From: Actinomycetota bacterium
GTDB lineage: Bacteria; Actinomycetota; Humimicrobiia; Humimicrobiales; Humimicrobiaceae
Assembly (NCBI GenBank): GCA_034660395.1
Contig: JAYEJA010000054.1
Coordinates: forward strand, 1 to 62,779
DNA length: 62,779 bases
Direction of reading: 5' to 3'
The notes under the pieces are model-generated. The model was given only the letters and a program-made list of their open reading frames with translations, was not told the origin of the DNA and made no database searches. The translations under genes were made by a program, and so were the position numbers. Positions within the stretch are counted from its first letter, which is position 1. Each line of letters opens with the position of its first letter. Of this stretch, positions 1 through 62,779 are shown in pieces.

Positions 1-25
1 CGATTTTTCTTGTAGACTTACCCAT
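1..25 (-). CDS. N-terminus of a gene running off the left edge (MGKSTRKI...)
   Basis: AGGAG at 40-36, then ATG at 25 about 10 nt downstream; frame open to the window edge. Only 8 codons visible. Confidence 0.3.
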
Positions 26-94
26 AGAGCATATTCTCCTTTCTATTATCTTTTTTCTAATTGATAATATTTTACAGGAGGATATGCTCCTTTA

Positions 95-178
95 CTATTC
101 CAATCCACAACTTTTGATTATATCTCGGTATTTCCTGGAAAGGTCTTGTATTATTTTCTTGTCTTTTTCTTCAATCAT
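95..178 (-). pseudogene. Possible truncated remnant of a minimal nucleotidyltransferase (MNT)-type gene, leaderless start
   Basis: TG-A-TATAAT (193-185) lies 6 nt before ATG178. Peptide MIEEKDKKIIQDLSRKYRDIIKSCGLE* resembles MNT N-termini from memory but has no LFGS motif. Confidence 0.3.
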
Positions 179-278
179 AGCCATATTATATCATATTTGT
201 TTTTCATTTAGGTCTCATGGAATAAGAAAAAAGAAGATTTTAGATTTCAATATTTGCTTTTAAAGGTTAAAAGTACTA

Positions 279-304
279 GTCCGCTATGGCTGGCCATAGC
301 GGAC
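279..304. repeat. GC-rich perfect hairpin (REP-like or terminator-like)
   Basis: GTCCGCTATGGC-TG-GCCATAGCGGAC, 12-bp perfect arms in an AT-rich intergenic region. Confidence 0.7.
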
Positions 305-553
305 GAAGTTAGAACCAAATTATTGAGCCTGGATTAGGATATTTTTATACCTGAATTGATTTAAAAAGGTCATCTATATATTTCTAACTATATATATTGA
401 AAAGCTAATTCGATTGAAAGGTAGCAAAAGATTAAGTATTATTATAATAATGCTAATTTTATAAGATGTTCATAATTTATATTATACTTTACTTAATTTG
501 CTACATTGCCCAATTCAAATATTATTTCTCAACAGAGTGTTTATTAATTCGCT

Positions 554-1540
554 TTATTTCTCAGCAAAGTGATTAGCATTTTTAATAAACGATCGTTTAA
601 ACTTTTTATTATATACGCCGGGTAGCAGCTCTACTATTGCGATACCGACTTGCTTATTTGTTTTATCATAAATACCGCAAACTTGTTCAAAGTATCCAAT
701 ATTCATTTGTCCCTTAAACAGTGGTCTGATGTCATACTTACTATCCTTAATTTCGGGAATTGAAAGTGTCCATCCTGATGAAAATTTCAGCTCTTGCTCT
801 ACGATAAAATCCTTTGGAATAACTTTATAATCTACCAGTCTTTGTGTTGACCCATCTTTTCTGATATAGGTACCATCTTGATAATTGTTGTGTGGAAATG
901 TAAAGAGCATAATTTCTTCATCATCATAAAAGCGCAGTGAAAACCATTCCCAATGCGTTTTAGCTTTCATCAGACTATATGGACCTCCTTGTTTGTCAAA
1001 CCACGACTTTCCTCGGATTTTTCTCTCTTTTCCTTCAAAAATTATAGTGCCTTCAGTTGGCATATTGGTATAAGAATAGTATGATGTGCTCTCTTTTGTT
1101 TTGGCACTGCCCATCAATAGATAACCATTATCACAGTGCCAGATGGCTCCCTTGCCGTAATCAAGTGTTAGGTCAAGAGAAAACTCTGTATTCTCGCAGG
1201 TTATATGCATTCCTGTTTCGTTTTTTACGACCTTTGCATGCTTGCCGAATTGAATTGTTTTTTCGTTTATTAAAACATTTTTCCCCTTGCGATCAATTCG
1301 CTGAATGAAATGGTGTTTACCGCTAGCAAAATCTGTCAGAGCAAGGTGCAATACAAAGGGCCTAAATCCCATTATCGAAGGACGCATAACTGTAAATTGA
1401 TATGAATACATTTTTTCCTCTTCATCATGAAAATAGCCTGTTGCATACCACCACTCAGATATTTTTCTGTGACTTAACCATTCTTCTTCAAAAGTGCCGT
1501 GTTTTCTCTCATGATATGGTATTTCTTTAAATTTTCTCAT
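554..1540 (-). CDS. AttH/CrtC-like lipocalin-fold protein (predicted secreted-hydrolase family)
   Basis: EWWYATG, YSYQFT, SYYYSYT, G.SWFDKQ and WEWFSL motifs typical of the AttH/Lipocalin_9 two-barrel family. Confidence 0.75.
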   Translation of the reverse strand: MRKFKEIPYHERKHGTFEEEWLSHRKISEWWYATGYFHDEEEKMYSYQFTVMRPSIMGFRPFVLHLALTDFASGKHHFIQRIDRKGKNVLINEKTIQFGKHAKVVKNETGMHITCENTEFSLDLTLDYGKGAIWHCDNGYLLMGSAKTKESTSYYSYTNMPTEGTIIFEGKERKIRGKSWFDKQGGPYSLMKAKTHWEWFSLRFYDDEEIMLFTFPHNNYQDGTYIRKDGSTQRLVDYKVIPKDFIVEQELKFSSGWTLSIPEIKDSKYDIRPLFKGQMNIGYFEQVCGIYDKTNKQVGIAIVELLPGVYNKKFKRSFIKNANHFAEK

Positions 1541-1764
1541 TCAAATATTCCTTACCTTATTGGCTGATATTGTTTACACTAAAAATATTAGCTATTATTA
1601 TTTCATACTATATGAATTATAATATACACTGTGTCGGTTTAACAACAGGCAGTTGGTTATTATTTATACGTAATTATACATAAATATTCTTAATTGATTA
1701 TTATTTATTAAATATAGCTATTTTGTTCGCTAGCCGCTGAGCGAAGTCTTGAAAGAAAGGAAAT

Positions 1765-2319
1765 ATGGAAAGGAAAAAAGATCGCAGAGTAAAGTATACA
1801 AAGATTGTATTAACACAAAGTCTATTGCAGCTGATGCAAGAACAATCCATTCAAAAAATTACAGTGACTGATATTTGTAAAAGTGCAGATATAAACAGAA
1901 ACACTTTTTATTCGCATTATTCTAGCCCGTAGGATTTGCTTGGTATAATTGAAAATGAACTATTCAATCAAATAATGTTATCGTTTGACACCTCTAATGA
2001 TGCACAAACAGCAACACTCGAAATATGTCGATCAATTCGAGATAATCAAGAATTGTGCAAAATCATTTTTTCTGAAAACAGCGACAGGAAATTTATGAAG
2101 CGAGTAACGACTCTGGCGCAAAATAAATTTATTGCGGAATGGAAAACAATGTCTAAGCAGCATAACAATGATTTGCTAGAAAAAACATACATTTATACCG
2201 AAAATGGTACTACTGCTCTTATCCAAAATTGGATACTGAATGGTTTTAAAGAAAGCCCAGAGGAGATTGCTTCGTTTATTGATGAAATCAACAAAGTCGT
2301 GCTGCATACTTTGTTTTGA
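1765..2319 (+). pseudogene. TetR/AcrR family regulator with one in-frame TAG (1930-1932)
   Basis: SD AAAGG then ATG1765. MERKKDRRVKYTK...ITVTDICKSADINRNTFYSHYSSP*DLL continues in frame into ORF 1936-2319. Confidence 0.85.
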
Positions 2320-2470
2320 GTGCAGTTATAAAGTTATTTACTTTTATTGTGTAGTGTTTGCGCTAAGAAGAGAACTGCTTATGATTTTTAATCCATAAAC
2401 AGGCTTCTGATACTTGCTATATCCAAAGTATTGGTTTGTATTAGATTTATCAGAGAAAGGAAAAGGAGAA

Positions 2471-4900
2471 ATGAAGTTCAAACAAAAAAATAATGAAAAA
2501 CAACTGCGTCATCGGCTGGGTATTCCGGACGATGCTAAGCAGGTTTTGGTTTTTTCCGAATCGAGTCACTGGGATCCTAATTGGCTTCTTAAGTCCGAAG
2601 AATATTTTGAGCGATTTGTTCGGCATAACCTCAATTTCGCTATAGAAGAATTAATAAAGGAACCAAAGCGTATTTATTCAATTGAGTGCATATTCTTTTT
2701 GCGATTGTATTGGGAGCGTTATCCTAAAAAGCAAGAAATTGTTCGTGAATTAGTCAACAGCAAACGGTTGCGTTTAACCAGCAGTGGTGTTACAACTGCA
2801 GATACAATATTACCTAACACAGAAGCAATACTGCGCGACCTTGTCATCGGTCAGGAGTGGTTGCGTGAAAACGGGATGACACAAGAAACAAATCTTGCTT
2901 ATTTTGCAGATAGCTTCGGGTGCACACCGGCACTTCCGTCTCTCATAAAAGCAGCAGGATTTGAATGCGCTGCTATAACCCGTGTCGATGGGATGTATTT
3001 TATGGGTTGCGATTTGGAACCTAAAAAACGATTTCCAAGACAAAATTCTACAGCTGAACAACTGTTAATAAAAGAGCGTAGTCTAGATTTTGTTTGGCGT
3101 GATATGAATGGTGCACAAGTATTGTGCCACTGGAATGCTTTCACTTATGGGCAAGGTGATATGCTAGCCTATAGAGGGGCGAGCCGCGTATATCTTTTTC
3201 GTGTTGCATTTTCTGTACGATCAGATCACCATATAGCATATCGTATCAAACAATATGTCAAGAAGCTTTCAAATTACAGTAGAACGCCATATATGCTCTG
3301 TCCCATCGGTTTTGATTTTGTGGAGCCAATTCCCGATCTTGTAGCACTACTTGATAGATATAATCAAAACCATTATCCGAAAACAGGAGTTTGGGCAATT
3401 AATGCCGGCATGGACGATTATCTTGCGCTTGTCGGTTATCACGAAGGCAAGCTGCCCGTGTTACAACTTGATCCAAATCCTTATTGAACCGGTTTTTATA
3501 CGGCTCGTCCGGTTCTTAAGCGGCAATGCCGCAAACTTATCGACAACCTGCTGCTGGCTGAAAAGTTGTCGTTTTTACCTGACAACGATGCTACGAATAA
3601 GACCATCTCTTCTAAGCTTAAAGATGCGTGGTGGCAGGCGGCTGTTTCAAATCATCATGATTTTATCGCAGGTACGTCTCCGGATAGGGTGGTTGAAGAA
3701 GAACAAATGCCTATGCTTGCACAGGCTGCCGATTCGGTAGAATTGATTATAGATCGCTGCAAATATGATTCAACTGAAACTGATGTGCAAAAAAGCAGTT
3801 CTGAATCTTTGGTGTGGACTCAGAAAAATGGCATAATTCAAATAAAGACCATGCACTATGATATAAAGCTGGATAAAAATCGCGGAGGAACAATTATTCA
3901 TTTTAAATCTCACGGCTCAAAAACGCAGTGCAATACAGATATCTCTGCCGAGCTTGTCAGCTATCGTGATTCGGGAGGGCTGTGGCGCATGGGGTTTGAG
4001 TTTGCCGGAGGAATCTGGAAAGAATCCATGAAAGCAAGTATTTATTCGGAGAATACGCAAATAAAAGAACATGGTAACGGCTTGGAGATTATCGGCACCG
4101 CAAAACTAAATGGAGAAGCGATTGTTCATCGAATGTGGTTTGTTAATGATTCGCCTGTTATTTATTGCCGCAGCGAAGGAATGGCTGCAAAAAAGCATTC
4201 TGTTACCGTCCGTTTTAAAACCAGTATATTCGCAAATAGCCTGGCAATGGATTCACCCGGCGGCGTTGTCGTTCGTCCGCTAAAACGTATATACAACCCA
4301 ACCTTTTGGCCGTATCAGAGTTTTGTTCACCTACAGGATGATAGCACTGAGCACGGCATTGCATTTCTTGCGCCTTTACCGGGGGCGATTTCTTATCAAC
4401 CGGACGGGCAAATTGAGCTGGTTGCCATGCGTAATGCTACAAAAGAGAAAATATTTGGTTTTATTGCTATTCCCGGCAATCCCGCATATGGTCACGAGCG
4501 AGAGAGTTATACTTTTGAGTATGCATTTTTGTTTACTCAAAAAGGTGATTGGCGAGATAATAAAATCCATCTAAAAGCACACAGCATTGGCACAAATCCA
4601 TGGTCATCTTCAATAGATACATGTATGAGTAAACTTGCAGACTCTATTGTCACAACCAACACCCACGATGTTTGGGTGGCAGCGGTCAAGCCCACCTCCC
4701 GTGGCAAAGGAATTATAGTTCGATTGAATGCATATAGCTTATCTAGATCAAGAGTGCAGGTTGTGGCTCATCATTTCATGGTAAAAAAAGCTTTTCTGTG
4801 TGATGCGCGAGAACGTGATATTAAATCTCTCGAAGTAATCAACGGCAATGTGCAATTTGAAATGCTTGGTACGGTTACTACGATTAGATTGATGTTATAA
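2471..4900 (+). pseudogene. GH38 alpha-mannosidase-like glycoside hydrolase with one in-frame TGA (3485-3487)
   Basis: SD AAGGAG then ATG2471; SHWDPNW metal motif, ADSFG nucleophile motif, HHDFIAGT. PY*TGFYTARP matches the GH38 YWTG..TSRP motif, and ORFs 2414-3487 and 3566-4900 are in the same frame. Confidence 0.85.
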
Positions 4901-5046
4901 TGAATAATAATAGAGCTTTTTTTGTGATATAGTTCCGATTTCGTTAACTATCCCCTTTTATGTGCGATATAGTACATATTATGGCGATAATGGGAATTAT
5001 TAACAGAATTTCAATTGATTATATAGACATGACATACATACCGAAT

Positions 5047-5120
5047 TGGCTGGGGAGGGAGGGTTCGAACCTCCGATCACGGGTCCAAGGCCCGTTGCCT
5101 TACCACTTGGCTACTCCCCA
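5047..5120 (-). tRNA. tRNA-Gln(TTG), CCA encoded, atypical C33
   Basis: U1-A72 acceptor TGGGGAG/CTCCCCA, G73; anticodon arm ACGGG-CCTTGGA-CCCGT; T arm GGAGG-TTCGAAC-CCTCC. Lies downstream of ispE. Confidence 0.9.
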
Positions 5121-5214
5121 TTAAAACTAATAAATTCTATAACAGTGCCTGCTAAAATTCAAATTTGAAAGAAGTTATAAATATATGAGGTTATTTCATC
5201 TATCACGATATATA

Positions 5215-6132
5215 TTAACCATGAACCGTCAAACTGCTGGGGGTGGTGTGGGATAAAAATACCTTTGAAGTTACTTTCCTTAAACCCTTATACACATCAA
5301 TCGCCGTCCTTAAATCATTACAGAACGCGAACACCGTAGGGCCGCTTCCAGTCATCTGGGTAGCAATTGCCCCCAGCTTATGTGCTTTATCCTTTATCCC
5401 CTGTATCCTTTTATCTTCTACTGCTACGACTTCCTCCAGGTCATTTCTCAATCTTTGAAAAAAACTGGCAAATCTATCCTTTGCAATATTACTAACGAGT
5501 TCCGTGTGTATAGACTCTCTTTCTTCACCTGCCAGGTCAAATTTTCCATAAACATCTTTAGACAGGAACTTTTCTCCATCCGTGGCAAGTATTATCCAGT
5601 AAAAAGGAAGATGCGGAAGTTTGGAAAGCTTCTCTCCCCTGCCCTCGGCAAGAATCGTCCCTCCCCTTAAGCAGAAAGGTACATCCGAACCCACTTCTCC
5701 AGCCAGGATCATTAAATCTCCTATATCTATTTTAAGGCCAGATAATTCATTCATCGCAACCAGGGTCGCGGCTGCATTGGTGCTGCCTCCGGCAAGGCCC
5801 GCACATACCGGAATATGCTTCTCTATATTTATATTTACAATATATTTTCCCCTAAGATTATATTTATCCAGAATCAGCGCTGCTGCCTTGTGAACAAGGT
5901 TTTTCTCATCAAGGGGAATATCTTCATTATTGCAGGTTATGTAGATGCCGTTATTTTCCGGCGAACTGGAACTGCCATTCCTTTTGGATATACCAAAGGT
6001 AAGCTCGTCTGAAAGACTTATACTCTGCATTATGGATTTAATTTCATGAAAGCCGTCATTCCTGCCGTTTTTGGATACATTAAGATATAGATTTATTTTC
6101 CCTGAAGCCCTAAGTTTTATAGTATTTTTCAT
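5215..6132 (-). CDS. ispE: 4-diphosphocytidyl-2-C-methyl-D-erythritol kinase
   Basis: KINLYL, KHIPVCAGLAGGS, GSDVPF and MTGSGPTVF GHMP motifs. Confidence 0.95.
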   Translation of the reverse strand: MKNTIKLRASGKINLYLNVSKNGRNDGFHEIKSIMQSISLSDELTFGISKRNGSSSSPENNGIYITCNNEDIPLDEKNLVHKAAALILDKYNLRGKYIVNINIEKHIPVCAGLAGGSTNAAATLVAMNELSGLKIDIGDLMILAGEVGSDVPFCLRGGTILAEGRGEKLSKLPHLPFYWIILATDGEKFLSKDVYGKFDLAGEERESIHTELVSNIAKDRFASFFQRLRNDLEEVVAVEDKRIQGIKDKAHKLGAIATQMTGSGPTVFAFCNDLRTAIDVYKGLRKVTSKVFLSHTTPSSLTVHG

Positions 6133-6175
6133 ATTTTATCAGCTTTATAATAACACAATTATCTCATATTATATA

Positions 6176-7045
6176 TTACAGGTTCCTGTAAAGGTAAATA
6201 TAGTCTTTTAATGTTAACTCCTCTGCCCTTATATTCCTGTCCTTACCAATACCGGTTAGCAATTTTATAATGAATTCCACATTATCGCAATATTTACTAT
6301 TTTTCTGCGATAATGAGTTAATAAGCTTCTTTCTCCTGTGAAGAAAGCAGGCGTTTATAAAATCAAAAAAACCGTCCCTATCGAAGCTATCATCCAATAA
6401 ACTGCTGTTATCTTTCCTTTTTACCTCTATCACCCATGAATCCACGAAAGGTCTGGGGATAAAACAATTCCGGGGAATCTGGAAGCAGAATTTATAATCC
6501 GCCAGAAAGTTTGCCTTTACCGTATATGAACTGTAATTTTTATCTCCCACCGAGGCAAGCAGCCTTTCCGCGATATCCTTCTGGACAGTTAAAATCATCT
6601 TTTCTATGGTCTCCGCCTCCATTATCATTTTCAGGAGCAGGACCGCCCCGATACTGTATGGAAGATTCGATACTACCATGCCTGTTTTATATCTTAAAGC
6701 CAGCTCCCTGTAATCAAGTTTTAAAGCATCCGCATGGATTAACTCTAATTTTAAACTATCTATAAGCTCGCTTTTAAATATATCCCTGAATGCTTTTACA
6801 AGCAGCTTATCAAACTCCACGCATACTACCTTTTTTGCCTTTTTCGTTAAAATTTCTGTTAGCCCGCCAATACCGCTCCCTACCTCAAGTACTATATCTT
6901 CCGGGCTGATTCCGGCGCGCTCTACTATCTTTTTTGCGTTATTGGTATCTATTAGGAAGTTTTGCCCCAGGCTTTTTTTTAGCTTTATTCCATACCTTGC
7001 TAAAATCTTTACCGTATTTCCGGGAGAGCTTATATATGAATGCAT
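6176..7045 (-). CDS. rsmA: 16S rRNA (A1518/A1519) dimethyltransferase
   Basis: KKSLGQNFL, VLEVGSGIGGLT, VSNLPYSI and F.PRP.VDS motifs. Confidence 0.95.
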   Translation of the reverse strand: MHSYISSPGNTVKILARYGIKLKKSLGQNFLIDTNNAKKIVERAGISPEDIVLEVGSGIGGLTEILTKKAKKVVCVEFDKLLVKAFRDIFKSELIDSLKLELIHADALKLDYRELALRYKTGMVVSNLPYSIGAVLLLKMIMEAETIEKMILTVQKDIAERLLASVGDKNYSSYTVKANFLADYKFCFQIPRNCFIPRPFVDSWVIEVKRKDNSSLLDDSFDRDGFFDFINACFLHRRKKLINSLSQKNSKYCDNVEFIIKLLTGIGKDRNIRAEELTLKDYIYLYRNL

Positions 7046-7054
7046 ATTTATAAG

Positions 7055-7855
7055 TTAATTATTTTTTATTAAAGAAAAGAAATTCTCTGCGTTCTCTGAT
7101 GTAATCTCTGCAACCTTCTCAATGCTTAAACCCTTTATTTCAGCAATTTTTTCGGCTACATATTTTACATAACCCGGGTAATTTTCACTGCCCCTCTTTG
7201 CCTGCGGAGCCAGGAAAGGAGAATCGGTCTCTATGAATATCCTCTCAAGGGGGACTTCTTTTACGACATTAAGGACATCACCGGCATTTGGAAAGGTAAC
7301 AATGCCCGTAAAGGAAATATATAGCCCGAGCTCAAAACACTTCTCCGCAAAATTCATATCACCGGAAAAGCAATGGACCACAGCCCTGAATTTCTTATTC
7401 CCCGCATATTTTTTTACCACTTCAAGAGTCTTTAAGTGCGCATCCCTGTCATGGATTATCACCGGTACATCATATTTTATTGCCAGCTCTATCTGGGAAC
7501 TGAATGCTCTTTCCATATCCGCTTCGGTGCTTAAATTCCTGTAAAAATCAAAGCCGGTCTCTCCGACTGCCACAACCTTTTCGTATCTTCCGCCGCCTCC
7601 AGCACCCCTTATTAAGGAATCAAGGGTCTTTATCTCTTTATCCTTAAAACCTGAAGCATAATGGGGATGAACTCCCACACTGGCAAATACATTATCAAAT
7701 TTTTCCGCAAACTCCAGTGACTTCCTGCTGCTCTCTATGGTGGTGCCGACATTTATAATATATTTAACCCCCTCATCTTCAGATTTTTTTACGGTCTCTT
7801 CAGGAGTTAGCTCCTTTAGCATATCGATATGTGCGTGGGTGTCTATAAAATACAT
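7055..7855 (-). CDS. tatD: TatD family nuclease/hydrolase
   Basis: IDTHAH, VGVHPH, VGETGFD, HCFSG and IETDSPFLAP motifs. Confidence 0.92.
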   Translation of the reverse strand: MYFIDTHAHIDMLKELTPEETVKKSEDEGVKYIINVGTTIESSRKSLEFAEKFDNVFASVGVHPHYASGFKDKEIKTLDSLIRGAGGGGRYEKVVAVGETGFDFYRNLSTEADMERAFSSQIELAIKYDVPVIIHDRDAHLKTLEVVKKYAGNKKFRAVVHCFSGDMNFAEKCFELGLYISFTGIVTFPNAGDVLNVVKEVPLERIFIETDSPFLAPQAKRGSENYPGYVKYVAEKIAEIKGLSIEKVAEITSENAENFFSLIKNN

Positions 7856-7874
7856 AATATTATCCGGTTAATTG

Positions 7875-9416
7875 TTATCGGTTGTTTTTATCATCTATCC
7901 TGGGGAAAAGTATCTCTCTTTCTCCAACCCTGCTTCCGCCTTCAAAACTGCCCCATACTCCATCCTTCTCAATGGTAATCTTTTCAATATCTTCTTTTAT
8001 ACCAAGCTGTGAAAATATCTTCCGGCCTGCCGAAGGAATAAAGGGGATAAGTAAGATGGTTGCCAGTCTTGCCACTTCCACCACTCCGTAAAGCACTGCG
8101 TCAAGCTTTCTCTTGCTCTCATCATCCTGGTTTTTTGCAAGAACCCATGGCTGGCTGTCCTCTATATGCTTATTTGCCATGTTTATAAATTCAGAGACAC
8201 CGGCAAGATATTCCGGGAACCTGAACTCAGCCATATACCCCTCTACCTCTTTTTTAAGCTCATCCCATCTATTTTTGAAAGCTTCATTTAAAGTACTTTT
8301 TGGTATTATTCCGTCCCGGTATTTATTTATCATGGCAACTGTCCTGGAAACGAGATTTCCGATATCATTGCTTAAGTCAGAATTATATCTGCGTATAAAA
8401 GCTTCAGGGGTAAAAGAGCCGTCCTGCCCGAATGATATTTCCCTGGTCAAAAAATACCTTATGCCGTCCACCCCGAATTTTTCCGACAGCTCATCCGGGT
8501 CAAGGGTAATTCCCTTTGATTTTGACAGCTTTTCCTTACCCATCATCAGCCATCCGTGAACTACAATCTGTCCCGGCAGCTCCAATCCGAGGGACATAAG
8601 CATTGCAGGCCATATTATGGCGTGAAACTTCAGAATATCCTTTCCAATATGGTGCTGGTCGGCAGGCCATAAGCTGTCAAACAACTTCTGGCCATCAGTG
8701 CCGTAACCGAGAGCCGAAATATAATTTATAAGGGCATCCACCCATACATAACAGTAATGTCCGGGGTCAAAAGTTATGGGAACCCCCCATTTAACCGTAG
8801 TCCTTGAAACGCTTATATCCCTGAGCCCCTGTTTCAGGATTCCAAGTACCTCATTTTTCCTTGTTTCAGGGACTATGAAATCCGGGTTCTTCTCAATATG
8901 CTCTATAATCCTTTTTTCATATTTTGACAGCTTAAAGAAATAATTCTCTTCTTTTACATATTCCACATCCCTGTGACACTGCGGGCACTTGCCATCTACA
9001 AGCTGGGAATCAGGCAGAAATGTCTCGCAGTAAACACAGTAACTGCCCTCATAGGTACTCTTGTAGAGGTCCCCGTTATCCTTAAGTTTCCCCAGTACGT
9101 TCTGGACCACTTTTTCATGCTTTTTATCCGTCGTCCTTATATAATAATCGTTGCTTATGTCATATAGTTTCAAAAGTCTTTTCATATCACCGGCCATCGT
9201 ATCCACATATTCCTGCGGGCTGACTCCTTTATCCACTGCGCTCTTATTTATTTTCTGCCCATGCTCATCCGCACCGGTAAGAAAAAATGTATCCTTACCC
9301 ATAAGTCTCTGAAATCTTACCACTGTATCCGCAAGTATGAATTCATAAATCTGACCAAGATGCAGCTTGGCATTCATGTAAGGAATCGCGGTCGTGATAT
9401 AAAATTTTTTACTCAA
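7875..9416 (-). CDS. metG: Methionine-tRNA ligase (short form, no C-terminal tRNA-binding appendix)
   Basis: FYITTAIPYMN, HLGQ (HIGH-like), GADEHGQK, CVYC/CPQC knuckle, KLSKS; TTG start after GGAG. Confidence 0.95.
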   Translation of the reverse strand: MSKKFYITTAIPYMNAKLHLGQIYEFILADTVVRFQRLMGKDTFFLTGADEHGQKINKSAVDKGVSPQEYVDTMAGDMKRLLKLYDISNDYYIRTTDKKHEKVVQNVLGKLKDNGDLYKSTYEGSYCVYCETFLPDSQLVDGKCPQCHRDVEYVKEENYFFKLSKYEKRIIEHIEKNPDFIVPETRKNEVLGILKQGLRDISVSRTTVKWGVPITFDPGHYCYVWVDALINYISALGYGTDGQKLFDSLWPADQHHIGKDILKFHAIIWPAMLMSLGLELPGQIVVHGWLMMGKEKLSKSKGITLDPDELSEKFGVDGIRYFLTREISFGQDGSFTPEAFIRRYNSDLSNDIGNLVSRTVAMINKYRDGIIPKSTLNEAFKNRWDELKKEVEGYMAEFRFPEYLAGVSEFINMANKHIEDSQPWVLAKNQDDESKRKLDAVLYGVVEVARLATILLIPFIPSAGRKIFSQLGIKEDIEKITIEKDGVWGSFEGGSRVGEREILFPRIDDKNNR

Positions 9417-9466
9417 TTAAAGCTCCAGTATCATTTTTTATTATAATAACCATATAACGGTGCAAC

Positions 9467-10297
9467 TTAGATTTTCGTTGCAATATTATACAATCTTTGT
9501 TTATCTATGTCATACTTGGAACGTATAATCTTAAGGGCACCCTTTTTGGAAATACCCTGCTTCATTAACTTCATTATCTCATTTTTTATATCTTCGCCTG
9601 AGAAGTTTTTTATAAGTTCATTTTTATGCCCGGAGACAACAAGCACTATTTCTCCCTTTATTTTTTTTGCTTTTATCTTCTTAAGGATGCTTTCTAAATT
9701 ACCCCTTATGGCTTCCTCATATATTTTAGAAATTTCCCTCACGAGCGCTGCATCCCTGTTCCCGAACCTTTCAATAATTTCCCCTAAAAGCTTTTCTATC
9801 CTCTTTGGTGATTCGTAAAATATAATGGTATATGGCAGTGGCGCCAGCTCCATTATTTTACTCTTTCTTTTTGCCTTAGATTTCGGCAAAAACCCTTCAA
9901 AAAGGAAACTGTCGGTAGCAAGCCCCGAAAGGACCAGGGCGCTTAATGCGGCATTGGGGCCGGGTATTACGGTTACGGTAATATCCTTTTTTATACATTC
10001 ATTTATTATCCTGTATCCCGGGTCCTGAATTGCAGGAAGGCCCGATTCCGAAACCAGGGAAACATCCTTCCCTGCTTCAAGCTTATCTACTATTCGGGGG
10101 ATTCTCTCTTTATAGTTATAGTCGTTATAGCTTATGATATCCTTTTTGGAAATATCGTATCTTCCAAGCAGCTTTTTTATGGTTCTTGTATCCTCGGCTA
10201 CAATTAAGTCTGCCTCCCTTAGCGTTCTTAGGAGCCTTAAACTTACGTCTTCAAGGTTTCCTATGGGTGTGGCACATATATATAATTTACCGCTAAT
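9467..10297 (-). CDS. rsmI: 16S rRNA C1402 2'-O-methyltransferase, apparent ATT start codon
   Basis: Frame of ORF 9467-9889 stays open upstream through (I)SGKLYICATPIGNLED..AEDTR..VSESGLPAIQDPG..IPGPNA. GGAGG (10308-10304) is 6 nt before ATT10297, and no ATG/GTG/TTG occurs before the in-frame TAA at 10324-10322. Confidence 0.9.
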   Translation of the reverse strand: MSGKLYICATPIGNLEDVSLRLLRTLREADLIVAEDTRTIKKLLGRYDISKKDIISYNDYNYKERIPRIVDKLEAGKDVSLVSESGLPAIQDPGYRIINECIKKDITVTVIPGPNAALSALVLSGLATDSFLFEGFLPKSKAKRKSKIMELAPLPYTIIFYESPKRIEKLLGEIIERFGNRDAALVREISKIYEEAIRGNLESILKKIKAKKIKGEIVLVVSGHKNELIKNFSGEDIKNEIMKLMKQGISKKGALKIIRSKYDIDKQRLYNIATKI

Positions 10298-10343
10298 TTT
10301 TTTCCTCCGGTATGTAAAATTTTAAAATAAACCTTAAATTAAC

Positions 10344-10604
10344 CTAAGGATTTTTAATGGTTTTATCATGCTCGCCTATTGTCCTGAGTAATACATTACC
10401 TTCATAATAATTCCACGTCATTCTGATACTCATGTTAATACTTGTTTCAAAAATATCTTCTTTGCCTTTTATTTTTTTAGTTCTTAGTGATGGATGGTAA
10501 GGATTTTCAGAAAATATTTTCAATTTAGAAATTACTTTCTTTTTTATGTCCCTGGAAAATGATTTATAATCTTTTTTAAATCTTTCCGAAAAAAATACTT
10601 CCAT
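10344..10604 (-). CDS. RelE/ParE-superfamily toxin (mRNA interferase-like)
   Basis: 86 aa; F.S.RFKKDY, NPYHPSLRTKKI, IRMTW and IGEHD pattern; 1 nt downstream of the antitoxin. Confidence 0.8.
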   Translation of the reverse strand: MEVFFSERFKKDYKSFSRDIKKKVISKLKIFSENPYHPSLRTKKIKGKEDIFETSINMSIRMTWNYYEGNVLLRTIGEHDKTIKNP

Positions 10605-10605
10605 A

Positions 10606-10890
<285 letters not shown>

Positions 10891-10894
10891 TTAA

Positions 10895-10943
10895 ATAAGA
10901 ATTTCTTATATTCGTATTATAACAAATTCGAAGAAATAAGCAA
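10895..10943 (-). promoter_or_regulatory. TA promoter (TTGCTT-16-TATAAT, extended TG) with downstream palindromic operator
   Basis: -35 at 10943-10938, -10 at 10921-10916; perfect ATAAGAA-T-TTCTTAT at 10895-10909. Confidence 0.6.
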
Positions 10944-11067
10944 ATACTATATATACTATAAAGAAGCCGTATAAACCGGGACCGCTACATAATATAGATA
11001 TGAATATAATTTTTATAAATCTGGCTAAAAACTTGAAAAAAATCAATATTAGGTCAGAATTTTAAAT

Positions 11068-12086
11068 ATGAAAACAGAGAATTTACCAAAATTCCCCAGA
11101 AGGATAATTGTTTCCATTATTATCCTTATTTCAGTTTATTTCCTTGGCTCATTCGGGTATATGATTATCGAGGATATGACATTCCTTGACTCAATTTATA
11201 TGACCACTATAACCATTACCACAGTGGGCTTTGGGCTGGTAAAAGAGCTCTCAAAAGCAGGGACTGTATTCACAATTTTTCTAATTATAATAGGTACCGG
11301 TACAGCTGCATATATTTTAATAAACTTAACTGATTTTATATTAGGCGAGTTTTTTTTGGAAGAATAGAAAAAAGAAGGAAGATAAAAATGATATCAAAAT
11401 TAAAAAACCATTATATAATCTGCGGACTCGGAAGAGTGGGTACTGAAATTGCCGGCGAACTGTCAAACAACCATATTGATTTTATAGTAATCGACGAAGC
11501 TGACAGTGTCATAGAAATTGCAAAGCAGAATAACTGGCTCTATATACAGGGGGACGCATCAAGTGATGAAACCCTCCTGGAAGCACAGATAAAGGAAGCC
11601 AGGGGCCTTTTTGCCGCTCTTGATACCGATGCGGAAAATGTTTATATCACACTCTCCGCTAAATCCTTAAACCCTTCTATCTTCATTGTAGCAAGGGCTG
11701 TGGTCCATGAAACTATCAGTAAACTTGAAAAGGCAGGCGCAGACAAGGTAGTCTCTCCACAGATTATCGGCGGAAGAAGAATGGCAGACATGGCTCTGCA
11801 GCCAGCAATATGCGACTTCCTGGATACCATAATGAAAACCGAGGAAAATGAGATTAAACTTGCGGAAATCGAAATCAAGGAAAACAGCAGAATAGATGGT
11901 ATAGATATAAGAAAAGCCGGAGAAAAATACGGTATTGAAACCCTTATTATATCGGTAATTGAAAAGGGAGAAAAAATATCCGTCAACAAGGCAAGCGGTA
12001 ATACTGACATGCGTCATGGACAGAAAATAATTGCCGTTGGAACCGGGGACCAGATAGAAGATTTAAAGAAACTGGCAATGGATTAA
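11068..12086 (+). CDS. MthK/Kch-type potassium channel with TrkA-N/TrkA-C (RCK) domains, split by a frameshift at T8 (11350-11357)
   Basis: Pore signature TITTVGFG in 11068-11367; NHYIICGLGRVG, IQGDASS and TrkA-C in 11388-12086. One more T joins the two frames via GRIEKRRKIKM. Confidence 0.85.
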
Positions 12087-12120
12087 TCAATATCCACAGC
12101 TGCCATTTTTATACCCTGAC

Positions 12121-12789
12121 CTATTCGCTATCATGGACAACTCCGTAACTTCCGCTTAAAAAATACCGTACCCTTTCCCCTATATTTACGGACTGGTCAC
12201 CTATTCTCTCCAGATATCTGCTTGCCATTACGATATTGGTTATAATATCTATATCCTTCTTGCTTTTATAGGAAGAATATAACTTCTTTAATATCATCTT
12301 CTGGATTTCATCAACTTTATCATCCGATTTTTCCAGTTTCAAAGCTATTTTTACATCGTTATTTTTAAATGACTCAATAGCTCCATTAAGCTCCGACTTA
12401 ACCAGGTTGCCCATTTCCACGACCAGGTTTATAATCTCCCTGTCGGAACATTTCATTCCGTCTTTCTCCAGTTTTTTAACAATCTTTGAAATATTGACAG
12501 CAAGATCGCCGATTCTCTCCAGGGACTTTATAATCACGCAGATTGAATGGAGATACCTTAAATCCCTGGCCACCGGCTGGTGCTCCGCCTGGATAATAAT
12601 ACACCTCTCCTCAATTGATATATCAATTTCATCTATCTTTATATCACTGTCTATAACCTTCTGTGCCAGTTCTACATTGATTTCCATAAAAGCTTTTACT
12701 GCATTATCAACTGCTTCCTGGACAAGGCCTCCCATCAATATGACGCTGTTATTTATCTCTTCTACTTTATTATGAAATGTTTCCCTCAT
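12121..12789 (-). CDS. phoU: Phosphate signalling protein PhoU
   Basis: HQPVARDLR, LERIGDLA.NI and YLERIGDQSVNIGE repeats. Confidence 0.95.
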   Translation of the reverse strand: MRETFHNKVEEINNSVILMGGLVQEAVDNAVKAFMEINVELAQKVIDSDIKIDEIDISIEERCIIIQAEHQPVARDLRYLHSICVIIKSLERIGDLAVNISKIVKKLEKDGMKCSDREIINLVVEMGNLVKSELNGAIESFKNNDVKIALKLEKSDDKVDEIQKMILKKLYSSYKSKKDIDIITNIVMASRYLERIGDQSVNIGERVRYFLSGSYGVVHDSE

Positions 12790-12790
12790 T

Positions 12791-13648
12791 TTAATCCTTT
12801 CTCATTAATCGGAATTTTGTCCTTATGGCAGTCCCGGAAATGGCAAAAATAAGAACCAGTGCCGTGCCCCACTGCATGTCCTCGGGCGTGTCCGTAAGCT
12901 GTGTCGCCAGAACATACAAATGATAGGGCAGTGCCATTACCTGGCTAAAAACCGAATCCGGCAGATTCGGCTGTGAAAATGCGGCGACTGTAAACATAAT
13001 GGGAGCAGTTTCCCCTGCTGCCCTCCCAATTCCTATAACGGAACCGGTTATTATTCCCGGTAATGCCGGGGGCAATACCACTTTTACTATAGTCTGCCAT
13101 CTCGTTGCGCCAAGCGCAAGCGAAGCATGCCGGTATGAATCGGGAACTGTCTTTAAGGCCTCTTCGGTAGCCGTTATTATTACTGGAAGTATAAGCAGTG
13201 CAAGGGTTAAAGAACCGGCCAGAATTGACCTGCCGAAATTAAGCATTATAACGAAAAACCCCATCCCGAATAAACCATACACCACAGAGGGGACACCCGA
13301 CATATTCACAATGGACAGTCTTATTATTCTGGTAAACCTGTTCTTTGACGCATATTCGTTAAGATAAATCGCAGCCAGTACCCCTATTGGAAGCGAAAAT
13401 AAGAAAGTCCCTATTATCAAACAAAGAGTGCCGAGTATTGCAGGGAAGATTCCTCCTTCTCTCATGCCTGCACTCGGCTTGCTTGTCAGGAATTCCCAGT
13501 TTATCGCACCGCTTCCCTTAATTATGAGATACACAACTATCCCCACTACGAAAGCTACCACTATAAGAGTCAGAATAAGCAAGAATATATATGATGCTTT
13601 TTCTATAAATCTTCTTCTTCTTTTACTCTTTTCTGGTGCTTCTCACAT
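12791..13648 (-). CDS. pstA: Phosphate ABC permease PstA, 5' end lesioned (ATG13648 immediately followed by TGA)
   Basis: GIFPAILGT, SGVPSVVYGLFG, RAAGETAP. SD AGGA-6nt-ATG-TGA then in-frame EAPEKSKRRRRFIEK into ORF 12791-13582. Confidence 0.85.
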
Positions 13649-13669
13649 AATAAGTCCTGTATTTCCTCT

Positions 13670-14557
13670 CTAACTTTCCCTTATCCTATTTATGAACCTG
13701 TCGGATATGAAATTTATGATAAATGTAATTATAAAAAGAATAAGGCCTATAGCAAAAAGCACGGAATAATGAATCCCTCCCTGGACGGTTTCGCCCATTT
13801 CAGCAGCAATAGTTGCGGTAATTGTCCTTACCGGCTGCAGCCAGGAAAAAACCATCCTGGGCGAGTTACCGGTTATCATAAGTACCGTCATGGTTTCACC
13901 TACAATTCTTCCGAGTCCAAGCATTACGGCAGCCATCATACCGGATGATGCCGAAGGCACCACAACTCCCAGTGTCGTTTCCCACTTTGTAGCCCCCATG
14001 GCTATTGAAGCGTACCTGTACCTGTTTGGGACTGCATTAACTGCATCTTCTGAAATTGAAATAATTGTAGGCAAACTCATAAAAGCAAGCATTACCGAGC
14101 CGGTAAGGGCGGTAAGCCCTATGCTTAAACCAAAAAGCTCCTTTATTACAGGAGCGAGGATTTTTATACCTATAAATCCTATAACTACTGAAGGTATGGT
14201 TGCAAGTACTTCAATTATCGGTTTTAATATCTCCCTTACCGCTCTGGGAGCAAGCTCACCTATATAAATGGCGCTTCCCACGCCAAGAGGCACGGCGATT
14301 ACTATAGCTCCCAGCGTAACCAGCAGTGAGCCGGTAAGAAGCGGTAAAAACCCAAACTCTTCCAGTACAGTAGGCGACCATTTCTGGCCGGTCAGAAAAT
14401 CTAAAATTGGATAGGCAGTAAAAAACCTAAAAGAGTTTGCAATAAGAAAAGCAAGGATTAATGCCAGAACTATAATTGAAATTATTCCATTAAAAAAAAC
14501 GAATCTATATATAAGAAAGCTCTTTATTTTTTTCAGTCTAATCTTAAGCCGTGACAT
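13670..14557 (-). CDS. pstC: Phosphate ABC permease PstC
   Basis: IPSVVIGFIG, LGLGRIVGETM and GETVQGGIHYSVLFAIG motifs. Confidence 0.93.
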   Translation of the reverse strand: MSRLKIRLKKIKSFLIYRFVFFNGIISIIVLALILAFLIANSFRFFTAYPILDFLTGQKWSPTVLEEFGFLPLLTGSLLVTLGAIVIAVPLGVGSAIYIGELAPRAVREILKPIIEVLATIPSVVIGFIGIKILAPVIKELFGLSIGLTALTGSVMLAFMSLPTIISISEDAVNAVPNRYRYASIAMGATKWETTLGVVVPSASSGMMAAVMLGLGRIVGETMTVLMITGNSPRMVFSWLQPVRTITATIAAEMGETVQGGIHYSVLFAIGLILFIITFIINFISDRFINRIRES

Positions 14558-14627
14558 GCTTTTATTTTAAAAGAATCGGTATTATTTTACCATTCATTTT
14601 CATTATTAAACTTAAAAAAATGGGATT

Positions 14628-15541
14628 TTAATTAACAGGTACAAATCCCTGCTGCAGTCCTATTCCCTGCCCTTCTTCACCCATTACAAAATCTAAATAT
14701 TCCTGTGCTATCGGTTCTAATTCTTTGGATGGCGAGTAAATATACAATCCCCTGGAAATAGGGTAGGAACTGTCCTTTACTGTTTCTACCGAAGGTTCTA
14801 CCCCTTCGATTTTCAAGGTTTTAAGAGACTGGTCAAGATATCCAAGGCTTATATAACCTACGACATCATCATTATCCTTAATCTGGTTCGCAACATCGGC
14901 ATTTGATTGAAGACGCAGGGCATTCTCCGTATAGTCATTTTCCTCAAGGGTTTTCCCATTTGGACTATTTCTTCCAGGAAATATTCGCCGGTACCGGAGC
15001 TTGAATCTCTTGCAACAACTACTATCCCAACGTCATCTCCTCCGACATCTTTCCAGTTTGTAACTTCTCCCGTATATATTTTTGAGAGCTGCCCCATGGT
15101 AAGATTATCAACAGAAACATTGCCGCTCACAATAACTGCAATTCCATCATAAAGGACAGTATATTCCTGGACATCATAACCTGCATTTGCTGCTGCATCC
15201 ATCTCTTCATCTTTTATCTGCCTTGAAGCATTTGCAAGATTGTTTATTCCATTTATCAGGTCGGCAATACCTCCTCCGGAACCGCCGGCATTTACAATTA
15301 CTGTTCCGCCATATTCTTCCATAAATGCTTCTGCCCATGCTGCTGAAACCTGCAGAAATGTAGTGGAACCTGACAGGACGAGTTCCTCTCCTTCATACGG
15401 CAGCCCTGAATTCTGACTCTCCGAATCACCGGCCGAACCCGTACTTTCTGCACCTGCACCGCATCCGGCAAATGTGAAGCTTGCTGCGATTAAAAACGCT
15501 ATAGTAGCGCCAATTAGTGACAAGGCTCTGTTTTTTCTCAT
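14628..15541 (-). pseudogene. pstS: Phosphate-binding lipoprotein PstS split by a frameshift at GGGAAAA (14957-14951)
   Basis: FAGC lipobox, LSGSTT, GSGGGI, ARDSSSGTGEYF. One added A gives GKTLEENDYTENALRLQSNADVANQIK...GYISLGY...YPISRGLY. Confidence 0.88.
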
Positions 15542-15643
15542 TGATTTTCTCCCTTTTTTAAGAAAGTTTCAAAAGTATAATGCTGCAACACAACAATCGG
15601 CAAATGATTTATTTTATATGACTTTATCCTTTTTTATAAAAAC

Positions 15644-15719
15644 TGGTGGCGAGACGCAGAATTGAACTGCGGACACATGGATTTTCAGTCCACTGCTCTA
15701 CCAACTGAGCTATCTCGCC
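15644..15719 (-). tRNA. tRNA-Phe(GAA)
   Basis: GTGGA-CTGAAAA-TCCAT anticodon arm; CCA encoded. Confidence 0.97.
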
Positions 15720-15735
15720 AACCATTTCTTAAAAC

Positions 15736-15812
15736 TGGCGGAGCTGGCGGGATTTGAACCCGCGATCTCATGCGTGACAGGCATGTGTCCTAAACCACTA
15801 GACGACAGCTCC
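15736..15812 (-). tRNA. tRNA-Asp(GTC)
   Basis: CATGC-CTGTCAC-GCATG anticodon arm; CCA encoded. Confidence 0.97.
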
Positions 15813-15829
15813 ACTTACTCTATAAAACA

Positions 15830-15905
15830 TGGTGGGCGTTGCAGGGCTTGAACCTGCGACCCCCTGCTTGTAAGGCAGGTGCTCTCCCAGCTGAGCTAAA
15901 CGCCC
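15830..15905 (-). tRNA. tRNA-Val(TAC)
   Basis: CCTGC-CTTACAA-GCAGG anticodon arm; CCA encoded. Confidence 0.97.
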
Positions 15906-15913
15906 GTACTTAC

Positions 15914-15988
15914 TGGTAGCCTGTAGGAGAATTGAACTCCTGTTTGTAGGTTGAAAACCTACTGTCCTAACCACTAGACGAACAGGCC
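15914..15988 (-). tRNA. tRNA-Glu(TTC)
   Basis: GTAGG-TTTTCAA-CCTAC anticodon arm; CCA encoded. Confidence 0.96.
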
Positions 15989-15994
15989 ATATAA

Positions 15995-16070
15995 TGGTGA
16001 GCCGTGAAGGATTCGAACCTTCGACACCCGGATTAAAAGTCCGGTGCTCTACCAACTGAGCTAACGGCCC
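15995..16070 (-). tRNA. tRNA-Lys(TTT)
   Basis: CCGGA-CTTTTAA-TCCGG anticodon arm; CCA encoded. Confidence 0.97.
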
Positions 16071-16073
16071 CTG

Positions 16074-16137
16074 CTGCCAATTCAACAATTAAACAACTAA
16101 TATGCCGAAGCCGCTAGCTGTCCAATTGAATTAGCAA
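16074..16137 (-). other. Long irregular RNA hairpin forming the tRNA-operon leader, cUUCGg loop
   Basis: UUGCUAAUUCAA/UUGAAUUGGCAG (12 bp), GACAGCUAG/UUAGUUGUU (9 bp), GC-UUCG-GC; many G-U pairs. Confidence 0.6.
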
Positions 16138-16143
16138 ACGTAA

Positions 16144-16172
16144 AGTCTACTATAGTAAAAAACCATTGTCAA
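16144..16172 (-). promoter_or_regulatory. Sigma70-type promoter of the tRNA operon
   Basis: TTGACA-17-TAGACT. Confidence 0.75.
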
Positions 16173-16204
16173 TAAATAGGGACAGGGATATTGCCGATTA
16201 GCTT

Positions 16205-16528
16205 CTAGCCATTATCACCCTGGTCGCCGCCCTTAACTTTAGAGGATACCTCACTGACTTTCTTTATGCTCTTATCTAAAAAGTCCTCACCCATTACTCT
16301 TGCCTCAGCCATTGTGAACTTCAATCTACCCGCTGCATCCCTGACTTTTTCTGCAACTTTTGACCTCGTTTTTAATCCGGACTGCGGCGCAAATAATAAT
16401 CCCAGTATAAATCCGGAAAAAACTGAAATTAGAATAGCTATTGATATCTCAAAAAAATCTACTATGCCGGACTTATGATATTGCCCATTACCGTTATCCC
16501 TGTTAACATCATTGCTCATCGCCAACAC
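16205..16528 (-). CDS. YtxH-domain protein
   Basis: Hydrophobic segment ending GFILGLLFAPQSGLKTR, followed by a charged helix. Confidence 0.8.
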   Translation of the reverse strand: MLAMSNDVNRDNGNGQYHKSGIVDFFEISIAILISVFSGFILGLLFAPQSGLKTRSKVAEKVRDAAGRLKFTMAEARVMGEDFLDKSIKKVSEVSSKVKGGDQGDNG

Positions 16529-16625
16529 TCCCTTTGCAATTTATTTTCTTATTTATTATAAACTATCTGAAATTTATATTTAATATAAATACCGCTGCAA
16601 TGAATTCTTCCCGGCTTATTTTGGA

Positions 16626-17507
16626 CTAATCTAAAAGGTAGCCCATTACCTCTGCCCAGCCCCTGTTCATTTCGCCTTCAGTGATATATACATTTTTATA
16701 TTTTTTAAGCTCATCTGCAATAGTTTCCTTATGTTCCAGCGCATTTTTCATAAGGAAAAAATATTTAACCTCATCAGCCATTTTTAAATCTTCCAGGGAA
16801 TCTCCAATCGCTATGCAGTCCCCGGCTGCAAAATTTCTTTTCTTCTTATCAAGAATTATTCCATTTGACTTGTTAACACCCGCAGGCATCAGGTTGTAAA
16901 TGTGTAACCTTTTTACATCAATGTCAAGTGTAACAAGCGATGAGAACCCATTATCAACCAGTGCCAGCCCTTTATATCCTTCGCTCTCAATCAGCCTGTT
17001 TGCCCTATCAAGGTCTATTTCCCCAAAAAATAAAGCATTATATGCCCTGTATTTACTCCACTCTATCTTACTTTCAATTCTGCCCGGAAAACTTTTTTTC
17101 AGAAGCTCCGTGATTTTTATAAGGTCCTTTCCGCCGCCGGTTAATTCATACCCTGTCCTGTTATCATCAAAAGTGGGATAAACTTTTTCCCCGAGATTAT
17201 AAACCAGTTCCGCCCCGAGCTCTGAAACATAATTTTTAAGCCCTATCATCTGCGCAATATATCTTAACTGATACCTGTTCCTTCCCGATATCATGACAAT
17301 ATCTATTTCCCTGTCCCTTATTTTCCGGAACAGTCTTACTGCATCTAAATAATAATTATTCTCGTGGTCCTTTATAAGGCATCCCCTTTCATTAAATAAT
17401 GTGCCGTCAAGGTCAGTGTATATAACTTTAAGCTCCTTTAGACTTTCTTTTATCTCTTCTTTATAATCTTTAAAAAATTTATAGTCCGCCATTTTCACGC
17501 TTTCCAT
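16626..17507 (-). CDS. HAD superfamily (Cof/IIB-type) phosphatase
   Basis: YTDLDGTL, ISGR, VNKSNG and IGDSLEDL motifs. Confidence 0.85.
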   Translation of the reverse strand: MESVKMADYKFFKDYKEEIKESLKELKVIYTDLDGTLFNERGCLIKDHENNYYLDAVRLFRKIRDREIDIVMISGRNRYQLRYIAQMIGLKNYVSELGAELVYNLGEKVYPTFDDNRTGYELTGGGKDLIKITELLKKSFPGRIESKIEWSKYRAYNALFFGEIDLDRANRLIESEGYKGLALVDNGFSSLVTLDIDVKRLHIYNLMPAGVNKSNGIILDKKKRNFAAGDCIAIGDSLEDLKMADEVKYFFLMKNALEHKETIADELKKYKNVYITEGEMNRGWAEVMGYLLD

Positions 17508-17543
17508 TTATGAAAAATAATTATTATATCCTATATCAGAAGT

Positions 17544-18668
17544 TTAATGAAACTCAGACCTTACCTCTATAAAATGCATTACATCGCTTTTCGTAATCAT
17601 TCCCTTTAACTTACCGCCGGACATTACCACCAGATGCCCCAGGTCGTTTTTTATCATCCTTTTTATTGCTTCGGAGACTTCCATAGATACATCTACTTTC
17701 TCCTTTTCTGAAATCTTCTTCACCACATCTCCCACCTTTACATACTGCCATTTTTCCCTCGGTACTTCCTTTGCATCATGTATGGAAATAACACCTATCA
17801 GCTTTCTGTCCCCCGGGTCTTCCACGACCGGGAATCTCCCAAACCTGTATTTCATGAAATAATCATCTACCAGATTCTGTATTGTCGTATCACTGATTAC
17901 ATCAACAATATTTTCGTTAACCACATCTCCTACCTTAATACCCTTTATGGAAGTTTCAAAAACAAGCTGGCGGTATCCCTTCTGCGCGGAGGACTGTAAA
18001 AACCACCCTATAAATGCAAGCCATACACCGTTTAAAAAATTTCCTACGAATATAAAGAAGATACCAGCGGCGATAATCGTAAAACCCAGTACCCTTCCTG
18101 CAGTTGAAGCTATAAAGGTCGCCCTTTTCAGGTCACCTGTAACTTTCCATATAATAGAGCGTAAAACCCTCCCTCCGTCAAGAGGGTAACCGGGGAGTAT
18201 ATTAAAAACCCCGAGAACTACATTAATTATAGCCAGGTATTTAACAGGCTCTTCTACTGGTGTAAAGCCCCTGGTAAAAACCCATATAATTCCAAAAAAT
18301 ATTGCCAGCACGAAACTTGCAGCAGGTCCCACTATAGCCATTATAAACTCGCTAAAGGGCGTTTCCGGTTCCTTTTCTATCTGCGCCATCCCTCCAAATA
18401 AAAAAAGCGTTATCCTCTCTACCGGTATGCCCTTTCTCCTTGCAACCAGCGAATGGCTCATTTCGTGTATAAGTACGGATACAAAGAAAAGAATTACCGT
18501 TACAATAGTAATCAATGCCAGGAAACCCCTGTTGAGGTCCGGCAAAACTTCGGGAAAATAAAAGAATCCAAAGTAACAGGAAAACAATGCAAATATAATA
18601 AACCAGCTGTAATCCAGTCTTATCTCTATTCCAAAAATTTTAAATAATTTTATTGATGATTTAAACAT
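17544..18668 (-). CDS. Site-2 (M50) metalloprotease with tandem CBS domains
   Basis: HEMSH, FNILPGYPLDGGR, two C-terminal CBS domains. Confidence 0.92.
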   Translation of the reverse strand: MFKSSIKLFKIFGIEIRLDYSWFIIFALFSCYFGFFYFPEVLPDLNRGFLALITIVTVILFFVSVLIHEMSHSLVARRKGIPVERITLFLFGGMAQIEKEPETPFSEFIMAIVGPAASFVLAIFFGIIWVFTRGFTPVEEPVKYLAIINVVLGVFNILPGYPLDGGRVLRSIIWKVTGDLKRATFIASTAGRVLGFTIIAAGIFFIFVGNFLNGVWLAFIGWFLQSSAQKGYRQLVFETSIKGIKVGDVVNENIVDVISDTTIQNLVDDYFMKYRFGRFPVVEDPGDRKLIGVISIHDAKEVPREKWQYVKVGDVVKKISEKEKVDVSMEVSEAIKRMIKNDLGHLVVMSGGKLKGMITKSDVMHFIEVRSEFH

Positions 18669-18788
18669 TTAGTCACCATGCTTATTAAACATATTTATAA
18701 AAACTGCAGCAGTTATTTTTCTTGTAGTATAAACAAATCAACCTTAAAATATGATAAGACAGTTTTAAAAAATATGAAAGCATAAAAA

Positions 18789-19013
18789 ATGGGACTTTCC
18801 AGCCAGTTATTATCAGAGATAAAATTTGAAAAGCTAATAAACTTAGTGGGTGAAAAATCTGCAGATATAGAAAGCAGAAAATATAAATTTGACAGCAAGA
18901 AAAATAAAAATGTCTTTACCATGGTTATAACCAGCAGAGGCGTAGGTTTTTCCAACAGCGTAGTTGATAAGCTCAGTAAATTAAAAGAAATAGAAAAAAT
19001 AAAAATTTACTAG
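18789..19013 (+). CDS. Small ACT-like protein resembling an MgtC/SapB C-terminal domain (possibly a remnant)
   Basis: 74 aa, alternating alpha/beta pattern ending VVDKLSKLKEIEKIKIY; 4 nt before the yihY-like gene. Confidence 0.4.
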   Translation: MGLSSQLLSEIKFEKLINLVGEKSADIESRKYKFDSKKNKNVFTMVITSRGVGFSNSVVDKLSKLKEIEKIKIY

Positions 19014-19017
19014 TATC

Positions 19018-19878
19018 TTGTCTTATACTTTGCGCGTAAAAAATAAAATAAAATATTTTATACTGTCCGCATTCAAATATCTGAGGAAGCTATCCGGAAA
19101 ATATATATCGGATGGCTGTATAATTATGGCTTCATCCATTGCTTTTTACTTCCTTTTCTTCATTTTTCCATTAGGGCTCCTGCTTATTTCCCTGTCCGGT
19201 ATATTAATTAACAGGTTTGAGTTCCAGTCAACCATACTCAGCTTTGTTGAGGAAAGAATTCCTATCATATACGGCTTCGCGGAATCCAACTTATCTAAAA
19301 TAGTAGAGAACAGGACAAGCATCGGAATTACGGGCTTTATCTTCCTGGCAATATCAACCACCTATATATTCGATTCCATCCAGTTATCATTAAATAAGAT
19401 TTACAAAACCAGAACCCAGAGAAAATACTGGAAACAGAAAATTTTCGGTTTTCTCATAATAACCCTGATACTAATAATTGTCATTATATCCTTCCTGCTG
19501 TCCACATCCTTTTTCTATCTTGCCAATAGAATTGTTGACTACTTTAAATTAAATGACTCAATATCTTCGCCCCTGTTCAAGTCCATATCCATCATTCTGG
19601 GACTTGCCTTTAACTTTGCCATTTTCAGTCTTATTTATTTCTTTGGTACCAATAAAAAAACCCACTTCAAATATCACATATATAAGGGAGCACTGTTTGC
19701 TGCAATTGCCTGGGAGCTTTCCAAACACATCTTTATTTTCTACATAAATAAATTTGTAAACTTTGAGTTAACTTACGGCTCAATCGGGTCGATAATCGGC
19801 TTCCTTTTATGGATTTATATATCAAGTCTCATCCTCATAATGGGCGCTGAAATAAATTCTTTAGACCTGGTGGAATAA
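19018..19878 (+). CDS. YihY/virulence factor BrkB family membrane protein
   Basis: ASSIAFYFLFFIFP, LNKIY, TYGSIGSIIGFLLWIYISSLILIMGAEIN. Confidence 0.9.
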   Translation: MSYTLRVKNKIKYFILSAFKYLRKLSGKYISDGCIIMASSIAFYFLFFIFPLGLLLISLSGILINRFEFQSTILSFVEERIPIIYGFAESNLSKIVENRTSIGITGFIFLAISTTYIFDSIQLSLNKIYKTRTQRKYWKQKIFGFLIITLILIIVIISFLLSTSFFYLANRIVDYFKLNDSISSPLFKSISIILGLAFNFAIFSLIYFFGTNKKTHFKYHIYKGALFAAIAWELSKHIFIFYINKFVNFELTYGSIGSIIGFLLWIYISSLILIMGAEINSLDLVE

Positions 19879-20333
19879 TGAAATTCATTGCCGACATAAT
19901 GGTAGGAAAACTGGCGAGGTATCTACGAATAGCAGGTTATGACGTGCTGTATAAAAACACTGCAAGCGACGACCATATAGTAAAGGCAGCCGAAAAAACC
20001 GGAAGGGTTGTCCTCACCAGGGATACCCTCATGCTTGCAAGAAGGGGATTTAAAAACGGAAACATTAAATATCTGTGCATAGAAAATGATAATCTTAAAA
20101 ACCAGCTAAAGCAGGTTAAAAAGGAACTTAAAATTCCGCTTGAGCCCAACCTTATAAGGTGTATAGAATGCAACCATAAACTTCTAAAAGTAAAGAAGGA
20201 AGATGTCAGGGGTAAAGTGCCTCCTTATGTGTTTAAAACACAGAAAAACTTTATGTACTGTAAAAACTGCGATAAATACTACTGGAGGGGCACTCATTAC
20301 CAGAATATTAAAAAAATCTTTCTTAAAATATGA
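19878..20333 (+). CDS. Mut7-C RNase domain protein (PIN-like with Zn ribbon)
   Basis: FIADIMVGKLARYLRIAGYD, VLTRD, RCIECN, CKNCDKYYWRGTH. Confidence 0.9.
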   Translation: MKFIADIMVGKLARYLRIAGYDVLYKNTASDDHIVKAAEKTGRVVLTRDTLMLARRGFKNGNIKYLCIENDNLKNQLKQVKKELKIPLEPNLIRCIECNHKLLKVKKEDVRGKVPPYVFKTQKNFMYCKNCDKYYWRGTHYQNIKKIFLKI

Positions 20334-20449
20334 AAGTGATAAAATAATAATTTCAAATAGTATTTTTCACATTTAGACCTTATAATTCTCACAGGGCAAT
20401 GATTCTCTTTTGACCTGTTTATAACAGCTGATAGTATTTTTTTATAAAA

Positions 20450-21298
20450 TTGCCCGGGAGCATAATAATGGCTGGTAACCTGTTTAAGAAAATATCCGAC
20501 TTTTTTTATAGCGTTCCCCGGATTCTTTTTATAAATTTCTATAAACTCTTTACCAGGACAAAAATCTTCAATAAAAAAAGAATTCCTTCAGACAGGCCTG
20601 CAATATTTGCAATAAATCATTCCGCGGATGCCGACCCCTTAATACTTCTTGCAGCAACCAGAAAGAAGATATTTTTCCTTGCCGAAAGCGGAAAATTCGG
20701 AAACTGGATTTCCAATTTTTTCATGAGAAAACTTGCAAACTGCATTCCCATATTCAAAAATCAGTTTTTTAATAATATAAAAAGCTTCAAAGAGCTTTTA
20801 AGTATTCCAAAAGGAAAAAATGTTTTTTTTGGCATATTTCCCGAGGGTGAGCTTAATAAAAAAAATAAACTAAAAAGATTTAAAAGGGGCGCGGCATATT
20901 TCAGCTATAAAACCAAAATCCCTATAATTCCAGTCTATATGCATAATATGAATAAAGCCCCCGATAGCAAAAAATGGATATGGACCAACAGGATTTCAAG
21001 AGGCATAATCTCCCTTGTAAGGAATTCATTCAGGAAAATTCATATATTTATAGGAAAGCCGATTTATCCCATTGCAAAAAGTATAAAAGAAGACTTTAAA
21101 AAACTTGCAAAACCTGAAAATTTAAAGGATATCTTGAGCGATATTAATGAAGCGCTGGAAGATGAATTTTTCTCTCTTAAAAGCGAGGCCGATAATTTAT
21201 TTGGCTTTTCTAATGAAGAATATACTTCCGGGACTAATATGGTAGATGGCAGTCCGGAAGATAATCTTACTGAAACCACTAAGAAATTAAATACCTAG
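20450..21298 (+). CDS. plsC: 1-acyl-sn-glycerol-3-phosphate acyltransferase (PlsC-like)
   Basis: NHSADAD (NHxxxxD), IFPEG, FKRGAA and IPIIPV motifs. Confidence 0.8.
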   Translation: MPGSIIMAGNLFKKISDFFYSVPRILFINFYKLFTRTKIFNKKRIPSDRPAIFAINHSADADPLILLAATRKKIFFLAESGKFGNWISNFFMRKLANCIPIFKNQFFNNIKSFKELLSIPKGKNVFFGIFPEGELNKKNKLKRFKRGAAYFSYKTKIPIIPVYMHNMNKAPDSKKWIWTNRISRGIISLVRNSFRKIHIFIGKPIYPIAKSIKEDFKKLAKPENLKDILSDINEALEDEFFSLKSEADNLFGFSNEEYTSGTNMVDGSPEDNLTETTKKLNT

Positions 21299-21408
21299 CT
21301 AAGCCCTCTTCTTTCTGCTTTCCCTTAATTTGAATGGCATCTTATAAAAGCTGCTTTTTCCATCAGATAGAAAATTGCCGTAAAGAGAGTATAATCAAAG
21401 TTTTTTTA

Positions 21409-21449
21409 TTGACAAATGGTATTACCGTATTACAATATATACGTATTAC
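21409..21449 (+). promoter_or_regulatory. TA promoter TTGACA-16-TACAAT overlapped by three GTATTAC direct repeats
   Basis: GTATTAC at 21419, 21427 and 21443, on an 8-bp grid. Confidence 0.65.
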
Positions 21450-21478
21450 TGATAATATGAAATAAGGAGGCACCTATA

Positions 21479-21769
21479 TTGGCTGCAAATGAGGAACTTA
21501 TGACTAAAATTGTTAAACCATTATCCAGGGGTCAGATTACTATTCCGATAGAGTTCCGTAAGAAACTCGGAATTGGATCTAATACTATTCTAAATCTTGT
21601 TCTAAAAGGAAATAAAATAGAGATTACGCCCGCTGTAGTTCGTGAATTTAATGAGAATGAGCTAAGAGAATACACTGATAAGGAAATTTCCCAGTTTCTG
21701 CAAGATGATAAAATAGACAAAGATACAGCAAGAACTGTAAAAAGGCTTCTTTCCGAAAGGAAATTATAA
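21479..21769 (+). CDS. AbrB/MazE family antitoxin
   Basis: SD AAGGAGG then TTG; SRGQITIPIEFRKKLGI motif. Confidence 0.85.
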   Translation: MAANEELMTKIVKPLSRGQITIPIEFRKKLGIGSNTILNLVLKGNKIEITPAVVREFNENELREYTDKEISQFLQDDKIDKDTARTVKRLLSERKL

Positions 21770-21770
21770 T

Positions 21771-22214
21771 ATGCCTGGAAAGAAGAAAGCTTTTTTGGAT
21801 GCCTCTATTTTTGTTGCTGCAGCAGGGTCTTCCAGTGGTGGTTCTTCTTTAATTTTGGAAGTTTGCAGAGGGCTGCGCTTTTCTGCGGTCACAACCCGAA
21901 GGGTCCTTTTAGAGGCTCAGAGAAATATTCGAAAAAAGCTGCCTTCCGAATCTCTCCTTCGTTTCTATAAAGGAATAGCCAAACTTAATCCAGAGATTAT
22001 TGGACCAACAACTGAAGAAAAGCTAAGCCGGTATAATGATATTATCACTCTTAAGGACCGTCATGTACTCGCAGGCGCTCTTGAGAGTAAGTCTGCTTTT
22101 CTCATTACTCTGGACCGTAAACACTTTAAGGCAGAATCCATAAGGCAGGCAAACCTTTCGATAATCATCATGACACACAAAGAATTCTTAGAATTGGTAA
22201 AAAAATATAAATAA
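21771..22214 (+). CDS. PIN-domain (VapC-like) toxin
   Basis: AFLDASIF, VLLEAQRN, KDRHVLAGA and LITLDRKHF acidic PIN motifs. Confidence 0.88.
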   Translation: MPGKKKAFLDASIFVAAAGSSSGGSSLILEVCRGLRFSAVTTRRVLLEAQRNIRKKLPSESLLRFYKGIAKLNPEIIGPTTEEKLSRYNDIITLKDRHVLAGALESKSAFLITLDRKHFKAESIRQANLSIIIMTHKEFLELVKKYK

Positions 22215-22227
22215 AAATAAGAATTTT

Positions 22228-24822
22228 TTATTTCTTAACCTTAAAGCTAAGGACTCTTCCTTCGGGACCGGTTACGTCAACTTTTACAGTATCCCCTTCT
22301 TTTATCTCTCCATTTAGAAGTTTCAATGCCAGTACATTCTGGACTTCATTCTGGATAACCCTTTTCAAAGGTCTTGCACCGTAAACAGGGTCGAAACCTT
22401 CTTTTGCAAGGAGCTTCACAGCACCTGCACTCAATTCGAGTCCAAGCTTTTTATTCTTTAAAGTTTTTTTAAGGTTTTCGGCCTGTATCTCTACTATCTT
22501 GGTAATCTCATCAATACCAAGGCGATGGAATATAATTATGTCATCAACCCTGTTTAAGAATTCCGGCTTGAAGTTTTCCTTCATGGCTCCTGTAATTCTT
22601 TTTTTCATCTCTTCTTCATTTTTCTCGTCAATTTCCGTTATCCACTGGCTTCCGATATTGGAAGTCATTATAATAACCGTATTTTTAAAGTCAACGGTCC
22701 TGCCATGCCCATCCGTAAGCCGGCCGTCATCCATTATCTGCAGCAGTATATTGAAAACATCACCGTGAGCCTTCTCAATCTCATCCATAAGTATTACGCT
22801 GTAGGGCTTTCTTCTTACAGCTTCGGTTAAATATCCGCCTTCCTCATATCCAACATAACCGGGAGGAGCACCTATCAGCCGTGATACGGTATGCTTTTCC
22901 ATATACTCGGACATATCAATCCTTATCATCGCCCTTTCATCATCAAACAGGAACCCGGCAAGGGCTTTTGAAAGCTCCGTTTTCCCAACACCGGTAGGGC
23001 CAAGAAATATGAAAGAGCCAATCGGTCGGTTCGGGTCCTGAAGGCCCGCCCTTGCCCTCCTTATGGCATTTGATACCGCGGTTATGGCCTCATCCTGCCC
23101 TATTACTCTCTTCTTTAATCTATCCTCCATATTTACAAGTTTCTCAATCTCGGCTTCCATAAGCCGTGTAACGGGAATGCCGGTCCACTTGGAAACCGTT
23201 TCCGCTATATCTTCCTCATCCACCTCTTTTTTCAGCATTTTATTATCCTTCTGGAGCTCGCCGAGCTTCTTATTTTCTTTATCCAGCTTCTTCTTTAGCT
23301 CAAGGAGTTTCCCGTACTTTAATTCTGCCGCTTTCTGCAGGTCCGCGTCCCTTCCGGCATGTTCTGCTTCAATCTTCGTTTTTTCTGTTTCTTCTTTTAA
23401 TTCCCTTATATTTTTTATAATATCCTTTTCGTGCTGCCAGTGCGCCTTCATTGAATTTGACTTTTCCTTAAGGTCAGAAAGCTCTTTTTTTATCTTTTCC
23501 ATCCTGGAGGCGGAGGTCTTATCCTTTTCCTTTTTTAACGCCTGCACCTCTATTTCAAGCTGCTTTATTTTCCTTTCAACTTCATCAATTTCAGTGGGCA
23601 TGCTGTCAATTTCTATCCTCAGCCGGGAAGCGGCTTCATCTATAAGGTCTATTGCCTTATCGGGCAGGAACCTCTCTGATATATACCTGTCTGAAAGCAC
23701 TGCGGCAGCAATAAGGGCTGAATCCTTTATCCTTACTCCGTGATGAACCTCGTATCTTTCTCTGAGTCCCCTCAGTATTGATACGGTATCCTCCACTGAC
23801 GGCTCGTTTATCTGGATTGGCTGGAACCTTCTTTCCAGTGCGGCATCCTTCTCAATATGTTTTCTGTATTCATCAAGGGTTGTCGCTCCTATGGCGTGGA
23901 GCTCGCCGCGGGCAAGCATCGGCTTTAACATATTTGAGGCATCAACTGCGCCCTCTGCCGCTCCGGCGCCAACCACCGTATGCAGCTCATCCAGAAACAA
24001 AATTATATTTCCTTCCGCTTTTGCCACTTCCTTGAGCACCGCTTTCAACCTGTCCTCAAACTCGCCCCTGTACTTGGAACCTGCTATAAGGGAACCCATA
24101 TCAAGAGCTATCACCTTTTTATTTTTCAGTCCTTCCGGTATATCGCCGGATACGATTCTATTGGCAAGCCCCTCTACTATAGCAGTTTTTCCCACTCCGG
24201 GGTCCCCGATTAACACCGGATTATTTTTCGTCCTTCTTGACAGGACCTGGATCACCCTTCTTATTTCATCATCCCTGCCTATTACCGGGTCAAGCTTGCC
24301 TTTTCCTGCCAGTTCGGTAATATCCTTTCCGTACCTTTTAAGCGGCTGATATTTATCCTCCGGATTCTGGTCCGTTACCCTCTGGCTGCCCCTGATACTC
24401 ACAAGAATCTGGTATATTTTATCTTTGGTTACCCCTTCCTGCTTTAAAATCTTGTCTGCATCACTGTCGCTTGAGGAAAGAGCTATCAATATATGTTCTG
24501 TTGATACATATTCATCCTTTAACTGGCCGGCTTCACTGAGTGCGTTATTCAATATATTGTTAAGTTCTGGAGATATATATAATTGTGCAGACTGCCCACT
24601 TACCTTTGGCTGTTTTGCCAGCGCGTCCTCCACTTTACCTTCCAGCCGGTCAATATCAACCTCAAGTTTTTTCAGGATAGGGGTAATCATACCCTCTTTC
24701 CGCTTTAACATTGCAGAAAGAAGATGCACGTCGCCCACGCTCTGGTTGCCGTTTTCGGACGCTATTCTCTGCGCTTCCGATAATGCTTCCTGGGCTTTTA
24801 TTGTAAATTTATCCATTTGCAT
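22228..24822 (-). CDS. clpB: ATP-dependent disaggregase ClpB
   Basis: Two AAA+ modules ([16 protein letters not shown]) and a coiled-coil M domain; 864 aa. Confidence 0.97.
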
Positions 24823-24891
24823 TTATTTTAACTCCTGCATTTATATTTTAATCAAATTTCCGGATTTATAAATAAAGGCCAGAACCCATAA

Positions 24892-25884
24892 TCAGACAAT
24901 TATACCGGCTCTCGGGTTTTCTTTATAACTTTCCGCAAACTTATCAAAATTCTTTTTCTGCGCCTCCGTCAAATTTTCAGGCAGCACAATCTTAATCCTT
25001 GCATAAATATCGCCCTGACCGCCGCCCTTCAAATCCGGCATTCCTTTTCCTCTAATCCTTAACTTTTTGCCCGACTGCGTCTTCGGGGGAACCTTTACAA
25101 CGATATTGCCATCAAAAGTCGGTACATCTATCTTTGAGCCGTAATAGGCCTCCTTTATGGTAACCGGTATATCGCAATAAAGGTCGCTGCCCTTCCTGTC
25201 AAAGAAATTGTGTTCGGCTACATTTACCACCAGATATAAATCCCCGTTCGGGCCTCCTGCCGGTGACTTTTCACCTTCCCCGGCTATTCTTATCTTATCC
25301 CCTTCTTTTATCCCCCGGGGTATCTTTACATCAATCGTCCTTGCCTTTCCGCCCTTTTGCATCCTGAAGGACCTACAGGTTCCCGTATAAGCCTCCCTTA
25401 GAGATATACTGAGACTGGACTGCATATCCCGTCCCTTTTGAGGTGCGCCTCCCGCTCTTCCTCCAAACTGCGAACCGAATCCGGAAGAGAAGTCGGAGTA
25501 TCTGCTATTTGCGCCTCTACCGAAGAACATCTCGAAAAAATCAGAAAATCCGCTGTTTAAATCCTCGAAATTAAAACCTTTTCCTCCAAAATCATAGGTG
25601 TAAGTTCTCCTTCCGCCCTGGCCGCCCGGCCAGCCCCCTGCGCCTGAATTTGCATACTGTTTCCAGTTCGCACCCAGCTGGTCATACCTTGACCTCTTCT
25701 GGGGGTCCTTAAGCACTTCATACGCCTCGCCTATTTCCTTAAATTTTTCTTCTGCTTTAGGATTATCCGGATTCGCATCAGGATGATATTTCCTCGCCAG
25801 CTTTCTGTATGCCTTCTTTATATTATCCTGGGAGGCACTTTTATCCACACTTAAAACTTTATAATAATCCTTATATTCAACCAT
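24892..25884 (-). CDS. DnaJ-family cochaperone without Zn finger (CbpA-like)
   Basis: J domain with YHPD, G/F-rich linker, DnaJ C-terminal domain, no CxxCxGxG repeats. Confidence 0.9.
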
Positions 25885-25913
25885 TCAAATCCACCTTTTA
25901 TATTTATAAGTAT

Positions 25914-25948
25914 ACTGCCCATAACCTTAAGTTTAAGTTATGGGCAGT
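25914..25948. terminator. Hairpin between hsp20 and the dnaJ-like gene (terminator or mRNA stabiliser)
   Basis: ACTGCCCATAAC-N11-GTTATGGGCAGT; only a weak U-tract on the coding strand. Confidence 0.55.
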
Positions 25949-25986
25949 TTATTCTATGATTATCCTAAAAACCTGCTGCAGCAACC

Positions 25987-26424
25987 TTACTCGCCGCTTA
26001 CAGCAATTTTTTTAGGTTTCTTTGCTTCTGCTTTAGGCAGAGTTATTTCCAGCACGCCATCTTTGTAAGTAGCTTTAATCTCGTCAGCTTTTACCGGAAT
26101 CCCGATATTAAACGACCTGTAGAAAGACCCATAGCTTCTTTCCACTCTGACATAATCCTTATCTTTTTCCTCTTTCTCTTCTTTTCTTTCACCTTTGATT
26201 ATCAGCTTGTCTTCATCTACCGATACATCGGTATCTTCCAATTTCATTCCCGGCAAATCTGCCTTAATCTGTATCTTCTTATCTGTTTCTTTAATATCTA
26301 CATCAGGAGCCCATATTGCCGACTTCCTGCTCTTACCTTTTTCAACATCTCCTTCAAACCATCTGCCTATCTCGTCACGAAGCTGAATCATATCACTAAA
26401 CGGATCCCATCTTACTACTGGCAT
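25987..26424 (-). CDS. Hsp20/alpha-crystallin small heat-shock protein
   Basis: WDPF N-terminus, PDVDIKET, DLPGM, ERSYGSFYRSF, YKDGVLEITLPK. Confidence 0.95.
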   Translation of the reverse strand: MPVVRWDPFSDMIQLRDEIGRWFEGDVEKGKSRKSAIWAPDVDIKETDKKIQIKADLPGMKLEDTDVSVDEDKLIIKGERKEEKEEKDKDYVRVERSYGSFYRSFNIGIPVKADEIKATYKDGVLEITLPKAEAKKPKKIAVSGE

Positions 26425-26467
26425 ATAAATCCGCCTCCTTTTAAAATAGGTTTATGCCTATCATGAT

Positions 26468-28426
26468 TTACTTTTCCTTCTTATCTTCGTCATCTTTTGC
26501 TTCAAATTCAGCATCAATTACATCTTCGTCGCTGTCTTTTTTCTTACTTCCCTGCTGCTGTCCTCCTGCTCCGCCGGCATCACCGGCTCCTGCTCCGGGA
26601 CCGCCGCTTCCGGCACCCTGTCCGGCGCCTGCCTGCGAGTAGAGCTTCTGTGACAGCTCATTCTGCAGAGTCTGTAACTTTTCTATTTCTTTATTTATTT
26701 CATCAACATTTTCTTTTTCCCTGCTCTTCTTAAGAACTTCTACCTGGTCTTCTATTTTTTTCTTCATATCCCCGGGAACTTTATTCCCGACATCTTTAAT
26801 CAGCTTCTCCGTGGAATAAACCAGATTATCGGCGTTATTCCTCGCATCAACCAGTCCTCTTTTCTTCTTGTCTTCCTCTGCATGTTCCTCTGCTTCCTTA
26901 ACCATTTTATCAATTTCTTCATCAGACAGATGCGATGTTGCAGTAATTGTAATTTTCTGCTCCTTGCCTGTAGCAGTATCCTTTGCAGAAACGTTTACAA
27001 TTCCATTCGCATCAATATCAAATGTAACCTCTATCTGGGGAATCCCCCTCGGCGCAGGCGGTATTCCGTCAAGCCTGAAACGGCCTATCGTTTTATTGTC
27101 GCCTGCCATATCTCTCTCTCCCTGAAGTACATGGATATCTACACTTGTCTGGTTTTCTGCAGCAGTTGTGAATACCTCGCTCTTTTTAGTCGGTATGGTC
27201 GTATTCTTCTCAATCAACTTTGTCATCACCCCGCCAAGAGTCTCAATTCCGAGTGACAGGGGAGTTACATCCAGAAGTACAACGTCTTTAACGTCTCCTT
27301 TTAATACTCCTCCCTGTATTGCTGCTCCAACTGCTACTACTTCATCAGGGTTAACACTTTTATTCGGGTCTTTTCCTGTAAATTCCTTTACCATCTTCTG
27401 AATAACAGGCATCCTGGTTGCTCCACCAACAAGTATTACTTCATCTATATCGCCTGACTTAAGCCCGGAATCCTTTAAAGCTTTTTCAAGGGGCTCCTTA
27501 CATCTGTTTGTAAGGTCCGCAGTCAGCTGCTCAAACTTTGCCCTTGTTATCTTTACCTCGAGATGCTTTGGTCCACTAGCATCAGCAGTTATAAACGGAA
27601 GATTTATATTCGTTTCCGTAACGGAAGACAGTTCCACCTTCGCCTTTTCCGATGCCTCTATAAGTCTCTGGAGTGCCTGCCTGTCCTTCCTCAAATCGAT
27701 TCCCTGTTCCTTGTTGAATTCATCGGCGACATAATTCATAATCCTGTCATTATAATCGTCACCTCCGAGGTGCATATCACCGTGGCTTGCCTTTACTTCG
27801 AATACTCCTTCACCTACTTCCAGTATGGACACGTCGAAAGTTCCGCCGCCAAGGTCAAATACCAGTATTTTTTCTTCTTCCTCTTTATCCAGTCCGTAGG
27901 CAAGCGATGCAGCAGTCGGCTCGTTTATTATCCTTAAGACATTAAGCCCTGCAATTTTACCTGCATTCTTGGTTGCCTGCCTCTGTGCATCATTAAAATA
28001 CGCAGGAACGGTAATCACGGCATCCGTTACCTTGTCCCCGATATAGCTTTCGGCATCTGCCTTAAGCTTCTGAAGTACCATTGCAGATACTTCTTCAGGA
28101 GTATAGCTCTTATCTCCCATTTCTACCTCTACAAGACTGTTCCTGCCTTTCTTTACACCATAGGATACTATTTTTCTTTCGCTCTCAACTTCATTATATT
28201 TTCTTCCAATAAACCTCTTAATAGAATAAACGGTATTTTCAGGATTCAGCGCTGCCTGCCTTTTTGCCAGCTGGCCCACCAGTCTTTCACCTTTTTTAGT
28301 TATACCCACAACAGATGGAGTGGTCCTGTTGCCCTCGCTGTTAGTTATAACAGTGGGCTTGCCGCCTTCCATAACTGCTATACACGAATTAGTTGTTCCC
28401 AGGTCAATTCCTACCGCTTTTGACAT
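26468..28426 (-). CDS. dnaK: Chaperone DnaK (Hsp70)
   Basis: [27 protein letters not shown] and DVIDAEF motifs. Confidence 0.98.
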
Positions 28427-28504
28427 AATATATACATCCTTTCTAAAATAATTTCTTTTTACAATTTAACCGTGCTAAATAACCCATTAATTCTCTATTA
28501 CATC

Positions 28505-28825
28505 CTAATGCCTTATATGCATCAGGTAATTTTTAAAACAATTAACGACATCATCCGGGCACTTGCCCAGTACCACGTTATCTCTTCTTTTTATAAGTAT
28601 TATTATTGACTTCAGGTTCATGCCCTCCTCATACATAAGCTCCCTCATATACTTGAGCCATCTTATATCCGCCTTTGAATAATATCTTTTTCTGCCTCTC
28701 CTCATGGGATAAACCAGCCTAAACTTCTCGTAATAGTACAGTGTCCTGCTGTTTACACCCAGAAATTCGGCTACCAGCTCTATCGGATAACTTTTATCAT
28801 TTTCGTCAAACAACAATACCACCAA
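28505..28825 (-). CDS. MerR-family, HspR-like heat-shock regulator
   Basis: YPIELVAEFLGVNSRTLYYYEK..RRYYS.ADI..EGMNL; first gene of the chaperone operon. Confidence 0.75.
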   Translation of the reverse strand: MVVLLFDENDKSYPIELVAEFLGVNSRTLYYYEKFRLVYPMRRGRKRYYSKADIRWLKYMRELMYEEGMNLKSIIILIKRRDNVVLGKCPDDVVNCFKNYLMHIRH

Positions 28826-28840
28826 CCTTATGGCTACTTA

Positions 28841-28869
28841 ATTTTATTAGAACGAAACGTTACTGTCAA
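28841..28869 (-). promoter_or_regulatory. Sigma70-type promoter of the chaperone operon
   Basis: TTGACA-17-TAAAAT; AACG-AAA-CGTT dyad in the spacer (28851-28861). Confidence 0.75.
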
Positions 28870-29021
28870 GTATTATTATAATGGATTTTATTATTTATGC
28901 AAATTTATTTTTCACTTTAAAGTAAAAATGTTTTTACTTATGCAATTATATGTAAAAAAGGGAAATACATCATTCTACTAAATGTTACTTGAGGTTTTCT
29001 TTTTGAAGTGCCTATTTTTAT

Positions 29022-30482
29022 CTAATTTTTCTTATTTTTCAGTATTTCAATAAAAACTTTTGCTATTTTTGGGTCAAACTGGGTGCCGCTGTACTTTTTT
29101 ATTTCCTTTATTGCCTGGGCCTCTGTCATTTTTTTACAGTACGGCCTGTCACTCCTCATGGCATCGTAAGCATTTATAATAAACGAAATTCTTGACAGTA
29201 CCGGGATCTTCTCGCCTTTTATTCCCTTCGGATACCCGCTTCCGTTGTACCATTCATGATGGGAGAGTATTGCTTCTGCTATGGTCCTTAATTTAGGAGA
29301 TGATTTAGCAATACGGTATCCAATTTCGGGAATCTCTTTCACTATTTCCCATTCTTCCCTGGTCAGTCTCCCCTTTTTGGACATAATTTCATCAACAAGC
29401 GCAAGCTTTCCTATATTATGAAGATTTAGAAGCAGTTTTAGCTCTTCAAGCTTTACAGGGGAAAGATTTAATTTTTTGCCCAGAAGAACTGCAAATTCCT
29501 CCTTTTTATCACCAGTATCACTACTCCGGCTATCTTTTTTTAAGCTTTCCTTAAGTGACTCTACCAGACTTTCATGAACGGATTTGCTGTCCGATATTTT
29601 AATTTTATACATTTTACTTTCGGCTTCTTTTATTACATCACTTATTCTTTTTTCAGGGGACTTCTTTGTTGAAACCCCCAGGGATATACTTAAGGGTAGT
29701 TTAGTTGTGCTATTCTTTTTACATAGAGCTTTTATTCTTTTTATTATACTGGAAACATCTTTCATGGCGGTCCTGGGAAGTATGACTATAAACTCATCTC
29801 CTCCCCATCTCGATATTATATCTTCCTTCCTGAAGGTTCCCTTTAGAATATTTGCTATTTTTTTTAAGAGTATATCTCCTTTTTCATGCCCGTAGGCGTC
29901 ATTTATTACTTTCAGACCATTTACGTCTCCCATTACCATGCTGAGCGGAAGCTGCCTCTCCGTATCCAGCCTTCTTAATTCCTCTTCAAAATATGCCCTG
30001 TTGTACAGGCCGGTAAGGGTATCATGAAAGGACAGGTATTCTATTTTATCTTCTGCCTTTTTTCTGTCTGTTATATCCCTTGCTATGCCCAGTATTCCTA
30101 TTATATTCCCATTCTTATCACGCCATGGAGTTTTGGTTATAGCAATCCATCTGTCTTCTCTATCCATGTAGGTTTCCCTGTATTCCACGTCAACAATGGG
30201 TTTACCAGTTTTTATTATATTTTGTTCATCACCGTATGCTATCTCCGCCATATCCTTTCCAAAAAAATCAAAATCCGTTTTGCCCGCTGCATCATCCGGA
30301 TTGTTCAGACCTATTTTTTCAGCAGTAGCTTTGTTAATTTTTACAAACCGGCCGGCTCTGTCTTTAAAATAAATTGAGTCAGGGATATTATCCATAAGTG
30401 CCTTTAGAAAGGATATTTCTTTTTTTACACCAGGAGACAAATCACTTTTTTTCTTCCTTTTATTCATCATTGTTTTCCCCAC
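29022..30482 (-). CDS. PAS-GGDEF-HD-GYP signalling protein (HD-GYP degenerate)
   Basis: PAS (IYFKDRAGRF...GILGIARDIT), RKED I-site, GGDEF intact; HD appears as HN; GSGYP. Confidence 0.9.
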   Translation of the reverse strand: MGKTMMNKRKKKSDLSPGVKKEISFLKALMDNIPDSIYFKDRAGRFVKINKATAEKIGLNNPDDAAGKTDFDFFGKDMAEIAYGDEQNIIKTGKPIVDVEYRETYMDREDRWIAITKTPWRDKNGNIIGILGIARDITDRKKAEDKIEYLSFHDTLTGLYNRAYFEEELRRLDTERQLPLSMVMGDVNGLKVINDAYGHEKGDILLKKIANILKGTFRKEDIISRWGGDEFIVILPRTAMKDVSSIIKRIKALCKKNSTTKLPLSISLGVSTKKSPEKRISDVIKEAESKMYKIKISDSKSVHESLVESLKESLKKDSRSSDTGDKKEEFAVLLGKKLNLSPVKLEELKLLLNLHNIGKLALVDEIMSKKGRLTREEWEIVKEIPEIGYRIAKSSPKLRTIAEAILSHHEWYNGSGYPKGIKGEKIPVLSRISFIINAYDAMRSDRPYCKKMTEAQAIKEIKKYSGTQFDPKIAKVFIEILKNKKN

Positions 30483-31657
30483 CTTCTTTTATAGACTACC
30501 ATACCTTTTGCAATTGTTGTATCAACCTCTAAATTCTTATCTAAAATAACTATATCGGCATCTTTGCCTGTTTCTATGCTGCCCTTTCTATCTTCTATTC
30601 CAAGTCGCTTTGCAGGGTTAACAGTTGCCATCCTTGCCGCTTCCGGTAAAGAAACACCCACCAGATTTACCATGTTCCTTACCGCCTTATCAAGAGTCAG
30701 CACGCTACCAGCAATAGTTCCATCCTTCAAACTTGCCTGTCCATCTGCAACGATAACCTCCTGGCCGCCAAGTTCATATAAACCATCGGGCATACCTGCT
30801 GCCCTCATGGCATCTGTAATTAAGATTATCTTTTCCATCTCCTTTGTTCTAACTATAATCTTCATTACAGCGGGATGAAGATGTACCCCGTCTGCAATCA
30901 TCTCTATCATTAACTCCGGAGAGGTTAAAGCCGCTCCCACAACTCCCGGTTTACGGTGATTCAGTCCGCTCATTGCATTAAAAGTATGGGTAACATGGGA
31001 TGCGCCGGCGCTTATGCTTTCCTGCACCTCTTCATAAGTAGCTTCCGTATGCCCTATTGAAACAATTATGCCCTTTTCGTGCAGCCATTTTATAAAATCA
31101 AGTGCTCCCGGTATTTCGGGCGCCATGGTTATTATACGGATTAGATTACCAGAAACTTTTTCAAATTCTAAAAACTCCTCAACTGAAGCTTCCTTTATCT
31201 CTTCTTCTTTCTGGGCTCCCTTTCTGCTTACATTAATATATGGTCCCTCCATATGTATACCGAGGATTTCAGCAGCTGTACCCCCTTCCTCAAAAGCTTT
31301 CCGGATTCCTTTAAGACTTCGGGTGATTTTATCCCTGCTCATCGTCATTGTAGTAGGAAGAAAGGCTGTTGTTCCAAATCGGGAATGTGCAGCAGCTATT
31401 TTCCTTATAGCTTCTGCATTACCATCCATTGCGTCAAATCCGCCGCCGCCATGCATATGTATATCTATAAAACCTGGCACTACATATTTATCCGAAGCGT
31501 CAATTATGTCTGCTTCTTTTGTAGAATCTATATCCTTTTCATTTCTTATATCCATAATCTTTTCATTGCTGATATAAACAGCTTCACCCCGTGATATCTT
31601 AAAAGGGGTTACTATTTTACCACCTAAAATAATAGTAACTTTATTTTTATCATTCAT
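30467..31657 (-). CDS. nagA: N-acetylglucosamine-6-phosphate deacetylase
   Basis: PGFIDIHMHG, HMEGPY, HTFNAM, DGVHLHP, LITDAM and IAGSVLT motifs. Confidence 0.95.
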   Translation of the reverse strand: MNDKNKVTIILGGKIVTPFKISRGEAVYISNEKIMDIRNEKDIDSTKEADIIDASDKYVVPGFIDIHMHGGGGFDAMDGNAEAIRKIAAAHSRFGTTAFLPTTMTMSRDKITRSLKGIRKAFEEGGTAAEILGIHMEGPYINVSRKGAQKEEEIKEASVEEFLEFEKVSGNLIRIITMAPEIPGALDFIKWLHEKGIIVSIGHTEATYEEVQESISAGASHVTHTFNAMSGLNHRKPGVVGAALTSPELMIEMIADGVHLHPAVMKIIVRTKEMEKIILITDAMRAAGMPDGLYELGGQEVIVADGQASLKDGTIAGSVLTLDKAVRNMVNLVGVSLPEAARMATVNPAKRLGIEDRKGSIETGKDADIVILDKNLEVDTTIAKGMVVYKRRWGKQ

Positions 31658-31723
31658 TTTGCACCAATTCCTTTACCAGTTTCTCCTTGAAAATATCAAA
31701 TTATTTAATAAACTTACCGGATA

Positions 31724-33133
31724 TTACTTTCTGCCATCAATTAACGGCAGGCTTGCCGCAGCAATTGACTGCCCGACCCTCCTGCTGGACTCGTCCGGAA
31801 GGTTAATAGTTATCTTATCCGCGAGCCCGGGAAATTCTTCTTCTAAAACCTGCCTGGCTTTTTGCAGAATTACCTGGCCCCCTTCACCTGATGTAACCCT
31901 CCCTAAAATTAATACTGTCTCAATTTCATAAAATTGGGAATAATAAGCGATGCCGTAGCCTAAATAACAACCAATAGTATCAAAAATCTTTTTTGCCTGC
32001 TTATTCCCCCCGGTTACCATCCCCTGGATAATTTTTAGTTTCCCGGCAGGGGTGATTCCATCACCAGGATTAATACCCGCTTTTTCAGCAAGCCTTACAG
32101 CCGCAAGCTGTGAGAGATACTGGACTCCGCAACCCTTTTCACCGGACCACTCGTCAACAGGTGCATCATCGTTCAGGTCAATGGGAATAAAGGCAAGTTC
32201 GTTTAACCAGCCGTTGATATTACCTTTTTTATTTATATAGCCGCCGGCCTCACTGGATCCCATAGCAATGCCCAGCACTGCATTTTTCTTTAAAGACATG
32301 GAACCGGCCAGAGCCGTAACTTCACCATCATTTATCACTTTAAGGGGTACACCCCACTCATCCTGTATATCTAAAAAAATATTTCTTACTTTTTTATTAA
32401 ATAAATCTTCCGGAATCCCCCTGAATATGGAAGCGTTCATCACCCTGTTATTTATATATATACCTGCAGAGCTTCCCCCTATAGCATCAACACGGGGCAT
32501 ATGAGATGCAGCGTGGTGCAGCATTGACATAATTTCATGGTAATGATATCCGGGATCGGTCTTCTTACCGGGATTCCACACTATTTCCTCGCTATAAACC
32601 ACTTTGCCGTCTATAGAAGCGCTAACTTTCCTGTCACTTGCACCAAGGTCAAATCCAATCCGGCATCCGTCAAGATGTCCCCCCAGTACAATTGATTTCT
32701 TGCTGCTTGAAGGTATCCTTTCTATATCCACGCTAACAACTTCAAAAGGCTTTTCATATATACCGGACATGAACTTTGCATCAAAGGAGCGCTTTCCTTT
32801 TTCCGAATATACATTTTTTAAATGCTCGCCAATCTTTTTCGAGCCGCCAATTATTATTTTATAACCGCCGTACATCCACAAAAGTGTTTTTGCAAGCAAT
32901 TCAATATACTTAAAATTATATGAAGAAAAATCAGATTCTTCCTTGAATATCCCTGTTTCATATACCAGGACGGAATCTTCTTCCTTCTCAATACCAATCC
33001 ATAATGGAATATCCCGGCCGGTATTTTTAAGGTTTTCATTGAATGCCTTAACAAATAAAACTGCAGGCTGAAAATTATCATCAAGGGGCAGCTGTATTTT
33101 TGGTTTTACCAATGATAATAATTTTTCGCTCAT
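31724..33133 (-). CDS. ROK-family sugar kinase-like protein
   Basis: IGFDLGASD, NDGEVTALAG, GSSEAGG and NELAF motifs; directly upstream of nagA. Confidence 0.8.
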   Translation of the reverse strand: MSEKLLSLVKPKIQLPLDDNFQPAVLFVKAFNENLKNTGRDIPLWIGIEKEEDSVLVYETGIFKEESDFSSYNFKYIELLAKTLLWMYGGYKIIIGGSKKIGEHLKNVYSEKGKRSFDAKFMSGIYEKPFEVVSVDIERIPSSSKKSIVLGGHLDGCRIGFDLGASDRKVSASIDGKVVYSEEIVWNPGKKTDPGYHYHEIMSMLHHAASHMPRVDAIGGSSAGIYINNRVMNASIFRGIPEDLFNKKVRNIFLDIQDEWGVPLKVINDGEVTALAGSMSLKKNAVLGIAMGSSEAGGYINKKGNINGWLNELAFIPIDLNDDAPVDEWSGEKGCGVQYLSQLAAVRLAEKAGINPGDGITPAGKLKIIQGMVTGGNKQAKKIFDTIGCYLGYGIAYYSQFYEIETVLILGRVTSGEGGQVILQKARQVLEEEFPGLADKITINLPDESSRRVGQSIAAASLPLIDGRK

Positions 33134-33289
33134 ATTATTTCACCATCTTTCTATATAGAATTAATAAAAATTTCTGCTTTTCATTTTAATTTATTATTAT
33201 TTTACCCGATACTTTTGGGTTCAAAATGTTATAACCTCCGGACCATTAAAAATATAATTTTTCCATAATAAATTTACATTTATCAAGAA

Positions 33290-34123
33290 TCATCCTTTTA
33301 ACGCCCCTGCAGACAACCCTTTTATAAACTGGCGCGACAGAATAAAATAAAAAATAATTACGGGCAGTGAAGCCATGGCAAGTACCGAGAAAACCAGCCC
33401 GAAATTAGTTTCATACTGGCCAAACAACAGTGCCGTAGCTATAGGAATGGTTCTTGCATTATCCGACCTTATCAGCAGTAACGGGAACCAGAAGTCATTC
33501 CATATCGGTATGAAATTTATGATAACCACAGCTGCCAGTGCCGGTCGAAGTAGAGGCAGCACTATCTTAAAAAATATCTTAGCCTCGCTGCACCCATCTA
33601 TTCTTGCAGAATTACTCAGTTCCTCCGGAATCAGTCTTATAAAATCGGTAAGTACAAACACTCCAAATGGAATACCCATTGCCGTATAAACTATTATTAA
33701 GGCTGTAAGAGTATCAAATATCTTAAGACTGAGCATAATTCTGATTATCCCTATAGTCCCCAGCTTAATCGGGACTATCAGGCCTGCAATAAAATAAAAA
33801 TAAAGAAACCTGCTTCCGAAAAACTTATACTTCGCAAGCACATAAGAAATTAAGGAAGAAAGAACTACGATTATAAGGAGCGACGTAAGTGTAACTAAAA
33901 TACTATTCCTGAAATAAGTTAAATAATTAGATACCTCGAAAAGCTGCACATAGTTATCAAGATTAAAAGATTGAGGCAGACTGTAAGGGCTTGTGAATAT
34001 CTCCTCATTTTCTTTTAATGACGTAGTTATCATTAAATAAATCGGATAAAATATAGTTAAAGCATATATTGCCAAAACAACATATAAAAGTGTTTTTGTT
34101 GTCCCTCTTTTAATCTTTAGCAT
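33290..34123 (-). CDS. Carbohydrate ABC permease (MalG-like)
   Basis: ARIDGCSE (EAA motif) and WNDFWFPL. Confidence 0.92.
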   Translation of the reverse strand: MLKIKRGTTKTLLYVVLAIYALTIFYPIYLMITTSLKENEEIFTSPYSLPQSFNLDNYVQLFEVSNYLTYFRNSILVTLTSLLIIVVLSSLISYVLAKYKFFGSRFLYFYFIAGLIVPIKLGTIGIIRIMLSLKIFDTLTALIIVYTAMGIPFGVFVLTDFIRLIPEELSNSARIDGCSEAKIFFKIVLPLLRPALAAVVIINFIPIWNDFWFPLLLIRSDNARTIPIATALLFGQYETNFGLVFSVLAMASLPVIIFYFILSRQFIKGLSAGALKG

Positions 34124-34181
34124 TTATACCTTCCTCTGCCAGCTTTCGCCATATTGTCATATAGTATTCATCTCTGTTCAT

Positions 34182-35120
34182 TTATCTGTCTCCTTCTTCC
34201 CTTGCTCCCATACTCTGCATTCTAAACAGCATCATTAAAACAATAACCCCTATAGTCACTATAAGTACTATCATGGTAGCCACGGTTGCTCCCATGCCCA
34301 TACCCCAGCCGCCTCTTCCGATCGGGAAAAATGCTGCTCTGTAAAACAGGGAGCCAAACAGGTCGGTACCATATTGCGGGTTGGCATATGGGCTTGTCAT
34401 GGCATAAACAATATCAAATTGTGTAAAATCACCTATAAAAATCAGTATCGTTACTATTCCCACAATAGGCAGAATTGAAGGAAAAATTATGTATCTAATC
34501 TCGGCTAACGGTCCGACGCCATCAATCCTTGCTGCTTCTAAAACTTCTTTATCTATAGCATCTATGCCTGCAGTATAAAAGATAATTGACGTACCCAGGA
34601 ACTGCCAGCTTGTAACAACTGCTATTACTACCAGTGCTATCGATGGGGTACCGAGCCAGGGTCTTACCAGAAACCCCAGCCCCATGACTTCAAGGAATTT
34701 ATCAAAAATTCCCCAGACAGGATTTAGAATTAACGTAAATAAAAACCCCGCTACTATTACTGATAATGTAGTGGGCAGGAAACTTATCCTCCGGAAAAAT
34801 GTATTTCCGGAAAACTTCCTCGTAACCATGATTGCTATAAAAAAACCAATGACATTCTGGAAAAAAGTCACTATCAAGAAAAATATCACGGTGTTTTTAA
34901 ATGCATTAAAAAATCTTTCGCTGTAAATATCCCTGGTAAAAAGCTGTATATAATTCTGAAATCCAACAAACTCTTTAGGAACTATTCCGGGGCCGCCAAA
35001 CAAACTAAAAAACATTGCATGTAATATCGGAACAACCAAAAAAACAGTATATACAACAAATCCACCCGCCAGGAAAAGAAGAATAAAATAATTTTTTTTC
35101 TTCCTGTAAGTCTCTGCCAT
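34182..35120 (-). CDS. Carbohydrate ABC permease (MalF-like)
   Basis: FVGFQNY and EAARIDGVG motifs. Confidence 0.92.
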   Translation of the reverse strand: MAETYRKKKNYFILLFLAGGFVVYTVFLVVPILHAMFFSLFGGPGIVPKEFVGFQNYIQLFTRDIYSERFFNAFKNTVIFFLIVTFFQNVIGFFIAIMVTRKFSGNTFFRRISFLPTTLSVIVAGFLFTLILNPVWGIFDKFLEVMGLGFLVRPWLGTPSIALVVIAVVTSWQFLGTSIIFYTAGIDAIDKEVLEAARIDGVGPLAEIRYIIFPSILPIVGIVTILIFIGDFTQFDIVYAMTSPYANPQYGTDLFGSLFYRAAFFPIGRGGWGMGMGATVATMIVLIVTIGVIVLMMLFRMQSMGAREEGDR

Positions 35121-35201
35121 AAATTTCTCCTGATATCTAATAAATCTTTCTACACTTCTTAATATTAATAATAATTAAATGTTCGTTATTAAACCCGTAG
35201 T

Positions 35202-35236
35202 GGCTGTCCTGGCAGAATGAATCTGCCAGGACAGCC
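35202..35236. other. Strong hairpin between binding-protein gene 1 and its permease (likely mRNA stabiliser)
   Basis: GGCTGTCCTGGCAGA-N5-TCTGCCAGGACAGCC; no clear U-tract on the coding strand. Confidence 0.7.
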
Positions 35237-35270
35237 CCATAAACTACAGGAGGCTAAAGTATCCTGCATA

Positions 35271-36580
35271 CTACTGCATCGGCTCATACCATTGTTCCAG
35301 CCCATCCTGTACATGAGCTGCTGCTTCTTCTGGAGTGTACTCATCAGTTAGAAGACCGGCCATAGCTTCAACCATCAAATCATACCCTGATGGCACACCT
35401 GCCATCATCTTCTCCCAGGTAGTTCTTATGGTTACATCTGCATCACCTGCTGCTGCAATCATTTCTGATGCCAGTTCATTTGATATTGTGTAATCACCAG
35501 GTACATATGAGAAGAAGCCCGGTGTTTCTTCCATCATTATTGCCGCAAACTCCGGTGTAGCAAGCCAGTTTGCCAGCGCTAGTGCAGCATCCATATTTTC
35601 TGAATCCTTATTTACACCTACGCCGTAATCAACATGGAAGCAGTACTGGAGTGTATCACCTTCATTTTCAACCGATGGCTGGAACCAGCCAATATCAGTT
35701 AATCCAAGTCCCTCAAAAGTGGATATTTCCCATGAACCGCCTATATACATTGCTGCCTGGCCTGTTCCAAACAGCTGCTGCTGACCAACATAATCAATAG
35801 ATTCATAACCATCCGGGAAATACGGCTGCAGCTGGTCCATAGCCGCAAATGCATCTACAAACGGCTGGTCGGTCATCTTCATTTCTCCAGCAACAAGCGC
35901 CTGCCTGCTTTCCTCGCCGCCATAGAAATTAGCGCCCAGTCCGCTGTACATAACCTCATACAGGTCCCACCTATCATTTGTACCCTGGGCAATTACAGTC
36001 TCTCCATTATCTTTCAAAGTCTGGCAAACATCTATAAATTCTGCCCATGTTGCCGGCTCTGTCAGGTCATACTTATCAAAAATAGCAGTATTGTAATAAA
36101 CGCCATGAGTTACACCGGCCATGGGTACTCCATATATCACGCCGTCATCCGTAGCCCAGGCATTAATAGCTGCATCAGGAAAGTCTGACAATGCTGAGAC
36201 TTCATCATTTAATTCAGCCAGATAACCTGCATCATAGACAGCTTCACCATCATCAAATGAACGCAGGAACATTATATCCGGCCCCACACCTGTTTCCAGA
36301 GAAGACATTAACTGTGCATCATACTCTGTATTCTTTGTCGGCTGGAACTCAACTGTTACATTTGGATATTTTTCAGTAAAATTGGCAAGCATTGAATCCC
36401 ACAAAGCAATATCCTCGGTTCTCCAGCTACCAAACTCAATTGTTCCTTCTATAGCTTCCGTAGTTTCAACTTCTGCTGTTTCTTCCTCTCCAGCTGCTTC
36501 CTTACATCCTGCAAGCGAAAAGGTTGCTATCATTGAAACAGTTAGAATTATTACCAGAAACAACCATAATGACTTTTCAT
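35271..36580 (-). CDS. Sugar ABC substrate-binding lipoprotein 1; SD-led ATG36580 is out of frame (A4 versus A5 in the paralog)
   Basis: LAGC lipobox and SBP_bac_1-like sequence. ATGAAAAGTCA here versus ATGAAAAAGTCA at 41806. Confidence 0.88.
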
Positions 36581-36819
36581 TTTTTATACACCCTCCTCTT
36601 ATAATTTTACTTATCCACAAAATTCTAATAAAATCTTCTCTGAGATTTTTTTAGGGCTTTAGTTCCAGCAGAACTTAAGGTATGCCTGAGCAAATCTCAC
36701 TTTTTTTTTCATAAAATCCTCCTTTCTTTACTCCTGTATTAATCAGGAAAGATAGCTTTCTGCTTTCTTATAATCAATCACCCCCTATTTCTATTAAGAA
36801 ATTCTTTTCCTTATTGTAT
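36480..36819. repeat. Direct repeat copy 1 (~340 bp): leader, micro-ORF and SBP signal peptide
   Basis: Near-identical to 41705-42044 by eye alignment. Confidence 0.92.
36659..36712 (-). CDS. Micro-ORF MKKKVRFAQAYLKFCWN (17 aa) in the SBP1 leader
   Basis: Strong SD AAGGAGG, then ATG, A9 tract, TAA at 36661-36659. Confidence 0.5.
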   Translation of the reverse strand: MKKKVRFAQAYLKFCWN

Positions 36820-36853
36820 ATAAATTTTAAAAAATCCTTTTAAAATTACTTTT

Positions 36854-38437
36854 TCAATTTTTTAAGCTTACAGGTAAAGTCCCCTCAGCTTCGTATTCAC
36901 CAGTCATTATCTCTGCTGCAACCTTCAGATTAGATGGACTACAATCATATATTGCTAAAAACGCATCTATTCCACTTAAAGACTGCATATTAAAGGGGTT
37001 ATCAGATATAACTATTACAGGAATATCACTATCCTGAAGCTCTTTAACTATTTTTATTTGATGGGAGTCATTTAAAGAACTATAAATACAGACAATTACC
37101 AGATCTACATATTCCGGCAAAGAAAGCGGCTCGCTATTGCCTAATATAATATGTTCAACATCATCTATACCTTTTTTCCTCAAGAAATTAACCAGTAAGT
37201 CATTATTTTCGATCTCATCTTCTGCAAGTGATAATTTCTTAACCGGAAAATCTATAACAGTCACTTTCTTATATTTATTTTTTATGGGAATTAAATTATT
37301 CTCATTCCTGACAAGCGTTACACCTGCCTTTGAGACTTCATACGCAATTTTTTCTTCTTTTTCCCTGTTAATTTTTTTGTAATCAGCTAAAGGTATATTT
37401 TTAAGCCCAATCCTCTCACTCTTAAGTTTTAATATTCTTAATACAGAATCCTCTATACGCTCCATATTAATTCTGCCTTTCTTTACTGCTTTAATTGTTT
37501 CTTTTATGGCTGCTTTTTGCCTGCCCGGACTATGTGATATTAGAACTATGTCGGCACCTGCTTCAATAGCCATAACTGATCCCTCTACAGTTCCAAAATT
37601 ATCAGAAATTGCCTTCATTTCCATACAATCAGTTATAATCACGCCCTTATAAGCCATTTTATTTCTAAGTAAATCTGTTAAAATACTATAAGACAGCGTT
37701 GTGGGTATTCCTTTTTTAGATTCCAGAGCAGGTACATAAATATGAGCTGTCATAATACTATCTACTCCAGCTTTTACCGCTTCTTTAAATGGGTAAATTT
37801 CCAGTTTTTCCAGGTGCTCACTGCTAAACTTAATAACGGGAAGCTCAAGGTGTGAATCAGCAACTGTACTTCCATGTCCCGGAAAATGCTTGGCACATGC
37901 AATAACTCCCTCTTTTTGCATACCTTTTATAAAAGCTGCTCCCATTTTTGCAACCAGATTAGCATCCCCGCCAAATGACCTTGTCCCTATATGCATATTC
38001 TGTGGATTACTATTTATATCCATCACAGGTGCTAGGTCCATATTAATTCCAACTGCCTTTAATTGTAACGCAACCTGCCTGCCTACCTTCTCTGCAAAAG
38101 ACGGACTTCCTGTTGCTCCTATTAACATATTACCGGGAAAATGTGTTCCTCCCGACAGACGACTTACCCTGCCTCCTTCCTGATCAGTAGATATCAAAAG
38201 CGGTAAATGAAGCTTTTTATCCATAGCCAATTTTTGTAAATCATTTGACAAATTGGATACTTGTTTGAGTGACTCTATATTACGTCTGAAATATATCACT
38301 CCTCCTACATGGTAATCTTCTATTATCTCTTTTATATCAGAATCTATTCCAGTTCCCTTAAAACCAACCTGAAACATCTGCCCTACTTTCTCTTCAAGCG
38401 TCATTCTAGAAAATATTTTTTCTGTAGTAACATTCAT
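36854..38437 (-). CDS. GH3 beta-N-acetylhexosaminidase (NagZ-like, two-domain)
   Basis: DQEGGRV, KHFPGHG, DSHLELP and ITDCMEM motifs. Confidence 0.9.
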   Translation of the reverse strand: MNVTTEKIFSRMTLEEKVGQMFQVGFKGTGIDSDIKEIIEDYHVGGVIYFRRNIESLKQVSNLSNDLQKLAMDKKLHLPLLISTDQEGGRVSRLSGGTHFPGNMLIGATGSPSFAEKVGRQVALQLKAVGINMDLAPVMDINSNPQNMHIGTRSFGGDANLVAKMGAAFIKGMQKEGVIACAKHFPGHGSTVADSHLELPVIKFSSEHLEKLEIYPFKEAVKAGVDSIMTAHIYVPALESKKGIPTTLSYSILTDLLRNKMAYKGVIITDCMEMKAISDNFGTVEGSVMAIEAGADIVLISHSPGRQKAAIKETIKAVKKGRINMERIEDSVLRILKLKSERIGLKNIPLADYKKINREKEEKIAYEVSKAGVTLVRNENNLIPIKNKYKKVTVIDFPVKKLSLAEDEIENNDLLVNFLRKKGIDDVEHIILGNSEPLSLPEYVDLVIVCIYSSLNDSHQIKIVKELQDSDIPVIVISDNPFNMQSLSGIDAFLAIYDCSPSNLKVAAEIMTGEYEAEGTLPVSLKN

Positions 38438-38557
38438 TTTATTTACCTTTTTTCTAATTTCTAATTAAATCTATAATTTATAAAAATCTATAATTTATCC
38501 TTTCCATTTTCTTTCAAAAATAGACTTGCCTCTATATTGACTCTATTCCAAAATAAA

Positions 38558-39415
38558 TTATCCTTTTAGTGCTCCCTGGGCAGCAAATCCACGTGCAATC
38601 TGCCTGTGGAATAATGCATACAATAAAATCATTGGCGACATCCCCATAACCAGTGCTGCAAACTGCATTCCATACTCGGTTGCAAGAGGGCCCGAGAATG
38701 CGTAAATGCCGACAGGCAAACTTCTTGAGGCATCAGAACTGGTAAAGACCAGAGCAAGCATAAATTCATTCCAGCATGCAAGAGCAGTAAAAATAAGCAT
38801 GGTAACCATAACGGGTTTACACATAGGCAAAATAATTCTAAAAAAAATAGTAAAATAAGAAGCACCGTCAATCTGCGCAGATTCAATAACGGAGTCTGGT
38901 ATCACCTTTATAAATTCTGTACCCAGGTAAATTGCAAGAGGCATATTAATTGCTGTATAAATAAGTATTATTCCTATGCGTGTATCTCTGAGCCCAATCC
39001 GCGTCATGGAAATAAAAAGCGGAATTAAAATTGCCTGTATGGTAATAAGCAGGCCTATTAAAAAGGAATTATACAGAAACGGAGTTGCTTTATTTTTTAT
39101 TTTTGCAAATGCAAATGAAGCCATCATTGAAAGGAAAATAACCAATCCTGTGGAAACAAATGTATATATAACACTGTTTATGACATATTTATCCAGTTTT
39201 CCTTTTATTACCGCCTGGATGTAATTGCTAAAAGTTGGGTTCTCAGGCAATGCAAAACTGTCTCTTATAATTTCAAGTTGCGGTTTAAAAGAGGAATAAA
39301 AAACCCAGATTAATGGATATAGAGTAAGTAATGTAAACACTATAAACACTGCATAAGCCAGTACCTTACTAAGATTATTTTGCTTCGCTCTCGTAACCAG
39401 ACTATCTTCATACAT
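38558..39415 (-). CDS. Carbohydrate ABC permease (MalG-like)
   Basis: ESAQIDGAS and WNEFMLA motifs. Confidence 0.92.
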   Translation of the reverse strand: MYEDSLVTRAKQNNLSKVLAYAVFIVFTLLTLYPLIWVFYSSFKPQLEIIRDSFALPENPTFSNYIQAVIKGKLDKYVINSVIYTFVSTGLVIFLSMMASFAFAKIKNKATPFLYNSFLIGLLITIQAILIPLFISMTRIGLRDTRIGIILIYTAINMPLAIYLGTEFIKVIPDSVIESAQIDGASYFTIFFRIILPMCKPVMVTMLIFTALACWNEFMLALVFTSSDASRSLPVGIYAFSGPLATEYGMQFAALVMGMSPMILLYALFHRQIARGFAAQGALKG

Positions 39416-39420
39416 AATTT

Positions 39421-40314
39421 TTACTCTCCCATAACATTTGCTTTTCTCTGAAAAACCCTGATTATGATTATTAAAATAATTGATAATATTACCATAACTG
39501 TAGAAATAGCAGAGCCCACACCATAATCGTAATTTACAAAGGCATAATTATACATATAAATTGATAATAAATTAGTATAATAAGCAGGTCCGCCGCCCGT
39601 CATGGCAAATATTAAATCAAAACTTCTTAAGCTCCCTGCTATAGCTAAAATTGCAGTTAATGCTATCACCCCGGTAAGCTGGGGAACAACTATCTTCCTG
39701 AAAATTTGCCCCTCACTCGCACCATCAATCTGCGCCGCTTCAATTATATTTGGGTCTACATTTTGAAGATTTGCCAGAAAAATAATAAGATAATATCCTG
39801 TATACATCCATAACAGGACAAATGCAATCGGAATCATTGCAAACTGCTTACTATTCATAATAGTAAAAGCAAAATTTGGATTATTGGTAATCTTTTGAAT
39901 AATCACTGTTATAGCTCCTATAGGAGAGAACATTTTTGACCATAAAATCCCTATAATTATTGTAGAAATAACAGTTGGTAAAAAAACCATAGCCTGGAAG
40001 AAGCCGGAGCGCTTTACAAGCTTTCTGTATATAAGATATGCGAGTCCAAATCCCAGTGGTATCTGACCAAAGACAGATACAAAAATTACAAAGAAATTGT
40101 TTCTCATTGAAAACCAGAAGACGGGATCTCTAAATATTTTTATATAATTCGCCAGACCTGTCCAGATTGCTGTATTTTTATAAATATTATAATCTGTGAA
40201 ACTCAAACCTATTGATGACGCAATTGGAAATGCTATTATTAAAAGATACACCCCCAGTGCCGGTAATACAAAAGCAAGATATATAAGTATTTTCTTAAAC
40301 TTTTCACTTTTCAT
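39421..40314 (-). CDS. Carbohydrate ABC permease (MalF-like)
   Basis: WTGLANY and EAAQIDGASE motifs. Confidence 0.92.
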   Translation of the reverse strand: MKSEKFKKILIYLAFVLPALGVYLLIIAFPIASSIGLSFTDYNIYKNTAIWTGLANYIKIFRDPVFWFSMRNNFFVIFVSVFGQIPLGFGLAYLIYRKLVKRSGFFQAMVFLPTVISTIIIGILWSKMFSPIGAITVIIQKITNNPNFAFTIMNSKQFAMIPIAFVLLWMYTGYYLIIFLANLQNVDPNIIEAAQIDGASEGQIFRKIVVPQLTGVIALTAILAIAGSLRSFDLIFAMTGGGPAYYTNLLSIYMYNYAFVNYDYGVGSAISTVMVILSIILIIIIRVFQRKANVMGE

Positions 40315-40347
40315 AATTGATATATTTAATCACCTGTTATTTTTATT

Positions 40348-40375
40348 AATGGGCACCGTTTAAACGGTGCCCATT
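40348..40375. other. Perfect 28-bp palindrome after binding-protein gene 2
   Basis: AATGGGCACCGTTT|AAACGGTGCCCATT. Confidence 0.8.
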
Positions 40376-40433
40376 TTCCAATGCTGTTACCTTGCAGCTT
40401 CTCATTTTCCAATGCTGTTACCTTGCAGCTTCT
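40372..40433. repeat. Exact 31-bp tandem duplication spanning the SBP2 stop codon
   Basis: CATTTTCCAATGCTGTTACCTTGCAGCTTCT at 40372-40402 and 40403-40433. Confidence 0.9.
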
Positions 40434-41806
40434 ATATCCGCTGCCAGATCCTCGGGAGTGGTATTGCCCAGTGCTAACTCCTGAAGACCATTATTTAATA
40501 CAGTTATAGGATCCCCGGTAATTTTGTCATCAAGTACATATGTACCGGGATGTTCTCCATAGAAAGCACCTCTTTTTACAGCAAGTGGCTCTATATCATA
40601 GCCCGATATATCCATCAAGTAAGAAGGAATCATTCCCTGCTCAAGTAACCTGATCTCTCCTCCTTCGGGTCCTGCAAAGAACGAAATCCATTTCCATGCA
40701 GCATCAGCTTTTTCTTCTGAAAGGCCTTTTTTCATACCAAAACCAGTTGCTGCTACCACAGAAGTAGAGCTGGACGGACCTACCTGACCTTCAATATCTG
40801 GAAATACAGCAAGTTCAAAATCTTCCTGTTCTTCTGCTGTCAGTAGAGGAGCTACTGCTCCTACCCTCCAGTCCCCATCAATCATAAATGGGCTTCTACC
40901 AGTCGCAAACAGGTTTGGACCATCTCCATATTCAAGCTGGGTACTTTGAGGCGGAAGCAGTCCGTTATCCCACAGTTCTTTTATAAATACAAGTGAGTCA
41001 ACAAACTCCTGGTCAGTAAATGATGCTTCTTCTGCAATCAGTGCATCCAGCCAGTCCTGGCCGGCTATTCTTCCTACAATAGTACTGAAGAGACAGGACT
41101 GCATAACCCAGGATGATTTATTGGGCATCATAATAGGGTAAAGACCAGCATCCGTTATAGGCTCTGCCATATCAACAAGTTCGCTATATGTAGCAGGCAT
41201 GCTGAGCCCAAGTGAATCCAGTAAAGCAGTATTAACATACATTACATGAGTTGCAGTGACTGCTATGGGAAGTTCCATAAGCTTACCGTCCCACTGAGGT
41301 GCAACAGCAGCAGGAGCGTAATTATCTTTATCCTCGCCTAAATATGGATAAAGGTCTGCAATAAGTTCATTCTCATACAACTCGGCACTTTTTCCACCCG
41401 GCCACAGATACATAACATCAGGCAAATCTCCTGCAGCGGCAAGAGCAGCCAGTTTCTGATGATATGCTTCATCAAAACTATTCTCAATTGTCAGTGTAAT
41501 ATTGGGATATTTTTCCTGAAATTTCTCTACAGTCTCATCCCAGGCGGCAGCTTCCGGGGAAGTAATATCAAGGTAGTTAAGCACTGTTAGTTCTACTTCC
41601 GGCCCCAGTTCAACTTCTTCTTCCTCTCCAGCTGCTTCTTCTACGGCTTCTTCTTCCTCTCCAGCTGCTTCTTCCTCTCCAGCTTCTTCTTCCTCTCCAG
41701 CTGCTTCTTCCTCTCCAGCTGCTTCCTTACATCCTGCAAGCGAAAAGGTTGCTATCATTGAAACAGTTAGAATTATTACCAGAAACAACCATAATGACTT
41801 TTTCAT
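40418..41806 (-). CDS. Sugar ABC substrate-binding lipoprotein 2
   Basis: LAGC lipobox, acidic (A)AGEEE repeat linker, SBP_bac_1-like sequence. Confidence 0.92.
   Translation of the reverse strand: MKKSLWLFLVIILTVSMIATFSLAGCKEAAGEEEAAGEEEEAGEEEAAGEEEEAVEEAAGEEEEVELGPEVELTVLNYLDITSPEAAAWDETVEKFQEKYPNITLTIENSFDEAYHQKLAALAAAGDLPDVMYLWPGGKSAELYENELIADLYPYLGEDKDNYAPAAVAPQWDGKLMELPIAVTATHVMYVNTALLDSLGLSMPATYSELVDMAEPITDAGLYPIMMPNKSSWVMQSCLFSTIVGRIAGQDWLDALIAEEASFTDQEFVDSLVFIKELWDNGLLPPQSTQLEYGDGPNLFATGRSPFMIDGDWRVGAVAPLLTAEEQEDFELAVFPDIEGQVGPSSSTSVVAATGFGMKKGLSEEKADAAWKWISFFAGPEGGEIRLLEQGMIPSYLMDISGYDIEPLAVKRGAFYGEHPGTYVLDDKITGDPITVLNNGLQELALGNTTPEDLAADIEAAR
41614..41726 (-). repeat. Intragenic tandem repeats encoding (E)AAGEEE five times
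   Basis: Core GCTGGAGAGGAAGAA repeated; only one unit in SBP1. Confidence 0.85.
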
Positions 41807-42044
41807 TTTTTATACACCCTCCTCTTATAATTTTACTTATCCACAAAATTCTAATAAAATCTTCTCTGAGATTTGTTTAGGGCTTTAGTTCCAGCAGAAC
41901 TTAAGGTATGCCTGAGCAAATCTCACTTTTTTTTCATAAAACCCTCCTTTCTTTACTCCTGTATTAACCAGGAAAGACAGCTTTCTGCTTTTTTATAATC
42001 AATCACCCCCTATTTCTATTAAGAAATTCTTTTCTTTATTGTAT
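41705..42044. repeat. Direct repeat copy 2 (~340 bp); micro-ORF cut to MKKK* (41937-41923) by an A8 tract
   Basis: Near-identical to 36480-36819. Confidence 0.92.
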
Positions 42045-42077
42045 GTAATATTTCATATTCCATGTTTTATTCACCTT

Positions 42078-43292
42078 TCATGAAGAGACGGAAAAATGAA
42101 AGATTTCCTTTAAGGGAATAGCCGCAGAAGCAATTATCCTAAAATCCTTCCCCAGGGAAATAGAGCATATTTTCAATCTGTCAGTAAGAATAGATAAGGC
42201 CTTTCCTAAAACTACTTTTTTTACTTCGGAAATAAGGAAATGGTTATTATATGCAAGTTTACCCCCGAGAATAATTACATCCGGATTTATCATATTAACC
42301 AGATTGACAATTCCTATTGCGAGATATTTAGCTGTACTGGTAGTAATTTCCTTCGCCAATTTATCATTTTTATCCAGAGCTTCGCGATAAATATAGGGTG
42401 TAACTTTTTTGATAACTCCCTTTGACAGCTTAATCATCATTGTATCTCTGCCAGTCTCTACAGAATCCACTATTTTAGAGTAAACGGCAGACCAGTTAAT
42501 ATAATTTTCAATGCAGCCCCTGTTTCCGCAGCCGCAGGCAATACCATTTATATCCATGCTTGTATGGCCGAACTCTCCCGTACCGCCGCTGTGTCCGCGA
42601 ACAATATGGTCATTTACTATAATCCCGGCTCCTACACCATCACCAATAGTAATATAGACCAGATTCTTCAATTTCTTATACTTACCAAATCTTTTTTCCG
42701 CCAGTACAATTGCATTTGTATCATTTTCAAGCCAGACTTTAAGACTGAATTCCTTCTCGACTATCTCTTTTAACGGTACGTTTTTTAATTTCAGTTTTGT
42801 ATTCTCATGAATTACTGCCTTATCAACACTTATAATTCCAGGAGAGGTAATAGAAATACCAATACATCTTTTTAAATCTTCCTTAGGATATACCTTTATA
42901 AACTTACTTATTGATTCTAAGAAGTAATCAATAAACTTTTTACCTGTTAACTTATTTACTGGATAAATTTCCTGCCTCTTTATTTTAGCTTCCAGGTTGG
43001 CTTCCGCTATTTTTATGTAAGAATTGGTGATTGCAATTGCAATAATAAATTTACTATCAGAATAAAAACGCAGCAATATCGGTTTTCTTCCACCGCTTGA
43101 TTTTCCTATCCCCTCTTCAATTACAAGTCCCTGCTTTATTAATTTTTTGACTGCCACAGTTACCGTCGTAGAACTAATTTTATTTTTCTTTGCTATTTCA
43201 CTTCGGGAGATGGGGCCATAATTTTGTATGGTTTTTAGAATTATAGATCTATTCAGTTCCTGAATTAATTTTAAATCACCTGTCCTATGCAT
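42078..43292 (-). CDS. ROK-family transcriptional repressor (NagC/XylR-like)
   Basis: N-terminal HTH (GPISRSEIA...SGGRKP), ENDTNA, GEFGH and [10 protein letters not shown]. Confidence 0.93.
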
Positions 43293-43346
43293 CTTAAAAA
43301 CCCTTTAAAAAACTTACTTTTGCCAGTGTCCTTATTAAGTTATTAC

Positions 43347-43378
43347 ATAATATAATGTCCTTAATTTATTGTCAATAA
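43347..43378 (-). promoter_or_regulatory. Promoter of the ROK repressor with a dyad over -35
   Basis: TTGACA-17-TATTAT; TTATTG-T-CAATAA at 43366-43378. Confidence 0.55.
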
Positions 43379-43620
43379 GATTATTAAAAAAGTTTTTTTA
43401 AAGCTTAAAGATTCTTCTTAATTCCAGTAATCAGGCATCTTTATCTCATTACCTTCCCTGTCAATCACTATCTCCGGGAACTGGCTTTTTTAAAATAATA
43501 TTAGTTTATGATTATTTTCCCTGATTTTTAATGAATTTTCTTTATGATATAATCCAGACAAAGAAATAAATTTAAAATTGCCGGTTATTTTTAATAGTTT
43601 TTTAAAATTAGGATAGAAAG

Positions 43621-44265
43621 ATGATCTTCCAGAATTTCTATATTAATACAGCAGTTATTTTAGTTATCTCGTATCTAATAGGTTCCTTTCCATCTGCCTA
43701 CATTGCCGGGAGAATCAAGGGCATTGATATAAGAAAGAAGGGGAGCAGAAATGTAGGCGGCATGAACGCAATTTCAAATACAGGAAAGTTTCTGGGTATA
43801 ACAGTAATAATTTTTGATATAGCAAAGGGCGCGCTTTCCGCATATCTTGCTACCAGGTTCTCGGACCATATCTTTATACCGCTTTTGGCAGTCGTCTTTG
43901 CGGTAATAGGCCATAACTGGATGATTTACATTGGATTTAGCGGAGGCAAGGGCGTTTCCACATTTCTGGGCGGGCTTCTCTACCTTTCACCATTATCATT
44001 TCTATTCCTCTACCTTATATTCATACCTGTTGCCCTTTTTACCCTCAAGGACTCCTATCTTTCAACTGCCCTGGGGTACTTTTCCTTCTCTTTTTTCCTT
44101 ATGATTTACGAGGGAAACATCTGGTGGTTTATATTTGGAGTACTTATTACTATAATCTATATTATTAAAAGCTTTGGTCTCCTTAAAACATACTATACTG
44201 AAAACCGGAAGGATGTAAGCCCTTTAATGAAAAAAATATTTAAACCGTTTTTTAAAGGAATGTAA
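43621..44265 (+). CDS. plsY: Glycerol-3-phosphate acyltransferase PlsY
   Basis: SYLIGSFP, GSRNVGGMN, DIAKG, GHNW and FSGGKGVST motifs. Confidence 0.9.
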   Translation: MIFQNFYINTAVILVISYLIGSFPSAYIAGRIKGIDIRKKGSRNVGGMNAISNTGKFLGITVIIFDIAKGALSAYLATRFSDHIFIPLLAVVFAVIGHNWMIYIGFSGGKGVSTFLGGLLYLSPLSFLFLYLIFIPVALFTLKDSYLSTALGYFSFSFFLMIYEGNIWWFIFGVLITIIYIIKSFGLLKTYYTENRKDVSPLMKKIFKPFFKGM

Positions 44266-44267
44266 AA

Positions 44268-44723
44268 ATGAAATGTCCCTTTTGTTCAAATCCCGATACG
44301 AGAGTTATTGATTCCAGATTAACAGAGTCAAACGACTGCGTCAGAAGAAGGAGGCTGTGCGAGAAATGCGGCAGAAGATTCACCACTTATGAACGTGTGG
44401 AAAGCCAGCCAATCGCAGTGATAAAAAAAGATAATACCAGAGAGCCCTTTGACAAAAACAAGATACTCAGCGGGCTTATCAGGGCATGTATTAAAAGAAA
44501 CATAAGCACGGAACAGCTAAATAAAATCGTAGATGACATTGAAAACGAAATTTCAAGTATGCCCTCGAATGAAATACGATCAAGAGAGATAGGAAATCTT
44601 GTTTTAAAAAGACTTAAAAACCTTGATAAGGTTGCATATATAAGATTTGCTTCCGTTTACAAGCAATTTAATAATGTAAAACAATTCACAAGTGAGCTCT
44701 CGGAACTGAAAAAATCAAAATAA
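44268..44723 (+). CDS. nrdR: Transcriptional repressor NrdR
   Basis: MKCPFC..VIDSR..RRRRLCEKCGRRFTTYE, ATP cone, DKVAYIRFASVY. Confidence 0.97.
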   Translation: MKCPFCSNPDTRVIDSRLTESNDCVRRRRLCEKCGRRFTTYERVESQPIAVIKKDNTREPFDKNKILSGLIRACIKRNISTEQLNKIVDDIENEISSMPSNEIRSREIGNLVLKRLKNLDKVAYIRFASVYKQFNNVKQFTSELSELKKSK

Positions 44724-44729
44724 TTTTTT

Positions 44730-45887
44730 CTACAACTTATACCTCAGGACAGCGCCAATGCTTCCCGCTTTTATCAGTTTATCATTCCCCTCTACATCCA
44801 CTATCTCACAGCCCTGGCCCAGTGCGTCTTCAACAATTTCATCAACTATATCATTATAAAATACCATCTCTCCCCCGCAATAAGGGCACCTGTCCTTCTT
44901 CTCCGTGGTTAGATAGCTGCATCCCCTGCAAACATAACCGCTGTGAGTGAACTTACTTTCGTATATCAAAACCCTTATCTGTTCTGATAATAAGGATTTT
45001 ATAGTGGCACCAATTCCCATTACACCCATCCTGTTTGGATTATACTCATTTAATAACCTGTCAATAAGGTCATTTTTTGCCTTACTCTCAAAATCCTCAA
45101 TAACCCTTTTCGCCTTCCCGGTAATCGTTGAGATTTTTGAATCCGGCTCCTCATCAATACTCCCTATATATACCGATTTCAGGTAACTATGCATATAATT
45201 CTTAAATCCCGGGATAATCTCTTTTCTCCCTGACAATATAAGGTAATCAAATTTCTTTTCTCTAAAAAGAGCCATCACATTTTCGTTCAGCATCTTAAAA
45301 AAGTGGTGTAATTTCTCTTCCAGTCTCCCTGTAAGTTTTTTCTCCCTTAATACTGCCTGGCTTCTGTAATTTACCTTCGAGGGGACATCGCTTATAAAAG
45401 CGCCCAGATATTCATTAAGCTCTCCCAGATAAATAGAATAAATCTGCGCTTTTTCCCTGTCTATCATTAAAATTCCATATTTTTTTGAATTATTAACAAG
45501 GGCCCTTATATTCCTGGTGTACGGCTTGGGGTCAATTATTATCCTGGACTTCATTATTATCGGTATCCTGAATTCCTCCCACATGCCGCCGCCGGAAGAA
45601 AAGATTGCCAGTGTCCTGGCTGAATCTGCCCGGAACTTATCATTTACAAACGACTTTGCCTTTTCGTATATTGTATATATTTCCTTCTTTTCATGTTTAT
45701 CAATGCTTTCATCCTTATCCAGCTTTTCTTTACTTCTGACAATCATTGAATTCAGCTCTGTCTGGTAATTCTTTTTAGAAACCCTGCTCCGGTCAACCAG
45801 GAGGTATATGCTTACTACCGGTTTTCCTGTTGTCTTATAATTCAGTATTTTTTCCAGACCTGAAGTTTTTACTTCCTCATTTTTCAT
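44730..45887 (-). CDS. Bacterial aeRF1/eRF1-fold protein (baeRF family) with C-terminal Zn ribbon, no GGQ
   Basis: VVSIYL N domain, YGILMIDREKAQIY RNase H-like M domain, YLILSG, CRGC/CPYC, DEIVEDALGQG..GSIGAVLRY. Confidence 0.8.
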   Translation of the reverse strand: MKNEEVKTSGLEKILNYKTTGKPVVSIYLLVDRSRVSKKNYQTELNSMIVRSKEKLDKDESIDKHEKKEIYTIYEKAKSFVNDKFRADSARTLAIFSSGGGMWEEFRIPIIMKSRIIIDPKPYTRNIRALVNNSKKYGILMIDREKAQIYSIYLGELNEYLGAFISDVPSKVNYRSQAVLREKKLTGRLEEKLHHFFKMLNENVMALFREKKFDYLILSGRKEIIPGFKNYMHSYLKSVYIGSIDEEPDSKISTITGKAKRVIEDFESKAKNDLIDRLLNEYNPNRMGVMGIGATIKSLLSEQIRVLIYESKFTHSGYVCRGCSYLTTEKKDRCPYCGGEMVFYNDIVDEIVEDALGQGCEIVDVEGNDKLIKAGSIGAVLRYKL

Positions 45888-46032
45888 AAATAATCAATCC
45901 TCACTATTTATAATCTTTTATAACCTTCATTAAATAAAATATAGTATCTTAAAAAATAATATTGTACTACCTTTCATTTAAAGCCAATATTTATTATTAT
46001 TATACAATATTCATTCAAGAAAGAGAGCAGGG

Positions 46033-46908
46033 ATGTTTACATATATCGGATATAAGATTCTTGAAATCATAGTTATTTTATCCCCATACCCTGTTTCATA
46101 TCTTATCGCAAAATTTGGTGCAAGATTATGGTTCTCAAGCGGCGCCAATGTCAGAGTCACCCAAAAAAACGTCTGTAATGTCCTTGATGCCGGCATTAGC
46201 AATAAAAAGGCGCGCAGAATAGTACTGACCATTTTTACAAACTGGGCAAAAAATATCGTGGACTTTCTGAAACACTCCGTTATTTCAAGGGAAAAATTAA
46301 AAGAAAGGGTTGATCTAAAGGGAATGGAACATCTTAACGATGCTCTTAAAAAAGGCAGAGGCGTTGTCATTTTTACCGCGCATATAGGTAATTTCGAGTG
46401 GGGCGCATGCAGAATCGCCGTCGAAGGATATGATATATGGGGAGTAAGCCTCGTCAGAAAAAGCAGGCTGACTACAAAATTTTTTGAGTCAAAAAGATTA
46501 TCCAAGGGGTTAAAAACCCTTTATATAAACAAAATGCTTCATGTTTTTAAAATACTGAAAAACAACGGCATCGTAGCAATTCCTTCAGACTGGGACCCCA
46601 CAGGCCGGGCCTCGAGGCCGTTTACCTTCTTCGGCAAAAAAGCTTACTTTCCCACGGGTGCCCTGCAGATTACACTGAAATCCGGCGCGGAGTTTATGCC
46701 GAGCTTTATCTGGCGAAAAGGCAAATACAACCACCAGCAGATAATTGACCGCCCCCTAAAACTTATAAGAGAAGGAGATAAGGAAACATTAATACAACGA
46801 AATATGGAGATGGTTTTAAAAGTAATGGAAAAATATATAAGAAGCCATATCTCGGAGTGGGAAATGTTTCATGACATATGGGATAAAAATAATCCGCATG
46901 CTTTATAA
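46033..46908 (+). CDS. Lysophospholipid/lipid acyltransferase (LpxL/PatA-like)
   Basis: TAHIGNFEW, VAIPSDW and FFGKKAYFPTG motifs. Confidence 0.8.
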   Translation: MFTYIGYKILEIIVILSPYPVSYLIAKFGARLWFSSGANVRVTQKNVCNVLDAGISNKKARRIVLTIFTNWAKNIVDFLKHSVISREKLKERVDLKGMEHLNDALKKGRGVVIFTAHIGNFEWGACRIAVEGYDIWGVSLVRKSRLTTKFFESKRLSKGLKTLYINKMLHVFKILKNNGIVAIPSDWDPTGRASRPFTFFGKKAYFPTGALQITLKSGAEFMPSFIWRKGKYNHQQIIDRPLKLIREGDKETLIQRNMEMVLKVMEKYIRSHISEWEMFHDIWDKNNPHAL

Positions 46909-46999
46909 TTTACTCACATAAATATATAATGTTTTAATATTATAATACTTATGAAGGTTTAAGGTCTTTATAACTCTCTATTTTAAATAAATTTTTAAA

Positions 47000-49825
47000 G
47001 TGGGAATAAAAAACAAAAATAAAATTAACAGGCCCGGGGCTGAATCTGTCCCTGCTGAAACAATACACTGGCACACAAAACCTCTAAAAGAAATTGAAGA
47101 AAAATTAAATACCAGCCTAAAAACAGGTTTAAGCAAAAAAGAAGCAGAGAGTAAAATTTCAAAATATGGGTATAATGAACTTAAAGAAAAAAAAGGCAGG
47201 TCCCCGCTAAGAATATTTATCTCCCAGTTTAATGATTTCATGATATGGATACTCATTGCTGCCGCATTTATCTCCGGTGTGATTATACAAGAATATACAG
47301 ACGCAACCGTAATACTGTTCATACTAATTCTGAATTCGGTTTTAGGGTTTGTTCAGGAATACCGCGCAGAAAAAGCCCTCCAGGCACTAAAGGAGCTCTC
47401 TTCCCCTACTGCCCTGGTAATAAGAGGGGGGCAGGAGAAAAAACTCTATTCCAGAAACCTCGTTCCCGGAGATATTATAAAGCTTACGGCAGGAGACCTT
47501 GTTCCTGCTGACTGCAGGGTCACAGTGCAAACAAATCTCAGGCTTGACGAATCAATCCTCACGGGGGAATCTCATTCGGTAAATAAAAATGCCGGAGTTC
47601 TAAGCAGGGAAAATGTCCCCCTGGGAGACAGGGAAAACGTGCTTTTCAGCAGCACTACTGTTGTCAGGGGCAGGTGCGCTGCAGTCGTTACCGGCACGGG
47701 CCACGAAACTGAAATCGGTAAGATTGCCAGCATGGTCCAGGAGGAAGATGAACTAACCCCGCTACAGGTTGAACTCAAGACCGTGGGTAAAAGAATCGGA
47801 ATAATATGCCTGGCTGTCAGCGCAGTCGTTTTCCTGTCAGGAATACTTAAGGGCAACCCTGCATCACAGATGTTTTTGGTTGCCGTTGCACTTGCAGTCG
47901 CTTCCATACCGGAAGGCCTACCGGCAATAGTTACCGTGTCCCTTGCCATAGGCGTTCAAAAGATGGCCAAAAACAACGCCATAGTAAGAAAATTAAGCTC
48001 CGTAGAAACCCTTGGGAGCGTATCCGTTATATGTACCGATAAAACCGGTACATTGACCGAGAATAAAATGATGGTAAGAGAAATATATTCGGGACTTGAT
48101 GAACTGGATGATTACAATCAATTTATGGAAGAATGCGGCAGAAGTGAAAAAGTAAAAAAACCCCTGGACACCAGAAACCGAAAGGGTCTGAACCTCCTTG
48201 TTAAAAACGCCGTTCTCTGCAATGATGCCTACTACGCAAACACCGGGAGCGGACAAATTACCGGCGACCCGACAGAAGCCGCCCTTATAGAAATGGGGAG
48301 CTTTTATTCAATAGATAAAAGTGAGCTTGAAAAGGATTATCCCAGAAAGCTGGAAGAACCCTTTGATTCTGAACGTAAGATGATGACAACCATCAATAAA
48401 CTGGCAGCAGGCGACACTGGAAACAACCACAAATATATCATGCTGACAAAAGGAGCTCCCGAAGTAATACTGAAAAAATGCACCAGTATAATAAAAAATG
48501 ACAAAATAAAAAAAATTGACCCCGGTGAAAGGGATAAAATTAATAAAAATAACTACAATCTTGCGGGAAGGGCCATGAGAAATCTTGCCTTCGCTTTTAA
48601 ATATCTTGACGAACTGCCGTCAGATAAAAAAATAAAAGAAGAGGAAAGCGGCCTTGTTTATCTCGGAATGGTCGGAATGATTGACCCTCCCCGGGCAGAA
48701 GTATATGACGCCATTGATAAATGCAAGAGAGCCAATATTAAAATTATTATGGTTACAGGAGACCATAAGATTACCGCAAGTGCGATAGGACAGGAGCTTG
48801 GCATAATCGGCAGCGGAGATAAAATCCTGGAGGGAACGGAACTTGACGATTTGAGCAGTGAAGGCCTTGAAGAACAGATAGAAGACATAAGAATATTTGC
48901 CCGTGTTTCACCATCTCACAAAGTTAAAATAGTTGAAGCATTAAAGAAAAAAGGCCATATAGTTTCCATGACCGGAGATGGTATAAACGACGCTCCCTCG
49001 CTTAAAAAAGCTGATATCGGTGTTGCAATGGGCATCTCCGGAACCGATGTCAGCAAAGAGTCAAGCGATATGGTCTTAACCGATGATAACTTCGCCACCA
49101 TAGTCAAGGCCATAAAACAGGGCAGGGGCATATACGACAATCTAAAAAAATTCATACTATTTCTCTTATCCTGCAACATTTCAGAAGTGCTTCTCATGTT
49201 TATCTCAATTCTCAGTGCCGATTACATATTCTACCTTATTACCGGAGAGGCAGGCCTTCTCTATATACCGCTTTTACCCGTACAGATACTGTGGATGAAT
49301 CTCATCACCGACGGCCTGCCCGCAATGGCGCTTGGAATTGACCCGCCGGAAAAGAACATAATGGATAGAAAAGCAACAAGGAAGAAGGAACAGATTTTAA
49401 GCAGAAAAGGTCTTACCCTTATACTGTGGCAGGGTTTGATTTTAACCTCGGGAGCACTTTTTATATATTTTGCAGGTCCTCTATTATTTAGCAACAGCAC
49501 TATTCTACACGACACGCAGGTTTTTCAGACCTGTGTTTTTACCACCCTTGTCATAACCCAGCTGCTGCACACCTTTAACTTCAGATTTGTAGATAAGGGT
49601 ATATTCAGGAGAAATATCTTTGAAAACAGATACCTTGACATGGCAGTAGTATTATCAATTCTTCTTCAGATTGCCATAATTTACACTCCCTGGCTCCAGA
49701 ACATATTTAAAACTGCCGCCCTTAACTCTTATCACTGGCTCCTTATAGCAGCCAGCTCAATAATACCGGTACTTCTTATAAATTTCATAAACGAATTAAC
49801 CTATTTTAAAAAGAAGAACTCCTAA
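47000..49825 (+). CDS. P-type cation ATPase (type IIA, Ca2+-like)
   Basis: LTGES, PEGL, DKTGTLT, GDPTE, KGAPE, TGDGINDAP. Confidence 0.92.
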   Translation: MGIKNKNKINRPGAESVPAETIHWHTKPLKEIEEKLNTSLKTGLSKKEAESKISKYGYNELKEKKGRSPLRIFISQFNDFMIWILIAAAFISGVIIQEYTDATVILFILILNSVLGFVQEYRAEKALQALKELSSPTALVIRGGQEKKLYSRNLVPGDIIKLTAGDLVPADCRVTVQTNLRLDESILTGESHSVNKNAGVLSRENVPLGDRENVLFSSTTVVRGRCAAVVTGTGHETEIGKIASMVQEEDELTPLQVELKTVGKRIGIICLAVSAVVFLSGILKGNPASQMFLVAVALAVASIPEGLPAIVTVSLAIGVQKMAKNNAIVRKLSSVETLGSVSVICTDKTGTLTENKMMVREIYSGLDELDDYNQFMEECGRSEKVKKPLDTRNRKGLNLLVKNAVLCNDAYYANTGSGQITGDPTEAALIEMGSFYSIDKSELEKDYPRKLEEPFDSERKMMTTINKLAAGDTGNNHKYIMLTKGAPEVILKKCTSIIKNDKIKKIDPGERDKINKNNYNLAGRAMRNLAFAFKYLDELPSDKKIKEEESGLVYLGMVGMIDPPRAEVYDAIDKCKRANIKIIMVTGDHKITASAIGQELGIIGSGDKILEGTELDDLSSEGLEEQIEDIRIFARVSPSHKVKIVEALKKKGHIVSMTGDGINDAPSLKKADIGVAMGISGTDVSKESSDMVLTDDNFATIVKAIKQGRGIYDNLKKFILFLLSCNISEVLLMFISILSADYIFYLITGEAGLLYIPLLPVQILWMNLITDGLPAMALGIDPPEKNIMDRKATRKKEQILSRKGLTLILWQGLILTSGALFIYFAGPLLFSNSTILHDTQVFQTCVFTTLVITQLLHTFNFRFVDKGIFRRNIFENRYLDMAVVLSILLQIAIIYTPWLQNIFKTAALNSYHWLLIAASSIIPVLLINFINELTYFKKKNS

Positions 49826-49845
49826 AAGATAACCTTAATTCATAA

Positions 49846-51750
49846 TCAGAAAAAATTTCTTACTGCTTCTACTATTCTCCATACCAGGCCGGCAACCAGG
49901 ACACCGTATATATTTAAAACCACAGTCAGTATTATTGCTTTTTTAAATCCAAATTCTCTAATAAGCATTCCCAGCACAATGATACATGGTATTCCCACCG
50001 ATGAAGCCACTCCAAACGTATATATCTGTAAAGGTGTTAATACCTGCGAAATATTACTCCCCAGTGCGGATAGAAGCATTGCTCCTGTCAGGTCTTTCTG
50101 TAAGAACCCGAATACCAGGGGGATTATGGTCCTTGCAGGCAGCCCCAGCCAGTTGGTAATAAAAGAAAATGGCTTTATGATGACTTCAGTAAGTCCGCTT
50201 ACGTTTAAAATTCCATAAACCATGCCGAAAATAACCAGAAGAGGCATAACTATATATACAAAGTCCTTCATCCTTATCCAGCTTTTGGTAAAGACGTTTT
50301 TAAGCATCGGTTTTCTATAGGTGGGCAATTCTAAAATCAGCGGCTCCGCTTTCGTCCTAAAAATCTTTTTTAAAACCAGAGCAAAAATTATGCCGATAAT
50401 AATCAGGGTTGCGTAAACATAAAAAGCAAGACTTACCCCGCCAAAAAATCCTACTATACCCATAATAATGGCAATCCTGCTTGAACATGGTATAAATGCA
50501 AACAGCGACGCTGCATGAAACTGCTCCTTCTTTGAAGACAGAACCCTTGTAGCCCTGATTGCAGGTACGGTACAACCGATACCCAGAGCCAGCGGGATAA
50601 ATGATTTACCCGGAAGCCCCGCTTTATTTGTAATTCTTTCAGTATTGATAACAAATCTTGTAAGAAGACCGGTGTCCTCTATAAACCCTATAATCAGGTA
50701 AAATAAAAAAATATAGGGCAGAGCAATGGACACCCCGACTGCAAGCCCCGTCAATCCCTGCCCCAGAACTATAACAAGTGCAGACTGGTCACCTTTTCCC
50801 AGAAAGGATATAGCCCTCTCTGTCAGCCCCATGAGAAAGTCCTGAATAATCCCGCCAAGAAACAAAATTGCACCGAACATAAGGATAAAAAAGGCCACTG
50901 TTATTATCGGCCCCCAAACTTTATTCAGTACAATGCCATCAACAGTATTTTCTATTCCCCTTTCTTTTTTAAGGGAAACAATCTTTGTTGCATTTTCAGC
51001 AATAAATGAAGCTGTTCCGAATCTTGTTACAGCTATATCTTTTGCTATATCCCGGTGTTTCTCCTTAACATGCCCTATTTTCCTGGTGACATCTTTATCT
51101 TTTAAATATTTATAAAAATCTTTATCTTCTTCCAGAACCCTAAGGGCTACGAACCTTTTTGATAAATCTCCTCTTACCTCTCTGGAAACCCTGTCTATTG
51201 CATACTCTATATGGTCGTCATAGGCAACTTTGAAGCTCTCCACCGGTTTATTTATGTTTTCTGCCACACTATCCATTAATTTATCTATACCCCTGCCGGT
51301 TAAAGGGTTTATTGCAATAACAGGGGAGGAAAATATTTCTTCCAGTTTTTTAAAATCAATTTCTATCCCCTTTCTTTCTGCTTCTTCTACAAAATTAAGG
51401 GCGATAATAGTGGGTATCCCCGCTTCCATTATTTGCAGAACCATGTAAAAGCTTCTCTCCAGTGAAGTGGCATCGCAAATTATTATGACCCCGCCTACCT
51501 TTTCCCTGAACAAGACTACTTCTGTAACTTTCTCTTCTTCGCTCCTATCAGAAATAGAGTATATTCCAGGGGTATCCAAAAATTCTATCTCAAAATCACC
51601 TATTTTTCTTTTACCCTTCGTTATTTCTACCGTCGTCCCCGGATAGTTTGAAATTATAACCCTGGAGCCAATCAGTGCATTGATAAGAGATGATTTTCCC
51701 GAGTTTGGCTGTCCAACTATTAAGAATTTATTATCCTTATTCATAAGCAA
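49846..51750 (-). CDS. feoB: Ferrous iron transporter FeoB
   Basis: GQPNSGKS, NYPGTTVE, DTPG, membrane gate domains with CSSR. Confidence 0.92.
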   Translation of the reverse strand: MLMNKDNKFLIVGQPNSGKSSLINALIGSRVIISNYPGTTVEITKGKRKIGDFEIEFLDTPGIYSISDRSEEEKVTEVVLFREKVGGVIIICDATSLERSFYMVLQIMEAGIPTIIALNFVEEAERKGIEIDFKKLEEIFSSPVIAINPLTGRGIDKLMDSVAENINKPVESFKVAYDDHIEYAIDRVSREVRGDLSKRFVALRVLEEDKDFYKYLKDKDVTRKIGHVKEKHRDIAKDIAVTRFGTASFIAENATKIVSLKKERGIENTVDGIVLNKVWGPIITVAFFILMFGAILFLGGIIQDFLMGLTERAISFLGKGDQSALVIVLGQGLTGLAVGVSIALPYIFLFYLIIGFIEDTGLLTRFVINTERITNKAGLPGKSFIPLALGIGCTVPAIRATRVLSSKKEQFHAASLFAFIPCSSRIAIIMGIVGFFGGVSLAFYVYATLIIIGIIFALVLKKIFRTKAEPLILELPTYRKPMLKNVFTKSWIRMKDFVYIVMPLLVIFGMVYGILNVSGLTEVIIKPFSFITNWLGLPARTIIPLVFGFLQKDLTGAMLLSALGSNISQVLTPLQIYTFGVASSVGIPCIIVLGMLIREFGFKKAIILTVVLNIYGVLVAGLVWRIVEAVRNFF

Positions 51751-52363
51751 GCACTCTTATACTTTCCGCTATTTCATCCGATATAAAAACTTTTTTATTC
51801 CTTATTTTAAAAATAATTCCATTGGGCAGATCTTTTATTATTTTTATCTTTTCTCCGGGAAATACGCCCATACTTATAAGCCGTTCAAAAAAATCATTGC
51901 CTGACACTATATCTGTTATCAGGCATTCTCCTTTATCAAATTTTACCAGAGAAATACCCTTTTCCTTAAAAGTAGACAGCTTCTTTAAGTTCTCCATGAC
52001 TTCTTCAGAAATATAATGCTCAATAAGGTTGCTTATATTGTGGGCTTCTTTTTTGCTTTTTAAATCCTCAAAATATTTTTCTATTACAAGATGCTTCTTT
52101 AAAATGTCTTCAGCTTCAATCTTTCCTTCACCGGTCAGCCTGAGGAACTGTCCTTCCGATGATATCAATTTATTTCTGGCCATTTTCCTTACGGCTTTAT
52201 CTATAAAATAGTCCGAAACCTTTATATCGGAATTTAATAATTTTATCGGAACTTTATCATTATTCTCTGCAAGTATTCTCAGGATATCTTCCTTTACTAT
52301 CTTAAGAATCCCCTGTTCTTTTTTCATAATCCCTGCAATCCCTAAATAAAAAAATTTACTCAA
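51737..52363 (-). CDS. DtxR/MntR-like metal-dependent regulator fused to a FeoA domain
   Basis: LRLTGEGKIEAEDILKKHLVIEKYF and LIEHYIS; C-terminal RLISMGVFPGEKIKII FeoA signature; overlaps the feoB start. Confidence 0.8.
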   Translation of the reverse strand: MSKFFYLGIAGIMKKEQGILKIVKEDILRILAENNDKVPIKLLNSDIKVSDYFIDKAVRKMARNKLISSEGQFLRLTGEGKIEAEDILKKHLVIEKYFEDLKSKKEAHNISNLIEHYISEEVMENLKKLSTFKEKGISLVKFDKGECLITDIVSGNDFFERLISMGVFPGEKIKIIKDLPNGIIFKIRNKKVFISDEIAESIRVLAYE

Positions 52364-52620
52364 TTATATATATTTTATCTTATCCAGCCTATATTCCAAC
52401 AAAAAACCAGCTTCCATCCCTATTTCGCCTGCGGTATATACTAATTATATACATAGAGATGCATTTTCATTTTTCTTTGAAATATACATATTTTATCAAG
52501 CTGCCCAGCAATTAATCATCTAAAAATAATTTCCTAAATAATTGCACCATATCGGCCTAAAACGGTCTGCTTTTCAAAAAAGCAAATTCGATTTCGAGCA
52601 TCTTTTGACTTTTACCTCAA

Positions 52621-52649
52621 AATATGATATGTAATATACATATCATATT
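52621..52649. promoter_or_regulatory. Perfect palindrome over the IS internal promoter
   Basis: AATATGATATGTA-ATA-TACATATCATATT, downstream of TTGACT (52605-52610) and just before SD AAGGAG. Confidence 0.7.
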
Positions 52650-52663
52650 GATAAGGAGAGCAA

Positions 52664-53002
52664 ATGAACAGAAACTATATGGAATCCGATCTTAAAAAAA
52701 CAACCTCACATCTTGCTAAACTTGTACATAAGGGAAGCTTCATCAGGGGAAATCCGGTTGTAGTGGAGAGAACTTGTGGGAACAAAAACTGCAGGTGCAT
52801 ACGGGAAGGTAAAAAGCACAGGTCACTATATATATCCAAAAACAAAGACGGCAAAAGAAAGATGATATATGTTCCCAAAAGGATGGAGGATGAAGTAAGG
52901 GCAAAGCTGGATGCATATCAGAGGATAAAAAAGCTTACCGAAAAGATATCGGAGATAAACTACAGGAAACTTCAAATAGATAAAAAACAAAAGCATGTTT
53001 AA
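52664..53002 (+). CDS. DUF6788-like IS accessory protein (Cys/His cluster)
   Basis: FIRGN..V.RTCGNKNCRC..G.KH..LYIS..KDGK.KMIYVP; overlaps the transposase start. Confidence 0.75.
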   Translation: MNRNYMESDLKKTTSHLAKLVHKGSFIRGNPVVVERTCGNKNCRCIREGKKHRSLYISKNKDGKRKMIYVPKRMEDEVRAKLDAYQRIKKLTEKISEINYRKLQIDKKQKHV

Positions 53003-54224
53003 AAAGCTAATACGTTATTCAAATAAGATATTTGATCTATTTACCATAATAGCTTTAATTACCGACAGGCGGATAAGATCGCAGATTCCCACCGTAAAGA
53101 TAATAACTGCTGTAATAATAATGTATTTTACCAACCAGGGTTCGCTACATGGCCTCTCACAGGAGATAGCATACAAGAGGCTTAAAGGTTTTCTTCCATC
53201 TGTATCAACTATTGCAAGGTCTGCTGACAGCATGGACATCGGCTCCATAAGAGAGGTAGGCCAAAGCATATACAAAAAGGCAAGAGCGGCAAAAATGCTT
53301 GCCCCCTGCCATGGGATGTGGGTTGGTGTGGTAGACGACCATGAACAGGCAACCTCTTCCTACTGCAAGTGCAAGTATTGTAAAAGTAGGACTGTTACCA
53401 GAAAAGACGGAGTAAAGGACATACAGTTCTATCACCAGTTTGTAGCATTTATACTGGCAGGACCAAAGGTTAGCTTTATTCTTGATATAGAGCCGGTTCT
53501 TCCGGGAGAAGGAGAGATATCAAGCGCATATAGGCTCATAGAGAGGGTGTGCAGAAACTATCCCAGGGCATTTTCTATTGTAATAGGTGACGGGCTGTAT
53601 CTAAAGGAAACGGTATTTAAACTATTAAAGGCTCACCGTAAATATGCCATTGCCGTCCTAAAGGAAGAAAGAAGGCAGCTCTTTGAGGAAGCAGACAGAC
53701 TCTCGCTTCTATCAGAACCTAAAGTCTACAGGAAAGGCAGGACATATTACAGGGTCTGGGATCACTCCATATCCGGATGCTGGGATGGGTACGGAAGGGG
53801 TGTAAGGGTTATTGTATCAGAGGAGGCAACTCCGGTAAGGGCTCATTCAAAAGACGGGAAAAGTTTTGAAGAAAAAGTGAACAGGGCAAATCGGATGTGG
53901 GTCACAAATCTGCCCCGTTCAGAAGATCCCGGCAGTTTAAAAAATACTGTAAGCATCTGCCACAGCAGGTGGCAGATTGAAAATCAGTGTTTTAACGAGA
54001 CGGTAAATATCTGGAGCGCAGATCATGTATACAGGCATAGTAAAAATGCCATAACAGCATTTCTTCTCTTGCTCTTTATCTGTGTAAATATCGTGGGTAT
54101 CTTCCGCATAAGAAATATTAAAGACAGAAGCATAAAGACAAAGATATACCTGATAAGACTTGTAAGGTCAGGATTTCATACTGCCCGCAAACCACTTCCA
54201 ACAATTCCGCCAATTCCGATATAA
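52995..54224 (+). CDS. DDE transposase (DDE_Tnp_1 / IS4-superfamily-like)
   Basis: VVDDHE, VIGDGLY and SRWQIENQCF (D, D, E); lies inside the TIRs. Confidence 0.88.
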   Translation: MFKKLIRYSNKIFDLFTIIALITDRRIRSQIPTVKIITAVIIMYFTNQGSLHGLSQEIAYKRLKGFLPSVSTIARSADSMDIGSIREVGQSIYKKARAAKMLAPCHGMWVGVVDDHEQATSSYCKCKYCKSRTVTRKDGVKDIQFYHQFVAFILAGPKVSFILDIEPVLPGEGEISSAYRLIERVCRNYPRAFSIVIGDGLYLKETVFKLLKAHRKYAIAVLKEERRQLFEEADRLSLLSEPKVYRKGRTYYRVWDHSISGCWDGYGRGVRVIVSEEATPVRAHSKDGKSFEEKVNRANRMWVTNLPRSEDPGSLKNTVSICHSRWQIENQCFNETVNIWSADHVYRHSKNAITAFLLLLFICVNIVGIFRIRNIKDRSIKTKIYLIRLVRSGFHTARKPLPTIPPIPI

Positions 54225-54538
54225 CACTCCTTTCTTTCTTAGTATTTGATAAATCAACCAGGTAACTTCTTTAATATTATCACAGAAAATGATATTTTAG
54301 GCACCCCAAAACATAAAAATCACCCTAATCTTTATCCCTAAAACTTTCATTTGGAAAATGGTCAAATGGATTTGTATGACAATAACCTTATTTTAGCTGA
54401 TATTTTAGTTGAAATTTGAAGAAGATGATTAATCGCTGCAAGCTGCCTGTATCTCTTGATTGTTAATTCCTTTTTTATTATACTCATACAAATTTATGAT
54501 TTTTCGTTTTTTAGTTATATTTTTCTTAAATAAATACG

Positions 54539-55468
54539 ATGGATTCAATAGTTATAAAAAACCTTATAAAAAAATACGGCAGAAAAACGGTTTTAAATAA
54601 TCTCAATCTTAATATAAAAGAAGGTGAATTTTATTGTCTTATGGGCCCGAATGGTTCAGGCAAAACCACCCTTTCATCAATTATCGCTTCCATAAGGACA
54701 CCAAATAGCGGAACCGTAGAAATATATGGTAAAAAACCGTTCATGTCAAAGGATATTATCGGTTACCTGCCGCAGGAAAATTTTTCGGATTCAAGCCTTA
54801 CCGGAAAAGAAAACCTTCTGTTTTTTGCAAGAATGCTGGGATATAAGAGAAAAGAAGCGTTATCCACAGTAAACGAACTCATCGATAAGATTGGACTTCA
54901 TGAAGATGCCAATAAAAGAGTCGGCAAGTACTCCGGGGGTATGAGAAAAAGATTAGAGCTTGCCACAATCCTTTTCCCTGGAACGAAAGTTTTAATTTTA
55001 GATGAGCCGACCACCGGCCTTGACCCCTCTGCAAGAAGAAATTTTTTCGGGCTTATTGATTTGATAAAGGACAAAACAACTACGATCATACTTATCACTC
55101 ACATCGGTTCCGACGCCGAAAACGCATCAATGGTCGGTCTTATAAATGAAGGCATAATAATAGCGGAGGGAACTCCCCCGGAACTTAAAAACAATACCGA
55201 TCTTAACAATGTGGTAAATGCGGAAACATCCGTTAAAAATGACCATATAAGAGAAATACTCAGCAGCTTTAACAGGGGAGAGGAGCTTCAGGAAACCGAC
55301 AGGGGTTATAAGATTTATACAAATGAAACTGCGGAAGTCATACCAAAAATAGTCAGAGCCGTTGAAGAAAAAGGATATAGAATCACCCAGATAGGTTCCG
55401 AGATACCGTCACTGGAAGATGTATTTTTCAAGCTTACAGGAAAAGCTATCAGGGAGGTAAATAAATGA
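54539..55468 (+). CDS. ABC exporter ATP-binding protein (DrrA/CcmA-like)
   Basis: GPNGSGKT, YSGGMRKR and LDEPTTGLD motifs. Confidence 0.93.
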   Translation: MDSIVIKNLIKKYGRKTVLNNLNLNIKEGEFYCLMGPNGSGKTTLSSIIASIRTPNSGTVEIYGKKPFMSKDIIGYLPQENFSDSSLTGKENLLFFARMLGYKRKEALSTVNELIDKIGLHEDANKRVGKYSGGMRKRLELATILFPGTKVLILDEPTTGLDPSARRNFFGLIDLIKDKTTTIILITHIGSDAENASMVGLINEGIIIAEGTPPELKNNTDLNNVVNAETSVKNDHIREILSSFNRGEELQETDRGYKIYTNETAEVIPKIVRAVEEKGYRITQIGSEIPSLEDVFFKLTGKAIREVNK

Positions 55469-56232
55469 ACCAGATCTCCGCTACCTTTATAAAAGGATTA
55501 AAAGATAACCTTATGAGCATATCCTCTCTATTCTGGGTTATCGCCTGGCCGATAATCTGGCTGCTTCTGGGCGTATTCGTCTTTATGAAGGGCGTTCCTG
55601 AAGCATATCTCGGAATTGCAAAGGGACAGACCACGTTATCCATGGTCACTTTTTCTTTTATGATTGCAGGCATGACCAGTCTTGCAGCAACTATATCCGA
55701 AGACCGATACAAGGGCCTTTTTTTAAAACTAAAATCAATTCCGGTACAGCCCTGGAAAGAATCGATAGGAAGAATACTATCGGTACTTTTCTACGCCATT
55801 ATTAGTGTAATTATCATACTGGTTGTAGGAATTTCCCTGGGAGCCGAGTTCTCTTTCACAACAATAAACCTTTTTAAATCAATCGGCTTCCTAATACTGG
55901 GCATACTTGCTTCCGCCGGTGTAGGACTCGTTTGCGGTTCGCTTATTAAAAGCATTCAGGGAGCCATAATGACCGCAGTCGGTATTTCGGTCATAACTTC
56001 GGCAATATCAGGCGTATTTTTTGACTACAGCATGCTCTCCAAACCATTACAGGCATTCTCAAGGTACTGGCCCATGTCTTCAACAAATCAGATTATTTCG
56101 TTTTATCTTACAGGCAATGCGGGTTTCGATGCCACCTCAACTTCGAATATTTTATCTAATATAGCGATTTCCCTTGCATTCTTTTTTATAGGGCTTACTA
56201 TCTATACTAAATTTTGCTGGAAAAAAGAATAG
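55465..56232 (+). CDS. ABC-2 type permease
   Basis: Six hydrophobic segments; ATGA overlap with the ATPase gene. Confidence 0.88.
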   Translation: MNQISATFIKGLKDNLMSISSLFWVIAWPIIWLLLGVFVFMKGVPEAYLGIAKGQTTLSMVTFSFMIAGMTSLAATISEDRYKGLFLKLKSIPVQPWKESIGRILSVLFYAIISVIIILVVGISLGAEFSFTTINLFKSIGFLILGILASAGVGLVCGSLIKSIQGAIMTAVGISVITSAISGVFFDYSMLSKPLQAFSRYWPMSSTNQIISFYLTGNAGFDATSTSNILSNIAISLAFFFIGLTIYTKFCWKKE

Positions 56233-56285
56233 CTATTAAATTGTTAAGATTCAATTAAAATTTTATATCCGAACTACATCAAAAA

Positions 56286-56831
56286 ATGTCAATCAGGCAC
56301 AAAATTAAAAATTCAATACTTGAGCTAAAAACCGGAGATATAACGGAAGAGGGAACGGAAGCTATAGTAAATGCAGCAAACAGAGCGCTTTCACCCGGCG
56401 GCGGCGTATCCGGTGCAATCCACCGGGCAGCAGGGCCCGGGCTCTGGGAAGAATGCAGGACACTCGGGGGATGCAAAACATGTGAAGCTAAATTAAGCGG
56501 AGGATGCAACCTTAAGGCCAAGTATGTTATCCATACCGTAGGCCCGGTTTACAGCGGCAGTAAAAGTGACCCTGTAAATTTAAAAAGCAGTTATTATAAT
56601 TGCCTGCTTGTGGCCTCCAGTAATAAAATCAAAAGCATTTCATTTCCTTCAATAAGCACCGGGGTATTCGGATATCCTGTCAGGGGGGCCTCCCCCGTCG
56701 CATTGAAAACCATTATTGAATTCTTAAATGAACACCAGGAAATCGAAAGCGTTAAGATGGTCCTATTTTCCGAAAGAGACTACAAAACTTACAAAAATTC
56801 CCTTGACAGCATTTTAAAAGACTCAAAATAA
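56286..56831 (+). CDS. Macrodomain protein (YmdB-like O-acetyl-ADP-ribose deacetylase)
   Basis: GDIT, IVNAAN..L.PGGGVSGAIH, IHTVGP, FPSISTGVFGYP. Confidence 0.93.
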   Translation: MSIRHKIKNSILELKTGDITEEGTEAIVNAANRALSPGGGVSGAIHRAAGPGLWEECRTLGGCKTCEAKLSGGCNLKAKYVIHTVGPVYSGSKSDPVNLKSSYYNCLLVASSNKIKSISFPSISTGVFGYPVRGASPVALKTIIEFLNEHQEIESVKMVLFSERDYKTYKNSLDSILKDSK

Positions 56832-56842
56832 TAAATCAGAAA

Positions 56843-59800
56843 TCAGGAACATTTGGAATAACCGCAGCTCCTGCATGTATAACATCCGCCTTCAGGTTCC
56901 ATTATTTCCCCACATTCCGGACATACTACAAGCGACCTCGGTCCGCTTGCTGCATTCAAGTCAAATTTATTCGTCCCCTTCAGATAAAAATCCACTGCCT
57001 TTGCAATCGCATCGGGACAGGAAAGTACGTGGGTATTATTGTCGGCAATACATGTTGCGCATCTTATGCCTTCCAGCTGGTTCTTTATTGACTCAATATC
57101 AATTCCAGACCTTATAGCAATAGAAATAAGCCTCCCTACGGCTTCGGCCAGCGCAGCACAACCTTCTTCACCGGTATTGGTGAATATCTCACATATCCCG
57201 TTTTCATCAGAATTTATGGTTACATAAAGCTTTCCACAGTTACCAATTCTATATTTCTTCGTCATACCATAAGTAACTTCAGGCCGGGGCCTTGGTTTTA
57301 ACTTTCCTTCCTTTAACTCTCCTGGACTGCCTGGTTCTTTTAACTTTTCAATTTTGCCTTTTCCGTTTCCCTCAACCTGCAGCACCTGTTCGCCCTTGCT
57401 CCTGTCCCTGAATATAGTTATTCCCTTGCATCCCAGTCTATATGCTAACATATATGATGCATCAACATCCTGAACGGTTGCATCACTGGAAAAATTTACC
57501 GTCTTTGAAACTGCATTGTCCACATACTTCTGGAATGTTGCCTGGGTTCTCACATGCCATTTCGGGGATATCTCATGCGCCGTAACAAATATCCTCTTGT
57601 ATTCCTTCGGCACTTCTTCAATATCTTTCAGGCTGCCCTTTTCGGATATCTTTTCCATTAAATCTTCACTGAAAAATTCCTCGTCAATTGCTATCTTCTT
57701 AAAATATTTATTAAGCTCCACCAATTTGTCATTATCCATAACATTTTTAACAAACGATATGGCAAACAATGGTTCTACCCCGCTTGAACAATCGGCAATA
57801 ATACTCAGGGTGCCTGTAGGGGCAATGGTTGTCGTAGTTACATTCCTTATCTCATATCCATCAGGGCTGTCATACACACTGCCTTTAAAATTAGGGAAGA
57901 CGCCTTTCTCTTTTGCCAGCTCTTTTGATGCATTTTTAGATTCATCCTGTATGAAACTCATAATTTTCTGCGCAAGCTCAAGAGCTTCCTCACTATCGTA
58001 AGGAATACCAAGAACAATCAGTAGATCAGCATAGCCCATGACACCAAGTCCAATTTTCCTGTTCCCCCGCGACATTTGCTCTATCTTCTCAAGCGGATAC
58101 CTGCTCATATCTATTACATCATCCAGAAATCTTACGGAAATATGAACAATTCTTTTTAACCTGTCATAATCTACCTGTTTTATACCCTCTTCTTCCTTAG
58201 CCATGTTTGCCAGATTTATGGATCCCAGATTACATGCCTCATAGGGAAGCAGGGGCTGTTCGCCGCAATTTCTGACAACAATCCCATTTGCAATATATGA
58301 ATTACTTACAGGTTCATTAAAATCAAAAACCTCTTTCCTGCCTGCATACTTTACTTCCTCAACTCTATCAATGAATTCATTATAGTAATTTTTAGAAGAA
58401 AGTTTTTCAAATTTGAATGACTTAAGTAATTTTTCTTTTCTTTCCAGCAGGAAACCTGCCTCTTTTTGGAATCTTTTCTTGGAGACACCCCCGGATATAA
58501 AAAGCCCGAAGTAATTATCATCCCCGGCTTTATAGCTTTTATGTTCTCCTTCTTTATTGGTATAAGAAAAGTTCTTTGAGAATGAATATTTCCTGGTTAA
58601 AATATTGGACTTGATTCCCAGGTTTAACAGCAGCATTTGAACGCCCTTTAATAATTTTTTAGAAGACGAGCTTATCTTTATAGTTCCATCCGTATCATCT
58701 ATACTTCCATCCGAGCTAAAAATTCCTTTTAGAAATCCAACCGAAGCTTCTTTAGGAGCACGCATCAAACTTTCCGGTACTTCTTTTTGACGGGAAGTAC
58801 ATGCCTTAACTCCTAATTCTTTAAAAAATTCAACAAACCCCTTTGAATGATATGATAGATTTATTACTCCATTTTCCCTTATTATTTCCTTTACATTATA
58901 GTTATACCATCTGCTTATAATCTGATTAAAATATGAAGCAAGTTCTCTGTCTTCATGCCCAAAAGTAAATTCGACCCTGTCATCTCTTAGCCAGCCGTCA
59001 CCAATTAACCATCCTAAAATTTCTCCAAGCTCGCAGGACCAGTATTCAGGTAAATCAAGGATCTTTCTTTTTGTAAAACTATTCAATTCCTTAACTTTCC
59101 CGTTACTAAATATTTTTCTGTTTGCCACAAATTTACCCAGCGGCTGGATTAGCACCTCATCATCCTTTTTAAGTTCTATAAGTTCTTTATATCCATTTGT
59201 AGTCAATACTTTATGCTCCGGGGTAGCTTCGATTTCATAACCTGAGTAAGTTTTCAATCTATATGTATCCTTTTTTCCCCTATTCCAGGATTTTATGTTC
59301 TCATTCTTAAAAATATCCAAATTTTTATCTGAAAATTCTTTTGAAACCTTATATTCCAGAGCTCTCTTATCAAAAAGCATACTTACATTTTCGCCGGCCT
59401 TTATCATCTCATACAAATCCCCTGCTTTGATAAAGCCCCTGTCGGTAGAAATTAAAGTTTTACCTGAAACGCATGGATTGGTGCTTTCAATCTGTCCCAT
59501 ATTCGGGGTGGGGTTATCTTTATTTAACCTGTCCAGGAATACAATGCCCGGGTCACCGCTCTTCCATGCATTTTCAACAATTTTACTGAATACTTCCTTT
59601 GCCTTGTACTTATCTACTACTTCCTTTGTCCTGGGGTTTACGATTTCATACTCCTCATCATTTTCAACCGCCTTCATAAACTTTTCGGTTACTCCTACCG
59701 ATATATTGAAGTTAGTTAATTTTTCGTTATCTTCCTTTGAAGTTATAAAATCAAGAATATCGGGATGGTCCACTCTTAAGATTCCCATATTAGCTCCTCT

Positions 59801-60355
59801 TCTTGTACCGCCCTGCTTGATGGTATCTGTAGCTGCATTAAACACCGTCATAAAAGATATCGGACCGCTTGAAACTCCTTTTGTAGAGAGTACCACATCG
59901 TTTTTAGGCCTGATGTTAGAAAATGAATACCCGACTCCCCCTCCGGACTTCTGAATCAGTGCTGTTTCCTTCAGCGCCTCAAAAATAGCAGTCATGGAAT
60001 CGCCTACCGGCAGAACAAAACATGCCGACAGCTGCTGGAGCTCTTTACCCGCATTCATAAGGGTTGGTGAATTCGGCAAAAAATCAAGGTCTGCCATTAT
60101 GTCAAAAAACTGCTTTTCTATCTCTCCTACTTCCTCTTCTGTCCTGCCGTACTTCCCTTCTGCCAACGCAACATTCCTCGCAACTCTTACAAACATATCT
60201 CTCGGGGTTTCGAGTAAAACTCCTTTCTCATCTCTTTTAAGGTACCTTCTTTCCAGAACCTTAACGGCATTTTCAGATAGATTAACTTTTTTACTCAGGT
60301 AATAACTGTTCTTTTGTTTTTTATTAACCTTCTTTTTCGTATCTTCGGCTTCCAT
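56843..60355 (-). CDS. nrdJ: Class II (adenosylcobalamin-dependent) ribonucleotide reductase with intein, C-terminal TSCPD-like domain and Zn ribbon
   Basis: PNSPTLMNAG, LSACFV, RRGANM, NP-[intein]-CGEQ, ACNLGSINL, TTIAPTGT, GCYTCRSCGYSKC. Confidence 0.93.
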   Translation of the reverse strand: MEAEDTKKKVNKKQKNSYYLSKKVNLSENAVKVLERRYLKRDEKGVLLETPRDMFVRVARNVALAEGKYGRTEEEVGEIEKQFFDIMADLDFLPNSPTLMNAGKELQQLSACFVLPVGDSMTAIFEALKETALIQKSGGGVGYSFSNIRPKNDVVLSTKGVSSGPISFMTVFNAATDTIKQGGTRRGANMGILRVDHPDILDFITSKEDNEKLTNFNISVGVTEKFMKAVENDEEYEIVNPRTKEVVDKYKAKEVFSKIVENAWKSGDPGIVFLDRLNKDNPTPNMGQIESTNPCVSGKTLISTDRGFIKAGDLYEMIKAGENVSMLFDKRALEYKVSKEFSDKNLDIFKNENIKSWNRGKKDTYRLKTYSGYEIEATPEHKVLTTNGYKELIELKKDDEVLIQPLGKFVANRKIFSNGKVKELNSFTKRKILDLPEYWSCELGEILGWLIGDGWLRDDRVEFTFGHEDRELASYFNQIISRWYNYNVKEIIRENGVINLSYHSKGFVEFFKELGVKACTSRQKEVPESLMRAPKEASVGFLKGIFSSDGSIDDTDGTIKISSSSKKLLKGVQMLLLNLGIKSNILTRKYSFSKNFSYTNKEGEHKSYKAGDDNYFGLFISGGVSKKRFQKEAGFLLERKEKLLKSFKFEKLSSKNYYNEFIDRVEEVKYAGRKEVFDFNEPVSNSYIANGIVVRNCGEQPLLPYEACNLGSINLANMAKEEEGIKQVDYDRLKRIVHISVRFLDDVIDMSRYPLEKIEQMSRGNRKIGLGVMGYADLLIVLGIPYDSEEALELAQKIMSFIQDESKNASKELAKEKGVFPNFKGSVYDSPDGYEIRNVTTTTIAPTGTLSIIADCSSGVEPLFAISFVKNVMDNDKLVELNKYFKKIAIDEEFFSEDLMEKISEKGSLKDIEEVPKEYKRIFVTAHEISPKWHVRTQATFQKYVDNAVSKTVNFSSDATVQDVDASYMLAYRLGCKGITIFRDRSKGEQVLQVEGNGKGKIEKLKEPGSPGELKEGKLKPRPRPEVTYGMTKKYRIGNCGKLYVTINSDENGICEIFTNTGEEGCAALAEAVGRLISIAIRSGIDIESIKNQLEGIRCATCIADNNTHVLSCPDAIAKAVDFYLKGTNKFDLNAASGPRSLVVCPECGEIMEPEGGCYTCRSCGYSKCS
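58268..59473 (-). mobile_element. 402-aa intein with LAGLIDADG endonuclease, at the NP|CGEQ active-site motif
   Basis: Starts CVSGKT; block B ATPEH; LGWLIGDG and LKGIFSSDG; ends GIVVRN, followed by C+1. Confidence 0.93.
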
Positions 60356-60528
60356 TAACCGGCACCTCCATAACCTTTTAATTAATAATACAGAAGAAAC
60401 AATCGGATAATTATTTAAAACCCCGGGCCCGGAATAAAGAGAGCAAGAAAAACATTAATATTCGCACCATAATTTCTTTTTACTCTCCAAAATCTGCCGC
60501 TTATCTGCTCAGGGGGAACTTCATCTTC

Positions 60529-60581
60529 TTAACATATATTGTGTACATAATTATAATAATATACTATATATTGTATGTCAA
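60529..60581 (-). promoter_or_regulatory. nrdJ promoter with tandem NrdR boxes
   Basis: ATACTATATATTGTAT (60561-60576) and TTAACATATATTGTGT (60529-60544), 32 bp apart; TTGACA at 60581-60576. Confidence 0.8.
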
Positions 60582-60870
60582 TATGCGTTTTTGCTTAATT
60601 TGTAAAATTTTAACTTTTTAAAACTAAATTACAATAGATAACCTGAAAATCGTTTTTTTTATAATTCAGATGCATCATTTCCATTACGAAATTGCCATCA
60701 AATTCCCTAAAAAAACAATTAATAGCTGCTAATTGATTTAATTAAAAAATTTTTAAATTAAATAATACAACAACACAACCATTTCTGGTATAATAACTTA
60801 CCCGTATAGCAGGTAAAATGTATAAATTCATTTATTTTATAAACACACAGTTGAACCAGGGGCGTATATC

Positions 60871-60966
60871 ATGGGCTCGGTTATTAAAAAGAGAAGAAAA
60901 AAAATGAGAAAGAAAAAGCATAAAAAAATGCTTAAAAAAACAAGATGGCAGAGAAGAAATAAATAG
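60871..60966 (+). CDS. Small ribosomal protein bS22 (AURKAIP1/COX24-domain)
   Basis: MGSVIKKRRKKMRKKKHKKMLKKTRWQRRNK*; below the ORF-track size cutoff. Confidence 0.9.
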   Translation: MGSVIKKRRKKMRKKKHKKMLKKTRWQRRNK

Positions 60967-61082
60967 TATAAATAAAATTACCCTAACCTCATGCTGTCAT
61001 ATCTGCATCTTAATCATTTAATAACTGCATAATGCTAAAGATATTTTCTTTGTATATTATAAGTGGGATTCACTATAGATTA

Positions 61083-61988
61083 CTATAATTCTTTTACTAT
61101 CGGCATTAATTTCTTCTCCAGAAATTCCTCATCCTCTTTCATTTCTTCCCTGAAGATATGCCACTCTTCAATATGTTCGGCGCTGCCCCCCGGGGGTATC
61201 ATGCCAAGACCACCGAGTGTTTCCATTTCCAGCACCTCTGAATCAGTATAGACTTCTATGTTTGCGCCAAAATCTGGATACTTTGCATCGGGTTTATGTT
61301 TATAACTTTTAATAAAAAGGCACTCTTTAAGACTATAGGCAAACCAGCCGGCTGTATTCAGTACACCAATCTTCTGCTTTTCTTCTGCACCTGGAACCTG
61401 CCCCACCTGGATAAATTTATTACCCCAGATAAATCTGGAATCAGCCATCCTGGTATAGGGCCAGAGAACCAGCGAACGTGCCGGCTTTAGATCCGCATCC
61501 CCTGCCCTGTACGGCTCCTGCGGTATTATTGCCCTTCCGCCTTTTGCCATCACCGTAATTGCCCAGGGTGCTGCCTCTATCCCCCATTGGCTTTTATTAA
61601 CCAGCCGGTGTAATATTTTTACATTATTTTTCTTACCGAATGTTATTTCCATCTCTTTCCGGATGCCTGTTTTATCTTCCACATCCTGCACCATTTTCAG
61701 CGTTTCGCCATCCAGCTCGTAATTGACCGGGCCGTTATCCGGAGAATATGTACGGATAATATCTTCCGGAGAATGCCACAGTCTGTGGCCCCCATAAATC
61801 ATCCACTCATCTCCTCCGGTTTTTCCCTGCTGCTCCTTATTCTCTCCCAGAATATTTATACCATCTATAAAGCCGAACCGTATAATCCTTGGTCCAACGT
61901 CGGTTAAAATTACCGCTTCCATCTCTTCATTAGCAATACGTACACATTTTTTCCATCCGCCATATTCATAATTTTCAGTAATATCCAT
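61083..61988 (-). CDS. Conserved hypothetical protein (DUF4380 / aldose-epimerase-like fold)
   Basis: GPRIIRFG, YGGHRLWHSPE, YPDFGANIEVY and LEMETLG motifs. Confidence 0.65.
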   Translation of the reverse strand: MDITENYEYGGWKKCVRIANEEMEAVILTDVGPRIIRFGFIDGINILGENKEQQGKTGGDEWMIYGGHRLWHSPEDIIRTYSPDNGPVNYELDGETLKMVQDVEDKTGIRKEMEITFGKKNNVKILHRLVNKSQWGIEAAPWAITVMAKGGRAIIPQEPYRAGDADLKPARSLVLWPYTRMADSRFIWGNKFIQVGQVPGAEEKQKIGVLNTAGWFAYSLKECLFIKSYKHKPDAKYPDFGANIEVYTDSEVLEMETLGGLGMIPPGGSAEHIEEWHIFREEMKEDEEFLEKKLMPIVKEL

Positions 61989-62301
61989 AACAACCTTTCC
62001 ATTTATTTTAAAATCAATTCCGTCACTTAACTTTAAGAGGCTAAAAAGACCTTAAGACATTTTTTTTATTTTAACATCTCTGGAAATTATTTTCCCGTAT
62101 TATTTTCCGATTATTTTGACTTCAATCCTTTTAAATTCACCCTATAAATAACTGACACGAACCTTTTCAACCATAGTATAATATAAATAAGAAGGTGATT
62201 AATAAAAATCTATAGCGACAATTTGTTATTTATCCATAGTTGACGGTGCTCCCCGGGAATACCTCCGGCCTCTGGCAAAAAGGATACTAACTTTATTTAT
62301 A

Positions 62302-62610
62302 TTACTGCTTCTTATCTTTTTCCTTGCTATCCATTCCATCCATTATTTCTTTTATCTTTTTTTCCTCCCAGGAAGAGCCGGTTATCTTATGAAAAACGAA
62401 AACTCCCATGAAGTGCCAGAAAACGCCGATTCCCCAGAAAACCGTTACCCAGTAAAACCACCAGTTCCATGGTCCTGTAACGACATCGATTACAATAAGA
62501 ACTATATTTACCCCGATGTAGGAAAAAAGGTGTGCATAAAATCCCTTGATTTCCTCAACCCTCTTTTTCGCCTTTTTATATTTTTCTTCATCTTTTATTT
62601 TTTCTTCCAT
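62302..62610 (-). CDS. 2TM-domain protein
   Basis: AKKRVEEIKGFYAHLFSYIGVN, WGIG and WEEKKIKEIM motifs. Confidence 0.88.
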   Translation of the reverse strand: MEEKIKDEEKYKKAKKRVEEIKGFYAHLFSYIGVNIVLIVIDVVTGPWNWWFYWVTVFWGIGVFWHFMGVFVFHKITGSSWEEKKIKEIMDGMDSKEKDKKQ

Positions 62611-62654
62611 TATTCACTCCTTCTTTTATGATTTTTTTATTAAGTTCCAAATTG

Positions 62655-62779
62655 GTAGGGTCGAGAACTGGCGCGCCACTGACTCATCAGTACGTTTCCA
62701 GCTCCCGCCACATCAAACGCAGCATGCGGATTTCCCGCACTACGCTTTCTTGTTAACTTCTCCCAAAGACTTATTTGAC
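62655..62779 (-). mobile_element. 3' end (domains V and VI) of a group II intron; the remainder lies beyond the window
   Basis: DV AAGC-GUAG-UGCGG-GAAA-U-CCGCA-UG-CUGC-GUUU (AGC triad); DVI GAGCUGG...CCAGUUCUCGACCCUAC with bulged A at -7 and an AC terminus. Confidence 0.85.

What the first reader, a model, noticed from the sequence alone, without database searches (positions are those of the whole stretch)
36480..42044. Duplicated ~340-bp leader + micro-ORF + signal-peptide cassette heading two different sugar-binding lipoprotein genes
Seen: 36480-36819 and 41705-42044 are near-identical. They cover ~240 nt upstream of the start plus the signal peptide, lipobox and KEAAGEEE; beyond that the two SBPs are highly divergent. 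The leader has conserved hairpins (TCCTG-N7-CAGGA, AGTTC-N5-GAACT), a long-range TGAGATTT/AAATCTCA pairing, and a micro-ORF behind a strong AAGGAGG. Inference: a portable regulatory and export module kept homogeneous by recent duplication or gene conversion, possibly an undescribed cis-regulatory RNA or leader-peptide system for amino-sugar ABC operons.
Basis: partly seen in the sequence, partly recalled or inferred. Interest (0 to 1): 0.75.

Follow-up and report, generated by a model that had tools for sequence, protein, structure and literature searches.

The report
Shared leader cassette heading sugar-binding genes
Two neighbouring sugar-uptake operons start with the same ~340-bp 'head' (leader, tiny ORF, export signal), which turns out to be a widespread, undescribed cassette in an uncultured low-GC brine/sediment lineage and probably also encodes a small antisense RNA.

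Summary
The duplication is real. Window 36480-36822 and 41705-42047 are about 98% identical, and independent public assemblies show the shared part at double depth.

It is a local instance of a large family, not a private duplication. A DNA-pattern scan found about 75 homologous copies in metagenomes, almost all in front of lipoprotein substrate-binding genes. Three unrelated SBP folds and two GH3 genes carry it, so it is not specific to amino sugars.

- **Micro-ORF:** it is normally 3-5 codons and stops at the foot of the hairpin. The 17-codon form in copy A is an outlier.
- **SD1:** this sequence (GAAAGGAGG), with an upstream sense hairpin in the window's leader type, also survives in distant orthologues that lack everything else. 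That fits a 5' mRNA stabiliser.
- **Long-range pairing:** it is a hairpin with a 15-bp stem, and its substitutions keep pairing better on the opposite (window +) strand.
- **Opposite strand:** there the hairpin sits 6 nt after a conserved TTTACT-17-TAAAAT promoter and before a U tract, which looks like a ~68-nt cis-antisense RNA gene.

No Rfam family matches. No strand-resolved RNA data exist, so the antisense RNA and the mechanism are inferred. I call it a new variant of known kinds, of moderate to high interest.

The parts
36480..36822 (-). Repeat copy A: leader A plus the first 34 codons of SBP-A
   Evidence: Alignment. 2x-depth unitig and bubble.
41705..42047 (-). Repeat copy B: leader B plus the first 34 codons of SBP-B
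36732..36748 (-). hp0 of copy A (TCCTG-N7-CAGGA), a sense-strand hairpin just upstream of SD1
   Evidence: Read. Homologous hairpins covary (CTTCC..GGAAG, CTTCCTTT..AAAGGGAG) and carry G.U on the sense strand. The region folds better on the sense strand in 43/56 leaders.
41957..41973 (-). hp0 of copy B (TCCTG-N7-CAGGA)
36718..36726 (-). SD1 of copy A, GAAAGGAGG (STAB-SD-like)
   Evidence: An SD-like sequence is present in 68/71 homologues and GGAGG in 55/71. It is kept in distant orthologues that lack the hairpin.
41943..41951 (-). SD1 of copy B, GAAAGGAGG
36659..36712 (-). Micro-ORF of copy A: MKKKVRFAQAYLKFCWN-stop. It reads into the hairpin because of A9.
   Evidence: A9 is confirmed by a separate 119-nt unitig. 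It is an outlier in the family.
41923..41937 (-). Micro-ORF of copy B: MKKK-stop. The stop TGA is the first three bases of the hairpin.
   Evidence: This is the typical family form.
36641..36709 (+). Predicted antisense RNA A: hairpin 36641-36699 (15-bp lower stem), then C and T9 (36701-36709)
   Evidence: Covariance model hit 36637-36713(+), 65.9 bits. Strand tests. The window has T at 36649 where public contigs have G.
41867..41934 (+). Predicted antisense RNA B: hairpin 41867-41925, then C and T8 (41927-41934)
   Evidence: Covariance model hit 41863-41939(+), 72.3 bits. MFE is -27.1 on the + strand against -16.7 kcal/mol on the - strand.
36606..36634 (+). Promoter-like TTTACT-17-TAAAAT of antisense RNA A. 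It ends 6 nt before the hairpin.
   Evidence: Conserved across the family.
41832..41860 (+). Promoter-like TTTACT-17-TAAAAT of antisense RNA B
36591..36600 (-). SD2 of SBP-A (AAGAGGAGGG)
41817..41826 (-). SD2 of SBP-B (AAGAGGAGGG)
35271..36580 (-). SBP-A gene (SBP_bac_1). In the window its ATG at 36580 is out of frame because of a missing base in the T run 36574-36577.
40418..41806 (-). SBP-B gene (SBP_bac_1): lipoprotein signal peptide, acidic (AAGEEE)n linker, mature domain
42078..43292 (-). ROK/HTH regulator (NagC-like), co-directional and directly upstream of leader B
   Evidence: Synteny is kept in orthologous loci.
36854..38437 (-). GH3 beta-N-acetylhexosaminidase, last gene of operon B and directly upstream of leader A
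33160..36822 (-). Inserted block relative to L003: leader A, SBP-A and two permeases. The left edge is approximate.

Best explanation
The repeat is two copies of a lineage-wide 5' cassette. This uncultured low-GC lineage places it in front of its lipoprotein substrate-binding genes. The cassette works on both strands.

**Sense strand (window -).** The SBP mRNA, probably co-transcribed with the upstream gene, carries these parts in order:
- a small hairpin (hp0);
- a perfect Shine-Dalgarno sequence, GAAAGGAGG (SD1);
- an ATG and a 3-5-codon ORF whose stop lies at the foot of a long hairpin;
- about 50 nt further on, the real ribosome-binding site, the lipoprotein signal peptide and an acidic linker.

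Ribosomes held at SD1 and the mini-ORF, together with hp0, are inferred to protect the 5' end of the SBP message. This would work as STAB-SD and the hbs leader do against 5' exonucleases, letting the SBP be made in excess over the other operon products.

**Antisense strand (window +).** A sigma-70-type promoter (TTTACT-17-TAAAAT) fires 6-7 nt before the same hairpin, and a U tract follows it. The result would be an RNA of about 68 nt, fully complementary to the leader between the mini-ORF and SD2. I infer that it pairs with the leader and triggers cleavage or blocks the mini-ORF. That would cut the message off from its stabiliser and set a threshold on SBP expression.

**Origin of the window copies.** Their near-identity comes from recent duplication or gene conversion, when a second ABC block was inserted behind the GH3 gene.

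**Shown:** the duplication, the family, its modular spread, the conserved parts and the strand bias of the hairpin. **Inferred:** that the antisense RNA exists, and what the antisense RNA and the mini-ORF actually do.
For: **The duplication is real.**

**The family.**
- The pattern scan returned 83 stretches, about 75 of them homologous.
- 57 of 59 lipoprotein-like ORFs in those loci have the element.
- Downstream genes include three unrelated SBP folds.
- All lipoprotein-type SBP-B orthologues found through protein homology alone carry it (also L001-L003).

**Cassette swap.** Mature domains 80-68% identical carry a Sec signal peptide. Their leader keeps hp0 + SD1 but has no ATG, no hairpin and no TTTACT/TAAAAT. 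The insertion edge coincides with the repeat edge.

**Mini-ORF.** Where an SD-linked start could be scored (about 60 of 79 leaders), roughly 45 open an ORF of 3-5 codons that stops at 0 or -3 to -6 relative to the stem. In 43 of 55 leaders the ATG lies 4-6 nt after GGAGG.

**hp0 is a sense structure.** G.U pairs fall on the sense strand. The sense fold is better in 43/56.

**The long hairpin favours the antisense strand.**
- In the six variable pairs, A.C/C.A outnumber G.U 60 to 16 on the sense strand.
- Cells paired: 94.6% antisense against 89.2% sense. Unpaired cells in the variable pairs: 47 against 97 of 366.
- MFE is lower on the antisense strand in 44/62, mean -19.5 against -16.4 kcal/mol.
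- Two of the three arm substitutions seen at pattern-fixed positions (T1>C, G9>A) give G.U only on the antisense strand.

**Antisense promoter and terminator.**
- TTTACT lies exactly 17 nt from TAAAAT in 44/73, and an extended -10 TG occurs in 15 more.
- The best promoter score is at least 9/12 in 58/73 on the antisense strand, against 6/73 on the sense strand.
- The spacing to the hairpin is fixed (N = 5 in 66/74 although 3-9 was allowed).
- On average 6.9 of the 9 nt after the stem are U.
- Copies that lost AGATTT still keep TAAAAT.

**Transcription.** The region is present in RNA-derived contigs that run continuously from the SBP coding part through the hairpin to at least 300 nt upstream.

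**Literature.**
- STAB-SD (PMC12970973).
- A strong SD blocking RNase J1 on hbs mRNA (PMC5737220).
- DonS-type cis-antisense RNAs at sugar-uptake loci (PMC7366714).
Against: - **No strand-resolved RNA data.** The RNA runs are direction-less contigs and may contain DNA. They show no excess depth over the hairpin, and no RNA run holds the window itself.
- **Ascertainment.** Most family members were found with a pattern that fixed 24 positions, including 9+8 arm bases and part of TAAAAT. The invariance of those positions is therefore partly built in.
- **Non-independence.** The sequences are related, so counts and the Wilcoxon p-values are not independent events.
- **Promoter-like hexamers are common in AT-rich DNA.** The tool's shuffles give 1-2 such sites per 600 nt.
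- **Another reading of the A.C excess.** It could reflect selection to weaken the sense hairpin.
- **Atypical terminator.** The hairpin has a long AU-rich stem and was not called by the terminator scan.
- **No sense promoter could be located.**
- **One reverse case.** One lineage (L021/L033) has a G.U on the sense strand in the fixed part of the stem.
Confidence: 0.5

Rival explanations
1. Sense-only leader device. The mini-ORF and the hairpin act together on the mRNA. A ribosome loaded at SD1 translates 3-5 codons and stops at the foot of the stem. There it melts the hairpin, or is handed across its base to the SBP start, in the manner of a shunt or termination-reinitiation. This would tune SBP translation or stability. 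The antisense promoter and U tract would be by-products of AT-rich sequence and of lysine codons.
For: - The ATG and the hairpin occur together in the window's lineage and are both absent from the distant orthologues.
- The stop codon sits at 0 to -6 from the stem in most copies.
- Blocking the 5' arm lowers the predicted accessibility of SD2 from 0.69 to 0.45, in 45/65 leaders.
- RNA contigs show that the sense transcript spans the hairpin.
Against: - Stem substitutions favour the other strand.
- The sense fold is weak (z = -1.04; mean -16.4 kcal/mol).
- The AGTAAA and ATTTTA blocks at a fixed 17-nt spacing have no sense-strand explanation. The sense pairings ATTTTA/TAAAAT and AAATCT/AGATTT are lost in variants that keep the antisense hexamers.
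- The predicted SD2 effect is modest and depends on the folding model.
Confidence: 0.25
2. Metabolite-binding riboswitch, or another sugar-specific cis-regulatory RNA, for GlcNAc/chitobiose operons.
For: - The window operons are GlcNAc-related: NagZ-type GH3, NagA and a NagC-like ROK.
- The leader is long and conserved.
Against: - The same leader precedes SBPs of three unrelated folds. Neighbouring regulators and enzymes are diverse.
- The only conserved structure is a simple hairpin with a variable tip of variable length (31-47 nt between the fixed arm segments). There is no conserved multi-helix core.
- There is no Rfam match, and the fold is not above shuffles.
- There is no sense terminator and no sequestered SD2.
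Confidence: 0.03
3. DNA operator. The inverted repeat TGAGATTTGTT.../...AACAAATCTCA would be bound by the adjacent ROK repressor or by a global regulator.
For: - The arms are highly conserved in sequence.
- A ROK regulator lies directly upstream in the window and in its orthologues.
- ROK operators are palindromes (own knowledge).
Against: - The distance between the arms varies from 31 to 47 nt, which changes both phase and distance.
- The element also occurs next to genes that look LacI-, GntR-like or non-regulatory, judged by eye from the translations.
- Orthologous ROK-SBP loci in the other lineage lack the repeat altogether, although the ROK gene is conserved.
- The mismatches show a strand bias that duplex DNA recognition would not produce.
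Confidence: 0.05
4. A selfish miniature inverted-repeat element, or neutral concerted evolution of paralogue 5' ends, with no regulatory role for the hairpin.
For: - The element has 15-bp terminal inverted repeats and is a discrete insertion relative to the older hp0-SD1 leader.
- Identical hairpins occur in front of different genes.
- Degenerate orphan copies exist in L046 and L071.
Against: - It is always in the same position and orientation between SD1 and SD2.
- It was not found anywhere else in 755 kb.
- No target-site duplications are seen.
- Flanking features (ATG, A tract, -10, -35) are conserved at fixed spacing.
Confidence: 0.07
5. Assembly artefact: a collapsed or chimeric repeat.
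For: The window's copy A has two differences (a 1-nt deletion at 36573/4 and T at 36649) that the public contigs do not share.
Against: - The shared part has 2x depth.
- Two single-depth variant unitigs exist.
- Contigs join both unique flanks in three runs.
- The same architecture is seen in dozens of independent assemblies.
Confidence: 0.01

Closest known systems
DonS-type cis-antisense small RNAs of Bacteroides polysaccharide utilisation loci (Cao et al. 2016, as described in PMC7366714)
   Same: A family of short (78-128 nt) RNAs is encoded on the opposite strand at the 5' end of the first uptake gene of many different sugar-utilisation loci in one genome. These RNAs repress their locus. 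Here the predicted RNA is about 68 nt and sits at the 5' end of many SBP genes.
   Different: - The phylum and the transporter type differ (SusC/TonB there, ABC SBP here).
- Here the RNA lies wholly inside the 5' leader and consists of one long hairpin.
- It is embedded between a decoy SD/mini-ORF and the real start.
- It travels with a signal-peptide cassette.
- No sequence relationship was tested or is expected, and expression is unproven here.
STAB-SD of Bacillus thuringiensis cry3Aa, and ribosome-protected leaders such as B. subtilis hbs and aprE
   Same: [quoted passage not shown] In those systems a bound ribosome blocks 5'-to-3' decay. By my own recollection of Agaisse & Lereclus 1996, the STAB-SD sequence is GAAAGGAGG, which is identical to SD1.
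   Different: - In the window's lineage SD1 is followed by an ATG and 3-5 codons, whereas STAB-SD is not translated.
- The 5' end of the mature mRNA is unknown.
- The RNase set of this organism is unknown.
- The effect on stability is untested.
Counter-transcript (antisense) control with a leader peptide in plasmid replication: R1 CopA/CopT-tap-repA and ColIb-P9 Inc RNA-repY-repZ (own knowledge)
   Same: A constitutive antisense hairpin RNA of about 70-90 nt targets a leader. That leader also holds a short ORF whose translation governs expression of the downstream gene.
   Different: - The order of parts differs. Here the mini-ORF comes before the target hairpin, and it neither overlaps nor is coupled to the downstream start.
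- Here the setting is chromosomal sugar-transport genes.
- The weak + strand hit to ctRNA_pT181 (18.5 bits, E = 9.3) is not significant.
Conserved 5' cassettes of lipoprotein gene families: Mycoplasma vlp/vsp and the Borrelia upstream homology box (own knowledge)
   Same: Divergent mature proteins share a nearly identical upstream region plus a lipoprotein signal peptide. These are kept alike by recombination. A homopolymeric A tract lies in the upstream region.
   Different: - Those families serve surface antigen variation, and their poly-A tracts cause phase switching.
- Here the genes are nutrient-binding proteins.
- The A8/A9 difference is fixed per copy, and no length variation within a run was seen.
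Short-ORF-plus-stem ribosome shunt of caulimoviruses (own knowledge)
   Same: A very short ORF ends a few nucleotides before a long stable stem, and the main ORF lies beyond it.
   Different: That mechanism belongs to eukaryotic scanning ribosomes, and no bacterial example is established. The resemblance is purely architectural.

Membership tests
Any Rfam 15 family (riboswitches, leaders, sRNAs) | Match to a curated covariance model at its gathering score | tested here: not met
   The whole window gave only tRNAs. Copy A at E<=10 gave only insignificant hits. Twelve related loci gave none. The L068 leader at E<=1 gave none.
Riboswitch (general) | Conserved multi-helix aptamer core with covariation, plus an expression platform (a sense terminator or a sequestered SD) | tested here: not met
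   The structure is a single hairpin with a variable tip. No sense terminator was found. SD2 is predicted to be mostly open (0.69). The associated genes span unrelated specificities.
STAB-SD / ribosome-protected 5' leader | SD sequence complementary to the 16S 3' end, located in the 5' UTR well upstream of the gene's own RBS | tested here: met
   GAAAGGAGG lies about 135 nt upstream of the SBP ATG. An SD-like sequence occurs in 68/71 leaders. It is also kept in distant orthologues.
STAB-SD / ribosome-protected 5' leader | The SD lies near the 5' end of the mature, stable mRNA and prolongs its half-life | not testable with these tools
   RNA contigs cover the region but give neither ends nor direction.
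STAB-SD / ribosome-protected 5' leader | The SD is not used to start a protein | tested here: inconclusive
   Distant orthologues have no ATG after SD1. In the window's lineage an ATG follows and opens only 3-5 codons.
cis-antisense small RNA (DonS-like or counter-transcript-like) | Own promoter on the strand opposite to the target leader | tested here: met
   Met by sequence only. TTTACT-17-TAAAAT was found. It is conserved with a variable spacer of fixed length, or replaced by TGnTAAAAT.
cis-antisense small RNA (DonS-like or counter-transcript-like) | Defined 3' end: a hairpin followed by a U tract | tested here: met
   Met by sequence only. There is a 15-bp stem followed by 6.9 U in 9 nt on average. 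The stem pairs better on this strand. The simple terminator scan did not call it.
cis-antisense small RNA (DonS-like or counter-transcript-like) | The RNA is detectable and affects the target | not testable with these tools
   There is no RNA run for the window. The other runs are direction-less contigs.
Translation attenuation leaders (erm/cat type) | Leader peptide with a stalling sequence, and alternative hairpins that mask the downstream RBS | tested here: not met
   The peptide is 3-5 residues long and not conserved. SD2 is not masked in the predicted ensemble.
Transcription attenuator (trp/T-box type) | Intrinsic terminator on the sense strand between the leader and the gene | tested here: not met
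   No sense terminator-like site was found. RNA contigs run through.
MITE / REP-like repeat | Copies dispersed at unrelated sites, with terminal inverted repeats and target-site duplications | tested here: not met
   Inverted repeats are present. However, every copy lies between SD1 and SD2 of a gene start, and no target duplications are seen.
Phase-variable lipoprotein cassette (vlp-like) | Homopolymer length varies within a population and switches expression | tested here: not met
   A8 and A9 each sit on a single-depth unitig, and the contigs report no further length variants. Contigs do drop rare variants.

The most novel reading that the evidence does not exclude
The hairpin genes could form a multi-copy family of antisense RNAs. 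They share an identical lower stem but differ at the tip, with one copy per sugar-uptake operon and possibly dozens per genome. Because the stems are common, each RNA could pair with the leaders of the other operons as well as its own. A strongly induced leader could also soak up the shared pool of antisense RNA.

The cassette would then wire all ABC sugar importers of the cell into one post-transcriptional network. Such a network could set a hierarchy or a threshold among sugars. The SD1/mini-ORF ribosome would act as the competitor of the antisense RNA.

A variant of this reading is that the mini-ORF plus stem is a bacterial counterpart of a ribosome shunt.
Probability: 0.12. Interest if true: 0.85.

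Novelty: new variant of a known kind. Interest (0 to 1): 0.6.

Why it matters
**What it would show.** A whole lineage of uncultured sediment and brine bacteria equips its sugar-binding proteins with one exchangeable 'head'. That head bundles mRNA protection, a decoy translation start, a candidate antisense RNA, the ribosome-binding site and the export and lipidation signal.

**How it is used.** Newly acquired transporter genes appear to be refitted with this head. An 80%-identical mature domain carries a different leader and signal peptide in another lineage.

**Comparison with known systems.**
- It is a clear case of modular evolution of expression and export signals.
- It would extend cis-antisense control of sugar uptake, so far known from Bacteroides PULs, to ABC transporters of a different phylum.

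**Practical consequences.**
- It defines a new RNA motif for annotation, seeded by about 75 sequences and a working covariance model.
- It flags a likely assembly error at the start of SBP-A.

Tried and rejected
- **Rfam searches.** Gathering and permissive thresholds on the window and on 13 related stretches found nothing.
- **Single-sequence folding of the sense leader.** It is not better than shuffles.
- **First protein search.** The window's own signal peptide found a single hit, but that hit opened the comparative trail.
- **Exact look-up of SBP-B.** It is not on record.
- **Genome-collection scan.** Only two close relatives turned up.
- **nhmmer and a covariance model over 755 kb.** These looked for diverged copies that would give unbiased covariation. 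Only 3 extra copies were found, and none in the window.
- **RNA evidence.**
  - No RNA run holds the window.
  - Runs holding a relative are direction-less contigs.
  - Depth there is dominated by k-mers shared among paralogues, so neither transcript ends nor an abundant small RNA could be read off.
- **Sense promoter.** Inspection by eye of the leader upstream of SD1 found no conserved -35/-10 pair. The scans of the wider regions found no sense-strand site, and the stretch between the hairpin and SD2 rarely scores 9/12 on the sense strand. The GGGGGTGAT block is conserved but unexplained.
- **Alternative sense pairings.** AAATCT/AGATTT and ATTTTA/TAAAAT were rejected because variants lose them while keeping the antisense hexamers.
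- **DNA operator reading.** Rejected because of the variable arm spacing and the absence of the repeat from orthologous ROK loci.
- **MITE reading.** Rejected because of the fixed context.
- **Phase variation at the A tracts.** Not supported.
- **Predicted change of SD2 accessibility.** Kept only as a weak hint.

Full report
**1. The observation**

Window 36480-36822 and 41705-42047 align base for base, with 5 substitutions and 2 one-base homopolymer indels. All genes of the region lie on the - strand. In reading order they are:
- a ROK/HTH regulator (43292-42078);
- leader B, then SBP-B (41806-40418);
- two permeases;
- a GH3 beta-N-acetylhexosaminidase (38437-36854);
- leader A, then SBP-A (to 35271);
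- two permeases;
- a 469-aa protein;
- NagA.

The repeat covers about 240 nt of leader plus MKKSLWLFLVIILTVSMIATFSLAGC-KEAAGEEE. After that the two SBPs share only 28% identity.

The repeat is not an assembly artefact. I laid Logan contigs of three brine-metagenome runs that hold this DNA on both copies:
- The shared 230 nt form one unitig at twice the depth of the flanks.
- The next 118/119 nt split into two single-depth unitigs that match copies B and A.
- Unitigs connect to both unique flanks.

The same contigs correct the window in one respect. Copy A of the window lacks a base just after the SBP-A ATG, which throws the ATG out of frame (MKSHYGCFW-stop), and it has T at 36649. All public contigs carry the extra base and a G, including a 532-nt contig anchored in SBP-A-specific sequence. 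The SBP-A frameshift is therefore an error or a rare variant of the window sequence. The A9/A8 difference inside the micro-ORF is real.

**2. It is a family**

The window's signal peptide found one protein in the 5.8-billion-protein collection. Its contig, L001, has a homologous leader. A genome scan with SBP-B gave two more loci, L002 and L003.

I took three blocks from those sequences, TGAGATTTG, AAATCTCA and GATTTTA, and scanned metagenome contigs. The scan returned 83 stretches. About 75 are clear homologues, and one contig holds up to three copies.

Of 76 distinct downstream proteins:
- 54 are SBP_bac_1;
- 16 are Peripla_BP_4;
- 3 are SBP_bac_5;
- 2 are GH3 enzymes.

The SBPs start with nearly the same lipoprotein signal peptide (M1, K2, K3, G25 and C26 are at least 90% conserved). 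The gene upstream is almost always co-directional but varies. By eye from the translations it includes ROK, LacI- and GntR-type regulators, NagB- and SIS-like enzymes and others; only ROK was confirmed with Pfam.

The element is therefore not tied to amino sugars, although the window's two operons are GlcNAc-related. In the fetched loci, 57 of 59 lipoprotein-like ORFs have the element upstream.

**3. The cassette is exchangeable**

A protein search with the mature part of SBP-B, followed by contig look-ups, gave orthologous loci found without any reference to the leader. Synteny ROK-SBP-permease-permease-GH3 is kept.
- **Lipoprotein-type orthologues (457-467 aa).** All carry the full element.
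- **The 420-425-aa orthologues.** These are 80-68% identical, and their records are labelled Atribacteria or Actinobacteria RBG_*_35_*. They have a Sec-type signal peptide joined directly to the same mature domain. Their leader keeps only a small hairpin (hp0) and GAGAAAGGAGG. It has no ATG, no long hairpin and no TTTACT/TAAAAT blocks.

One and the same mature protein is thus headed by different 5' cassettes in different lineages.

Within the window, the block leader A + SBP-A + two permeases is an insertion relative to L003. In L003 the GH3 gene is followed directly by the homologue of the 469-aa gene (74% identity). The upstream edge of the insertion is exactly the edge of the repeat.

Orthologous leaders in relatives are far more diverged (three-way mean column identity 77%) than the two window copies (about 98-99%).

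**4. Anatomy on the sense strand**

Conservation begins at SD1 (GAAAGGAGG).
- An SD-like sequence is present in 68 of 71 leaders, and GGAGG in 55.
- An ATG follows 4-6 nt later in 43 of those 55.
- The ORF it opens is 3-5 codons in most copies (MVKEK, MTK, MAK, MRLK, MKKK, MGIK and others).
- Its stop is either the TGA that begins the hairpin or a TAA 3-6 nt before it.
- The peptide itself is not conserved. About eight copies, including window copy A (17 codons), read into the hairpin.

Upstream of SD1, one large group of leaders has hp0. This group includes the window and the distant orthologues. The stem of hp0 covaries (TCCTG/CAGGA, CTTCC/GGAAG, CTTCCTTT/AAAGGGAG) and carries G.U pairs on the sense strand. 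That region folds better on the sense strand in 43 of 56 cases.

A 5' hairpin followed by a perfect SD far from the real start is the layout of known Gram-positive mRNA stabilisers: STAB-SD of cry3Aa (PMC12970973) and the hbs leader, where a ribosome on a strong SD stops RNase J1 (PMC5737220). From memory, the STAB-SD sequence is identical to SD1.

RNA-derived contigs of four metatranscriptomes cover a related locus (L068) without a break, from the SBP coding part through the hairpin to at least 300 nt upstream. The sense message therefore very probably contains the whole leader. I found no convincing sense promoter by eye upstream of SD1, the scans show no sense-strand site, and in some orthologues only about 30 nt separate the ROK stop from hp0. 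This suggests co-transcription with the upstream gene and processing.

**5. Anatomy on the other strand**

The 'long-range pairing' is the lower 15 bp of a hairpin: TGAGATTTGYTYAGG / CCYAAACAAATCTCA. The segment between the two fixed arm blocks runs from 31 to 47 nt and varies freely in sequence. Such variable spacing argues against a protein-bound DNA palindrome and for intramolecular pairing.

The departures from Watson-Crick pairing are lopsided:
- In the six variable pairs, 60 cells are A.C or C.A on the sense strand, against 16 G.U.
- On the tool's count, 89.2% of cells pair on the sense strand and 94.6% on the antisense strand.
- Unpaired cells in the variable pairs number 97 on the sense strand against 47 on the antisense strand.
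- Predicted stability is higher for the antisense strand in 44 of 62 distinct hairpins. For window copy B it is -27.1 against -16.7 kcal/mol.
- Among loci found without the DNA pattern, the two arm substitutions seen (T1>C in L097, G9>A in L101) both keep pairing only on the antisense strand.
- hp0 shows the opposite bias, so the test is not simply a composition effect.

On that strand the hairpin is framed by the signals of a small gene:
- **Promoter.** TTTACT-17-TAAAAT was found by the scan in both window copies. TTTACT is kept at exactly 17 nt in 44 of 73 leaders although the spacer varies, and it is replaced by an extended -10 (TGnTAAAAT) in 15 others.
- **Spacing.** A fixed 6 nt separates the -10 from the stem (N = 5 in 66 of 74, although the pattern allowed 3-9).
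- **Tail.** The tail after the stem averages 6.9 U in 9 nt. The micro-ORF's A run is the complement of this tail.
- **Comparison of strands.** In the same 62-nt region a promoter score of 9/12 or better is reached in 58 of 73 leaders on the antisense strand and in 6 of 73 on the sense strand.
- **Variants.** Copies that lost the G of AGATTTTA keep TAAAAT. The variant AGTAAACAAT keeps TTTACT while destroying a possible sense -10.

The predicted product is an RNA of about 68 nt (window + strand 36641-36709 and 41867-34). It is complementary to the leader from the end of the mini-ORF to about 50 nt before the SBP start. A covariance model of it scores 65.9 and 72.3 bits on the two window copies and finds nothing else in the window.

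**6. How it most likely works**

*Shown:*
- the duplication;
- the family and its modular spread;
- the conserved SD1, ATG and short ORF;
- the sense hairpin hp0;
- the antisense bias of the long hairpin;
- its conserved flanking hexamers and U tract.

*Inferred:*
- Ribosomes at SD1 and the mini-ORF, with hp0, protect the 5' end of the SBP message, so that the binding protein outnumbers the other operon products.
- The antisense RNA pairs with the leader and exposes it to cleavage or blocks the mini-ORF. This would remove that protection and impose a threshold on expression.
- The ATG appeared together with the hairpin. One possible reason is that a translating ribosome can still occupy SD1 despite the adjacent stem.

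I put about 0.5 on this composite model and about 0.9 on the 'portable cassette' part alone.

The main rival (0.25) is a sense-only device in which the mini-ORF ribosome and the hairpin tune SBP translation. A folding experiment gives it a weak hint: SD2 accessibility falls from 0.69 to 0.45 when the 5' arm is blocked. The other rivals are unlikely, for the reasons listed in their entries:
- riboswitch: 0.03;
- DNA operator: 0.05;
- selfish repeat: 0.07;
- artefact: 0.01.

**7. Comparison with what is known**

No Rfam 15 family matches.
- **Closest system in function.** This is the DonS family of cis-antisense RNAs at the 5' end of susC genes in many Bacteroides sugar-utilisation loci (PMC7366714).
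- **Closest for the sense part.** STAB-SD and ribosome-protected leaders.
- **Closest in architecture.** The antisense-plus-leader-peptide circuits of plasmid replication, and the shared 5' cassettes of Mycoplasma and Borrelia lipoprotein families (own knowledge).

It is not a tested member of any of these. It combines their features in a new arrangement and a new setting, so I rate it a new variant of known kinds.

**8. Limits**

- Most family members were found with an exact pattern, so 24 positions could not vary.
- The sequences are related, so counts are not independent events.
- All RNA evidence is direction-less and may include DNA.
- Promoter-like hexamers are common in AT-rich DNA.
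- The organism is known only from metagenomes. Its GC is 38.8%, and public records of relatives are labelled Actinomycetota or Atribacteria.

Noticed in passing
window 36573-36580: In the window the SBP-A start codon is out of frame, because the T run has 4 bases instead of 5. Public contigs from three runs have the intact frame, and also G instead of T at 36649. This is probably a consensus or polishing error in the window sequence.
   Followed up: yes
window 33160-36822 vs L003 10880-11010: The second ABC block (leader A, SBP-A, two permeases) is absent from the syntenic locus L003. There GH3 is followed directly by the homologue of the 469-aa gene. The insertion starts exactly at the repeat boundary.
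   Followed up: yes
window 41617-41725: An 18-nt tandem repeat (6.2 copies, 85% matches) encodes the acidic (AAGEEE)n linker of SBP-B. Linker length and sequence differ between orthologues. The Sec-type orthologues have no linker at all.
   Followed up: partly
window 31724-33133 (-): A 469-aa protein has no Pfam or NCBIfam hit. It is conserved next to GH3 in L003 (74% identity). By eye it carries ROK/sugar-kinase-like motifs (GFDLGASD, INDGEVTALAG), so it may be a divergent sugar kinase of the GlcNAc pathway.
   Followed up: partly
L089-L096 (e.g. L090 2354-2501): Distant orthologous loci keep hp0 + GAGAAAGGAGG in a short leader directly after the ROK stop. Two of them have TTG-AAA-TAA in place of the ATG mini-ORF. 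The hp0 + SD module may be a more widespread leader type in its own right.
   Followed up: partly
L019 579-720 and L075: Here the element precedes a GH3 gene rather than an SBP. Similarity ends just after the hairpin, so the TTTACT block and the usual SD2 and signal peptide are missing.
   Followed up: partly
L071 (rc 1761-1822) and L046 (rc 6823-6884): These are orphan or degenerate copies. The hairpin has a decayed SD1/ATG and no SBP start follows. In L071 a strong TTGACA/TATTAT sense promoter comes next.
   Followed up: no
window 36777-36785 and 42002-42010 (-): A second SD-like block, GGGGGTGAT (GGGAGGTGAT in relatives), lies about 50 nt upstream of SD1. It is conserved in one leader type. 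Its role is unexplained: no consistent start codon or promoter fits it.
   Followed up: partly
window 56843-60355 (-): The ribonucleotide reductase large subunit (1170 aa) is interrupted by an intein with a LAGLIDADG homing-endonuclease domain.
   Followed up: no
window 22228-28825 (-): A heat-shock cluster runs MerR-family (HspR-like) regulator, DnaK, Hsp20, DnaJ, ClpB. I recall this arrangement as typical of HspR-controlled operons.
   Followed up: no
window 52995-54224 (+): A DDE transposase gene (DDE_Tnp_1, weak hit) lies between the feoAB/iron-repressor genes and an ABC-2 exporter pair.
   Followed up: no
window 15644-16070 (-) and 5047-5120 (-): A cluster of five tRNA genes (Phe, Asp, Val, Glu, Lys), plus a separate tRNA-Gln.
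   Followed up: no
window 44730-45887 (-): A 385-aa protein matches bacterial archaeo-eukaryotic release-factor-like family 10 (baeRF). It lies next to nrdR and plsY.
   Followed up: no
L002, L003, P0027, P0028, P0032: Public records label close relatives inconsistently: Actinomycetota bacterium, Actinobacteria bacterium RBG_13_35_12 and Candidatus Atribacteria. The taxonomic placement of this low-GC lineage is unsettled in the record titles.
   Followed up: no

Follow-up and report, generated by a model that had tools for sequence, protein, structure and literature searches.

The locus contains an intact, two-gene insertion sequence

The stretch of DNA analysed here (62,779 nucleotides of a contig from an Actinomycetota bacterium, referred to as the window) contains a real, intact insertion sequence of 1933 bp at positions 52506-54438. 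As read from the sequence, it is delimited by terminal inverted repeats (TIRs) of 16 bp that match at 15 of 16 positions, with the hexamer AATTTC at positions 23-28 of both ends, and it carries two genes that overlap by 8 bp, orfA for a DUF6788 protein and orfB for a DDE transposase (Table 1). The left and right copies of the flanking 9-mer CAAGCTGCC are identical and form a perfect target site duplication (TSD). When the TIR pattern was searched at up to two mismatches, only the two element ends were recovered in the 62.8 kb, where 0.08 matches are expected; the 9-mer itself occurs three times against 0.48 expected, and two of the three occurrences directly abut the TIRs. All the generic features of an insertion sequence are present, namely TIRs, a TSD, a transposase gene, more than one copy and, in another genome, an empty site. 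The initial annotation had described a bounded element with these repeats, two overlapping genes and a 9-bp TSD, and it is borne out on each point: the ends are backed by a second copy on contig C30, by four other family members and by the empty site in a congener, and a TSD of the same length is found in four other family members.

Table 1. Features of the element and its flanks, in window coordinates.
Feature	Position	Strand	Basis
Left TSD copy, 9 bp, CAAGCTGCC	52497-52505	.	Sequence; orthologous empty site in congener
IRL, CAGCAATTAATCATCT	52506-52521	+	Identity of the C30 copy begins exactly here; sequence conserved across family
Invariant subterminal block, GCAAATTCGATTT	52582-52594	+	Same in 10 family members with transposases 60-84% identical
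Putative orfA-tnp promoter: -35 TTGACT (52605-52610), 17-nt spacer, TG (52625-52626), weak -10 TATGTA (52628-52633)	52605-52633	+	Own sequence reading; -35 and TGA conserved in alignment
Palindrome, 13-bp arms over the -10, core ATGATA..TATCAT; candidate operator	52621-52649	.	Alignment, shuffles
Shine-Dalgarno AAGGAG of orfA	52653-52658	+	Sequence, alignment
orfA, 112-aa DUF6788 protein, Cys3-His knuckle C38, C43, C45, H52	52664-53002	+	Pfam, homologue alignment, model
orfB, 409-aa DDE transposase, Cys-rich insert C124/C126/C129	52995-54224	+	Pfam, alignment, fold search
Right-end non-coding region, conserved blocks e.g. TTTTAGGCACCCCAAAA, ATTTGGAAAATG	54225-54422	+	Family alignment
IRR, CAGCGATTAATCATCT	54423-54438	-	Sequence; same termini in other family members
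Right TSD copy, 9 bp, CAAGCTGCC	54439-54447	.	Sequence

The element is a recently transposed and apparently active copy. A second left end with the same terminus lies on C30, where identity starts exactly at CAGC and the flank is different; besides this end, no MITE derivatives or further copies were found in the MAG. The genome holds at least two copies of the element. A search for empty sites in related genomes, as had been proposed, yielded one, in the congener G009, whose orthologous site is uninterrupted in a contiguous alignment of 713 columns at 74% identity. None of the 11 same-genus genomes carries the transposase, and its distribution within the host's family is patchy. The perfect TSD, the empty site and the absence from all 11 congeners agree with the recent insertion that had been suggested from the TSD. 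The insertion spot is intergenic and harmless.

The invariant block GCAAATTCGATTT is a candidate site for the transposase or a host factor. No Rfam match was obtained for the right-end non-coding region, and a PHROGs search gave no match.

The layout is conserved across a clade abundant in metagenomes

Homology searches returned about 294 transposase and 170 OrfA homologues, and the clade is abundant in metagenomes, its members occurring mostly in low-GC MAGs labelled Actinomycetota. The layout is constant, with the promoter and palindrome followed by orfA (DUF6788) and a DDE transposase gene that is probably translationally coupled to it; orfA was found at every locus having upstream DNA, down to transposase identities of 45-51%. 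The ends are likewise conserved (CAGCAATTAATCATC). Collecting further copies, as had been suggested for establishing the TSD length, gave 9 bp in all five independent insertions (this element, L011, L014, L015/16 and L018). A target-site preference is not apparent from the five TSDs and a few single flanks, which have no consensus; the sample is too small. At one locus, L009, two element ends are separated by 9 bp, a possible hint of tandem or circular forms.

The transposase is Tn5-like with an incomplete YREK motif

OrfB matches the Pfam family DDE_Tnp_1 (PF01609) with 26.5 bits against a cut-off of 23. Its catalytic triad D114, D199 and E329 is invariant, the first D being assigned on the basis of conservation and a predicted beta1 strand, and the spacers of 84 and 129 residues fall within the range D(60-110)D(100-150)E of the IS4 family (PMC2266710). 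A Foldseek search with the transposase model returned the Tn5 transposase (4dm0_A) as the sole significant match (E=1.2e-6, probability 1.00, 410 columns); the model is of low confidence (pLDDT 51), and we used only this strong match and make no residue-level claims. In its secondary structure, a beta-rich insertion separates the second D from the E. A PDB sequence search with the family profiles returned nothing for either protein, Tn5 included. As the sole significant fold match is Tn5 and the DDE spacing fits IS4, the transposase plainly belongs to the IS4 superfamily and is Tn5-like; it is not a new kind of enzyme.

We compared the element with the IS4 family proper (IS10, IS50/Tn5, IS231, IS4Sa, ISH8) as defined by De Palmenaer, Siguier and Mahillon 2008 (PMC2266710). 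Besides the DDE_Tnp_1 domain, the spacing, the beta-rich insertion and the fold match, the two have in common ends that start with CA and a TSD of about one helical turn, which is 7-13 bp in the IS4 family (PMC2266710) and 9 bp here. In contrast, the complete Y(2)R(3)E(6)K motif of the family is not found in OrfB: the corresponding region reads C322-x2-R325-x3-E329-x6-T336, within C-H-x-R-W-Q-I-E-N...T, so that Y and K are absent and replaced by a Cys and a Thr, both of them unchanged in 15 members. After the first Asp there is a Cys-rich insert, and whereas an IS4-family transposase is encoded by a single ORF (PMC2266710), there are two ORFs here, with the DUF6788 orfA preceding the transposase gene in all members. 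The NCBIfam IS4 models (NF033590-92, cut-offs 115-152) gave 16.4 bits against a cut-off of 115, and their best E-value among 15 clade members was 6.4e-5. None of the NCBIfam IS-family models, ISNCY included, came near its cut-off, the best reaching 17.8 bits against 100 (cut-offs 100-170). The best matches, themselves weak, are to the IS1634 model (17.8 bits, cut-off 100) and the IS701 model (17.1 bits, cut-off 170), in the C1 region of each. The 'emerging families' IS1634, IS701 and ISH3 have an incomplete YREK motif as well; however, their TSDs are 4-6 bp long (PMC2266710) as opposed to 9 bp, and the scores are far under the cut-offs.

The nearest labelled relative is an element on the Nostoc punctiforme plasmid pNPUN02, whose transposase (WP_234711115.1) PGAP calls 'ISNCY family transposase', a name derived from ISfinder entries. 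The two enzymes are homologous, with 23% identity over 334 aa (pairwise E=6e-12) and the common motifs D-x-x-E...C-x-x-C-x-x-R...(F/Y)H, GD(G/D)LY and SRW(Q/K)IEN, and the elements have an identical terminal octamer, CAGCAATT, with a TSD of 10 bp in Nostoc and 9 bp here. The cyanobacterial element differs in its length of 1.64 kb, its single ORF without DUF6788 and its 35-nt TIRs with an internal palindrome, and the divergence is very deep. ISNCY stands for 'not classified yet'. This single-ORF relative, which ends in the same octamer, makes it probable that the orphan bin of ISfinder already contains entries of the transposase lineage. ISMae2, whose group is listed in ISfinder with a 9-bp TSD, may tentatively be considered as the named relative; what the literature confirms is the use of 'ISNCY-like ISMae2 family transposase' as an annotation term. 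One could go further and regard the element as merely another copy of a catalogued group, with named ISfinder members of exactly this kind, perhaps among the ISNCY orphans, and with the small ORF on record. The PGAP label and the abundance of the clade in public metagenomes would favour this, yet the labelled relative is a one-ORF element lacking DUF6788, no NCBIfam IS model reaches its cut-off, close homologues carry the names 'hypothetical protein' or misnomers such as RPC12/RpoP, and no mention of DUF6788 was found among about 8.4 million papers searched. We consider it rather unlikely that the exact group has already been catalogued.

The initial annotation had called the element a probably unclassified type, which is supported within the reach of the models searched, with two qualifications. 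Judged by the NCBIfam models, none of which comes near its cut-off, by a C1 region without Y and K and by ISNCY as the nearest label, the transposase fits no curated NCBIfam family and is in this sense unclassified, and the clade is undescribed in the searched literature. On the other side stand its IS4-superfamily, Tn5-like nature and the octamer it has in common with the Nostoc single-ORF relative.

OrfA and a palindrome in the element's own promoter

OrfA matches DUF6788 (PF20586) with E=1e-13 and 51.8 bits against a gathering threshold of 27.2. A narrow OrfA profile gathers 860 clusters at 50% identity, nearly all of 100-125 aa. Homologues of about 30% identity all retain C38, G39, C43, C45 and H52, and OrfA is probably a zinc-binding, zinc-knuckle protein. 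It has a pI of 10.2 and a net charge of +19; its putative DNA binding is deduced from this charge, the zinc motif and the genomic context. The structure model (pLDDT 80) consists of a helix, a beta-sheet and a long C-terminal helix, and a fold search with it found no significant neighbour (best E=0.18). SRP9/14, COMMD-like proteins and dsRBD were set aside as fold relatives, their probabilities being 0.41 or lower.

Upstream of orfA lies a putative promoter, the proposed -10 of which was missed by a consensus scan, its final T being absent. A palindrome covers this -10. In the family alignment its dyad is kept in 92.5% of cells, and the number of doubly changed cells is 21 against 6.6 in shuffles, a value reached by 0 of 500 shuffles; the symmetry is maintained by compensatory changes. 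The palindrome half-site and the TIR have ATCAT in common.

DUF6788 recurs beside unrelated transposases

Across the phylum, DUF6788 is present in 30 of 301 genomes. That DUF6788-like genes recur beside transposases had been claimed from the outset, and the survey agrees with this: the gene adjoins transposases of the IS1634, IS66, ISKra4, ISAzo13 and ISNCY_1/IS5-like types and of a second IS4-like type. High-GC loci with shadow ORFs and no interpretable neighbour (L077, L079-L081, L083-L086) were left out of this tally. DUF6788 was also found within a second bounded insertion sequence, L091, with a TSD of 11 bp. Of 20 unrelated DUF6788 loci, 10 have an upstream palindrome at p<=0.05 against shuffles, and at the other half no significant upstream palindrome was detected. 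At some unrelated loci the gene and the transposase gene are arranged divergently or convergently, and the two may not belong to one element. Because DUF6788, often behind a palindrome, adjoins at least five other transposase families, it appears to behave as a portable regulatory cassette that is not specific to one transposase family. The stronger proposal, that DUF6788 and the palindrome form a self-contained repressor-operator cassette, portable, with a fold without solved relative and independently acquired by at least six unrelated DDE lineages, we put forward tentatively, with somewhat less than even confidence. The lineages meant are the Tn5-like clade, another IS4-like type, IS1634, IS66, ISKra4 and the IS5/ISNCY_1-like type.

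OrfA as a possible autorepressor

These features suggest that OrfA may be a dimeric zinc-knuckle autorepressor that acts at the palindrome of its own promoter and limits orfA-tnp expression and transposition, a reading to which we give about an even chance. IS1 InsA and the OrfA of the IS3 family are small basic proteins encoded 5' of the catalytic ORF, and InsA, a zinc finger protein, binds the promoter of its own element and holds transposition down. With its small basic product encoded 5' of the catalytic ORF, orfA would be their functional analogue, albeit one without sequence or fold similarity to them; moreover, the transposase here is probably translated on its own and not as part of a frameshift fusion, a palindrome about 115 bp inside the end takes the place of the IR as putative operator, and the DUF6788 cassette is common to unrelated transposase families.

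Alternatively, OrfA could be a cofactor of transposition that takes part in end recognition or bending, synaptic complex assembly or target choice, like the second proteins of multi-gene transposons. It is kept in every clade member and translationally coupled to the transposase, which implies matched stoichiometry, the conserved subterminal blocks at both ends need some binder, and the ATCAT of the palindrome half-site recurs in the TIR. Against this, the single-ORF Nostoc relatives, which have the same octamer at their termini and a TSD of 10 bp, manage without OrfA; DUF6788 serves the mechanistically different IS66, ISKra4 and IS1634, sometimes in divergent orientation, for which a generic regulator fits better; and the best-conserved DNA feature near orfA is the palindrome of its own promoter, not the ends. 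A role as cofactor therefore seems unlikely to us.

Equally, the palindrome could form an RNA hairpin or, since the TIR contains the ATCAT of the half-site, be a site for the transposase itself. It would then act without OrfA: as in IS10 and IS50, a hairpin in transcripts that read into the element from external promoters could limit their translation, or the N-terminal domain of the transposase could bind the site. Pairing kept by compensatory changes is expected of an RNA as well as of a DNA stem, the hairpin stops 3-4 nt 5' of the Shine-Dalgarno sequence, and the half-site is similar to the inner TIR sequence. However, the conserved -35 and TG place the element's own transcript start inside or after the stem, so that the full hairpin would be missing from that transcript, and the Shine-Dalgarno sequence lies outside the stem. 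Furthermore, palindromes recur 5' of DUF6788 beside unrelated transposases, which ties the site to DUF6788 and not to this transposase. We regard an action of the palindrome without OrfA as quite improbable.

The start codon of orfB lies within the last codons of orfA (ATGTTTAA), and the overlap measures 8, 4 or 1 bp across clade members, with a varying relative frame. This arrangement suggests that OrfA and the transposase are produced from one transcript by translational coupling and not as a frameshift fusion. A fused OrfAB of the IS1/IS3 type, made by programmed frameshifting or transcriptional slippage at the A6 run directly 5' of the overlap (52982-52987), was rejected as extremely improbable, as the relative frame of orfB is +1 here but the other one in L007, L011 and L014, the A-run is unconserved and no conserved slippery run exists, the orfB frame is open for just 15 nt 5' of its start codon, and in each member this start codon lies at or in the orfA stop.

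Proposed mechanism and significance

Taken as a whole, the explanation that we favour, with confidence somewhat above even, is that of a recent insertion sequence copy with a Tn5-like cut-and-paste enzyme, OrfA as its regulator and a portable cassette. The DDE enzyme (D114/D199/E329) would bind the CAGCAATTAATCATC ends of the element and, by analogy with IS10 and IS50, transpose it by cut-and-paste, cutting the target with a 9-bp stagger; the hairpin chemistry of cut-and-paste is extrapolated here, because OrfB has neither the Y nor the K of YREK, which are DNA contacts in Tn5. A single orfA-tnp transcript would yield OrfA and then, via translational coupling, the transposase. OrfA would dimerise, probably through the long C-terminal helix predicted by the model, and bind the dyad-symmetric site over the -10 of the element's own promoter. 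Promoter-bound OrfA would keep orfA-tnp expression low and, with it, transposition.

As an insertion sequence, the element is biologically ordinary, another DDE element. It unites features held to be mutually exclusive by the IS4 classification, the 9-bp TSD and the DDE spacing on the one hand and the incomplete YREK motif and two ORFs on the other. It also provides a cleanly delimited reference copy of a clade now annotated as 'hypothetical' or mislabelled as RpoP/Zn-ribbon, and could help with the annotation of hundreds of metagenomic contigs. With one promoter, one palindrome and one small protein, it offers the simplest setting in which to study DUF6788 function. If the proposal of a portable repressor-operator cassette is true, DUF6788 would represent a general, so far undescribed route of self-control for insertion sequences.

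An exactly bounded, recently inserted element

The IS at 52506-54438 spans 1933 bp, and its ends can be read directly from the sequence (see table). Its left and right terminal inverted repeats (TIRs; IRL and IRR) are identical at 15 of 16 positions and both ends carry AATTTC at positions 23-28, as the initial annotation had described; a search of all 62.8 kb of the window for the TIR pattern, tolerating two mismatches at most, found these ends alone (0.08 matches expected). The perfect target-site duplication (TSD) that had been claimed lies at both outer edges of the TIRs, and two of the three occurrences of its 9-mer in the window (0.48 expected) abut them. The two overlapping ORFs are likewise present: orfA, encoding a DUF6788 protein (OrfA), and orfB, encoding the DDE transposase, share 8 bp (ATGTTTAA) and together fill the element. 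An Rfam search of its non-coding blocks (52582-52594 and 54225-54422) gave no match. The finding is real, and the original interpretation holds.

Features of the IS and its insertion site
Feature	Position	Strand	Remarks
TSD CAAGCTGCC	52497-52505 and 54439-54447		direct sequence reading
IRL CAGCAATTAATCATCT	52506-52521		immediately internal to left TSD copy
IRR CAGCGATTAATCATCT	54438-54423	minus	immediately internal to right TSD copy
Invariant left non-coding block GCAAATTCGATTT	52582-52594		kept among members with transposases only 60-84% identical
orfA	52664-53002		112 aa
orfB	52995-54224		409 aa
Invariant right non-coding blocks TTTTAGGCACCCCAAAA, ATTTGGAAAATG	within 54225-54422		members with transposases only 60-84% identical
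Predicted core promoter, left neighbour gene	52399-52372	minus	outside insertion
Predicted core promoter, right neighbour gene	54456-54484	plus	outside insertion

The window is part of contig C54 of a metagenome-assembled genome (MAG) of 1.72 Mb, 168 contigs and 37% GC. Another of its contigs, C30, terminates in the first 122 bp of the IS at 100% identity; since this identity starts precisely at CAGC, after a different flank (...TATAATAAT), the left boundary is independently confirmed and the MAG holds at least two copies. The transposase is absent from all 11 same-genus genomes examined, and relatives of 40-63% identity, some of them decayed, turn up in seven genomes from farther out in the family or class. 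Once joined, the flanks align contiguously with the congener G009 over 713 columns at 74% identity, and there just a short intergenic region separates the DtxR/FeoA-feoB operon from the ABC-ATPase gene. The G009 site is the empty site that the initial annotation had proposed to seek in related genomes, and the insertion is recent.

The IS lies 142 bp upstream of the DtxR/FeoA-feoB operon (minus strand; 52364-52505) and 91 bp upstream of the ABC-ATPase gene (plus strand; 54448-54538). The promoter predictions suggest that it came to sit between two divergent promoters and left both undamaged; the native promoters of both neighbour genes may survive, though now 1.9 kb apart.

A conserved two-gene family in metagenomes

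A metagenome protein collection holds about 294 transposase and 170 OrfA homologues at 60-90% identity, many of them on contigs of about 1.9-2 kb, as is typical of assembly-breaking repeats. The source names, if any, are 'hypothetical protein', 'transposase' or, wrongly, 'RPC12/RpoP' or 'Zn-ribbon regulator', and the labelled hosts are mainly 'Actinomycetota bacterium' MAGs, with one Candidatus Humimicrobiaceae. Down to 45-51% transposase identity, a DUF6788 gene immediately precedes the transposase in all family loci having upstream DNA, and the family ends CAGCAATTAATCATC are conserved over the same range. The TSD length, which was to be checked on other copies, is 9 bp in four further independent insertions (GTATGCCTC at locus L011, ACCAGTCTA at L014, ATAGAACTA at L015/L016 and TCCTCTATG at L018). 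Together, these data show a mobile, bounded IS that is multi-copy, has inserted recently and belongs to a conserved two-gene family whose TSD is 9 bp.

The flanks do not match in other metagenomic contigs with family elements, which is most simply explained by assemblies jumping between copies. Identical 1918-bp copies on three metagenomic contigs (L017, L018, L022) have flanks that mix two insertion sites in reciprocal fashion: TCCTCTATG stands to the left and ACAAATAAT to the right, or the other way round, or TCCTCTATG flanks both ends. Two copies have recombined here, or the assembly is chimeric. At L009:1-134, a stretch of exactly 9 bp (TCTTTGTGA) links the right end of a slightly different copy (...GATGATTAATTGCTG) to the left end of a complete element that comes after it; a head-to-tail tandem, an insertion adjoining another copy or a remnant of a circle junction could explain this. 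The copy at L011:3995-5199, intact in other respects and with a perfect 9-bp TSD in its MAG, has its transposase broken into two overlapping frames (residues 1-285 and 279-406), whether by a frameshift or by a sequencing error. A second DUF6788 gene about 2.5 kb downstream of a family element on the same contig (L007:4372-4788) suggests a neighbouring element that also bears DUF6788.

The transposase within the IS4 superfamily

Against Pfam, the transposase scores barely above threshold for DDE_Tnp_1 (26.5 versus 23 bits). None of the NCBIfam models, which cover essentially all ISfinder families, reached its cut-off (100-170 bits): the best matches, to IS1634 (17.8), IS701 (17.1) and IS4 (16.4 bits), all fall within the C-terminal catalytic helix, and the outcome is alike for 15 family members. 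Family-wide invariant residues are D114 (VD-x-HE), D199 (VIGDGLY) and E329 (RWQIEN), with spacers of 84 and 129 residues that lie within the IS4 ranges, D(60-110)D(100-150)E (PMC2266710). Behind the first Asp comes a segment rich in Cys (C124, C126, C129). In place of the IS4 signature Y(2)R(3)E(6)K stands C-x2-R-x3-E-x6-T, both substitutions being invariant, and by the logic of PMC2266710 an incomplete YREK marks an 'emerging family' as apart from IS4 proper; emerging families, however, have TSDs of 4-6 bp rather than the 9 bp of this IS. A profile search of PDB sequences found no match. The AlphaFold model is of low confidence (pLDDT 51, shallow alignment); even so, its secondary structure keeps the RNase H order, with a beta-rich insertion ahead of the Glu helix, and the one significant match it has in the PDB is to Tn5 transposase (4dm0_A; E=1.2e-6, probability 1.00, 410 aligned columns).

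Among 72,556 plasmids, tblastn with the transposase gave five weak matches, one of them an 'ISNCY family transposase' on Nostoc punctiforme pNPUN02 (23% identity over 334 residues, pairwise E=6e-12). Both proteins have the same unusual motifs, in Nostoc LDGTE...C-x-x-C-x-x-R...YFH, GDDLY and SRWKIEN, and the 35-nt TIRs of the 1.64-kb Nostoc element, starting CAGCAATTCTCATCAT, have the identical terminal octamer. That element is flanked by a 10-bp CCCAACTCAG and has a single ORF, without DUF6788; its TIR contains, directly after the shared CAGCA, a perfect palindrome of its own (ATTCTCAT-C-ATGAGAAT; L095:1197-1230). For the Nostoc protein, too, every NCBIfam model stays below cut-off, so the label must stem from a BLAST rule that points to an orphan in ISfinder. 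The transposase lineage thus probably extends into ISNCY, ISfinder's 'not classified yet' bin, with the two-gene clade as a separate branch of deep divergence. The proposal of a probably unclassified IS type is supported by the distance from every NCBIfam IS model, the incomplete YREK and the ISNCY label of the nearest named relative. A main rival, that the group is already listed in ISfinder, bears on novelty only. As an IS the element is ordinary, a variant within the IS4 superfamily nearest to ISNCY orphans.

OrfA and the expression of the two genes

OrfA matches PF20586 (DUF6788; E=1e-13), a domain that no paper in the searched literature mentions. C38, C43, C45 and H52 (C-x4-C-x-C-x6-H) are invariant within the clade and, with G39, are the sole invariant residues across 40 homologues of ~30-45% identity; this Cys3-His pattern points to a putative zinc knuckle. 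The protein is strongly basic (pI 10.2, net charge +19), and its AlphaFold model (pLDDT 80) comprises an N-terminal helix, a four-stranded sheet bearing the knuckle and a 39-residue C-terminal helix. Foldseek found nothing significant in the PDB (best E=0.18), nor did a profile search of PDB sequences find a relative. A narrow-clade profile retrieved 860 clusters at 50% identity, of which 218 reach E<=1e-10; with few exceptions they are free-standing proteins of 100-125 aa.

Among family members, the orfA stop and orfB start overlap by 8 bp (RTG TTT AA/TAG), 4 bp (ATGA) or 1 bp (TAATG), an arrangement that would fit translational coupling. A fusion by programmed frameshift is countered by the relative frame of orfB, which is +1 or -1 depending on the member, and by the A-run of this copy, which is not conserved. 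Ten aligned leaders share the invariant block GCAAATTCGATTT, a -35 (TTGACT or TTGATT), TG 17 nt past it and a weak -10 overlapped by a palindrome with the invariant core ATGATA...TATCAT. Its inner four pairs vary by subclade, with symmetry nonetheless kept: 92.5% of cells pair, and doubly changed cells number 21 versus 6.6 in shuffles (0 of 500 as high), while all slid registers score far lower.

DUF6788 beside other transposases

Of 301 genomes from the phylum, 30 have PF20586 above its cut-off, often in several copies and on short contigs; none of 14 control genomes has it. Naming of the neighbours with Pfam and NCBIfam bears out the claim that DUF6788-like genes recur near transposases: IS66 (264 bits), ISKra4-like (186 bits, truncated by the contig end), IS1634 (178 bits) and a 502-aa IS4-like transposase (DDE_Tnp_1, 50 bits) lie immediately downstream and co-oriented, IS1634 transposases (two loci) and an ISNCY_1/IS5-like one are divergent, and an ISAzo13 transposase is convergent. 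The 502-aa protein, which missed all NCBIfam cut-offs, is enclosed with its DUF6788 gene in a second, different IS of 2257 bp in a genome of the same taxonomic family (L091:2319-4575; 17-nt TIRs CTGCAATTCAGACA..., 11-bp TSD ACCTTAATTTA). Another DUF6788-transposase pair (L087) lies between perfect 15-nt inverted repeats. Half of these loci, 10 of 20, have a palindrome improbable in shuffles (p<=0.05) in the 160 bp that precede DUF6788, several with the GTA-N3-4-TAC centre of this IS.

From the Tn5-like fold, DDE spacing and TSD length we infer that a transposase dimer would bind the 16-bp ends, excise the element and integrate it across a 9-bp stagger. OrfA would act as a zinc-dependent, dimeric DNA-binding protein and repress the orfA-tnp promoter, which drives its own gene. 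Its charge, Cys3-His motif, long helix and the symmetric site over the promoter, as well as the recurrence of gene and palindrome beside unrelated transposases, argue for this role, to which we give an about even chance. The main rivals are that OrfA acts as a cofactor at the element ends, and that the palindrome works as an RNA hairpin or as a binding site of the transposase, the last favoured by the ATCAT common to TIR and half-site. The inner TIR AATCATC (52514-52520) resembles the invariant half-site TATCAT of the candidate operator (52641-52646), so one protein might read both sites. The DUF6788 cassette is of greater interest; it is widespread, unstudied and common to several transposase families.
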